Source: Candidatus Bathyarchaeota archaeon (lineage in GTDB: Archaea > Thermoproteota > Bathyarchaeia > Bathyarchaeales > Bathycorpusculaceae). From it: a stretch of DNA of 32,000 nucleotides. This document shows positions 1 through 32,000 of this stretch, piece by piece (position 1 is the stretch's first letter; the number at the start of each line of letters is the position of its first letter). The notes below the pieces were generated by a model. That model searched no databases. It saw only the letters and a program-made list of their open reading frames with translations, and was not told the DNA's origin. The stretch lies in the NCBI GenBank assembly GCA_026014705.1, contig JAOZHU010000034.1:12081-44080 (forward strand). The letters run 5' to 3'. Position numbers and translations under genes: made by a program.

Positions 1-130
1 AAAGATTGCCTACAGAACAAGCAGGTCAAGCGGTTTCAGTTCGCCGTCCACAGGGTCAACCGCACACGCAACCCACAATCAACACAACAACAAACAAAAC
101 AGCACTACAAACTAACAACGCAACGCAGAA

Positions 131-216
131 CTATATAAAAGGGGATATAGACCACTCCGAGCACAACAGCGCCTATTTATAGTTTAAATAAGGGGCTATA
201 AATTTCTCAGCACGCG
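131..216. repeat. Left arm of an imperfect inverted repeat flanking the r-protein operon. It holds two tandem TATA-like/GGGG/CTATA units.
   Basis: 131-170 'ctatataaaaggggatatagaccactccgagcacaacagc' and 173-216 'ctatttatagtttaaataaggggctataaatttctcagcacgcg' both resemble the reverse complement of 3605-3697 ('acgctatttatagtatttaaaagggggctatagacaactcccagcacaaaacacgc'). Confidence 0.55.
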
Positions 217-217
217 T

Positions 218-622
218 TTACTTCAGCGGCACATACATCGAAGACCGAGAAGCACCGATACCAGGTGTACCATGCCGAACAGGCTTATTCGTAACCGCAA
301 ACTCGCCCAGATAATGCCCAATCATCTCAGGCCTTATCTCCATAGCCACAAACTCCTTCCCATTATGCACCATAATCCGAACACCAACCATCTCGGGAAG
401 AATAATCAAATCACGCACATGAGTCTTCAACGTCGCCTCCTTCCCAGCCTTCTGCGCCTCACGCACCACACGCAGCTTCTCCAGCAGAATCCTTTGCTCA
501 GGAGTCAAACCACGCTGCAAACTCCGCCTTTGACGAGCAGGCAACAAACCAATAAACTCATCCATAGACATCTCTAACAAACTCGCCAACGAATGACCAC
601 GATAACTGAAATCCTTCGGCAT
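218..622 (-). CDS. rps19: 30S ribosomal protein uS19 (S19p)
   Basis: 134-aa ORF with the S19/S15 core (...[24 protein letters not shown]...[20 protein letters not shown]...). It follows uL2 as in the conserved L3-L4-L23-L2-S19 order. ATG at 620-622, TAA stop. Confidence 0.95.
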
Positions 623-670
623 ACCCTACATCACCCTAAACCTAAACTTTAACCTCTATAAACCTTCCCA

Positions 671-1414
671 TCAACGAACAGCACGCTTCTTCTTCTGACC
701 AGGACCACGAGCCGCAATCAAACCCACCTTCTGACCAGGAGGCGCACCATGCGAAGTCGTCGTACACTTACGCGCACTACGCTTACTACTACCATACGGA
801 TGCGCCGCAGCCACCATCGCCCTGCCACGAGTCCTCGGATACTTGTGACCCTTAGCCTTCATCAAATGAAACACCTCACCAGCCTTCAAAAACGGCTTCT
901 CCGTCCGACCACCACCAGCAACCACGCCAACAGTAGCCAAACACAAATCAGAAACATAACGCGTACGACCACTAGGCAAACGAATCATAGCACCCTGCGG
1001 CGTATGCCCCACCACAGTCGCATAAGCCCCAGAAGACTTCGCCAACTTACCACCATCACCAGGCTTCAACTCTAAACCACAAACCAAAGTCCCCTCAGGC
1101 ATCTTACCCAAAGGCAAAACATTACCAACCTCAACCGAAGCCTTACCGCCAAGGCTAACCCGTTGACCCTTAGCTACACCCTCAGCAGCCACCAAATGGC
1201 AACATTCGCCACTGTCAAAGCGCACAAAAGCCAAAGGCGCACCGCGACCAGGATCATGCACTAAATCCTCAACCACACCGCTGAACACATCGTCAACACA
1301 ATCTTTAGGCGCAAACGAACGCGGATACAACGCAGCCGCAACACGCTTGTGAGTCGAAGCCCTGAAAGTCGAAGTACCACGCCCACGCCGCTGAACACGA
1401 ATCCGTCTACCCAT
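671..1414 (-). CDS. rpl2: 50S ribosomal protein uL2
   Basis: 247-aa ORF. N-terminus MGRRIRVQRRGRG and C-terminal ...HPYGSS...GAPPGQKVGLIAARG... are typical of L2. Operon position supports the call. Confidence 0.95.
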   Translation of the reverse strand: MGRRIRVQRRGRGTSTFRASTHKRVAAALYPRSFAPKDCVDDVFSGVVEDLVHDPGRGAPLAFVRFDSGECCHLVAAEGVAKGQRVSLGGKASVEVGNVLPLGKMPEGTLVCGLELKPGDGGKLAKSSGAYATVVGHTPQGAMIRLPSGRTRYVSDLCLATVGVVAGGGRTEKPFLKAGEVFHLMKAKGHKYPRTRGRAMVAAAHPYGSSKRSARKCTTTSHGAPPGQKVGLIAARGPGQKKKRAVR

Positions 1415-1441
1415 ACACCAACATCCTCCATAACAAAACTA

Positions 1442-1702
1442 TTACAGAATCCCCAGCTTGATAGCCACATCCGAAGCCCGAAACTCAGGCTTAAGCCTTA
1501 CAAAAGCCTTCTTCAAACCCTGCGGCGACACCAAAACCCGAACACTCTCCACCTTAACCTCATACAACTCCTCAACCGCACGCTTAACATCAGCCTTACC
1601 AGCCCGCATGTCAACCACAAAAATCAACTTATTATCCCGCTCAACCATCAAACTCGCCGACTCAGTCATCAACGGGTACAAAACAACATCCCCAACATCC
1701 AT
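1442..1702 (-). CDS. rpl23: 50S ribosomal protein uL23
   Basis: L23-like sequence (...VVLYPLMTESASLMVERDNKLIFVVD...KAFVRL...). I moved the start to the ATG at 1700-1702 (MDVGDVV...). It overlaps the rpl4 TGA (1702-1704) by one base (TGATG), which suggests translational coupling. Confidence 0.9.
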   Translation of the reverse strand: MDVGDVVLYPLMTESASLMVERDNKLIFVVDMRAGKADVKRAVEELYEVKVESVRVLVSPQGLKKAFVRLKPEFRASDVAIKLGIL

Positions 1703-2499
1703 CACGCAACCACTCCCACACTGCAAAGCTCACGCAAACGCTCAACCGCACCACGAGTCCAAACCGTCAAACGTCCCGCACAAGCGCCAGGCGCCAACAA
1801 CTCCGCATTCAAATCCCCAACCTTCACCACGCCCACACCAGGCAAATTACCAGCAGCCTCAACCAAACTACAATTCTCAGCAACCACAAACAACGGACCA
1901 ACAGCCTGCTTCATCTTACGCCCACGACGCTTGCCCTTACCAGCACGAATCTTGCGACTCGCACGCACACGCGAAACATCACCCAAAACACCCAAACGCC
2001 CAAGAACAGCCTCAACATCACGCGCCTTCCCCAACGCGCAGAAAGCATCATCCACAACCAAAGGAAACTCCGGAACACCCTCAACCGCATGCCCACGCGA
2101 AACCACAACATCGCGCGCTGCAGTAGCCGCAACCGCAGAAAACAAACCCAAACGAGCCTCCTTACTAGGAATCGCCTTAACAATACGCTTCGCAGAAACA
2201 GGCGGCTGCGGCTGCCGACCCCCAACAGTGCTGGGAGCAAAAGCTGCCCTGCCGCTTCCGCCTTTGATGCGGGGAACACGGGCAATTGCCATTCCTGTGC
2301 CGCGAGATTCGGCGCTTGTTCGTTTGCCAGCCATAGGGTCTCTGCCTTGAGGCTGCAGTCTGCGTGATTGGATAGATAATACGGCTCGTTTGATTACGTC
2401 TGGCCGCAAGGGTGTGGCGAAAACCTGTGGAAGCGTTATTGTGCCTACGGGTTTGCCTTCGAGGTTGTATATGTTGGCGGTTTTTTCTTTAGTGGGCAT
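1702..2499 (-). CDS. rpl4: 50S ribosomal protein uL4
   Basis: 265-aa ORF with the conserved L4 segment ...GRDPMAGKRTSAESRGTGMAIARVPRIKGG.... It lies between rpl3 and rpl23. Confidence 0.92.
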   Translation of the reverse strand: MPTKEKTANIYNLEGKPVGTITLPQVFATPLRPDVIKRAVLSIQSRRLQPQGRDPMAGKRTSAESRGTGMAIARVPRIKGGSGRAAFAPSTVGGRQPQPPVSAKRIVKAIPSKEARLGLFSAVAATAARDVVVSRGHAVEGVPEFPLVVDDAFCALGKARDVEAVLGRLGVLGDVSRVRASRKIRAGKGKRRGRKMKQAVGPLFVVAENCSLVEAAGNLPGVGVVKVGDLNAELLAPGACAGRLTVWTRGAVERLRELCSVGVVA

Positions 2500-2517
2500 T
2501 GTGTGTGTTCTCCATTG

Positions 2518-3531
2518 TTATTTTCCTTGAGGTGAATCCAGCGAGACGTAGGTGATTTGTGGTGGTTCTTCAGGTGTTTCTTTGGGTGGTCTTGCGGGGT
2601 ATCGTAGGCGTACTGTTCGTTTTTCGGTGCCTGGTACGCTGCCTTCAATTAGTATGTAGGGTCCTTTTATTGTGCCGTAGCGGGTGTAGCCGCCTTTGAC
2701 GGTGATTTCTTTGCCGTCTTTGCCGATTTTTAAAATGCGCTTGTTGTATTCTATGCGTTGGTGGTAGCCCATTTGTCCTGCTCTTGGGATGGAGTACATG
2801 AGGTGGTGTGGGTTCCATGGTCCGAGGGTGGCGATGCCGCGTTTTGTTTTTCTGCCTTTATGCTGCAGTTTGGTGACGTGCCAGCGTTTTACGGGTCCTT
2901 GGAAGCCTTTGCCTGTTGTGACTGCGGCGACGTCGATGTATTGACCGTTTTTGAATACTTCTTCGGCTGTGACGGTTTTTCCGAGGAGTTGCTTGGCGTA
3001 TTCTAGTTGTTGCGGGATTGTTGCGCCGCTGATTTGGATTTCGGTGATGTCGGGTTTCTTTTTGGAGAGGCTGGTTTGTTTGGGTTGCGTGGCAGCGATT
3101 ACGCGGAGCACAGCGATGTTTTCGAGTTGGTCGGTGAGTTTTTGGAGCATTTGTTCGGTGTCAAAGTTTTCCGGCAGCACAAGTGCGCGTTCGAGTTCGG
3201 CTGGCGGGTTTTTCATCCATGCCTCGGTTAAATGTTCAAGTCCATACGGTGTTTTTGTGTAGGCTCGTATGCCGAGTATGAGTATGGGTGGTGTTTCGAT
3301 TACTGTGGCGGCACGCATGACTTCTTTGCCGAAGTTCGGGCTGCGTTTTCGGTCTTCTATGGTGAAGATGAAGGTCATGCCTGCTTTGTAACCTGTGAAT
3401 GCTAAAAGCCTAGGTGTATCCGCGGTTATTTGTGGCCAGTAGCGTATGCGGGCTACGGGTTTTTTGGCGCGGTGTCTAGGCAAATATGCGAGTGAACCGT
3501 GTTTTGGGGCGTGTGTTTTTCTATGTCCCAT
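2518..3531 (-). CDS. rpl3: 50S ribosomal protein uL3
   Basis: L3 hallmark N-terminus MGHRKTHAPKHGSLAYLPR and ...TKGKGFQGPVKRWH.... Start moved to the ATG at 3529-3531 (10th codon of the track ORF). TAA stop. Confidence 0.93.
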   Translation of the reverse strand: MGHRKTHAPKHGSLAYLPRHRAKKPVARIRYWPQITADTPRLLAFTGYKAGMTFIFTIEDRKRSPNFGKEVMRAATVIETPPILILGIRAYTKTPYGLEHLTEAWMKNPPAELERALVLPENFDTEQMLQKLTDQLENIAVLRVIAATQPKQTSLSKKKPDITEIQISGATIPQQLEYAKQLLGKTVTAEEVFKNGQYIDVAAVTTGKGFQGPVKRWHVTKLQHKGRKTKRGIATLGPWNPHHLMYSIPRAGQMGYHQRIEYNKRILKIGKDGKEITVKGGYTRYGTIKGPYILIEGSVPGTEKRTVRLRYPARPPKETPEEPPQITYVSLDSPQGK

Positions 3532-3604
3532 GGGTGAATCCTTCGCGCTTCTTAGCAATGAGGATTTAGGGTTATAAATGTTGCCGTTTGTTTTGGGTTT
3601 AGTT

Positions 3605-3697
3605 GCGTGTTTTGTGCTGGGAGTTGTCTATAGCCCCCTTTTAAATACTATAAATAGCGTTGGAAGTGCTGTGCGGGATAGGCCCTCTATAGGTTTC
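3605..3697. repeat. Right arm of the inverted repeat flanking the r-protein operon. It overlaps the presumed rpl3 promoter.
   Basis: Reverse complement of 3605-3660 aligns with 173-216, and 3655-3697 aligns with the reverse complement of 131-181. Roughly two-thirds identity by eye. Contains 'ttttaaatactataaatag'. Confidence 0.55.
3640..3656 (-). promoter_or_regulatory. Candidate TATA box/BRE region of the rpl3 operon
   Basis: The minus strand reads 'ctatttatagtatttaaaaggggg', about 110-130 nt upstream of the rpl3 ATG. This is the only strong A/T box in the upstream intergenic region. The leader length is unusual, so confidence is moderate. Confidence 0.4.
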
Positions 3698-3805
3698 TGC
3701 ATTGAACTGCTAATAGGCTGCAAATATGATGGCGGAGGCTGTTGTCAGAGTAGTTGCCCGTGAGAGTTAGAGTGTTGAACGTTTTTTTGGGAGAGTCAGG
3801 GGATG

Positions 3806-3824
3806 AAAAAGATAAAAAAGAAAA
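3806..3824 (-). terminator. Oligo-T tract downstream of the zinc-ribbon gene (archaeal-type terminator candidate)
   Basis: The minus strand reads 'cttttcttttttatcttttt' about 40 nt after the TAA at 3864-3866. A T7 run on the + strand lies at 3782-3788. Confidence 0.35.
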
Positions 3825-3863
3825 GATTGGTTTGGATTTAAGTGAAGATGTTAGCTTGTAAGC

Positions 3864-4061
3864 TTAGTATCTTCGTGGGGGTCTTCTTTTTGTGTAGCAA
3901 TCTCGGCAGTATACTGGCCTGGTGCCGTCTGGTTTGAAGGGAACTTCGCATTCCTTTCCGCAGTCGGCGCAGGTTGCCTTGTGCATCTCTTTGCGGTACA
4001 TTTGTTCTGTTTCAACTCCTGTGTACTGTTCAGACAAAAATCGCTTTTTGCCAACCACCAC
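3864..4061 (-). CDS. Small zinc-ribbon protein of the CxxC-x17-CxxC type
   Basis: ...CADCGKECEVPFKPDGTRPVYCRDCY... has two CxxC pairs separated by 17 residues, followed by a basic tail. The start is uncertain (GTG at 4061 or ATG at 4001). Confidence 0.6.
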   Translation of the reverse strand: MVVGKKRFLSEQYTGVETEQMYRKEMHKATCADCGKECEVPFKPDGTRPVYCRDCYTKRRPPRRY

Positions 4062-4234
4062 TATAATCGCACACAGTATTAAACCTATGCATACAGAAAC
4101 AACAAACGTCCAACAAGTAACGCGTTCAAATTAGGCGAGGATTATAATTTGCAACATTGTATGCACCTAAGAAGAGTAAAAAGATGGGTTCATTAGTAGA
4201 ATAATCAATGCATGGGTGTCTTCTCTTCGGTGAC

Positions 4235-4852
4235 TCACAGTCTTGTTGCTTTCAGGAGGACTATTGTCTCGAAGAATGGCATAGCGGCTTCTGCAATTGC
4301 ACTTGCAGCGGAATGGCACTCCTCGAATGTTACTATTGTTTTATCTATAGATGCAAGTGTGGATTGCATTAAAAGAATTCGACCTTTTGGCTTCAAATGA
4401 TTTAAGGCTGCTGGAATAAATTGGTCGATGAGTTGTCTGCCTGTTGTGCCTCCTGTCCATGAGCGTTCAATCCAAGAAGCGCCTTCGTTCTCGTCTGTGG
4501 GCATGTAAGGAGCGTTGAAGAGAATGAGGTCGAACTTGGCTTTTTCGTTGAGTGATTTAAACAAGTCTCCCTGTACGAAAATCATTTTACTACGTACATT
4601 ATTGAGTGTTGCATTTTTTATTGCGTAATGTATAGCGTATGGATTAATATCGATTGCGACTACTTCGCTTGCTTTTTTAGCGGCTATTATGCCGAGTATG
4701 CCGCAGCCAGTGCCCATGTCCAGCACCCGTTCGCCTTCTTTCACGTCGAGGTTTTCGGCGAAGAGAAAAGAGTCTTCAGCGGGTTCGTATACGTTTTCAT
4801 CAACCACAAACACAAAATCTTCGAAAAACACACGTTTACGCCGTGAGGGCAT
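4235..4852 (-). CDS. HemK/PrmC-related (Mtq2-like) SAM-dependent methyltransferase
   Basis: SAM motif VLDMGTGCGILGI and a FNAPY (NPPY-type) motif. Start moved to the ATG at 4850-4852 (MPSRRKRVFFEDF...), overlapping the ksgA stop region by 17 nt. Confidence 0.75.
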   Translation of the reverse strand: MPSRRKRVFFEDFVFVVDENVYEPAEDSFLFAENLDVKEGERVLDMGTGCGILGIIAAKKASEVVAIDINPYAIHYAIKNATLNNVRSKMIFVQGDLFKSLNEKAKFDLILFNAPYMPTDENEGASWIERSWTGGTTGRQLIDQFIPAALNHLKPKGRILLMQSTLASIDKTIVTFEECHSAASAIAEAAMPFFETIVLLKATRL

Positions 4853-5654
4853 TAGCCAACGCTCCGAAATCTTTAGGCGCCAACTCGCGCACGCGGCGCT
4901 CACTGAACGGAACGGCGAAAGCGCGCTGTTTAGCTTCTTGCTTAGATAGTTTAAACGTGCTTTTCAGGAAGGGTTCAAGTGCATTAGCGAGCTTCTTGTT
5001 GCGCTGGTTGAACAGCCACCGCACAAGCGTTTTGAAAAACGCTGCGTCCTTCACTTCGAACGGCGCGGCTTGCCAAGGAGTTAAGCGCATGATTATTGAA
5101 TCCACTGCGGGCACAGGATAAAACAGGTCTTTTGGCACCGTGTCAAGCAACTCCACCTGCGCTCTGTGATGAGCCACAACCGTCAGCCATCCGTAAGCGT
5201 CACTGCCCACCGTAGCGACAAGCCGCTCAGCGAACTCCCGCTGCAGAATCAGCACTGCGCACGTAATTGTGCGTTCAAGAAGCCACAGCACTAAACGTGA
5301 GGACAGGTAGTAAGGCGGAATCGCAAGGGCTTTGTTGAACGGTGGCAACTCAGCTGTTAGCATGTCGCCTTCTATCACGGTCACGTTGCCAACGCTGCGG
5401 AGTTGTTCGCGCAATGCTTCGGCAACACGGGGGTCTTTTTCAACCGCTATTACGCGTTTGCATTTGTCTGCCAAGAAGCGCGTTAGGAAGCCGAAGCCTG
5501 CGCCAGCATCCAACACCACGTCCGCCTTGCTCACAGAGGCGTATTCGCTGAGTTGTTCGAAAACTGCGGGCTCAACCATGAAATTCTGCCCTAAAACCCT
5601 GTTCGGGACAATTCGAAACTTTCGAAGCAGCAGCTTCGCTTCATCAACACTCAT
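4836..5654 (-). CDS. ksgA: 16S/18S rRNA dimethyladenosine transferase KsgA/Dim1
   Basis: ...LGQNFMVEP...VLDAGAGFGFLT...AIPPYYLSS... are typical of RsmA/KsgA. Conserved archaeal neighbourhood with DUF655 and rpoF. Confidence 0.9.
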   Translation of the reverse strand: MSVDEAKLLLRKFRIVPNRVLGQNFMVEPAVFEQLSEYASVSKADVVLDAGAGFGFLTRFLADKCKRVIAVEKDPRVAEALREQLRSVGNVTVIEGDMLTAELPPFNKALAIPPYYLSSRLVLWLLERTITCAVLILQREFAERLVATVGSDAYGWLTVVAHHRAQVELLDTVPKDLFYPVPAVDSIIMRLTPWQAAPFEVKDAAFFKTLVRWLFNQRNKKLANALEPFLKSTFKLSKQEAKQRAFAVPFSERRVRELAPKDFGALANALTA

Positions 5655-5656
5655 AG

Positions 5657-6223
5657 CTAATGCTCACGCGTAAACAAGCGGTACTTACTGTCGCCCTCCA
5701 ACTCCTCCATCACACGTTTCGTAATCAGCTTCACAGGGCTAGGCAACTCAGTCCGCTTCTGCAAATCCTCATAACTCTCAAACGGGCGCCGTTCACGCTC
5801 GTTGATGACCTGCCACATGTACTTCTTTCCAATGCCCGGCACCAACTCCAAAGCATGCATCCGCGGCGTAATCGCACGAGCCGTGTTAAAGAAATTCACA
5901 AACCACTCTTCACGGTTCAACGCAATCCGCGTGATGACGCTGGGAAGCTCAGACTTCGCCGCGCCAGTCAACTCTTCGTAGCCTACTCTGCCGATGATGT
6001 ACGTGACTGCTTCACGTGACGCTTTGCCAACGTAGACGCGGTCACCAGCTTTAAGAATTAAGCCTTCCTTCACCAGCGCTTCCAGTAACGTGAAAAACTC
6101 TTCGCCGATGCATTGAATTAGGGCTCCCGCTCGGTAACCTGCCCTTCCAGCAGCCCTCAGCCCCGGGCGACCGTGCGGCAAGAAATCTAGCACGTAAGCG
6201 TACTCCTCGTATCGCTTCTCCAT
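5657..6223 (-). CDS. DUF655-family putative RNA-binding protein
   Basis: N-terminus MEKRYEEYAYVLDFLPHGRP and a C-terminal helix-hairpin-helix-like region. It is the classical partner of rpoF/ksgA in archaeal genomes. TAG stop. Confidence 0.8.
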   Translation of the reverse strand: MEKRYEEYAYVLDFLPHGRPGLRAAGRAGYRAGALIQCIGEEFFTLLEALVKEGLILKAGDRVYVGKASREAVTYIIGRVGYEELTGAAKSELPSVITRIALNREEWFVNFFNTARAITPRMHALELVPGIGKKYMWQVINERERRPFESYEDLQKRTELPSPVKLITKRVMEELEGDSKYRLFTREH

Positions 6224-6285
6224 GGCAGACCCTAATCTCCCTTATCATATCCGCATTCTGCTTAAAAATACTTGGGATAATCCGC

Positions 6286-6627
6286 CTATTCCTTCGCTAC
6301 GCGATGCTCGTTTAAGAGCGCAACGACTGCTTCCAGCTTCGCGGTTTCGATGATTTTGCGTCCGCCAGCCAGAAAAATCCGCAGCTCGTCCACGCTTTCA
6401 GGCGCACAGTTAACCACTTGAACAGCCTCGTCCTCGTCTAACCCGAACTCCTTAACTAAACGCTCCAGAAGCCCGTCAACCGCTGCCTCATCAATCTTGG
6501 CGAACTTGGAAACGTAATCAAACGTGCGCCGCTGATACTGGTCCAACGACTCCTCGCCCATCGCAGCTAACTCTTTCTTAACCTGCGGCAGCGTCAACTT
6601 CTTCTCGCTTAACTCTCTTGTGCTCAT
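6286..6627 (-). CDS. rpoF: DNA-directed RNA polymerase subunit Rpo4 (RpoF)
   Basis: About 113 aa, acidic and helical (...LTLPQVKKEL...QRRTFDYVSKFAKID...). Position between rpl21e and DUF655 fits. I chose the ATG at 6625-6627 rather than the GTG at 6639. TAG stop. Confidence 0.7.
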   Translation of the reverse strand: MSTRELSEKKLTLPQVKKELAAMGEESLDQYQRRTFDYVSKFAKIDEAAVDGLLERLVKEFGLDEDEAVQVVNCAPESVDELRIFLAGGRKIIETAKLEAVVALLNEHRVAKE

Positions 6628-6631
6628 GCGC

Positions 6632-6931
6632 TTAAACACCGCCCTTATACGGCTCTAAATGCTCAGAACGCACAATGATTTCCTTAACCGCGTCGCCCTG
6701 AGGCACGCTCACCACGTAACCGCGACCCCGCTTAGCCTGAACCGTGCCGATTTTACCGTGAAAACGCTTATGAGGCAAACTCTTCTGCACGCTGGAATCA
6801 ATCTTCACAATCACCTGCGAACCAACCTCATACGCTATCAACAGTTTACCAAGTTTCGGCTTACCCCTCTCCCTCGGCGCCTTCGTAGCTAACCGACGCG
6901 AACCACGCCTGTAACCCTTCGACTTCTTCAC
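6632..6931 (-). CDS. rpl21e: 50S ribosomal protein eL21 (L21e)
   Basis: MKKSKGYRRGSR...HKRFHGKIGTV...RGRGYVV... are typical of L21e. The GTG start at 6929-6931 overlaps the pus10 TGA (GTGA). Confidence 0.9.
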   Translation of the reverse strand: MKKSKGYRRGSRRLATKAPRERGKPKLGKLLIAYEVGSQVIVKIDSSVQKSLPHKRFHGKIGTVQAKRGRGYVVSVPQGDAVKEIIVRSEHLEPYKGGV

Positions 6932-8280
6932 TTTTTCACCTCACCAACCTCATCCATGATAACGTTCAAAACATCCAGCTTAAGAGGCTTCGCTCGCTTA
7001 CCAAGCAACCCTGAAACACTGGGCTTTGTTCTTCCCTCATCACCTGATACCAGCTCTTTAACGTAAAGCCCTCCTTGGCAACGAATTTGAAGCTCAGCCA
7101 ACTTAGGCGACACCTTCTTAACTTTAACCCAGTATATGTACTTTTCCCGCATCAAATCCGCACGCCTATGCAAAACACGCAAAGGCGTCTGCTGCTTAAC
7201 CACAACATTGCTCAACTGACACGCCGCAGCCTGCAAATCCTCCTCAGACACATCCTCCTCAAACTCCGCCAAAACACGGTACTCCTTCTGCGCAGACTCA
7301 GCCTTCTTCAACCGTCGCACTACGACCTTGCTGGTGAAACGCAAATTCGAAACCTCAACCTTACCCGCCGCAGCAACGTTAATGGCTTCCTTAAGCTTAG
7401 GCAAATCCAAAAACCGCTTCCGCGGCTTAGAAACCTCCACCACAAAAGGCCTGCCACTGCCCAACATCCGCGCATCAATATCCTCCCTGCCAGAAGCATG
7501 AAAAGCCGTTCGCTCACCTTCAGCCGCCTCCAAAAGCGGCTTCGAAACAAACGCCTCCACCGACTCAGGATAAAGCAGCCCAGTTCCACCGCACTGCTCG
7601 CATCCTCGCCCACGACACCGCGAACAGAACCACTTCGACTGCGGAATATCCCTCACAAGCTTCCGATAACGACCAGCAACAAACAACGGATTCACCTGAA
7701 GCTTAACGCTCTCCGTGAACGGGTTAACAATAATAACCAAGTCAGGCGCACGATAATCCACCGTCTTACCCGACCTCGCCTCAACACCCTTCCCAATCAA
7801 CCGCCCAAACTCATGACGAATGCTTTCGCCGTAGCTAACATTATGCGCGGCTTTAAACTCGTCTTCCCGCTCCTCCACCTCAACAGGCAACTCCACGCCC
7901 ACAAGAAAACTAGTAAACTCGTAACCCTCAACCTCCGCCAAAGCCTTGCTAACCAGCCTGTCAACAGACTGAAACCTGCCTTCACATAGAAAACACGGTT
8001 GAACTTGCTTCGGCACACGCTTCTTCAAATGCCGCAGCGTCTCAGCAGCCTCACGACAAAAACCGTTAACCGCCAAAACCTTAAGGCTCCGCACTCCGCC
8101 AGCATCCTTCAACAGTGCAAAAGCACTAGCCTGCAAAGCTAAACTAAGCTTCAACGCCCTGCCCCGCTCACTGTTCGCCACATCATAGCCCAACAACGCA
8201 AACTGACGCCCCAAGCAATTATCGCACAAGGCATGCGCTTCAAGCAACTGCAAAGCCTTTTCCAAAACACTCATCAACAT
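6928..8280 (-). CDS. pus10: tRNA pseudouridine(54/55) synthase Pus10
   Basis: N-terminal Cys motifs (CDNC...CFLC), a central THUMP-like region, and the ...SGREDIDARMLGSGRPFVVE... catalytic segment characteristic of Pus10. Confidence 0.85.
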   Translation of the reverse strand: MLMSVLEKALQLLEAHALCDNCLGRQFALLGYDVANSERGRALKLSLALQASAFALLKDAGGVRSLKVLAVNGFCREAAETLRHLKKRVPKQVQPCFLCEGRFQSVDRLVSKALAEVEGYEFTSFLVGVELPVEVEEREDEFKAAHNVSYGESIRHEFGRLIGKGVEARSGKTVDYRAPDLVIIVNPFTESVKLQVNPLFVAGRYRKLVRDIPQSKWFCSRCRGRGCEQCGGTGLLYPESVEAFVSKPLLEAAEGERTAFHASGREDIDARMLGSGRPFVVEVSKPRKRFLDLPKLKEAINVAAAGKVEVSNLRFTSKVVVRRLKKAESAQKEYRVLAEFEEDVSEEDLQAAACQLSNVVVKQQTPLRVLHRRADLMREKYIYWVKVKKVSPKLAELQIRCQGGLYVKELVSGDEGRTKPSVSGLLGKRAKPLKLDVLNVIMDEVGEVKK

Positions 8281-8283
8281 AGC

Positions 8284-9618
8284 CTACTTAAAATCAGTCG
8301 GCAACCCTTTACCCATAAAAGGCAACCGCTTCTTCCGCTTAAACATCTTCAACATCTTACGCATCATCACATACTGCCGCAGCAAATCTTTCACATCTTT
8401 TTCAGCCGTTCCAGAGCCACGCGCCACGCGCCTAATCCGCGAAGAATTGAAAACCTTCGGGTTCTCCTTCTCCTCAACCCGCATCGACTGAATAATCACA
8501 CGCCACTTCTCAAGATTCGCCTCAGCCATATTCAACTTATCCTCAGGCAAATCATAAGACATCCCCGGAAGCATCTTAAGCACCTTCCGAAAAGGACCCA
8601 TGCTCTTAAACGCCTCAAACTGCTCGTACATATCTGTCAAAGTGAACTTGCCGCTGAGAATCGCTTTAGCTTTCTTCTCAGGAACCTTAATCTCAGCATC
8701 CCGAACCTTCTCCAAAAGCGTCTCCAAATCACCCATACCCAACAGGCGACCAACGAAACGTGAAGGGACAAAAGGCTCAAGGTCCTCAGTTTTCTCGCCA
8801 GTGCCAATGAACTTTATCGGCGCACCCGTCGCCGCAACCGCAGACAAAGCGCCGCCGCCCCTAGCAGAACCATCAAGTTTAGTAACCAAAATAGCACCCA
8901 CGGGCGTGGCTTCATGAAACGCCTTAGCCTGAATCAACGCTTGCTGCCCAATCGTGCCATCAATAACAAGCATGACCTCATCAGGCTTAATCTTCTTTTC
9001 CAAGTCCTTCATTTCCTTGATAAGATCCTGCTCTTCCTTGTGCCGTCCAGCCGTATCAACAATCACCAAATCCTTATCCGCAAACTGCTTCAAACCCGCA
9101 GAAACAACCTTCACTGGATCCTTAGCCTTCGGGTCGCCGTAAACTGGAAGATTCATGCGGTTCGCCAACTGCTGCAACTGCGCATACGCGCCTGGTCGAT
9201 AAGTGTCCGCGCAAATCAACGCAGGCTTAAGCCCCTTCCTTTGGAAGTACCGCGCAAGCTTGGCTGCAGCCGTAGTTTTCCCCGAACCCTGAATGCCGAC
9301 AAGCATGAGCACCTGTTTCTTGACGGGTTCAATTTTAACGGGAACAGGTTTCTCGCCTACGAAGCGGGTTAACTCCTCATAAACGACCTTTATCACGTGT
9401 TCGCGTCTGGAGATGCCTGGCGGAACTTTCTCCTTCAACGCACGTTCTTCCATTCGCTTGGATATGTCAAGAACCAACTGCACGTTTACGTCAGACTGCA
9501 ACAAGGCACGTTGGATGTCGCGCACGAGCTCTTTAACCGTAGCCTCGTCTACTACGGAAGCCCTGAAAAGCTTCTTCACGGCGCTGGTAAGCGAGGAACC
9601 TAAGCGGTCTAAAGCCAT
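8284..9618 (-). CDS. srp54: Signal recognition particle protein SRP54
   Basis: N domain; G domain with GIQGSGKTT, DTAGR and TKLDG motifs; Met-rich C-terminal M domain. TAG stop. Confidence 0.95.
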   Translation of the reverse strand: MALDRLGSSLTSAVKKLFRASVVDEATVKELVRDIQRALLQSDVNVQLVLDISKRMEERALKEKVPPGISRREHVIKVVYEELTRFVGEKPVPVKIEPVKKQVLMLVGIQGSGKTTAAAKLARYFQRKGLKPALICADTYRPGAYAQLQQLANRMNLPVYGDPKAKDPVKVVSAGLKQFADKDLVIVDTAGRHKEEQDLIKEMKDLEKKIKPDEVMLVIDGTIGQQALIQAKAFHEATPVGAILVTKLDGSARGGGALSAVAATGAPIKFIGTGEKTEDLEPFVPSRFVGRLLGMGDLETLLEKVRDAEIKVPEKKAKAILSGKFTLTDMYEQFEAFKSMGPFRKVLKMLPGMSYDLPEDKLNMAEANLEKWRVIIQSMRVEEKENPKVFNSSRIRRVARGSGTAEKDVKDLLRQYVMMRKMLKMFKRKKRLPFMGKGLPTDFK

Positions 9619-9916
9619 TAGCGTCTCCAGTTCTTAAACATCCACAGCGCCTTTAAATATATATTGCAGCGGAAACCAAGTCGCTCACGCCAGCGGTTAT
9701 GCGTTTTTAATGTTTAGGAAACAGAGCGCGTGAAGTTTAATGGAGTAGGCGTTGAGCCTCAGCCCCATCGTTTTAGGTTTCGTCACCATTCAGACGGCTC
9801 TTCACGCATCATCGGCTCCGAGAGATAAAGTAGGGCAGCGTGGAGATAAACTTTGACGAAAATCTTTTTATCACAAGTTGGGCTTACAGGTGAAAAGAAC
9901 AGCGTGGTGAAAACCG

Positions 9917-10120
9917 TTGAGTGCCGAACGCGCGATACACATTGCCGTCTTTGCCCTGCTGCTTGCGGGTTCTTGGAGCTTGAGCGCATGGGCAAGCTAC
10001 ACCTACATAGCAAGCGACATACTCAAAATAGCAGGCATAACATTAAGCTGGGGAATAATTCTCTTGGCACTCTATGTTATCTTTAAGAAGCTTGATTGGG
10101 ACTGGTGGAACCCAATATAG
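9917..10120 (+). CDS. Hypothetical small membrane protein (two predicted TM helices)
   Basis: 67-aa ORF with a TTG start. Two hydrophobic stretches (AIHIAVFALLLAGSW..., ITLSWGIILLALYVIF). Third positions follow the local strand bias. No recognisable family. Confidence 0.3.
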   Translation: MSAERAIHIAVFALLLAGSWSLSAWASYTYIASDILKIAGITLSWGIILLALYVIFKKLDWDWWNPI

Positions 10121-10176
10121 AAACGCTTAAAGCAATCTCCCAAGCAGCAGTCAAGGTGACAGAGGTCAACTATCGC

Positions 10177-10569
10177 CTATTTTGCTCTGGCTAGTTTTAT
10201 TCTACCCATTATCTTCCAGTACTCGATTTCAGCACCCGCAACCAGCTTAGCCTTCAACTCCTCTTCATCAGGAAACGGCGCATCCAAATACTCAAACGTC
10301 TCCAAATCCATTATTTGGACGCCGTTAGGGTTCACAGCGAACACTTGCCCTACCCTCTTGTCGATTATTGGAACCTCAGCGTTGCTGTCCACAGGCTTAA
10401 CAAACTGGCGTTTCTGGTTATCGAATACACCGATGGCGACTATTCTTGCTTTGGCTGAACCATGTTTGCCGGGTTTAGATTTGGTTACGTCCATTATGCG
10501 GCATGGTTCGCCGTCAATTATCATGTAGCCTCCGACTCGTAATTCGCCTACACTCACGGGTTTGGTCAT
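10177..10569 (-). CDS. eif5a: Translation initiation factor 5A (aIF5A)
   Basis: ...GGYMIIDGEPCRIMDVTKSKPGKHGSAKARIV... contains the hypusine-loop motif. 130 aa. TAG stop. Confidence 0.93.
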   Translation of the reverse strand: MTKPVSVGELRVGGYMIIDGEPCRIMDVTKSKPGKHGSAKARIVAIGVFDNQKRQFVKPVDSNAEVPIIDKRVGQVFAVNPNGVQIMDLETFEYLDAPFPDEEELKAKLVAGAEIEYWKIMGRIKLARAK

Positions 10570-10618
10570 GCTCTCACCAAATGCCTAATCATTAGAAGCA
10601 TTTCTGAACAACATCCAT

Positions 10619-10632
10619 ATATAGATTAAGGT
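10619..10632 (+). repeat. 14-bp direct repeat, left copy (candidate attL)
   Basis: Exact 'atatagattaaggt', repeated at 23382-23395 in the same orientation. It lies 37 nt from the 3' end of the integrase gene. Confidence 0.5.
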
Positions 10633-10669
10633 TTTACTGCCAGCATATATATCTAGTTTGGAGTCGTTT

Positions 10670-11950
10670 TCATTTGCGTTTTCTGAAAAGCTTCTGGCCT
10701 TCCATTTCTGTCACGTATTCAAAGCCTACTTCTAAGAGTTTGCATGCTTCTTCAACGGTCGATGCGACTTTGACTATGTAGTCGTTGGAGCTTTCGCCGA
10801 ACGCCATCTTCTCCAAGTTGACGTAGATCTGCGTGGTGAGGACGCTTTTGTGCCCCAGCAGTTTTGAGATATAGAAGATGTCGGGTTTTTTGTGGTACTG
10901 CATTGTTGCGTACCAGTGGCGGATGAGATGGAAGTGTATCTTTGCGATGCGTGGATTGCTTAGTCGGTGAGCGATGCGCCTTCTCTGGTTGATCAGGCAC
11001 CATGTTGCGCTGCTTTTGTTCATTCTACCGAAGACCGTGTCGTTTTCTCTTCTCAGGTTGCTTAGCATGCTTATCAGCACTGTTGATACGGCGAAGACGC
11101 GGGGTAAGCTGTGTTTCTCTGCTTTGCGTAGCGTAATTGTGCGCATGTCAAAGTTTATGCATGCCCAAGTTAAGCTTAGGCATTCGCCCAGTCGCATTCC
11201 TGTTTCTTTCATCAGCTGCAGTAAGGCGCTGAGTCTTTTTGCTGAGCCGGTTATGAGTGCGTCGATTTCAGCTTCGGTTGGTAGGAATTCCGGCAGTTTC
11301 TCGATGTAGTCGTATTTTGGCGGTGCCCAAGTTTTGCCAAGGAACGTTAGAAATTTAGTGTAGGCGCAGGAGTAGACGAATTTTGTGTTTTCAACCAAGT
11401 TCATTTTTGCGAGGGCTTCTTTTACATTTTCAGGGTCGTTTATGTTGGCGTGTCTTGCAATGCTGCGGAGGGCAGTGTTGAAGGTTTTGACTGTTGAGTC
11501 GGATAAGCCGTCTTTTTGGCAGTAGAGCGCGAACTGGAGCAGTTTACCTTTGACGTCTGCATCAGTGATTTGCCCCATTCCCGCAACGGTTTTTGTTTCC
11601 GCTGCAGTTTCCAAATTTTTCGCTTCCTCGATGGTTGCGCATATTTGGCGTTTAGAAACTATGGCTGTCTCGGTATTTATTGACCATTTTGAATTTTCTT
11701 TTGGTGGTTTTTCGGTGAATCTGTAGTTGCAGTTCCTGCAGAGCCAACGCTGAAACACTGAACCATCAGGATAATAGCGTTGACCGTCACGGTAGAGACT
11801 GCTTAACCCGCACTCTGGACACGTAACGGCATGATCGGCTTGGTTGCTTGAAGTCTCGTGGCCATGCTGAGGCTCACCTTCTCGGTTAACTTTGCCCTTG
11901 AAGCGCAAGTGAGAAGATTCGGGGCTACTTGGAGCCTCAGCTTCAGCCAT
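10670..11950 (-). CDS. Tyrosine recombinase/integrase with N-terminal zinc ribbon
   Basis: CPECG...CRNCNYRF zinc ribbon. C-terminal catalytic region ...TGMRLGECLSL...HLIRHWYAT...LLGHKSVLTTQIYV... gives the R..H-x-x-R..H..Y pattern of XerC/D-like integrases. The ATG overlaps the upstream stop (TAATG). Confidence 0.9.
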   Translation of the reverse strand: MAEAEAPSSPESSHLRFKGKVNREGEPQHGHETSSNQADHAVTCPECGLSSLYRDGQRYYPDGSVFQRWLCRNCNYRFTEKPPKENSKWSINTETAIVSKRQICATIEEAKNLETAAETKTVAGMGQITDADVKGKLLQFALYCQKDGLSDSTVKTFNTALRSIARHANINDPENVKEALAKMNLVENTKFVYSCAYTKFLTFLGKTWAPPKYDYIEKLPEFLPTEAEIDALITGSAKRLSALLQLMKETGMRLGECLSLTWACINFDMRTITLRKAEKHSLPRVFAVSTVLISMLSNLRRENDTVFGRMNKSSATWCLINQRRRIAHRLSNPRIAKIHFHLIRHWYATMQYHKKPDIFYISKLLGHKSVLTTQIYVNLEKMAFGESSNDYIVKVASTVEEACKLLEVGFEYVTEMEGQKLFRKRK

Positions 11951-12135
11951 TAGCGGATGAACCCTCTTTTACGTTTTATACCCGTTATGTTGCTGGACGG
12001 CAGATCAGGTGAAGCTGTGCCAACTGAATGGTTACGGTGCGCGTACCTAAAAGGGCTTATCTGAATCGTTCTGTTTTCGTTCAAGTTGATGCTAGCAACG
12101 GTTACGGTTCCACGCTGCTTGCCTGTTCGTCTCAT
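11950..12135 (-). CDS. Hypothetical small basic protein, translationally coupled to the integrase
   Basis: 61-aa ORF. Its TAA overlaps the integrase ATG, and its own ATG lies 2 nt after the upstream small ORF stop. No family recognised. Confidence 0.4.
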   Translation of the reverse strand: MRRTGKQRGTVTVASINLNENRTIQISPFRYAHRNHSVGTASPDLPSSNITGIKRKRGFIR

Positions 12136-12137
12136 TG

Positions 12138-12281
12138 TTAGGCATCCTCCGATGGCTTTTCCTTGTGCTCGTAATCGTCGAGATGTTCATCCATGATCTG
12201 CCATGCTTCTTCTCGGGCAATCCGACGAATCAATTCAACGAGAAGCGCATGATCCACTTTTTCCTCAGTCAACTTTGCCAT
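12138..12281 (-). CDS. Hypothetical 47-aa helical protein (below the ORF-track cutoff)
   Basis: Hand translation gives MAKLTEEKVDHALLVELIRRIAREEAWQIMDEHLDDYEHKEKPSEDA. GGAGG lies directly upstream of the ATG at 12279-12281. TAA at 12138-12140. It sits inside the co-directional operon. Confidence 0.3.
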   Translation of the reverse strand: MAKLTEEKVDHALLVELIRRIAREEAWQIMDEHLDDYEHKEKPSEDA

Positions 12282-13290
12282 TCCTCCGTGAGCAGTTCAT
12301 TAGGCAAAAGCCAAGTTTGCGGATAGTTGCGCATCTATAGGGTCGATAATTTCGAGCCAAAAGGTCTCTGATGTAGTAGAGGCTTTTTTCAAAGCTGTAA
12401 TCGGTCTGGTTCTTGAAGAGTTCGGCGGTTTGCTCTGCAGAAAAGCCCTTGTTCAAGAATTCGGTGGCTATGGCAATCCGCATCCCATGCCCAGCAACGC
12501 CTGATAAATCAGCACACAGTGCCGCGTCAATGCAGGGTCTTATTTGCCCATGCCTCGCCGAGTTGTAACGGTAGGCGATCCGTCGGGTTTTCTGTTGGAT
12601 TTTGCTTTGGCATAGTCCGCAAAAATCTTCTGTTAACCCCTGCTCTTTAAATGGTGTTATGCAGTTCAGGATTAGGCTTTCTCGGTCTACGTTTACGGGT
12701 GTGCATGGTTTGAGGCTTTTTTCGTGAATCGAGTAAGGTACCCTTGCTAACCGCTTTATGTCACCTAGAACCTGTCGATCCAAGGTTTGGAATAAGAAGC
12801 CTTTAAGGAGCAGTTCCTATGCTGTCTGGTAGAACGTTTTTGCGGTTTGGGCTGAATCAAAGTGTTCTGTTTTTTGGAGCCAAACGTAGATGTTGTAGCC
12901 TTTCGAGCCGCTGAAGCATACAAGCGGTTTAACGCCGTAACTTTCTTGTAGCACCGTAGCAAGCGTGTTTGCTTCTTTCCAAGCAAGGCTAAGGTCTGGG
13001 CTGTCAAAGTCAAAGAACAGCTTTTCTACAGCGGAAACGCTGTTGCGTCCGTTGAAGGGTTGAACGCTCATCCAAGCCGGAGCACGATTCCTCATGCACC
13101 AAGCGAGGTATTCTTCGAAAGCTACGGGAGAGGTTAGGAAAACTCGGTCGCCATTGAAGACTTCCCGCCCATAATTAGCTGTCTGGAACCATGAACGCCA
13201 AAAGCTCTGATCCTGCAGTGCGTCTAAGTTTTGGTTAGTCGTGGTGTTCCCTCCATTCTGCCCCTGTAAACGTGCGCTTGAGCGCGTCAA
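12265..13290 (-). pseudogene. Archaeo-eukaryotic primase (PrimPol/PriS-like) fused to a PriL-CTD-like Fe-S domain, interrupted by one in-frame TAG (12817-12819)
   Basis: Upstream part: ...EKLFFDFDSPD... (DxD motif) and ...VCFSGSKGYNIYVWL... (motif II). After the TAG, in the same frame: ...LDRQVLGDIKRLARVPYSIHEKS... (motif III). Then ...RPCIDAALC...GHGMRIAIATEFLNKGFSAEQTAELF...YYIRDL...YRCATIRKLGFCLMNC, which resembles the 4-Cys PriL C-terminal domain. The start is uncertain (TTG at 13290, overlapping the helicase 3' end). Confidence 0.7.
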
Positions 13291-15214
13291 AGCATGAGGG
13301 GCATTTGCTTAGAACATCTCCCTGAGGCGTCACTACTTTGTATCCAGCTTTCTTGGTGCATGAAGAGCAATCGCTTGAAGTATCCTGCCAGTACACGAAA
13401 AGGTGCTTTGGTGGGGCTGCTGGGTCACGGGAGTCACGCAGGTCACGGTTTTCCTGCACGGTGAAGTTACTGCTTTGGGAAGAAGAAGACAAATCCCTGC
13501 CGCTACTGTTGTCTTCTTCTCTTTCTTTCTGCTCTGAAGTTGGATTGAAAGAAGAAAAAACGTCTCTGCTGCCAAAAATTGCTATTTTTTCTTCTTCTCT
13601 TCGCGGAGATAGTCCTGTGCTGTTTTCTTTATCGCGCATAAAAACCGTGACTCCCGTGACCTCCGTGACCAACTTATCTCTAAGAAGGCTCTGAGTTTGG
13701 AAAACGCTTTTTGGAACGTAGTCTACGATGAATTCTTTCAGTCGCTTCTCTAATCGTTCAGGTTCGAAGAAGATGACTCGGTATGATTTGCCGCCGTCTT
13801 TGATGAAGGGAGGTAACCCGGTGCTGGCGATGTTTAGGCTTTTGATTGCTTTGCGGATTGATTGGCTACTCCATTTGAAATGCAAAGCCAAGTCGGATGT
13901 GGTTAGGGGCTTGCATTCTAAACGTTCGTTTTGGTCTTGCCCTTCCGCGTCTGCCGCTTCTAGGAAGTAGTATGTGTTGGACTGCCAATGTTTAAAGAGA
14001 CCTTCGTTGATTTTTTCCCAGAAATAGTTGACGAGTAAGCCGTCCATGCTGTTGGTTTTTTCTTCAATTTTGAGTTTCTGAACTGCCCGGGCTGTTTCGG
14101 TTATGGTTTCTTTGAGCGTTGGCTCGTAGCGTGAAAGCGCCAAGAGCGGAAGCAAACTTGCAATTAAGCGGTGGTCGATTAGCTCGTCTATCCATGAGTC
14201 TTTTTTGATGGTTATCTCTTGGTGGTATCGCATGCGCAGGTAGAGGAGTTTGTTTTGGAACGCTAGGCCTTCTCTTAGCATTTCGTCGGTCTCTATGACA
14301 GGCAGACGCTTGTCGCTGGCTTCACTGTAGAAGGGTAGGGCGCGGCTTTCGGTGGCGTTGTCGTCAAAGGGTTTGCGCTGCGTCAAAATGGTTAAGCCGA
14401 AGTTGGTGAAGGTGTCCGTTATCCGCGGATTCTTAGGGTTCTGTCTGCTCAGTGGCGTTCCTGTGGCGCGGCAGTTAAGGAAATGCACAAGTTCGCTCTT
14501 CTCATTTGTGTTAGCAAAATCCGCCTCATCCAAAACTAGAGTTCCTTGCCAGAGATCTAGTGGACGGTAGAGGCTGGGGATTCTGTGCGTGGACATTTCA
14601 AAGTAGGGTCTGTAGCTGAGCGTTCTCAGCAGGAAGGCTAAGCGGTTTTTACCCGACTGGCTTGGTCCTCTTATGGGGATGATAGGCGCGAATTTGCCTG
14701 CGCCTGCCACGTCGTATTGGGGATTAGTGATGAAGCGGTCGAGGAACCATGAGCCCACGGTTATTCGGGTTAGGAGTCGTATCATGGCGTCTCTGCCGCA
14801 TGAATCGTAAGCTCTTTGGATGTATTCGTCTATCTCAGAGAAGACCTGTTTGAATGTGGTCTCGGTTACACCTGAAGGGAGCAGAACGAGACCTTTTCTT
14901 AGGGCATCGTTGTCTACGGGGCAGTAGATGATTTTTCTGCCTTTGCCGTCGACTTCGCCTAGGTCTATTTGGGCGGCTTGCTCAACCTTGCCTAAGCTGT
15001 AGTGGTAGATTAGGTATTGGGGTGGGTCTTTGCGGTTCCAGATTTCCTCAGCCAAAAAATCATCTGTAGCAACGGTTGGCTTGGGAATTAGAATCGTTTT
15101 TTCTATGTCTGCTTGGCACTTGGGGCACTTTTTGGCGTTGCGCTGTACTGATGCGCCGCAGTGTGGGCATTGGGTTTTATCCGGTTGACTGCTGCAGTGT
15201 TTGTTTTCTGCCAT
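13235..15214 (-). CDS. Putative replicative helicase/NTPase (SF3-like P-loop) with N- and C-terminal zinc ribbons
   Basis: CPHCG...CPKCQ at the N-terminus. Walker A is RGPSQSGKN and Walker B is LVLDEADF about 35 residues later, with a possible motif C (LTILTQ). A low-complexity linker follows, then C-terminal CSSC...CPSC. AGGAG lies 12 nt upstream of the ATG. Confidence 0.7.
   Translation of the reverse strand: MAENKHCSSQPDKTQCPHCGASVQRNAKKCPKCQADIEKTILIPKPTVATDDFLAEEIWNRKDPPQYLIYHYSLGKVEQAAQIDLGEVDGKGRKIIYCPVDNDALRKGLVLLPSGVTETTFKQVFSEIDEYIQRAYDSCGRDAMIRLLTRITVGSWFLDRFITNPQYDVAGAGKFAPIIPIRGPSQSGKNRLAFLLRTLSYRPYFEMSTHRIPSLYRPLDLWQGTLVLDEADFANTNEKSELVHFLNCRATGTPLSRQNPKNPRITDTFTNFGLTILTQRKPFDDNATESRALPFYSEASDKRLPVIETDEMLREGLAFQNKLLYLRMRYHQEITIKKDSWIDELIDHRLIASLLPLLALSRYEPTLKETITETARAVQKLKIEEKTNSMDGLLVNYFWEKINEGLFKHWQSNTYYFLEAADAEGQDQNERLECKPLTTSDLALHFKWSSQSIRKAIKSLNIASTGLPPFIKDGGKSYRVIFFEPERLEKRLKEFIVDYVPKSVFQTQSLLRDKLVTEVTGVTVFMRDKENSTGLSPRREEEKIAIFGSRDVFSSFNPTSEQKEREEDNSSGRDLSSSSQSSNFTVQENRDLRDSRDPAAPPKHLFVYWQDTSSDCSSCTKKAGYKVVTPQGDVLSKCPSCFDALKRTFTGAEWREHHD
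13423..13450. repeat. Iteron set 1: three GTCAC(G) units at a 9-nt period
   Basis: 'ggtcacgggagtcacgcaggtcacggtt', with GTCAC at 13424, 13433 and 13442. It matches the reverse complement of 13643-13670 at 23 of 28 positions. Confidence 0.6.
13643..13670. repeat. Iteron set 2: three GTGAC units at a 9-nt period, inverted relative to set 1
   Basis: 'aaccgtgactcccgtgacctccgtgacc', with GTGAC at 13647, 13656 and 13665. Confidence 0.6.
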
Positions 15215-15229
15215 CCGGTGGGGGGTCTC

Positions 15230-15598
15230 CTATGTTTTGGGTTTGAGTTTTTGGCGGTAAATCTTGTCCTCTGCATATAGCCAATACGAATAATGGTAGG
15301 CTTCACCGTGGTAGCGGTCCTTTATGGTAGCGTTGCTGTTGCGTAGGATGTTGTAGGCGCTTTGCCACTTGTCGGGAAGGTTGTTTTGTTTATAGGCAAC
15401 CTCGAACTGGCCAAGTTTGGCGCCCTGCTGCGATTCAAACTTTAGGATGGTGAATGTTGCTTCTTGGACTGCTACTGTTGCCTTTTGGGCTTCTTTTACT
15501 TCTGGCGGAGCTAAAGCGTCTATATACTCGTTGGCAGCGTCAGCGATCATCAGTGAAGCGCCACGAAGCTTGACTAAGAATTCGACATGCTTGTCCAC
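15230..15598 (-). CDS. Hypothetical protein (about 122 aa) of the mobile-element operon
   Basis: I set the start at the GTG at 15596-15598, which has GGAGG about 8 nt upstream and lies immediately after the AbrB-like stop. Third positions fit the local bias. TAG stop 15 nt before the helicase ATG. No family recognised. Confidence 0.45.
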   Translation of the reverse strand: MDKHVEFLVKLRGASLMIADAANEYIDALAPPEVKEAQKATVAVQEATFTILKFESQQGAKLGQFEVAYKQNNLPDKWQSAYNILRNSNATIKDRYHGEAYHYSYWLYAEDKIYRQKLKPKT

Positions 15599-15600
15599 GT

Positions 15601-15777
15601 CTACTCCTCCGCCTGTCTGATTTTGATTAACGGCTTCACGGTGACGCAGCTGTTGCTGACGACTTCCACTTGATCGCCTGCGTTTAGGGCAAAGTAGCGC
15701 AGCCACTCCTTAGGCAGAATTATGCCCATGCTGGTTTTGCCGATCCTGACGATTTTGCGGTTTTCTTTTTGAGGCAT
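15601..15777 (-). CDS. AbrB/SpoVT-type (swapped-hairpin) DNA-binding protein, 58 aa (below the ORF-track cutoff)
   Basis: Hand translation gives MPQKENRKIVRIGKTSMGIILPKEWLRYFALNAGDQVEVVSNSCVTVKPLIKIRQAEE. The segment ...V.IGKTS.GIILPKEW...L..GD.VEV... is the classical AbrB/MazE-like pattern. It is the first gene of the operon. Confidence 0.65.
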   Translation of the reverse strand: MPQKENRKIVRIGKTSMGIILPKEWLRYFALNAGDQVEVVSNSCVTVKPLIKIRQAEE

Positions 15778-15877
15778 TTTTGTTCACCTTTGTTTGCACA
15801 ACACTTAAGAGTAAAGTTGGCTGCCAATAGACTGCAAAGGTTCCAACTTGGAAACTCGAGTGTACGGAGGCATTTCT

Positions 15878-16585
15878 GTGTCGCATTACGAGAAAGCTGT
15901 GTTAGATTTGCTCAAAGAAGGACCTAAGCAGAGAAAAAGCCTTGTTGAGCAGTTATGCCCCAAAGTTATGTCGCAAAAGAAGCTGCAGAAAACGCTCAAT
16001 GAGCTTGAAAGTGCAGGTAAAGCGGTTAGCGTTTCCAGGCGGATGGAGGGAGGCAAGAACTGGACCACATGGTACATGTTGCCTGGGCAGGAGTACCTTT
16101 TGGATGTTGATGCCGCTCGCATCATCGCTGCTGTTGAGCGTTTGAAGCCGGTGTTGCTTAGGATGCCTACGGTTGATGAAATCGCCGTTGAATCAGGCAT
16201 CACGCCGCAGGAAGCTGAGAAGCTGGCCTTTAAGCTTGCAACTCAAACCGGCTGGTTCAACCCTGCGCCTGAACTTATCCGTGACGCAAGGATCAGGTTG
16301 GGGGAAGCGCTGGTTTGTGCTGTAAGAATCCGAGATAAGCATGTGGCGGAAGATGGCAAATCAGAAACCTTCGATTACGACGACGACCTCTGGGTTGTTG
16401 AGGAGGCTAAACGTTTTCTTAAAAATTATCCACATCTATTGCCTAAACTAGCCGACGACTGTGGCGAGGTTGTTTTTTGGAACCGAGAAGCGTTGAGGTT
16501 TCTTGGAGATAACTACGTCCCAAAAGAGAGGCAACGCCCTTTCTTAGTAGTTATTAATCGAGGTACTGGCGAAAGACTCCTGTAG
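15878..16585 (+). CDS. Winged-helix DNA-binding protein of the mobile element (divergent from the replication operon)
   Basis: N-terminal wHTH-like ...VLDLLKEGPKQRKSLVEQL...KTLNELESAGKAVSV... and a second HTH-like ...PTVDEIAVESGITPQEAEKLAFKLA.... Start set at the GTG at 15878, 7 nt after GGAGG. TAG stop. Confidence 0.55.
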   Translation: MSHYEKAVLDLLKEGPKQRKSLVEQLCPKVMSQKKLQKTLNELESAGKAVSVSRRMEGGKNWTTWYMLPGQEYLLDVDAARIIAAVERLKPVLLRMPTVDEIAVESGITPQEAEKLAFKLATQTGWFNPAPELIRDARIRLGEALVCAVRIRDKHVAEDGKSETFDYDDDLWVVEEAKRFLKNYPHLLPKLADDCGEVVFWNREALRFLGDNYVPKERQRPFLVVINRGTGERLL

Positions 16586-16688
16586 GTTTATGGCTTATCA
16601 AAAATCTAAGCAGGGAATAAGAAAAAGTGATTTTGCAGCCTTTCTTCTACGAAGCAAGAACAAATTTGTTCAGGTAGTTGTTGACTTT

Positions 16689-17968
16689 ATGAAAGACGCT
16701 GCCTGAACTGTACTGGCTGGTTTGCCCGTGAGCGAACATGGTCTTTGCGACCGTGTTGTTGACTGGGCTGATCCTGAGCTGCTGAAGAACTGGGCCCAAT
16801 AGGGCGCCCGTATGAGTGAATGCAGCCTGAAGCCAGCGAATAATGGGAGGTGCCGAGAAAGAATGATGTATGTAGGTGTTGATGTGGGAAAGAGCAAGTG
16901 CAGAGCAGCAATGATGAGCCCTGAAGGTAGGATCATAAGAGAACTAAATTTAAGCAACGACCGTGAAGGAATAACCTGCCTTGCTTCGTTGCTGACGATG
17001 GATGATCGCGTGGTGATGGAGTCCACTGGAGCTTATTGGCTGGATCTTTATACTGAATTAGAGGATATGCATATACCTGTAGTGTTGGCGAATCCTTTGA
17101 AAACTAAAGCCATAGCTTCGGCGAGAATCAAAAGTGACAAGGTTGATGCTAGGATACTGGCGCATTTGCTGAGAACAAATTTGATTCCTGAATGCTATGT
17201 TCCGCCCAAAGAGATGCGAGAAATAAGAAGCATGGTGAGGCACAGGTTGTCCATAGTTAAACTGCGCAGTACGGTGAAGAATAGGATTCATTCCTTGGTT
17301 GACAGAAAAGGATTGAAGCATGAGTTCAGTGACCTATTTGGCAAGTCTGGGATACAGTGGCTTAAGTCTCTGGAGCTTTCCTCGCTTGACAGGTTGATGC
17401 TGGATAACTACTTGATGCATTTGGAAAACCTCGACGCGCAGGTTAGCAGAGTTGACTTGGAGATTACGAGAAGAGCTTCTTTGGATGAAGACGTGAGGCT
17501 TCTGTTGAGTTTAACCGGCGTTAACGTGTACACTGCGTTGCTGATTAAGTCGGAGATAGGCACGATTGAACGGTTCCCAAACTATAAGCGTCTGGTTTCA
17601 TGGGCTGGTTTGGCTCCGTCGCTGCATCAATCTGGCGATTTCGAGTATCATGGAAGCATTACTAAGCAGGGTTCAACTATGTTGAGGTGGATTATGGTGG
17701 AGTCTGCGAGGGTGGCGTCTGTTCATGATCCAAGGTTGAGGGCTTTCTATGAAAGAGTGAGGGAGAGGCGTGGGGATCAGAAGGCTATTGTAGCTGTAGC
17801 GAATAAGATGCTCAAGATAATCTGGTTTATGCTGACGAAAAGGGAAGAATACGAGTCTGCGAATAAGAAGAGATATGCGAAAAAGCTTAATTCGTTAAAT
17901 GACTAAGAAGTGATTGCTGGTTTAAGGCAAGTCTCAAGTGCCAACGGTACGGAAACAGCGTCTTTCAT
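16689..17968 (+). mobile_element. IS110/IS1111-family insertion sequence (boundaries approximate)
   Basis: A transposase ORF plus a 13-bp inverted repeat: 'atgaaagacgctg' at 16689-16701 and 'cagcgtctttcat' at 17956-17968. The implied length of about 1.28 kb fits this family. Confidence 0.55.
16863..17906 (+). CDS. IS110-family (DEDD-type) transposase/recombinase
   Basis: MMYVGVDVGKSKC...VVMESTGAYW...KSDKVDARILAHL... (DEDD N-terminal domain) and ...LLSLTGVNVYTALLIKSEIGTIERFP...LVSWAGLAPSLHQSG...ITKQGSTMLR... (Transposase_20-like domain). ATG at 16863, preceded by GGAGG. Confidence 0.9.
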   Translation: MMYVGVDVGKSKCRAAMMSPEGRIIRELNLSNDREGITCLASLLTMDDRVVMESTGAYWLDLYTELEDMHIPVVLANPLKTKAIASARIKSDKVDARILAHLLRTNLIPECYVPPKEMREIRSMVRHRLSIVKLRSTVKNRIHSLVDRKGLKHEFSDLFGKSGIQWLKSLELSSLDRLMLDNYLMHLENLDAQVSRVDLEITRRASLDEDVRLLLSLTGVNVYTALLIKSEIGTIERFPNYKRLVSWAGLAPSLHQSGDFEYHGSITKQGSTMLRWIMVESARVASVHDPRLRAFYERVRERRGDQKAIVAVANKMLKIIWFMLTKREEYESANKKRYAKKLNSLND

Positions 17969-18006
17969 GAGTGTTCGCTCTGATTTTTACCGAACAACAA
18001 GCAGTT

Positions 18007-18252
18007 AGAAGAAGAACAACTGCAATTGCACAGAAGCAGCGTTTTTCTTCTTTCAGGAATCGAGTGGGCGTACTCGTTTTCTATAGATGATGCTTGGTCT
18101 TGATTGGGGGTAGTAGTCCACGCTGATTTTGGCTTGGACGACTACTATCAAAGAAGAAGAATTTGCAATAGGAAACATTATTCTTCTTTTTAGCCCAGAG
18201 CTGATGGATGGGTTGGTTGTAGTAGTGCTAGCTGAAAACGATCGCACTACTT
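18007..18252. repeat. Array of four imperfect hairpins (degenerate tandem duplication of a two-hairpin unit), each followed by a T-run
   Basis: Stems: 18009-18016/18045-18052 (aagaagaa/ttcttctt); 18111-18118/18140-18147 (tagtagtc/gactacta); 18154-18162/18180-18188 (aagaagaat/attcttctt); 18221-18228/18244-18251 (agtagtgc/gcactact). Confidence 0.5.
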
Positions 18253-18667
18253 CTTTTTGAGCTGTAGAAGGCGCAATGAGTCTGGTGCGGCAAACTCGAA
18301 TCTCTAGCTGCACAGTATTCCACGAGGCTATTTGGGCTCGCTAATTTCTAATTTTACACTGATTTGAGAAATACCAAAAAATGGATCGCGGCAAAGATCG
18401 CATGAAGACTAGTAGCAAATCCCAGCGACCCCACTAACCTCAGTTCGGGCTTATCTGGCTGAAATAAACTCAATTCGAAGGTTTCATGTTTACTGCAACG
18501 CCGTTGAAACGAGGTTTACGTGCACCAGCGCAAATCTGGTAAGTCTGCAGCAACAGTCTATAATCCACCAAGCGTAAGACTTGACACAAACCAAATGATA
18601 ATCAGGCTCTGATAGCGGAAAATTGAAAACCCTGACTTTAGCCGACCAAGCGCCTTCTGTCAATATT

Positions 18668-19006
18668 CTAAGAGCTTTCCACATTCGTTGAATGCCAAGC
18701 GTCAAGAGCCGCCTGTTTCTTTGCCTCTAAATCCCTTGCCTCTTTGATGGACGTTTTCAAGAATTCGTCAAGAACTTTCTCAAAGGGGACGGCGTAATAA
18801 GTTGAATGCTCGGGGACTGCAAGGACAAAACCTCGGGTCACCAAACTGTCCAGAATCAAACAGAGCTTATGTTTCGTAAGATTTTGGGCGCTAGCCAAGT
18901 CCTTTTTTCCGTGCGGACCTTTTTTCGCCAGATAAACGTATACTTTGGCATCAACTTCCGAGAGCCCCAGACTTGCTAATGTTTTGAGTGCTTTTTCCAA
19001 ACTCAC
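18668..19006 (-). CDS. Short TrmB-family transcriptional regulator (wHTH plus coiled coil only)
   Basis: ...LGLSEVDAKVYVYLAKKGPHGKKDLA...LTKHKLCLILDSLVTRGFV...YYAVPFEKVLDEFLK... is the TrmB N-terminal domain. GTG start with GGAGG upstream. TAG stop. Confidence 0.75.
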   Translation of the reverse strand: MSLEKALKTLASLGLSEVDAKVYVYLAKKGPHGKKDLASAQNLTKHKLCLILDSLVTRGFVLAVPEHSTYYAVPFEKVLDEFLKTSIKEARDLEAKKQAALDAWHSTNVESS

Positions 19007-19104
19007 TTCAGTGTCCTCCTATTGCTTTAAGCATCGACGTAAGAAATGAAACAAAGAAAGGGGATGTGGTATTTTTCTGTTGCTTTGGTAGTAGGGGGTC
19101 TGAA

Positions 19105-20046
19105 TTACCAGCCGACTGGGTAATCAACTAATTCTTTAAAGTGGAGTATTGCTGCATCTATCACTGGAGGGTCGTCATGCTTACCTGGGTTTGCTATGTA
19201 TACTCGATAATACTCTGAGCAACCAGCAGCATCAACTGCTATTCCATAACTAAGCGCGTGCTTGCCTGCCGCAGGCATGTTTGGGTCTTGAGCTCCATGC
19301 ACCGATATTATGGGAATGCTTATTTCAGCATTGGATACGGGATTTCTTTTCTCATAGGCTTTTGGTTTGTCATAATAGGTTCCACCATATTCAGCCTCTA
19401 TATCCGCTTTCATTTGCAAGAACTCCTTCTGCCTTTCTGGAGGTATTTTTGGCCATATAATCGGATCATTAATAACCGATACGACACTAAGGTAGGCTTG
19501 GGTTACATTTTTCATGCCACAAATATCAAGTACTCCACCATAGAGTTCTGGGTACTTCTCTCCAAGCAGCAACCCAATGAGTCCACCCATTGAATGACCG
19601 ATAATGAATACTTTTCCTGTAACGCCAAAGTTGTCGATAACATACTCTGCCAGTTGATGAGTACGAATCATGCCCATCTTTACTGCAAATCCTCCTTCAC
19701 CATAACTGGATGCAGCATAAGCAAAACCTTGCTCAAGTAAAGCAAAGGGTAAACCTATGCCTTCGCCATTAACAAGATTATCCATTGCTAATTGTGCATC
19801 TGGATTCCAATCAAACGGCATCCACTTATGACAACCAACGACTAACATTCCATTCCATTCATCAGGAATGCGAACAACAAAGTTTGCACCATCCAAAGTT
19901 CCGATGTACTCGGTGTATCCATCCATATCTGTTTTGGCTACTTTTTTCGCTTGAACCATTGAAGCAAACGGAGGTGACAGCGCAGCTATAAGAATGAGAG
20001 TAACTGCAACACCAATTATTCTTCTATTCACTTCATTCACCTCCAT
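19105..20046 (-). CDS. Secreted or anchored alpha/beta-fold hydrolase (esterase/lipase-like)
   Basis: GHSMGG nucleophile elbow, with later ...VHGAQDPNMP... (Asp) and ...PGKHDD... (His). The N-terminal signal-like MEVNEVNRRIIGVAVTLILIAALSPPFASMVQA contains an RR pair. Start chosen at the ATG at 20046 (alternatives at 20067 and 20121). Third codon positions are AT-rich. Confidence 0.75.
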   Translation of the reverse strand: MEVNEVNRRIIGVAVTLILIAALSPPFASMVQAKKVAKTDMDGYTEYIGTLDGANFVVRIPDEWNGMLVVGCHKWMPFDWNPDAQLAMDNLVNGEGIGLPFALLEQGFAYAASSYGEGGFAVKMGMIRTHQLAEYVIDNFGVTGKVFIIGHSMGGLIGLLLGEKYPELYGGVLDICGMKNVTQAYLSVVSVINDPIIWPKIPPERQKEFLQMKADIEAEYGGTYYDKPKAYEKRNPVSNAEISIPIISVHGAQDPNMPAAGKHALSYGIAVDAAGCSEYYRVYIANPGKHDDPPVIDAAILHFKELVDYPVGW

Positions 20047-20176
20047 CGGAAGCGCACTTACCTTCATCTCTGTGAGTGGAAGACTATATATTGGAGGTAG
20101 TCGGAAAAAATACGACCACATATAGAGGATTTGTCCACAATTTACTTAAGCCTAAAATGTTCATTAGTCACAATAG

Positions 20177-22342
20177 ATGGAGAGCAATTGCTTGAGTCAA
20201 GAGCAAATACTCAAGACATTTTCAAATCTCGGATTCACCCCAGTAGACGCCCAAGTGTACGTTTACTTAGCGAAAAAGGGCATGCGGAAAGCAAGCGACA
20301 TATGCAAAGCGTTGAAGTTGACTAAGCAACAACTCTATCCTTCCCTGAAGCAGCTTCAAGGCAAAGGCATCGTAACCTCCACAATTGAACATCCCGCGCG
20401 ATTCAGCGTGCTGCCCTTCGATAAAGTTCTCGACATGTTTATAAAAGCGAAAATTGAAGAAACACGACTTTTAGAGGAAAGTAAAGATGAGATTCTCGCT
20501 AATTGGCAGAACCTAAAACTCGAAGACGACACATCATCAAAATTCGCAGTGATCGAGGGCAGAAGCTACATTTACTCAAAAATCCAGCAGATGATCCGAG
20601 AAACAAAAAACCAGGTTTTGGCAATAACAACAATTCCTACCTTGGCACAGGCTGACCAACGTGACGTTTTCGACGCTGGATACAGTCATCCGTTGAAATC
20701 AAAGATTCAATTTCGCTTCCTAGCTGAGTTGTCTCAGCAAAACGTGCATGTCATGAAAGAACTTTTGAAGGAAACCGCAAAAGAAGAGCTCACCCTTGAA
20801 GGGAGAAATCCAGACTTGGGACTGACCCTGTTTCCCCAAATGCTGGTGAGAGACGAGGAAGAAGCATTATTTTTCACCAAACCGCGTAACGAGACATCGA
20901 TAATTGAAAAGGACGATGTGTGCCTGTGGACTGACTGCAAGCCCCTTGTAAAAGCGTTCACCGCCATGTTCGAGGAGTTATGGCGAAACTCAACGGGAAT
21001 CCACGAAAAAATAATTGAGATCGAAACAGGCAAGCCGACACCAAAGACGTTCATCATCGGAGACGGCGAAACAGCCAAGAAGAAGTATAACAAAACCATG
21101 AAGTCCGCTAAGGAGGAAATCTTGATCATGACTTCCTCCAAAGGTCTCGTCGAATTCTCAAGGGAAATGTCAAAACCCAATGAATGGAAAGAACGAGGCA
21201 TAGCCATCAAGATTATGGCGCCAATCGTAAACGAAAATCTGGAAGCAGCGAAACAGCTTTCTCAGGTTTGCTCTGTCAAGCACGTTCCGCCAAACTACCA
21301 ACTTACCACGATCGTGGATGGAAAAGAACTTTTCCAATTCAAAGAATCCTTCTCAGATGGTCAGCCACTCGGTTCGTCACCGCATTTCGAAAAAACTTTC
21401 TACACCAACAATCATGAATACGTGCAGAAAATGCAAACCATGCTGAGTGAGATTTGGAGACATTCCGAGGTCCCATCGCCTGACAACTTGAGATCGATTT
21501 TTGGAGAGGACGTTCGTCTTGTCGCTTTTTTTCCAGGGCCGATTCACAGCCTCGGCCCTCATGGAGCAGCATATCGACTTCCATTTGACCCAGCAAAGAA
21601 ACGCGAATTCCCGACCTTCGTTGATGATGAGCCTTCCAGAAAACTGACAGAGCAGGATGTTGTAAACGCAATTGTTGCCGCGCAGAATAATCCACCTAAG
21701 AGTGAAATATGGAGAGTCTATTCCAGCCAGGCAGTAGCAATTATTCATCCGCCTAACTTCTTCAACCTGCCATCCATGCTGATTCGCGCCCATCATATTG
21801 AAAAACACTCCACATTCGGCGAGCAAGACGTCATAATAATTAGCTTGTGGCTTGAGACATCGAAAGGTCACCTTTATGTACCGGTTGCTGTTTTGGGAAC
21901 CAGACCGCAAGCTCAATCTTTCTGGGAAAGACAATTCTCAGCAACACCAACAATCCGAAACTTCCAGCTAGCAAAGAAGGATGAGTTGCAGATTCGAGTG
22001 CATGGAAACACTCTCTTTGCTGGATGGACGGTGCCAATTCCGCTTTATCCCTCTGAGTATGTTCTTCCACCAGCCTGCATATTGATCGAGGGCTACGGCG
22101 ACGTTAAGACAGACGCGTACAGGATAATTCAACCGTCGGGCGCAGAGTCTAAGGTCAAACAAAACGGCTTCGATGCCTTCGTGACTTTCATGCATCCTTC
22201 ATCAAGATACTCGGGACCAGGCACCGACGGATTCTTGATAAGAGACTTTTTCTTGGAAGTCACCAACCCTCAGTTCTTCGGGGGGGTCCCTCCAACACAG
22301 GAAGTGAAACTGATTGAAAAAGGAAAAACTGATGAATACTAG
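20177..22342 (+). CDS. Large TrmB-family protein: TrmB wHTH, two TrmB_C-like modules, and an unknown C-terminal domain of about 270 aa
   Basis: The N-terminus ...LGFTPVDAQVYVYLAKKGMRKASDICKAL...FSVLPFDKVLDMFIK... is paralogous to the 18668-19006 product. At 721 aa it is about twice the size of typical TrmB regulators. The TAG stop overlaps the next gene. Confidence 0.75.
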   Translation: MESNCLSQEQILKTFSNLGFTPVDAQVYVYLAKKGMRKASDICKALKLTKQQLYPSLKQLQGKGIVTSTIEHPARFSVLPFDKVLDMFIKAKIEETRLLEESKDEILANWQNLKLEDDTSSKFAVIEGRSYIYSKIQQMIRETKNQVLAITTIPTLAQADQRDVFDAGYSHPLKSKIQFRFLAELSQQNVHVMKELLKETAKEELTLEGRNPDLGLTLFPQMLVRDEEEALFFTKPRNETSIIEKDDVCLWTDCKPLVKAFTAMFEELWRNSTGIHEKIIEIETGKPTPKTFIIGDGETAKKKYNKTMKSAKEEILIMTSSKGLVEFSREMSKPNEWKERGIAIKIMAPIVNENLEAAKQLSQVCSVKHVPPNYQLTTIVDGKELFQFKESFSDGQPLGSSPHFEKTFYTNNHEYVQKMQTMLSEIWRHSEVPSPDNLRSIFGEDVRLVAFFPGPIHSLGPHGAAYRLPFDPAKKREFPTFVDDEPSRKLTEQDVVNAIVAAQNNPPKSEIWRVYSSQAVAIIHPPNFFNLPSMLIRAHHIEKHSTFGEQDVIIISLWLETSKGHLYVPVAVLGTRPQAQSFWERQFSATPTIRNFQLAKKDELQIRVHGNTLFAGWTVPIPLYPSEYVLPPACILIEGYGDVKTDAYRIIQPSGAESKVKQNGFDAFVTFMHPSSRYSGPGTDGFLIRDFFLEVTNPQFFGGVPPTQEVKLIEKGKTDEY

Positions 22343-22925
22343 ATCGCTTGCATTAGTGATTACTTTTGCCGCCATCGCAGTAGCACTAAATATTATCAGG
22401 ATCCCCACAATTTATTTGCCTGGCTTCTCGTATCATTTTTATGAAATACCAATAGTTATCGCTTCCCTGCTCTTTGGTCTCAAGATAGGGGTTTTGGTTG
22501 GGCTTCTTAACCTTGCAGGCCAAGAAGTACTATTTCCTCAGGGACCCGCATTCATGGTAGCTTATCCGATAGGCTTCATAGGTTTGCTATTCACGCTTCT
22601 AGGCACACACCTAGCAATCAAATATCTCATTCGCAAAAAAACGGAAAAACCCTACAATGATCGAAAGAGAACATTCTACTTAACCGCTTTTGCATCGGCA
22701 ACTCGAGGAGCAATCATGCCAGTCATAATTTTTGAGATATATTATCAGATTCTGTTGCCTCTTGTCGGAATAAGAATCCCAGAAGCCACTGTCGTTGGTT
22801 TGATTCCTGGTTTTTTCTTTTTCACCTTGACTTTGCCACTCTACACGATCCCAATAGCCTACCTCATAGCAACAAAGGTAAGCAAATCTTTGGAAATAGA
22901 ACCATGCCTCTTAGGGCAGGCCTAA
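22332..22925 (+). CDS. Polytopic membrane protein resembling an ECF-transporter S component
   Basis: About 197 aa with roughly 6 predicted TM segments. The N-terminal ...SLALVITFAAIAVALNIIRIP... is typical of S components. The ATG at 22332 overlaps the upstream TAG (ATGAATACTAG). No ECF A/T genes are nearby. Confidence 0.5.
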   Translation: MNTRSLALVITFAAIAVALNIIRIPTIYLPGFSYHFYEIPIVIASLLFGLKIGVLVGLLNLAGQEVLFPQGPAFMVAYPIGFIGLLFTLLGTHLAIKYLIRKKTEKPYNDRKRTFYLTAFASATRGAIMPVIIFEIYYQILLPLVGIRIPEATVVGLIPGFFFFTLTLPLYTIPIAYLIATKVSKSLEIEPCLLGQA

Positions 22926-23380
22926 GAACTAGCGGTGCTTTCAGGGCGCGCTTGTAACGTTATGTCCGCGCGGGAAGGATATGTTTTTGTGTGTGATGGT
23001 TTTAGTTTACCATATCATATTAAAGGGGCTGGAAAATCTAGAAAACCAGTTAGGGCATGCCACAACTTCCTTTTTCCGTCTTCTCTCCTTTGTTTTTTAT
23101 TTGCATAATATGCTTTCTCCTCCAAGGAAAGAATGGGCGGCGAGAGGATGGCACCACTGACGAAATCTTTCAATTCCTTTCTCCATCGCCACCAACATCA
23201 AATTTGACAAACTCCCAGCGGTTCGGGAGCTTTGTTTCCTGGATGACTGCTAACAAATTGGAAGCTCGCCTCTTCTATCTATTGATGAATTCTCTCAAAG
23301 AAAACCTACCTGAGTTGGCTCCCTAAAATAAAAAAAGGAGGAAAGATACGGGAAATGGAGAAGTCGCCATTGAAAGGGTT

Positions 23381-23388
23381 AATATAGA
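23381..23388 (+). promoter_or_regulatory. Candidate TATA box for a leaderless nadK transcript
   Basis: 'aatataga' is centred about 27 nt upstream of the nadK ATG (23412). No Shine-Dalgarno sequence lies between them. Confidence 0.4.
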
Positions 23389-23395
23389 TTAAGGT
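23382..23395 (+). repeat. 14-bp direct repeat, right copy (candidate attR)
   Basis: Exact 'atatagattaaggt', identical to 10619-10632. It lies 16 nt upstream of the nadK ATG. Confidence 0.5.
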
Positions 23396-23411
23396 ATCGG
23401 TATTTACTTTA

Positions 23412-24263
23412 ATGGTGGAAACAGTGTTCAAGAGCGTCGGAATAGTCGCCCGCTATGACAGAAAGCAAGCACTGCAGCTCGCTGAAGAATTGGCAGAGTA
23501 CCTGAAAGGCAGGAAACTGCAAGTTTGCATAGAAAATTCGCTCGCGGGAAAAGTGAGTACCCAAGAGAAAATGGTTTCTCTGGCGGAGATGAAGACAGAT
23601 TTCATAATAACCATCGGCGGAGACGGCACCATCCTGCGAACCAGCATCGCGTTGCCCAAGCCTGAACCGCCGATATTAGCCATCAACATGGGTGTCCGCG
23701 GTTTCCTCACAGAAGTGGAGCCTAAAGACGCATACGCTGCTGTGGAGAAATGTTTGGAAGGCGAGTTCAAGATTGAAAAATGCGCCAAGCTCGCAGCGGC
23801 TACGGATGGCTGCACAATTCCAGACGCGTTGAACGACATCGTTATTTCTGCGGGGGAACCCTCGAAGATACTGTACACGCAGATATTCAAAAATGATGAG
23901 CCCATCTTGAAGTGTGAATCGGACGGTTTGATAATGTCTACGCAGACAGGCTCGACGGGTTATTCACTTTCGGCGGGCGGACCAGTTTTAGACACGGAAG
24001 TAGACGCGTTCGTGGTGACGCCCATTTGCTCATTGACAGTATTCCGTTCGCTTGTTTTTCCAGCAGACTCCAAAGTCACGATTCAAGCCATCAGACCGAA
24101 AGAGGTGCTTGTGCTGGTTGACGGCAACTACCGTCAACTCGTAACGTCAAAAAACCCCACGTTAACGGTTACGCGCTCCAAAAACGTAACTTCGTTCATC
24201 AGGTTTAAAGATGAATTCTACCATCGCCTACGAAGCAGAGTTCTGTTCAAAGGAATGGGATGA
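23412..24263 (+). CDS. nadK: NAD(+) kinase
   Basis: ...DFIITIGGDGTILRT... (GGDGT motif) and ...NDIVI...DGLIMSTQTGSTGYSLSAGGPVL... are typical of NadK/PpnK. Confidence 0.9.
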   Translation: MVETVFKSVGIVARYDRKQALQLAEELAEYLKGRKLQVCIENSLAGKVSTQEKMVSLAEMKTDFIITIGGDGTILRTSIALPKPEPPILAINMGVRGFLTEVEPKDAYAAVEKCLEGEFKIEKCAKLAAATDGCTIPDALNDIVISAGEPSKILYTQIFKNDEPILKCESDGLIMSTQTGSTGYSLSAGGPVLDTEVDAFVVTPICSLTVFRSLVFPADSKVTIQAIRPKEVLVLVDGNYRQLVTSKNPTLTVTRSKNVTSFIRFKDEFYHRLRSRVLFKGMG

Positions 24264-24297
24264 AAAAATCCACCGAAACAAGCCGTCTAAAAGAATA

Positions 24298-24819
24298 ATG
24301 GTCTTAGACACGTCTGCCTTTTTAGCAGGGTTCGATCCCTTAGCCGTAAACGAAGAACAAATCACCGTGCCTAATGTTCAAGAAGAAATAAGGTCAAACT
24401 CCATGACAGCGTTGCGGTTTGGGACAGCGGTGGAAAACGGGAAACTGAGAATCAAGGCGCCTGATGGAGAGTCCCTTAACAAGGCAAAGAGTGCTGCAAA
24501 TTCTGTTGGCGACTCGTATTACTTATCAGAAACCGACACGCAACTCTTAGCCTTGTCTTTGGAGCTCAAATCAGCAGGATATGACCCTCAGATAATATCA
24601 GATGACTATTCAATACAGAACGTCGCTGCAAAAATGGGAATAGACTTTGCAGCGCTTGCAACCTTTGGCATCCGTCGCTTGCTGGAATGGGTTAGGTACT
24701 GCCCAGCTTGCCATAAAGAATACGCGGCAGACGCGGGTGCAGCAACGTGCATGGTGTGCGGCACACAACTGAAACGTAAACCTCGGAGAACAACTAAAAA
24801 TCTAAAAAGCACAAGCTAG
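24298..24819 (+). CDS. nob1: PIN-domain endonuclease with C-terminal zinc ribbon (Nob1-like)
   Basis: MVLDTSAFLAGF... PIN N-terminus, ...SETDTQLLALSLEL..., and C-terminal CPACH...CMVCG. Start moved to the ATG at 24298. Confidence 0.65.
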   Translation: MVLDTSAFLAGFDPLAVNEEQITVPNVQEEIRSNSMTALRFGTAVENGKLRIKAPDGESLNKAKSAANSVGDSYYLSETDTQLLALSLELKSAGYDPQIISDDYSIQNVAAKMGIDFAALATFGIRRLLEWVRYCPACHKEYAADAGAATCMVCGTQLKRKPRRTTKNLKSTS

Positions 24820-24842
24820 CAAGAACAAAATAGGAGACCTTT

Positions 24843-25418
24843 ATGGAGTCACATGCAAAGAAGGCGGTCTATTTCAGTGAGGCAGGCGAACAAAACACTG
24901 ATGTGCTTCTGCAAATCGTTAAAGAATACGTCAATAAGGAAAACATCAGCAATATCATCGTAGCCTCATCCACAGGCGAAACAGGAGCTAAAGTGGCTAA
25001 AATTTTCAAAGGTAAAAACACAGTGATAGTCACGCATTGCCACGGCTTTGAGCAACCTAACAAGTCTGAACTTCAAGAAAGATTCAAACAAGAGATTCTG
25101 GTAAATGGAGCAAAAATCTTTACTGGAACCCACGCCTTAAGCAGCGCAGAAAGAGCAATTCGCAACACTTTTGGTACCCTTGAACCGCTGGAGCTGATCT
25201 CCTATACGCTTAGGCTAATGGGGCAAGGGACAAAAGTCTGCGTGGAAATAACGCTCATGGCTATGGACGCAGGATTAATCCCCGCTGGCCAAGATGTCGT
25301 CGCTGTAGGCGGCACTGGAAGCGGCGCTGACACGGCACTACGCATCAAACCCGCCAACGCCGCAAGATTCTTCGACCTGAAAATAAAGGAAGTAATTGCA
25401 AAACCAAGCAACTTCTGA
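24843..25418 (+). CDS. Pyruvate-kinase C-terminal (alpha/beta) domain-like protein
   Basis: 191 aa. ...IIVASSTGETGAKVAKIF...VIVTH... and ...DVVAVGGTGSGADTALRIKP... resemble stand-alone PK_C-like proteins of archaea. Function unknown. Confidence 0.5.
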   Translation: MESHAKKAVYFSEAGEQNTDVLLQIVKEYVNKENISNIIVASSTGETGAKVAKIFKGKNTVIVTHCHGFEQPNKSELQERFKQEILVNGAKIFTGTHALSSAERAIRNTFGTLEPLELISYTLRLMGQGTKVCVEITLMAMDAGLIPAGQDVVAVGGTGSGADTALRIKPANAARFFDLKIKEVIAKPSNF

Positions 25419-25427
25419 AGCCGCGGC

Positions 25428-26768
25428 TTAGGCTTCTTTCGCAACTTCAACTATTGAATCTTCAACGATATCCAACGCTGCATCCAGCAGTTCCCGCTGA
25501 ATCGTAAGCGGCGGCGCTATCCTCAGCGTCGAAGCACCACAAGTCACAACCGCCACGCCTCGCTTCCATGCACGATTAACCACCTGTGCAGCCTTCTGCG
25601 GAGCTGGCTTCTTGCTGCTCTTATCTTCAACCAGTTCCACACCAATCATTAAGCCTTTCCCACGTACATCACCAATGACTTCGCATCGTTCCTGCAACTC
25701 GCCAAGCCGCTTCAAAGCATAAGCGCCTTGTTTGGAAGCGTTTTCAAGCAGTTTCTCTTCCTTTATTATGTCTATTACAGCAACTGCGGCGGCACATGAC
25801 AGCGGGTTCCCGCCGAAAGTGCTCGCGTGAGAACCCCCAGTCCAGTCCATAACTTTTGCGTTTGCAACAGTTGCGCCTATTGGTAGCCCAGAAGCCAAAG
25901 CCTTTGCGCAGCAAACGATATCGGGCTCCACACCCCAATGTTCAATAGCGAACCATTTACCAGTCCTGCCTACTCCAGACTGTACTTCGTCAGCAATGAG
26001 CAGAAACCCGTATTTTTCGGCAAGCCTCTTCAACCTTTGAAAATATTCAGGTGGTGGAACCACGTAGCCGCCCTCGCCCTGGATCGGCTCGAAAAGCAGG
26101 GCAGCCACATCTTCCGGCGGCAAATACTTCTGCAAAACAAACTCATCAATAAAATCCACGCACCAATAGTGGCATTCAGGATAAGCAAGTTTGAAAGGGC
26201 AACGGTAACAATAAGCGTAAGGCACATGAGCCACGCCGGGCATTAGCGGCGAGAAGTAGCGCCTCTGAACTGGCTTGCTGGCAGTGAAAGACAAAGCGCC
26301 TACAGTGCGTCCGTGAAAAGCACTGATGAACCCGATGAATAAAGGTTTACGCGTGTGCCACTTAGCAAGTTTAACCGCCGCTTCAACTGCTTCAGTGCCG
26401 CTGTTGCCGAAATACGTTTTCTTTTCAAAGCTGCCGGGAACCACTTCGGACAGTTTTTCCGCAAGAGCAATTACTTCTTTGTAATAGAAATCCGTGTTCG
26501 AGTAGTGTAGAAAACGGTCACATTGAGCTTTTACAGCAGCAACCACTCGAGGGTGGCTATGCCCTACATTCATACAGGCGATACCCGAGTTGAAGTCTAT
26601 GTACTCGTTGCCATCCACGTCTTTTACTACGCAGTCGTTAGCTGATTCAACAACAAGCGGGTAGTAGCGCGCATACGAAGGCGAAACAAACCGTTCATCT
26701 TTCTTCAAAAAAAGTCTGGCTTTTGGACCGGGCGGAGAAACAACAATCTTCGGGTAATCAGTCATCAT
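25428..26768 (-). CDS. Class III PLP-dependent aminotransferase (GabT/ArgD-like)
   Basis: ...GNSGTEAVEAAVKLA..., ...LLIADEVQSGVGRTGKWFAIEHWGVEPDIVCCAKALASG... (PLP-lysine region), ...TFGGNPL.... Start moved to the ATG at 26768, preceded by AGGAG. Confidence 0.88.
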   Translation of the reverse strand: MMTDYPKIVVSPPGPKARLFLKKDERFVSPSYARYYPLVVESANDCVVKDVDGNEYIDFNSGIACMNVGHSHPRVVAAVKAQCDRFLHYSNTDFYYKEVIALAEKLSEVVPGSFEKKTYFGNSGTEAVEAAVKLAKWHTRKPLFIGFISAFHGRTVGALSFTASKPVQRRYFSPLMPGVAHVPYAYCYRCPFKLAYPECHYWCVDFIDEFVLQKYLPPEDVAALLFEPIQGEGGYVVPPPEYFQRLKRLAEKYGFLLIADEVQSGVGRTGKWFAIEHWGVEPDIVCCAKALASGLPIGATVANAKVMDWTGGSHASTFGGNPLSCAAAVAVIDIIKEEKLLENASKQGAYALKRLGELQERCEVIGDVRGKGLMIGVELVEDKSSKKPAPQKAAQVVNRAWKRGVAVVTCGASTLRIAPPLTIQRELLDAALDIVEDSIVEVAKEA

Positions 26769-26846
26769 GCTCAACTCCTGACTGCGACTAGGCTCTGACG
26801 GCGTATTAACCTTTACGCAGGGGCGCTGCATGAAAATTAGATGTTG

Positions 26847-28673
26847 CTATAGAAGCGCCAAGAGCAAGATCAAAAGCAAGCCCTCGAGCGCGAAGATGGG
26901 AACCACTATTTGCTTCGCCTTCTTAAGAGCCGTATCAACAAGCAGAGACAATGATTCTAAACGTGCTTGTCCAATGACCCTAACTTTTGGGACAATTATG
27001 CGTTTGCATCCGGCTCTGCAGCTTTCCAAACGAGACGCGGCAGACTTCGCAACATCAATAATGCACCTCATAAGCAATTCCTGGTTCATGGCTTCGCCTA
27101 CAGGATGGTAACCGCGGCGCCCCAGCACAACAGCGCTAACCGCGTGCGTGTCAGTTGTGAAGACTTCGCTTTCGTCAAATCCGCTGGAAGCTAAAGCAGA
27201 GAGAATTTTTTCACGAAGCCCAGAAATCATGTTATTTCCGTCAATGACCACGTAAGCCGATTTCTGTTCAGCAACCTTAATCACAATCGCGGTTATACCA
27301 CCTGAACCCATCCCATCTTTGAGACTGAACTCTTTAGGGAAAACAGTAGCAGCACCCACCTCGAAAGGTCTAGCTGGCAGAGAAATAGCCTTCTTTAGGC
27401 AAGCAGTAGCCACGGCACGCAAAGCATCCAAAGACACATCCATCAGTTCGGTGTCATCGATGCTGTTATGGGCGTTCACCACAACCGCACAGTCAAGCCC
27501 AAATTTCTCTGCCTCTTCACGAACGATACGACCCAACTCCTGCGGCAAATCTTCAGTGGTTTCAGGCGCAAGCGTAAACGACAGGAACGCAGTTTTCCCG
27601 AAAACTTGGCAAACAGCAGTAACCCCGCCCTCTGTGGCTTTGACCATGGGCGAGGCGGTCTCACTAGACGCTGCAAATTCAGCTGAAGCCAACACGCTAT
27701 CAATTATTCGGTGATTTTGCGTTTGTGAAGCCAAATCAAGCTCATGACCGAGAATGCCTAAGGGAACGCAGGCTTCGCAGTTGAATTTCTTTTCAAATTC
27801 CGCCTTCAGCAAAGACGGCAGGAGACTACTTCCAATGTTTTTGAATGGTCCTGGATGCACAAGGGGCACAATTATCGCCGCCTTAGTTTGGGACGAATCG
27901 AATTTCAGGAAAGAGACTTCTACATCCTCATCTTCTCCGAGGTTCTCAAGAAGCTCTTCGAAAGGCGCGTTGAGCGCAACTACCCAGTTCAGCATGAAAG
28001 CGCGGAAAATAGGCATTGCAGGCACGCCGTACACCCGCTTTCCCAAACGGTCTACTATACGGATAAACACGAAAGCGGAGACATAGGACGCTATTGGTGC
28101 TATAAGGAGAAAAGGCAAAATTTGAAGAATATTGATGCTCATAAGCCTTATCCAGAAAAGCATGAAAATCACCACGCAGAGGAAAGGTTGAAGCAGAGAA
28201 GCCATTATGCGCCTCGCAATTGGCACCGAAGAAGTTGCGAGGAAAACAACAAAACGCAGAGTCAACACCGCCGCAAACCCTAAAAGGCAAAGTTTAATCC
28301 ACCACCACAAAGTAAACAGGCTTCCAAAACCAACGCCGAGAAGGATGAAAACCAACCAGAAAAGCCAGCCGAAAAGAGAAAGCGCCACGGTCCGCCGCAG
28401 AACGTATATAGGATCACGCAAAACGCTCTTGCTAATCACGTAGTCGCCGACGAAAGTTGCAGCGAAAAGGGAAACACCAAAAAGCAAGCTGGCGAGTAAC
28501 CCATTAATGGACGAGAAAAGGGCGAAAGTGGAAAGCCCTACTACACTTATACAGAGCACAGCCACGGCTGCGAGGGCTTTCTTGAATGTGGGGAGAAAGA
28601 ACAGCGAAGCATAATGTTTCACTGCCTTATTTATGGAGTGATTCATGGAATTCTCAGTCGCCACATTCACCAT
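26847..28673 (-). CDS. Multi-pass membrane protein with a large C-terminal soluble domain (DUF2070-like)
   Basis: 608 aa. The N-terminal half has about 7 hydrophobic helices. The C-terminal half (...VPLVHPGPFKNIGSS...) is soluble-like. The family name is from memory of this architecture and was not verified. Confidence 0.5.
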   Translation of the reverse strand: MVNVATENSMNHSINKAVKHYASLFFLPTFKKALAAVAVLCISVVGLSTFALFSSINGLLASLLFGVSLFAATFVGDYVISKSVLRDPIYVLRRTVALSLFGWLFWLVFILLGVGFGSLFTLWWWIKLCLLGFAAVLTLRFVVFLATSSVPIARRIMASLLQPFLCVVIFMLFWIRLMSINILQILPFLLIAPIASYVSAFVFIRIVDRLGKRVYGVPAMPIFRAFMLNWVVALNAPFEELLENLGEDEDVEVSFLKFDSSQTKAAIIVPLVHPGPFKNIGSSLLPSLLKAEFEKKFNCEACVPLGILGHELDLASQTQNHRIIDSVLASAEFAASSETASPMVKATEGGVTAVCQVFGKTAFLSFTLAPETTEDLPQELGRIVREEAEKFGLDCAVVVNAHNSIDDTELMDVSLDALRAVATACLKKAISLPARPFEVGAATVFPKEFSLKDGMGSGGITAIVIKVAEQKSAYVVIDGNNMISGLREKILSALASSGFDESEVFTTDTHAVSAVVLGRRGYHPVGEAMNQELLMRCIIDVAKSAASRLESCRAGCKRIIVPKVRVIGQARLESLSLLVDTALKKAKQIVVPIFALEGLLLILLLALL

Positions 28674-28924
28674 CTCAAAGCGGGTTCTTTATGAGATAAA
28701 ACATTGCTTATTAAAGTCTAGCCAAGTCAGGGAACAAATTCTGCGACACTAAAGCGCCTTACGCAGTAATTTCAGAGGATGCCAAATTCGATGTTGACAT
28801 GAAACAGTTAAAAGCCAAGGCAACAAAATAGGTCACCCAGACCGCTGCACCATGAACTCGGCACCTCATACAGTAGCAACTGTTTTATCTGCAGAGTGCA
28901 TATTATAATAGTTTTGCGAAGCCT

Positions 28925-29209
28925 ATGCCAGAGCAAGAAGTGCCTATCACCATATTCCACATGCTCGAAAAGAATCTAGGCAAGAAAATCAGAGTAATCT
29001 TGGACCCAGCCTACGGTTTCGAGGGCACCCTAGCAGCGGTGACGCATGAACCCGCAGGGATATGGCTTTCAGACGCCGAAGCAATCGTTTTAAGAGCAAC
29101 AATTGCTCAGCCTATACCGCAAGTTGCAAGCAGAGAAGAAAGAAGCGAATTATTCCTTCATCTGGATTCAGTGCAGAGAATAGAAGTCCTGCATCCTCCA
29201 CGCCGCTGA
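28925..29209 (+). CDS. Hypothetical protein, possibly Sm-like (LSm) fold
   Basis: ...LEKNLGKKIRVILDPAYGFEGTLAAV...IWLSDAEAIVL... loosely follows the Sm1 pattern. The match is weak. Confidence 0.35.
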   Translation: MPEQEVPITIFHMLEKNLGKKIRVILDPAYGFEGTLAAVTHEPAGIWLSDAEAIVLRATIAQPIPQVASREERSELFLHLDSVQRIEVLHPPRR

Positions 29210-29228
29210 AAACGCGGTAAAGACGCTT

Positions 29229-29399
29229 CTATACTGGGAAGAAAACTTTTGCCAAGACAGAAATAACCACCAAAGCCACCGCAAAAACTACAAGCAGCTC
29301 TGGCTTAATTTTGATGCCTTCAGTCTCTTCCTCGAAGAACCTAAGCAAGCCTGCACTCGCCGCAGGCATCGGAGCTTTATCTTTCCTCTTTTTACTCAT
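29229..29399 (-). CDS. secG: Preprotein translocase subunit Sec61beta
   Basis: MSKKRKDKAPMPAASAGLLRFFEEE...IKIKPELLVVFAVALVVISVLA is the typical archaeal Sec61beta layout: basic N-terminus, GL.RFF, and a single C-terminal TM. Start moved to the ATG at 29399. Confidence 0.75.
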   Translation of the reverse strand: MSKKRKDKAPMPAASAGLLRFFEEETEGIKIKPELLVVFAVALVVISVLAKVFFPV

Positions 29400-29528
29400 C
29401 ACTTTTCCCTGCAAACTACTGAAACGCTGTAGTCCTATAATTTTCTCTGGATTATTAATCTTACGAACTATTTTACTTTTACCTAAAGCTTTAACTCTCG
29501 AGAAACGCTAAAAGCCACAGCTAAAACG

Positions 29529-29825
29529 GTGGACAACATGCACATACGCGAGTTTCAAGAAATGATGAAATATCTATACTTTCACAGAGACGCAGAACGC
29601 GGCATAAAAGGGACATGCGAGTGGCTCGGGGACGAAGTAAAAGAATTGGAAGAAGCCTTAAGAGAAGAGGACACAGAAGCCACTGAAAAAGAGTTCGCAG
29701 ATGTCATCGCATGGCTGACTTCGCTGGCGAACATAGCGGGAATCGACCTAGAAAAAGCAGCCCTTAAAAAGTACAACGGCAGATGCCCAAAATGCCAAAA
29801 GGCACCATGCCAATGCACGTTCTAG
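29529..29825 (+). CDS. MazG-like nucleotide pyrophosphohydrolase domain protein with C-terminal Cys cluster
   Basis: ...IREFQEMM......LGDEVKELEEAL...EKEFADVIAWLTSLANIAGIDLE... is the all-alpha NTP-PPase pattern. The C-terminus is CPKCQKAPCQC. Start is the GTG at 29529 or the ATG at 29538. Confidence 0.6.
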   Translation: MDNMHIREFQEMMKYLYFHRDAERGIKGTCEWLGDEVKELEEALREEDTEATEKEFADVIAWLTSLANIAGIDLEKAALKKYNGRCPKCQKAPCQCTF

Positions 29826-30055
29826 CTAACTAATCGTTTCTGCCCCAACCCCGTCAGCATCCACGAGCAGGGCTTGCCTCCCTTTCGGCTGACAACGCCT
29901 TCAACTTCCAGAAGCCGCAAGTGATGCATGACTACAGCATACGATAAAGATTGTGCTTTCGCTATTGCACTTGCAGTAGAGACCTGTTTGTCTAGCGCAT
30001 TCAGTATGCTGGTTCTGGCTCTGAGACCATTCCTCACGTTTCTTATGTGTTGCAA
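29822..30055 (-). CDS. Small winged-helix (ArsR-like) transcriptional regulator
   Basis: ...ILNALDKQVSTASAIAKAQSLSYAVVMHHLRLLEVEGVVSRK... TTG/GTG start. Its TAG shares the palindrome CTAG with the convergent MazG-like stop. Confidence 0.5.
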   Translation of the reverse strand: MQHIRNVRNGLRARTSILNALDKQVSTASAIAKAQSLSYAVVMHHLRLLEVEGVVSRKGGKPCSWMLTGLGQKRLVS

Positions 30056-30134
30056 GTAAGCATTCGGGTGATAAAGTCCTCTGATGGTACTTCACCAAGA
30101 ATAGAATAAGCGCCTTATATTGAAAAGCTTTAGG

Positions 30135-32000
30135 CTACGCGAAGTCCGTGAGACTTATTTGTTTAGGTTTTTTGTTGTCGAACATTGAAGCAATCTCCTC
30201 CTTCATCAAAGTAAGCCTCTGAGTGTAATACTTGGGCAAACCATACTTGTCAACCAACTGCTGTGCAGCCTCCAAGTACTTTTCTATTCCACCGCGGTAA
30301 ACTGTCAGCGTTAAAGGTCCACCACAGTAAAGGCACTTGCCGCGGAGAGGCAAACGTCGAAAACGCTTATTGCATGATTTGCACCTAAACGCCTGAGTGG
30401 AAAAGGCGCGCAGGTTACCCGCAATGTCGCGGATGAAATGTGTTGTCAGCACTTTCAGTGCAACGTAGCGCACATCTACAGCGTCAATTCTTTCGCCGAG
30501 CCCCAACTGCAAGTTCAGTTTTTCAATCATCGACTTGAACTGCTTATAAGAACTTTCAGCATTACCGAGGTTTATATTAGAAACAGGCGTCGTAAATTTG
30601 AAACCTTCAAATTGCCCTTCACTACCAAGCCGACTACTAACAAGATCCATTAGTGAGCTAGCACGCTTAGCCTCAGCCCGCTCCAAAGTCGTCTCGTAAA
30701 ATTCAAGAGGATAATCTCCGTCAACATCAAAATCATGGGCTTGCCTCTGCACCTCTTTCGTGTTAACAAAAGGAATCAACAACAAAGGCGCATCCATTAT
30801 GCCGCCTATCTGCGCAGGCAAATACTTGCGGGAAAAATTCAGCAGCGTGTCCAGGGCCAGCATAACCGTGTCCTCATCACCGTCGCAGTCACGCCGCTTA
30901 GCGGAGTGCCAAATAGGATGCGCATAGCAAACACTGAGCTCTGTGAATCCGATAATTCGCCCGATTATGCTGACGCATGTGTGAGGAGCTAACCCCATAA
31001 TCAAGTGCCCAACCAACTCGTCAGCGGTTTTAACATTGTAATAGCTTGGAAGGTGGTAGACACGGGTTAACAGGTCGTCTATGAAGTTTGCTACTTGCAC
31101 AAAGTATTCAGCGGCTCTTCTGGGAATTACAACATCTTGAATTCTAAGCTCACAAACTTGATCAGGGTCAACTAAAGGAGCACCAAACATGTCGCAGGAG
31201 TATCCAAGTCCTCTAAGCCTAGCAACTGCAACGCCTATCTCTGCGGGTTTAAAATGCGTCAAAGGAGCGTTGGTAGCGTCAAAACGGATAGTGCCATCCT
31301 TGTAAACCGATAAATCATGCTTCGCCCGCAAAACGCCTTTTTCGACGATTTCAGGAGTCTTCTCCTCATTCGTCAAGCCCTTAACGCCTTTCAAAAGTTT
31401 GGGAACCCCCGCGTTGAGAGCACGGCAAGCATCATCAAGCAGCTCCTTGAAGTTCACAGCCTGCCTCTGATAAGGTACAGCATCAGCTTTGCACGCTGAA
31501 CACCCATTTTCCTTCAAGGGCTTACCGCAACGAGGACAACTTTTTTCAACAACAGTCTCACAGCCGCAAGCGTTGCACTTTACCTTAAAAGTATAAGTCT
31601 TGCAAGTAGGGCACTTACGTTTGGCAACTTCAACGAACACAGGACCCTTCTTCCCAGCCTCCACTAAGTCTCTGTGAGAACCCCCAGCTAAACTCACCGG
31701 AAAAAGCACATGCACCAGCGGCTTCATCTCGCGTCTCTTTGCCTTTTCAGGACGCCCCATACGCGCACCCACAAAGGTAGGCGCCTTATCCTTAACTTCC
31801 ACACCAGAAAGCAAACTCACCGCCTTTAAAACAGAATCAGCTAAGGCAACTTCCGCAGTTTGACAAGCACTCTTACCGTATCCAAGAGAAAAAGCGAAGG
31901 CGTGAGCATCCTCACCTTCAAGGACAACCTTGCCGTCCAAAAGCTTATGCGGCACGAATATTTTTCTCAGAGCCTGAATGGCGTTTGGTTCTGCTGCTCC
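30135..32000 (-). CDS. DNA polymerase II (PolD) large subunit DP2, C-terminal part. The gene continues beyond the window edge.
   Basis: ...HPIWHSAKRRDCDGDEDTVMLALD... catalytic motif, plus several CxxC zinc modules (CPTCK...CNACG, CPRCG...CSACK, CKSC...CLYCG). The frame stays open from 31955 to 32000. Confidence 0.92.
   Translation of the reverse strand, partial: GAAEPNAIQALRKIFVPHKLLDGKVVLEGEDAHAFAFSLGYGKSACQTAEVALADSVLKAVSLLSGVEVKDKAPTFVGARMGRPEKAKRREMKPLVHVLFPVSLAGGSHRDLVEAGKKGPVFVEVAKRKCPTCKTYTFKVKCNACGCETVVEKSCPRCGKPLKENGCSACKADAVPYQRQAVNFKELLDDACRALNAGVPKLLKGVKGLTNEEKTPEIVEKGVLRAKHDLSVYKDGTIRFDATNAPLTHFKPAEIGVAVARLRGLGYSCDMFGAPLVDPDQVCELRIQDVVIPRRAAEYFVQVANFIDDLLTRVYHLPSYYNVKTADELVGHLIMGLAPHTCVSIIGRIIGFTELSVCYAHPIWHSAKRRDCDGDEDTVMLALDTLLNFSRKYLPAQIGGIMDAPLLLIPFVNTKEVQRQAHDFDVDGDYPLEFYETTLERAEAKRASSLMDLVSSRLGSEGQFEGFKFTTPVSNINLGNAESSYKQFKSMIEKLNLQLGLGERIDAVDVRYVALKVLTTHFIRDIAGNLRAFSTQAFRCKSCNKRFRRLPLRGKCLYCGGPLTLTVYRGGIEKYLEAAQQLVDKYGLPKYYTQRLTLMKEEIASMFDNKKPKQISLTDFA

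Follow-up and report, generated by a model that had tools for sequence, protein, structure and literature searches.

Skews in strand composition are used to locate replication origins and transcription starts and as evidence on how mutations arise, and four described systems come closest to the locus reported here. At replication origins, both the bacterial and archaeal oriC and the N-domain borders of mammals, the composition of a strand steps from A+C-rich to G+T-rich, with G/C and T/A pairs both affected and with reverse-complement symmetry. Transcription-associated asymmetry is known from bacteria and metazoa as an excess of G+T on the non-template strand, and from GC-skewed, R-loop-prone regions after promoters, and its accepted cause is C>T and A>G change on the exposed strand. 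In vertebrate mitochondria, the heavy strand is G+T-rich through single-strand exposure, with both transitions on one strand, a shifted amino-acid composition, a single genome-wide polarity and a gradient with single-stranded time. Invertible segments, such as invertons and the flip-flop isomers of chloroplast and 2-micron DNA, are flanked by repeats in which crossover yields both orientations. The operon described here resembles each of these in part, and its composition steps from one state to the other inside the gene rpl4. To our knowledge, no known mechanism accounts for this jump.

The ribosomal-protein block and its inverted repeats

The window, the whole 32,000-nt stretch analysed, is from Candidatus Bathyarchaeota archaeon (GCA_026014705.1, contig JAOZHU010000034.1, positions 12,081-44,080, forward strand) and carries a five-gene block, S19-L2-L23-L4-L3, with all genes on the minus strand and each confirmed by Pfam. 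These are rps19 (uS19; 218-622; PF00203, E 6e-30), rpl2 (uL2; 671-1414; PF03947, E 6e-37), rpl23 (uL23; 1442-1726 for the open-reading frame as listed; PF00276), rpl4 (uL4; 1702-2499; PF00573) and rpl3 (uL3; 2518-3531; PF00297, E 5e-88, with alignment to relatives). Gene calls in relatives give an 86-residue rpl23 product starting at the rpl4 stop codon, and the true rpl23 start is thus probably near 1702. The rpl3 reading frame reaches 3558, with the ATG at 3531 being the start conserved in relatives. The 265-residue rpl4 product is identical to a protein (P0001) of a Bathyarchaeota MAG at NCBI. Archaeal promoter and terminator assignments were made by eye. The TATA-box-like element CATTTATAACCC (3569-3580, minus strand), 41-47 nt upstream of the rpl3 ATG, is identical in an alignment of the window, L161 and L164, and is the probable promoter of the operon. 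L161 is one of three assemblies (L161-L163) of the same population from three JGI samples, with 99.9-100% mutual identity, and L164 is one of four assemblies (L164-L167) of a third species.

An inverted-repeat search returned two matches in the window, with none expected, and the two arms flank the block: the right arm lies downstream of rps19 (99-200, with the core CTATTTATAGTTTAAATAAGGGGCTATA at 173-200) and the left arm upstream of rpl3 (3624-3730, core 3629-3657). The corresponding repeats are 106 nt with 92% identity in L164, and the arms in L161 are 64 nt and 32 nt. The left arm of the window matches, reversed, the L161 arm downstream of rps19 (window 28273-28377 in reverse-complement coordinates against L161 12403-12302, 81%). 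The orientation of the rpl3-rps19 block differs within one species, L164, L165 and L166 having one orientation and L167 the other; between them, 8.5 kb of flanking sequence is 100% identical, the block shows a single difference other than in the repeats, and the crossover falls within the repeat. A Pfam scan of the window ORFs revealed no recombinase adjacent to the block. An integrase at 10670-11950 is part of an inserted element 7 kb away. The flanking repeats are present too in lineages without a G+T-rich arm.

A strand-composition flip inside rpl4

The initial annotation, made from the letters of the sequence alone, claimed a sharp reversal of third-position composition within an intact rpl4 and supported it with hand counts of codons; exact counts, a change-point analysis and a sliding-window calculation of the kind it proposed all agree, confirming that the flip is real. 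On the coding strand, 82% of third positions are A or C in rpl3 and rpl4 codons 1-85 (A.41, C.41, G.10, T.08 before the switch), and 93% are G or T from rpl4 codon 92 through rps19 (G.45, T.48, A.03, C.05 after it), with a third-position keto index of -0.68 for L3, +0.87 for L23, +0.81 for L2 and +0.85 for S19. Lysine is encoded by 29 AAA and 3 AAG in L3, by 6 AAA and no AAG in L4 codons 1-85, by no AAA and 10 AAG in L4 codons 92-265, and by 1 AAA and 18 AAG in L2. The keto skew of the plus strand, (G+T-A-C)/N, calculated in 200-nt windows, lies between -0.42 and -0.54 over 1400-2200 and between +0.30 and +0.44 over 2300-3200, crossing zero in 2200-2300. The maximum-likelihood change-point falls at L4 codon 85-86 (2242-2247); its 2-lnL support interval covers codons 83-91 (about 2227-2253), and its dlnL is 331 against a maximum of 11.6 in 2000 permutations. 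From this analysis and the codon strings, the polarity switch is placed at 2227-2250 (minus strand, rpl4 codons about 84-91), in the sequence coding for the conserved ...RIKGGSGRAAFAPSTVGG... loop, and the jump from A/C-rich to G/T-rich synonymous sites is completed within eight rpl4 codons. The 265-residue protein is intact.

Two domains of opposite composition meet at the switch. Arm 1 (1-2230) has an A+C-rich plus strand and a G+T-rich coding (minus) strand, with a keto skew of -0.26 to -0.54, and contains rpl4 codons about 91-265, rpl23, rpl2 and rps19, followed by 217 nt or more of non-coding DNA. It continues beyond the left end of the window, and in its last 90 nt, past the repeat, the coding strand has only 7% A and 7% C. 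Arm 2 (2250-3950) has a G+T-rich plus strand and an A+C-rich coding strand, with a keto skew of +0.21 to +0.44, and contains rpl4 codons 1-85, rpl3, all 330 nt of non-coding DNA upstream of rpl3, where G makes up 12% of the coding strand, and the 3' half of a Zn-ribbon gene; it returns to neutral some 1.7 kb from the switch. A T7 run near its outer end (3782-3788, plus strand) would be a terminator-like signal for any leftward (antisense) transcript. The domains extend only 1.7-2.2 kb per side, and their flanks are neutral or opposite in sign. The skew also creates long spurious antisense ORFs, such as one of 333 aa at 1349-2350.

The bias is one of DNA composition rather than of codon choice. 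Four-fold boxes use both A and C, or both G and T; across the switch, Leu CTC gives way to TTG and Arg CGC/AGA to CGT/CGG, and the amino acids change as well, with more Val (5% to 12.3%) and less Thr (9% to 3.5%) and Ile (7.3% to 2.7%). Intergenic DNA has the same skew as synonymous sites, and across 114 lineages the skew of the non-coding DNA upstream of rpl3 correlates with that of rpl3 third positions (rho 0.42, p 4e-6). In relatives, a NUDIX gene on the opposite strand inside such a domain has a coding third-position index of -0.81 in L161 and -0.50 in L164, while its neighbours have +0.6 to +0.9. Translational codon-usage bias, which had already been judged an inadequate explanation in the initial annotation, was rejected on these grounds: non-coding DNA is skewed alike, amino acids shift, the opposite-strand gene is reversed, and both members of four-fold pairs are in use.

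The flip recurs in related lineages. L161-L163 align with the window at 83.4% identity as a single colinear HSP across the block (3.4 kb between the window and L161, spanning the junction) and flip at the same codon. Seven other lineages (L088, L003, L051, L135, L006, L093 and L092) flip likewise at codons 84-95, and other Bathyarchaeia flip at the same place or at a few other sites; in L164-L167 the junction is at another site, and the switch site varies between close lineages. Switch points cluster in conserved protein motifs, namely L4 codons 84-95, L4 about codon 223 and the Gly-rich region of L2. The polarity is identical in every case, and a G+T-rich rpl3 or rpl4 N-terminus was seen in none of more than 160 lineages examined. 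An A+C-rich 5' region is found class-wide, with a mean third-position index of about -0.4 in L3 and the L4 N-terminus against about -0.1 downstream (107 loci), and in L004 about 97% of third positions are A or C over L4, L23 and half of L2. In L161, the G+T-rich arm ends about 2.1 kb from the switch, and three upward jumps of this kind occur about 8 kb apart with neutral zones between them. The same order along transcription, A+C-rich and then G+T-rich, recurs in SRP54 and S6e-eIF2gamma of relatives.

The two states differ mainly by transitions. The purine/pyrimidine class of four-fold sites is conserved at 57-74% between orthologous segments in the G+T and A+C states, compared with 67-79% between segments in the same state. 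Between the window and L161, four-fold identity is 0.58 in the A+C-rich arm and 0.77 in the G+T-rich arm, against about 0.35 and 0.44 expected by our own estimate from third-position frequencies, indicating much synonymous turnover since the two diverged, and yet purity remains 82-93% on both sides of the shared border. The transition relation, together with borders that outlast such turnover, points to a maintained, in-situ, strand-asymmetric substitution regime. Such a regime, with deamination as its putative chemistry, was among the candidates of the initial annotation, and it is the one best supported by the predominance of transitions and by a border shared at about 83% identity. What is shown is a reproducible, transition-based flip at the level of composition, which does not depend on gene orientation and is stable between species.

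Mechanisms that may set the border

Our tentative preference is for a maintained, inherited border between two short domains under opposite strand pressure, in which transcription or R-loops expose opposite strands. In each arm, C>T and A>G transitions would steadily enrich one DNA strand in G and T, and purifying selection would keep the proteins, leaving the bias visible in non-coding DNA, at synonymous sites and in those amino-acid changes that are tolerated. On both sides of the switch, the G+T-rich strand points outward in its 5' to 3' direction, suggesting that the favoured strand is set by polar, RNA-polymerase-linked single-stranded exposure; we infer that the cause is exposure of single strands and that transcription or R-loops bring it about. 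Rightward, sense transcription of the operon from rpl4 codon ~90 to past rps19 would expose the coding strand; leftward, an opposing process, for which untranslated antisense transcription or R-loops across rpl3 and the operon leader are the most plausible candidates, would expose the other strand, and the switch would be the point where one exposure regime yields to the other. This reading is consistent with the strongly skewed genes, which mostly have a G+T-rich coding strand (L21e, Pus10, SRP54, Rpb4, DUF655, S27, S24e, Spt4 and Rpb7), and with skew that runs into the 3' non-coding tail and fades near unit ends.

Several observations count against it. The coding-strand G+T excess seen from the rpl4 C-terminus to rps19 and in most neighbouring skewed genes is reversed in rpl3, the rpl4 N-terminus, S6e and the 5' half of eIF2gamma, while sense transcription alone predicts a single sign, since rpl3, rpl4 and rpl2 share an operon. 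The switch is GC-rich coding sequence, and no clear TATA box for an antisense start was found there. Over 2481-3520, the plus strand has 12 terminator-like T5-T6 runs, against 8.5 in synonymous shuffles, so that a long antisense transcript would be chopped. Some 250 nt of arm 2 lie upstream of the repeat-borne promoter-like element, where sense transcription may be absent, and the transcription-associated skews known elsewhere are an order of magnitude weaker.

An alternative that we consider unlikely is that DNA synthesis initiates at or near the switch, whether origin-like, primed by recombination or R-loops, or as repeated strand-specific repair synthesis, with the outward strands differing in error or exposure in the manner of leading and lagging strands at a replication origin. 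The polarity was noted from the outset as that of an origin or a divergent-transcription point, and the skew does go from minus to plus on either strand with step-like sharpness, as at an archaeal oriC. The pattern also survives inversion of the block, which does happen; the multiple jumps in L161 would be accommodated; and GC3 is near 0.5 with about equal C>T and A>G effects, which an asymmetry of G.T mispairs during synthesis would also fit. An archaeal oriC, however, has an AT-rich unwinding element and origin-recognition boxes in non-coding DNA, and the switch shows neither: it lies in rpl4 coding sequence with a GC of 0.58-0.59, with only low-complexity repeats at chance level in 1900-2600. 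No orc1/cdc6 gene was found by Pfam among 30 ORFs of the window (those up to 28.9 kb, less a few short ones), the cumulative skew has no global minimum at the switch, the skew is of kilobase rather than replichore scale, and close lineages differ in switch site. Improbable, in our estimate, is a recombinant mosaic, in which homologous recombination replaced the 3' or 5' part of the block with an allele that had become oppositely skewed elsewhere, for example in the inverted orientation, with crossover in the most conserved stretch of rpl4. Recombination between lineages of opposite orientation had been put forward in the initial annotation, and part of it stands: inverted repeats flank the block, both orientations occur within one related species (L164 against L167), switch points concentrate in conserved motifs, and window-L161 four-fold identity is higher in the G+T-rich arm. 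Inversion, however, leaves the minus-to-plus pattern unchanged, the lineages examined offer no whole-block donor class, and random exchange would be expected to yield both polarities. Nor did ortholog alignment match the two halves to different lineages: L002 and L004 match the window's L3 and L2 best, and for S19 they come within 3 points of the top match. Conservation of the purine/pyrimidine class extends across both states, and a border this sharp after so much turnover would need differing in-situ pressures anyway.

Very improbable is selection on the nucleic acid itself, for an unstructured, G-poor, terminator-free 5' mRNA, for R-loop avoidance, or for translation speed through Watson-Crick-decoded as opposed to wobble-decoded codons. 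The class-wide A+C-rich 5' region is in keeping with it, as A+C-rich RNA cannot self-pair, and on the sense strand of the G+T-rich arm T runs of at least 4 are slightly rarer than expected (5 against 8.3, P 0.06). But the skew reaches non-coding DNA upstream of promoter-like elements, the bias is reversed in opposite-strand genes inside a domain, amino-acid composition shifts along with it, inter-arm complementarity does not exceed that of synonymous shuffles, there is no Rfam match, and no translational reason for a step within a gene is obvious. We give a still smaller chance to cDNA-mediated conversion, in which reverse transcription of deaminated operon mRNA, starting at the 3' end, yields a copy that recombines into the chromosome and leaves A>G and C>T on the sense strand along a tract anchored at the 3' end and variable in length. 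It would account for a G+T-rich state that is always 3', including the 3' untranslated tail, with a 5' limit varying by lineage, and for an opposite-strand NUDIX gene that takes the sign of its operon; it leaves unexplained the equally extreme A+C-rich state, as in L004, and its extension into upstream non-coding DNA. No reverse transcriptase was found by Pfam among the scanned window ORFs, and we know of no archaeal precedent. An assembly chimera, another early suggestion, is essentially refuted; it would have fused two populations at a conserved k-mer. The junction does lie in conserved sequence, and the window's own species is represented by one contig in the protein collection, but the same-codon junction is present in three assemblies of a different species (L161-L163) and in several GTDB MAGs, and a junction at another site in all four assemblies of the third.

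Beyond exposure by transcription or R-loops at this one site, it is possible, though doubtful, that some Bathyarchaeia chromosomes carry kilobase-scale, heritable domains of strand asymmetry at least as strong as that of animal mitochondria, with borders inside essential genes and kept across species, the rpl4 site being one conserved border. An undescribed polar process acting on one strand would set such borders, for example self-reinforcing R-loop domains from G+U-rich RNA or dispersed local starts of DNA synthesis.

Comparison with described systems

The locus presents a near-saturated skew with plateaus of about 2 kb and a step inside an essential gene, kept over species divergence in an uncultured archaeal class. 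Such a case suggests that a local strand-specific process can dominate sequence and amino-acid evolution far beyond what cellular chromosomes are known for, and the region about 2240 and its orthologues offer a concrete, mappable site for what exposes or copies one archaeal strand. In practice, the skew distorts binning and HGT calls based on codon usage or composition, and biases ribosomal-protein phylogenies via convergent amino-acid drift.

Compared with the skew jumps of replication origins, which it resembles in the direction of the step, in the involvement of both base pairs and in its symmetry, the rpl4 locus has arms of only about 2 kb, lies in GC-rich coding DNA of an essential gene without ORB/DUE elements or, among the ORFs scanned, orc1/cdc6, has flanks that do not continue the skew, and moves between close lineages. 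With transcription-associated asymmetry it shares a G+T-rich coding strand in expressed units and domains of about transcription-unit size, including untranslated tails, but it is far stronger (93% G/T at third positions), the 5' 1.6 kb of the operon is reversed, and the switch is inside a gene without a visible promoter. Synonymous saturation is comparable to or greater than that of vertebrate mitochondria, with both transitions likewise on one strand and amino-acid composition shifted, and a simple equilibrium estimate puts the asymmetry of the two arms at about 12-fold and about 4.6-fold; here, however, a cellular chromosome carries a kilobase-scale mosaic of plateaus and steps in place of one polarity and a gradient. 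As in invertible segments, repeats of about 30-106 bp flank the rpl3-rps19 block, and both orientations occur in one species through crossover inside the repeat, but the segment holds an essential ribosomal-protein operon with a probable promoter of its own and no adjacent invertase, and the composition flip stands here as a separate observation.

The ribosomal-protein block and its polarity switch

Pfam searches confirmed rps19, rpl2, rpl23, rpl4, and rpl3, all on the minus strand at window 218–3531, with genes for a Zn-ribbon protein, a methyltransferase, KsgA, DUF655, Rpb4, L21e, Pus10, SRP54, and aIF5A lying 5′ of this block on the same strand. The host organism is, on sequence grounds, a member of the Bathyarchaeia. 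Its L3 protein is 75–87% identical to those of 80 GTDB species representatives, nearly all labelled Bathyarchaeia or Bathyarchaeota with few exceptions, and an identical copy of its L4 protein is recorded once, on one contig of an NCBI Bathyarchaeota MAG. Exact-protein look-ups for the window's own contig recovered neither sequence further left nor another assembly. The motif ACGGCAACATTTATAACCCTAAAT at 3569–3580, 40–60 nt 5′ of the rpl3 ATG, is near-identical in the window and in the related loci L161 and L164, within non-coding DNA that has diverged among the three, and is a probable promoter of the operon. An Rfam search of window 1–4300 for known RNA families returned none at E ≤ 1, and no tRNA genes were found within the window.

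Keto skew, (G+T−A−C)/N, on the plus strand was about −0.45 as far as position 2200 and took values of +0.3 to +0.44 between 2300 and ~3900; skew elsewhere in the window is far less extreme than in the block. On the coding strand, 82% of third positions are A or C in rpl3 and codons 1–85 of rpl4 (AAA:AAG 35:3, GAA:GAG 23:1), versus 93% G or T from rpl4 codon 96 to rps19, where the same ratios are 1:44 and 1:34. A single change-point model placed the switch at rpl4 codon 85–86 (support, codons 83–91; window ~2227–2253), with a ΔlnL of 331 versus at most 11.6 across 2000 permutations; by eye, codons 84–90 are mixed and a run of G/T-ending codons begins at codon 91. The sharp flip of sign within rpl4 described in the initial annotation was thereby recovered, the sliding-window skew also crossing over between 2200 and 2300, and its hand counts for rpl2 and rpl3 were close to the exact values of AAG:AAA 18:1 and AAA:AAG 29:3, respectively. 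The plus strand also carries spurious antisense open-reading frames (1349–2350, 1458–2126, and 749–1075), the longest of 333 aa; the A+C-rich strand is nearly free of stop codons, and such skew-made frames are a likely pitfall for gene callers on genomes of this kind.

Regional extent and conservation of the skew

Translational selection, which had been discounted at the outset, is ruled out by skew in intergenic DNA, by the reversed bias of an opposite-strand gene, and by the use of both pair members of four-fold boxes in each state. On the coding strand, G makes up 12% of the 330 non-coding nt 5′ of rpl3, while A and C each make up 7% of the 90-nt non-coding tract past rps19. Across 114 lineages, the 5′ non-coding skew correlates with the keto skew at third codon positions of the coding strand (k3) of rpl3 (rho 0.42, p = 4e-6), and the domain starts ~350 nt 5′ of the ATG in 21 lineages that are strongly skewed but fall outside the clade of the window. 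A NUDIX gene (L161 17826–18260; L164 3954–4388) sits on the opposite strand within the skewed operon PIN-Rpb7-Spt4-DUF359-S24e-S27 and has a k3 of −0.81 in L161 and −0.50 in L164, versus +0.6 to +0.9 for its neighbours, which shows that the skew is regional and independent of each gene's own orientation. Across the switch, synonymous first positions shift as well (Leu CTC to TTG; Arg CGC/AGA to CGT/CGG), as does amino-acid usage, with Val rising from 5% to 12.3% and Thr and Ile falling from 9% to 3.5% and from 7.3% to 2.7%, respectively. A bisulfite-like conversion artefact was rejected, since the first two positions of codons keep their C and depletion affects A too.

The switch recurs in related lineages. 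In L161, L162, and L163, from three JGI samples with mutual identity of 99.9–100% and belonging to a species distinct from that of the window, the block aligns with the window as a single colinear HSP of 3.4 kb at 83.4% identity and switches at the same codon (k3 −0.49 before, +0.88 after). A third species, sampled four times (L164–L167), is A+C-rich to rpl4 codon ~138, mixed to ~222, and G+T-rich from 223. It had been suggested initially that the switch might be an assembly chimera of two populations; the same-codon flip in L161–163 and the flip elsewhere in rpl4 in the four assemblies L164–167 contradict this, and the switch is almost certainly not such a chimera. In L001, L002, and L004, the A+C-rich state extends to rpl2 codons ~108–163. 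At rpl4 codons 84–95, six more distant loci (L051, L135, L006, L093, L092, L103) pass from strongly A+C-rich to neutral, and L003 and L005 pass from weakly A+C-rich to G+T-rich. Mean k3 over 107 loci is about −0.4 in rpl3 and the 5′ part of rpl4 and about −0.1 downstream, so an A+C-rich 5′ domain is a feature of the whole class. An extreme G+T-rich state of the 3′ domain is peculiar to the window's clade. The strongly skewed clade was taken to comprise the window, L161, L164, L081, L085, and L088.

Third-position strings of other L161 genes likewise run from A+C-rich to G+T-rich along transcription, as in the block. SRP54 (2075–3409) changes at ~codon 210. In eIF2gamma (18265–19524) the shift to G+T-rich is gradual, over ~codons 200–300, and S6e is A+C-rich. 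A hypothetical 138-aa gene (14696–15112) has a sharp reverse step at ~codon 85. On the top strand of L161, the skew jumps upward at ~2.7, 10.25, and 18.9 kb and is neutral in the stretches between, and most strongly skewed genes have a G+T-rich coding strand. The next most skewed region of the window, at 6600–9200, forms a graded hump that spans L21e, Pus10, and SRP54, with a G+T-rich coding strand and k3 of up to +0.64; since it includes Pus10, a low-expression tRNA pseudouridine synthase, bias tracks region or operon rather than expression class. Within a DUF2070 membrane-protein gene (26847–28673, minus strand), AT skew spikes to +0.47 at 28000–28500 and keto skew is −0.38 at 28201–28400.

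The window's aIF5A gene (10177–10569) contains a pure G/T third-position run of ~27 codons, and ~12.8 kb (~10600–23300) separates it from the NAD kinase gene (23412–24263), a gap of only 84 nt in L165. This insert, which carries a tyrosine integrase (10670–11950), primase-polymerase fragments (12265–13290), a 659-aa Zn-ribbon protein, an IS110-family transposase (16812–17906), and TrmB regulators, is probably an integrated mobile element. Minus-strand genes in its left half (10670–15706) have A+C-rich coding strands, with k3 of −0.15 to −0.40.

Inverted repeats around the block

Inverted repeats at window 99–200 and 3624–3730 enclose the block; their core, CTATTTATAGT(T/A)T..A.AAGGGG, has two matches in the window where none is expected by chance. 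The corresponding arms in L164 (8767–8872 and 12298–12403) are 106 nt long and 92% identical. In L167, from another sample, the flanks are 100% identical to those of L164 over 8.5 kb and the block is inverted. Its sequence differs only once outside the repeats, and the crossover falls within the repeat. In this species, the orientation of an essential ribosomal-protein operon is thus a polymorphism of recent origin. The minus-to-plus skew is invariant under this inversion. External directional processes, among them fork direction and read-through from convergent flanking genes, would cancel out or produce the reverse sign. The repeats were rejected as a sufficient cause of the switch, as they also flank the block in L010, L043, and L014, which have no G+T-rich arm. 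The switch lies off-centre between the two repeats, and any causal link from repeats to switch is hypothetical.

Candidate processes and known systems

Comparison of orthologous segments bears on how the two states arose and are kept. Purine/pyrimidine class is kept at 57–74% of four-fold sites encoding the same amino acid when G+T-state and A+C-state segments are compared, and at 67–79% in same-state comparisons. Between the window and L161, four-fold identity was 0.58 for the A+C arm (the 5′ part of rpl4, rpl3, and upstream) and 0.77 for the G+T arm (the 3′ part of rpl4 to past rps19), versus ~0.35 and ~0.44 expected from composition alone by our estimate from third-position frequencies, which indicates much synonymous turnover; despite it, purity has stayed at 82–93% in both species to each side of the shared switch codon. 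A recombinant mosaic is decidedly unlikely, since a fossil junction would have decayed, and the two arms must be under different, ongoing substitution pressures. In-situ strand-asymmetric substitution with a sharp border, proposed initially in the form of deamination, is the best supported of the initial candidates, as the states are mostly transition-related and the border has held through the turnover. By our simple equilibrium estimate from third-position frequencies, strand asymmetry amounts to ~12-fold for the G+T arm and ~4.6-fold for the A+C arm; C>T and A>G would act at about equal effective rates, and GC3 stays near 0.5. Selection at the nucleic-acid level would be a very unlikely source of the two states, and cDNA-mediated conversion a highly improbable one. 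Long-range pairing of the A+C-rich half of the mRNA with its G+U-rich half was rejected for want of excess complementarity, the best ungapped score being 11 versus 11.7 ± 1.3 for synonymous shuffles.

On both sides of the switch, the G+T-rich strand points 5′ to 3′ outward, a sign that, by reasoning, three types of process would yield: DNA synthesis initiated in both directions, divergent transcription or R-loops, and inward resection from breaks at the block ends. Resection from breaks at the repeats fits the sign but predicts a gradient, a soft crossover, and a repeat-side maximum and switch; the plateaus, the step of at most 8 codons, and the neutral nearest outer flanks speak against it. 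Protein-primed, panhandle, and strand-displacement models were rejected by reasoning only, as they give the opposite polarity. Local initiation of DNA synthesis matches in sign and sharpness, but the arms extend just ~2 kb, the flanks show no continued skew, the switch itself falls in repeat-free, GC-rich coding sequence, and no orc1/cdc6 gene was found among the 30 ORFs scanned in the window, making an origin unlikely. A transcription-linked process is favoured, as the domains match transcription units in size and take in untranslated tails, coding strands are G+T-rich as a rule, and the opposite-strand gene embedded in an operon is reversed. We read the switch, tentatively, as a product of transcription or R-loops. 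This reading requires a further process that runs leftward over rpl3 and the leader and overrides sense transcription. Antisense RNA that is not translated could plausibly fill this role, since it would be free to form R-loops. The plus strand over rpl3 (2481–3520) contains 12 T5–T6 runs, which weakens the case for a single long antisense RNA. G-clusters, putative R-loop starts, occur at the borders, although similar clusters also occur where there is no flip.

No earlier description of such a switch was found in searches of the literature on Bathyarchaeota skew, archaeal keto skew, archaeal R-loops and GC skew, or deamination-linked strand asymmetry. As strand-asymmetric substitution with a polarity switch, it belongs to a recognised kind, known from origins, transcription starts, and mitochondrial DNA. 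It fails the tests that define origins and shows only part of what defines transcription-associated skew. Unlike these systems, it combines saturation at the mitochondrial level in a kb-scale mosaic with a step that falls within an essential gene and a border that is stable across species.

Follow-up and report, generated by a model that had tools for sequence, protein, structure and literature searches.

Inverted iteron triplets inside a bathyarchaeal replication ATPase gene as the probable cognate site and candidate replication origin of the encoded protein

In a 32 000 nt stretch of Candidatus Bathyarchaeota DNA (referred to below as the window), the gene for a putative replication ATPase of an integrated element carries, close to its 3' end, a symmetric module of short repeats inside an open reading frame. 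A preliminary description proposed this module as the replication origin of the element, arguing that its order greatly exceeds what the encoded low-complexity linker needs. The locus therefore raises the question of whether the repeats are conserved as DNA or as peptide and, if as DNA, which protein reads them and to what end.

The module is bounded by two iteron arrays. The array nearer in the coding direction (arm 1, positions 13645–13670) consists of three 9-nt units (A/G)GTCACGG read 5' to 3' on the minus strand and is translated as VTEVTGVT; the distal array (arm 2, positions 13423–13448) consists of three (A/G)GTCACG(G/C) units read on the plus strand and is translated as NRDLRDSRD. The two arms are convergent and differ in reading frame. 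On the window sequence, the starts of GTCAC at 13424, 13433 and 13442 and of GTGAC at 13647, 13656 and 13665 (plus-strand letters, period 9) were all as originally reported, and a recount of the 28-nt arms as an inverted repeat again gave 23 of 28 matches. The inverted repeat extends further, to 44 nt at 77% (13423–13466 and 13627–13670) with a perfect core of 16 nt, and thus takes in an inner symmetric box next to each arm: TTTTCCTGCACGGTGAAG adjoining arm 2 (13449–13466) and its symmetry partner CTTTATCGCGCATAAAAA adjoining arm 1 (13627–13644).

The pattern GTCAC-N4-GTCAC-N4-GTCAC, with at most one mismatch, occurs exactly twice in the window, once per strand, and was matched in none of 100 shuffled sequences. 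Neither the mirrored triplets nor the hairpins between them are expected by chance. Repeat searches of the window identified the module as the only strong repeat structure of the element. No further triplets were found outside it in the window, where the single iteron unit has two scattered occurrences against 2.5 expected, and neither the rep operon promoter region nor the rest of the element contains iterons.

Between the arrays lie two GAA/TTC hairpins, both confirmed and each with a perfect 12-bp stem: hairpin 1 (13481–13520; stem 13481–13492/13509–13520, loop of 16 nt) and hairpin 2 (13549–13596; stem 13549–13560/13585–13596, loop of 24 nt), which is a direct-repeat copy of the first (period 69–78 nt). 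Compared with shuffled sequences, a 264-nt stretch folds with z = −6.1 as single-stranded DNA and z = −7.0 as RNA. The hairpins do not belong to the module in general. They are an insertion confined to the clade of the window, its closest relatives at ≥82% identity, and are absent from all other homologous modules; even within this group hairpin 2 has been deleted at one locus (L002) and both are missing from another (L025). The centre between the arms measures 192 bp in the window and about 60 bp in most relatives (median 62 nt), with arms of 27 nt across the family.

The notion of an A/T-rich core held mildly for the window, with a GC content of 0.38 in 13500–13599 compared with ∼0.48 for the element, but failed for the family, in which the centre has a mean GC content of 0.444 compared with 0.431 in the preceding 600 nt of the gene, and is the lower of the two in just 17 of 42 loci. 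Since the family centre is not AT-rich, a classical DNA-unwinding element is missing, and no AT tract flanks the arrays either by the family GC comparison or in the GC profile of the window.

The ATPase ORF (13235–15214, minus strand) encodes 659 residues comprising an N-terminal zinc ribbon, Walker A (GPSQSGKN) and Walker B (LVLDEAD) motifs, a predicted winged helix (wH), a disordered linker and a C-terminal zinc ribbon. The module sits in the linker between the wH and the C-terminal ribbon, and the ORF is indeed uninterrupted across it, the repeats being translated as VTEVTGVTV and NRDLRDSRDP. AlphaFold pLDDT values of ∼30 for residues 515–600 and >88 for the C-terminal zinc ribbon (residues 601–659) agree with the module-encoded peptide being a disordered linker in front of the ribbon, as had been proposed. 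The predicted wH (residues 439–495, encoded by 13730–13900 on the minus strand) has helices at 439–446 and 450–460 and wing strands at 471–473 and 476–478, and its AF2 model displays a helix–helix–hairpin arrangement at a pLDDT of ∼90. The best PDB profile match to the wH was AdcR (E = 0.006), and the top Foldseek matches, although weak (E = 0.07–0.5), were nearly all winged helix–turn–helix or related DNA-binding proteins. The ATPase core is poorly modelled (low AF2 confidence). Searches of Pfam, NCBIfam, PHROGs, PDB profiles and, with Foldseek, the PDB and BFVD matched it to no helicase family, and no SF3 helicase domain was matched in Pfam in spite of the Walker A and B motifs. In view of this, the label `helicase' rests on the Walker motifs and on the prim-pol domains that are fused to the ATPase in some homologues (for example P0020 and P0022).

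For comparison we used ∼80 loci of Bathyarchaeia with homologous genes. In each, a pair of triplets facing one another is present at the 3' end of the gene, built from a 9-nt unit of consensus GTNAC-R-S, arm 1 being found in every homologous locus that contains the 3' part of the gene. The position of the module in the gene is constant in all homologues, down to ≤50% identity, with its start ∼100–140 nt past the wing codons in every locus, whether this places it inside the ORF, across the stop codon or beyond it. All four values of the central base N occur across the family. Within an arm N is identical in all three units, and between arms it is complementary in every one of the 41 unique modules (28% expected), with all four pair types represented; a fully complementary array pair is present in 48 of the 49 two-array loci. 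Departures from GTNAC (GCTAC, GCCAC, ATTAC and GGCAC) likewise have complementary partners, and they change the peptide to AT.., IT.. or GT../VP... Symmetry of the inner boxes, at +27 to +41, is also above expectation family-wide.

The peptide follows no such rule. The frame of arm 2 may be 0, 1 or 2, or the arm lies beyond the stop codon, so that its product is VTxVTxVT, R[DHNY]xR.., the peptide of the third frame or nothing, and in one locus (L082) arm 1 is itself translated in another frame. Because arm 2 occurs in three frames or untranslated, it is the DNA that is conserved. The homologue comparison that the preliminary description had called for thus came out as DNA symmetry kept while the peptide varies, and the synonymous central base covaries between the arms, which strengthens its core idea. 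Judged by sequence comparison, the inverted triplets are conserved as DNA and not as peptide.

The protein that reads them is indicated by a single residue. The homologue search yielded 212 proteins, a part of which entered the analysis of residue 470, which is Phe in the window (codon 13805–13807, minus strand), stands at the start of the predicted wing and pairs there with GTCAC. The identity of this residue predicts N as follows: Phe or Thr, C; Arg, G; Leu or Gln, A; Val, Ile, Ser or His, T. The column carries 1.90 bits on iteron class and is the sole one among 511 aligned columns with zero conditional entropy. All 31 cluster representatives obey the code, a result that 100 000 shuffles of the labels never equalled. 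On the tree the class changes 12 times by Fitch parsimony, inferred to be independent switches, and residue 470 differs in all 11 close pairs of unlike class. From the peptide alone, Phe was paired with RD in 19 of 19 cases, and two blind predictions were confirmed: GTTAC/GTAAC for P0057 (Val) and GTGAC/GTCAC for P0104 (Arg). In L080, with Cys at position 470, the arrays are irregular. Pairing of Arg with G, Gln with A and Val or Ile with T agrees with the amino-acid/base preferences of known protein–DNA complexes. Exchange of whole cassettes is an unlikely source of the link, as the wing context follows clade and residue 470 follows class, the same residue appearing in differing local backgrounds (SNF, PPF and PAF; SNR, PFR and PSR), and only one of the 511 columns is fully predictive. 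Covariation shows residue 470 of the element's own wH to be the probable reader of the central base pair of the GTNAC core, and in this sense supports the original view of the triplets as protein-binding iterons.

Given this base-for-residue co-evolution with the element's own wH, the arrays are probably the replication origin of the element. We assign a probability of about 0.68 to the reading that the replication protein of the element has its cognate DNA site in this module, which would most likely be the origin of replication. Origin firing at the module we infer by analogy. In the proposed mechanism, the six oriented 9-bp iterons (A/G)GTCACG(G/C), grouped into a convergent pair of triplets near the gene's 3' end, would be the initiator sites. 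By analogy with SaPI Rep and the ORF904 protein of pRN1, multiple Rep subunits would bind each triplet, the two assemblies would then face each other head-to-head across the centre and the DNA between them would be opened; the P-loop ATPase would load itself and the prim-pol of the element would prime synthesis. The position of the sites inside the ORF would be explained by a disordered linker that accepts nearly any peptide, so that this DNA may be translated in whichever frame or not at all. Differences in the central base would give related elements private origin specificities. The 9-bp spacing of the iterons is off the helical repeat, which counts against an origin. Repeat and composition scans of the window revealed no other origin-like structure in the element.

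The architecture matches, by analogy, that of three experimentally defined origins: those of SaPIs, pRN1 and λ. SaPI origins are located at the 3' end of rep, and the C-terminal winged helix of the SaPI ATPase recognizes short (penta- or hexanucleotide) iterons (PMC9371898), a role that the predicted wH would play here. The SaPI sites comprise 6–12 iterons in two opposed sets around a centre, comparable to the 3 + 3 convergent iterons of the present module, which is found in, across or after the end of the ORF. In both systems a primase gene is adjacent or fused. SaPI origins are specific to their own Rep, a property indicated here by covariation in 31 of 31 representatives. SaPI iterons, however, are found past the end of the ORF on either side of an AT-rich region, whereas those described here are usually within the ORF, in varying frames, around a family centre that is not AT-rich; moreover, the host is archaeal and the ATPase has no detectable sequence kinship to known families. 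No description of a one-residue/one-base specificity code for SaPIs was found in the literature searched.

The origin of pRN1, also an archaeal mobile element, is a ∼100-bp stem-loop 3' of orf904, which encodes prim-pol, SF3 helicase and winged-helix modules; its ∼21–27-nt inverted repeat and ∼58–62-nt centre directly follow the wH-encoding end of the replicase gene (PMC4234260), a geometry close to that of our family. In each case the sequence varies among relatives while symmetry is kept, and the same three modules (prim-pol, ATPase and wH) take part, fused here in homologues such as P0020 and P0022. The pRN1 element differs in being non-coding and in having been described as a structure rather than as iterons; here each arm is three tandem 9-bp sites, positions between the cores are not complementary and the ATPase is unrecognized as SF3 by Pfam.

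Among lambdoid phages, ori-λ occupies a segment between the two domains of the initiator, and related phages differ in iteron specificity in step with their initiators. The bathyarchaeal module has a location of the same type, in residues 515–600 between the wH and the C-terminal zinc ribbon. The iterons of ori-λ are bound by the initiator within whose own coding sequence, gene O, they lie (PMC5043065). The λ origin contains four iterons of 19 bp that are themselves inverted repeats, each occupied by a dimer of O, with a 40-bp AT-rich tract on one side, in contrast to the asymmetric 9-bp units and two convergent triplets seen here, which lack such a tract; O is not an ATPase and recruits host DnaB via P, whereas the present protein is the presumed motor. 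The preliminary description knew of no origin inside the replicase linker of an archaeal integrative element. For such elements none appeared in the literature searched, but the principle itself is known from ori-λ in gene O (PMC5043065) and from SaPIs (PMC9371898) and pRN1 (PMC4234260), in which rep has the origin at its 3' end.

A regulatory role is the best-surviving alternative, although we consider it improbable: Rep would bind the iterons for copy-number or incompatibility control (handcuffing or titration), or they would act as a transcriptional roadblock or operator of the genes downstream, or as a partition-like site. Covariation indicates binding rather than function, the family centre is not AT-rich and the module always precedes the next gene. 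L034/35, L037/42/43 and L017 have additional arrays whose class is not the cognate one, and these could be decoys. The identity and the orientation of the downstream gene, however, vary by locus (prim-pol, integrase-like, other or on the opposite strand). This variation and the promoter region devoid of iterons weaken the case for an operator of the downstream prim-pol, and the remainder of the element is equally free of iterons. A primase-associated ATPase–wH gene with two convergent sets at its 3' end is the very arrangement of proven origins, and nothing else in the element resembles one.

Decidedly less probable is that the arms pair as a long-range stem, in mRNA or single-stranded DNA, with the structure itself under selection; the single-stranded or cruciform version would be a pRN1-like stem-loop origin. 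The region folds at z = −6 to −7, the arms covary, symmetry of the inner boxes is stronger inside single loci than across loci (9.4 versus 6.5 of 16 positions) with one case of a double compensatory change (L033 versus L045), and the pRN1 origin requires an intact stem-loop of similar size. Compensatory pairing is nevertheless limited to the inner box and the core of the iteron. In the spacers between cores, complementarity is at chance level and follows no preferred register (3 × 3 unit and per-position tests), and mismatches show no sense-strand G:U bias when G:U is compared with A:C (39 versus 66; 59 versus 82). Non-complementary spacers and the lack of G:U bias argue against an RNA or single-stranded DNA stem. 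A stem would not need N to be shared by all three units of an arm, as it is, and cannot account for an amino acid encoded ∼140 nt upstream predicting N; no Rfam match was found in the window. Cruciform extrusion after Rep binding would be compatible with an origin.

Selection of the repeats as peptide (VTxVTxVT and RDxRDxRD), their neutral origin as low-complexity or slippage products kept alike by gene conversion and insertion of a MITE can be given very little credence: VTxVTxVT is near-invariant among the first 26 homologues, linkers of this low-complexity kind often carry repeats and the module bears terminal inverted repeats, but selection on the peptide is rejected because each locus keeps to one synonymous third base in its Val codons, matched by its complement in the other arm, with arm 2 in three frames or untranslated and arm 1 frame-shifted (L082) or altered to AT, IT or GT, while a MITE is rejected on the constant gene position, the lack of other copies in the window and the lack of a target-site duplication on inspection of the flanks.

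If the module is the origin, it offers an origin candidate of ∼120–250 bp together with a cognate initiator for a whole family of bathyarchaeal integrated elements. The literature searched contained no description of this family or its origin, and no origin, replicon or genetic tool for Bathyarchaeia. As one residue tracks one base pair, swaps at Phe470 should retarget binding: replacement by Arg, Gln or Val would be expected to redirect recognition from GTCAC to GTGAC, GTAAC or GTTAC, respectively, and might serve in the building of orthogonal replicons. The module would also be a natural example of overlapping codes, in which protein-binding DNA is kept while being read in three frames or left untranslated. 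For annotation, a period-9 GTNAC triplet pair beside the end of a wH-encoding gene flags the replicon type.

The broader proposition is one on which we are evenly divided, namely a large bathyarchaeal replicon family with an in-ORF six-iteron origin and a near one-to-one code between wing residue and base pair that has been switched convergently at least a dozen times. If true, repeated switching would have produced mutually orthogonal replicons able to co-reside, and would give a view of how initiator/origin specificity diversifies, with incompatibility between co-resident elements as the likely driver. The duplicated 63–66-nt segments that carry other-class arrays in L034/35 and L037/42/43 would then be fossils or intermediates of specificity switching, and, with the wH encoded immediately ahead of the site that it would bind, action in cis on the encoding DNA may be favoured.

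The element in the window may itself be decaying. The downstream prim-pol gene (12265–13290, minus strand) has an in-frame TAG at 12817–12819, where intact homologues have Gln, and with this nonsense codon the present copy of the module may no longer fire. The tyrosine integrase of the element is encoded at 10670–11950 on the minus strand (PF00589, E = 7.5 × 10−20). The window contains no tRNA gene and no convincing direct-repeat pair that would mark att sites or element borders. The phage collection gave no annotated relatives, and the plasmid collection gave one match, at 24% identity, on a Haladaptatus plasmid. At one of the homologous loci a remnant of the G class stands next to a T-class element, and a single MAG carries the C, A and T classes together.

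The module lies inside the gene for the replication ATPase (Rep), a 659-residue protein encoded on the reverse strand (13235–15214, by ORF reading) with an N-terminal zinc ribbon, a Walker A motif (GPSQSGKN) and a Walker B motif (LVLDEAD). Genes for a prim-pol (12265–13290) and a tyrosine integrase (10670–11950) lie downstream on the same strand. A homology search returned 212 proteins at E ≤ 0.001, from Bathyarchaeota/Bathyarchaeia wherever the source is named; in some of them an N-terminal prim-pol domain is fused to the ATPase. Because Pfam, NCBIfam, PHROG, PDB and BFVD contained no match to a curated helicase family or solved structure, we infer the helicase label from the motifs and neighbouring genes. 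The sole annotated relative is a hypothetical protein of the Haladaptatus plasmid NZ_CP085334.1 (24% identity). In the AlphaFold model, the Walker A/B core (residues 177–294) has a pLDDT below 50 although 83 sequences were aligned, residues 439–495 form a confident domain of two helices and a β-hairpin, the stretch that holds the module (residues 515–600) is disordered and the C-terminal zinc ribbon is confidently modelled.

The distal array (arm 2) has GTCAC units at 13424, 13433 and 13442 on the forward strand, mirrored in the proximal array (arm 1) by units at 13647, 13656 and 13665 (GTGAC in the plus-strand reading, GTCAC on the reverse strand). This triple pattern of period 9 occurs twice in the 32 kb, once on each strand, and in 0 of 100 shuffles. 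The extended unit RGTCACGS is present in six copies in the module, and a scan of the window found only two scattered singles elsewhere, compared with 2.5 expected by chance. A repeat search delimits an inverted repeat of 44 nt with 77% identity (13423–13466 and 13627–13670). Two hairpins with GAA stems (13481–13520 and 13549–13596) lie between the arms; each stem is a perfect 12 bp, and the hairpins are also direct repeats of one another. The iterons and hairpins noticed in the preliminary description are thus confirmed.

Across 82 related loci that were fetched, the layout is constant wherever the 3′ part of the gene is included: three 9-nt units of arm 1 lie within about 100–140 nt after the wing codons, and a second triplet lies 78–244 nt beyond the first. 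The unit consensus is GTNAC followed by R-S, and the two triplets are convergent. All four bases occur at N, which is common to the three units of an arm. In arm 2, N is the complement of that in arm 1 in 48 of the 49 two-array loci (two of three units are complementary in the exception) and in 41 of 41 unique modules, versus 28% expected. Cores that depart from GTNAC (GCTAC, GCCAC, ATTAC and GGCAC) always have a complementary partner, with the peptide altered.

The class of a module, i.e. its base at N, is tracked by one position in a comparison of 41 aligned proteins. This column (Phe470 in the window, codon 13805–13807 on the reverse strand) carries 1.90 bits of information on class and is alone among 511 columns in having zero conditional entropy: C is paired with Phe (13/13), G with Arg (6/6), A with Leu or Gln (7/7) and T with Val, Ser or His (15/15). 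The tree implies 12 class changes; the code is obeyed by all 31 cluster representatives, and 0 of 100 000 label shuffles are as good. At the peptide level alone, Phe accompanies RDxRDxRD in 19 of 19 proteins. Blind predictions for two further homologues were borne out in DNA (P0057, Val, GTTAC/GTAAC; P0104, Arg, GTGAC/GTCAC), and newly met residues extend the code with Ile for T and Thr for C (twice). All 11 close pairs of unlike class, whose proteins are only about 10–25% diverged, differ at residue 470. Since the wing context follows clade (SNF, SNR and SNV in one clade; PPF, PAF and PDF in others) and residue 470 follows class, the changes point to convergent point substitutions rather than swapped cassettes. 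The sole sequence or fold similarities of residues 439–495 are to winged-helix DNA binders (AdcR, MarR/ST1710, TcpK–oriT and TFE-α), with weak matches (profile E = 0.006; Foldseek E = 0.07–0.5), and the AlphaFold model places residue 470 at the start of a predicted β-hairpin (471–473/476–478). By sequence comparison, the key iteron base co-evolves with one residue of the predicted wing of the protein encoded just upstream. A link also seems to exist between residues 472 and 477 and core positions 1 and 2 (Lys472 is replaced where the core begins with A, and KNY accompanies GC/GG cores), the cases being too few for certainty. The only irregular module (L080, protein P0049) follows a wing motif, DLPSCVKV, in which the specificity residue is Cys; its arrays (arm 1 GTTAC, GTAAC, GTTAC; arm 2 GTCAC, GTCAC, GTAAC) may reflect relaxed specificity or decay.

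We propose that the module, with its six oriented sites, is a candidate origin. The winged-helix domains of Rep subunits would occupy both triplets and two Rep assemblies would face one another over the centre, where the DNA would open, the ATPase load and the prim-pol prime. The location would be workable because the disordered linker leaves the DNA free to be constrained by binding and not by the peptide. A regulatory or incompatibility site is less likely, as the downstream gene varies among loci and neither other iterons nor another origin candidate is present. In SaPI origins, a C-terminal WHD binds 6–12 iterons of five or six nucleotides, which lie in two sets of opposite orientation at the 3′ end of rep, are non-coding and flank an AT-rich centre (PMC9371898). 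The candidate origin shares this logic. It is similar in dimensions to the pRN1 origin, an inverted-repeat element of roughly 100 bp directly after the prim-pol/SF3/wH gene (PMC4234260), which has, however, been described as a structure; ori-lambda is located within gene O (PMC5043065). The module would thus combine SaPI, pRN1 and lambda traits in an archaeal integrative element, adding iterons translated in varying frames and a simple residue–base code. We found no description of this Rep/iteron family in the literature searched or in phage and plasmid collections; it would offer a specificity code and, in the candidate origin, the first testable replicon parts for Bathyarchaeia.

The module stretch folds far more stably than shuffled sequences do (z = −6.1 as DNA and −7.0 as RNA), and the window has no Rfam match. 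Pairing of the arms as a stem is contradicted: in a unit-by-unit comparison, diagonal identities are 0.54, 0.57 and 0.48 and off-diagonal ones reach 0.65, spacer positions between cores are complementary at the level expected from composition, and G:U pairs are not in excess among mismatches on the sense strand (39 versus 66 and 59 versus 82). Because the spacers are not complementary in register, the symmetry reflects one oriented site present six times. Selection on the peptide is likewise contradicted. N falls at the synonymous third position of a Val codon in arm 1, which is itself read in another frame in L082 (GD/SD/SD); arm 2 reads VTxVTxVT or R[D/H/N/Y]xR.. depending on locus, falls in a third frame in L055 and follows the stop codon in L026, L011, L029 and L032. 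The comparison of homologues suggested in the preliminary description therefore comes out in favour of selection on the arms at the DNA level, since symmetry is kept while frame and peptide change. A MITE is contradicted by the constant position of the module in the gene.

The centre between the arms has a median length of 62 nt across the family and spans 111–213 nt in the window's clade. It is not AT-rich family-wide (GC 0.444, versus 0.431 in the 600 nt that precede the module in the gene). The GAA hairpins are present in L001, L003, L020 and L022, one is absent in L002, and both are absent in L025 and all other clades; their stems are invariant and hence uninformative for covariation. They are an add-on rather than a defining part, and may still ease local opening because GC is 0.38 in 13500–13599. 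The interpretation in the preliminary description is thus supported in part: homologues strengthen the iterons and the origin candidacy, whereas the hairpins and AT-rich core do not generalize. An inner box of ∼15 nt (roughly TnTATGCGGTG; 13449–13466 and 13627–13644) adjoins each array, at +27 to +41 relative to the first core of every module. Its symmetry is 9.4/16 positions within a locus versus 6.5/16 between loci, with covariation inside loci, as seen in L033 (CACGGTGAG/CTTACCGTG) and L045 (CACGACGAG/CTTGTCGTA), and no G:U bias among its mismatches.

Extra triplet arrays of non-cognate class occur in L034/L035 (3824–3980), L037/L042/L043 (e.g. L037 4196–4220) and L017 (1059–1085), within tandem segments of 63–66 nt; L034, for instance, has a C array of the arm 1 type followed by A, C and G arrays of the arm 2 type. 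Such extra arrays may be relics of a switch in specificity or steps on the way to one; alternatively, they may act as decoys. The window's prim-pol has an in-frame TAG (12817–12819, reverse strand) where intact homologues have Gln (YQTA*ELLLKG versus ATAQKLLLKG in L046), either a nonsense mutation (a pseudogene in a decaying element) or a read-through or recoded codon. No att repeats or tRNA gene were found in the window. An IS110-family transposase (PF01548 and PF02371; 16812–17906, forward strand) just past the element's winged-helix gene (15848–16585) may mark or disrupt the far border. In L046, an intact T-class element (3989–6879, forward strand) and a 5′-truncated second element (170–2886, reverse strand) are arranged head-to-head; the truncated one retains a prim-pol, an integrase and the 3′ end of the helicase gene, including an origin-like iteron module of class G. 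Unlike classes also co-occur in MAG CAYMLF01 (C, A, A and T in L001, L005, L006 and L007, one assembly) and metagenome Ga0080004 (G, C and T in L037, L038 and L046, one sample), which is suggestive of incompatibility-driven diversification, with its weight limited by binning.
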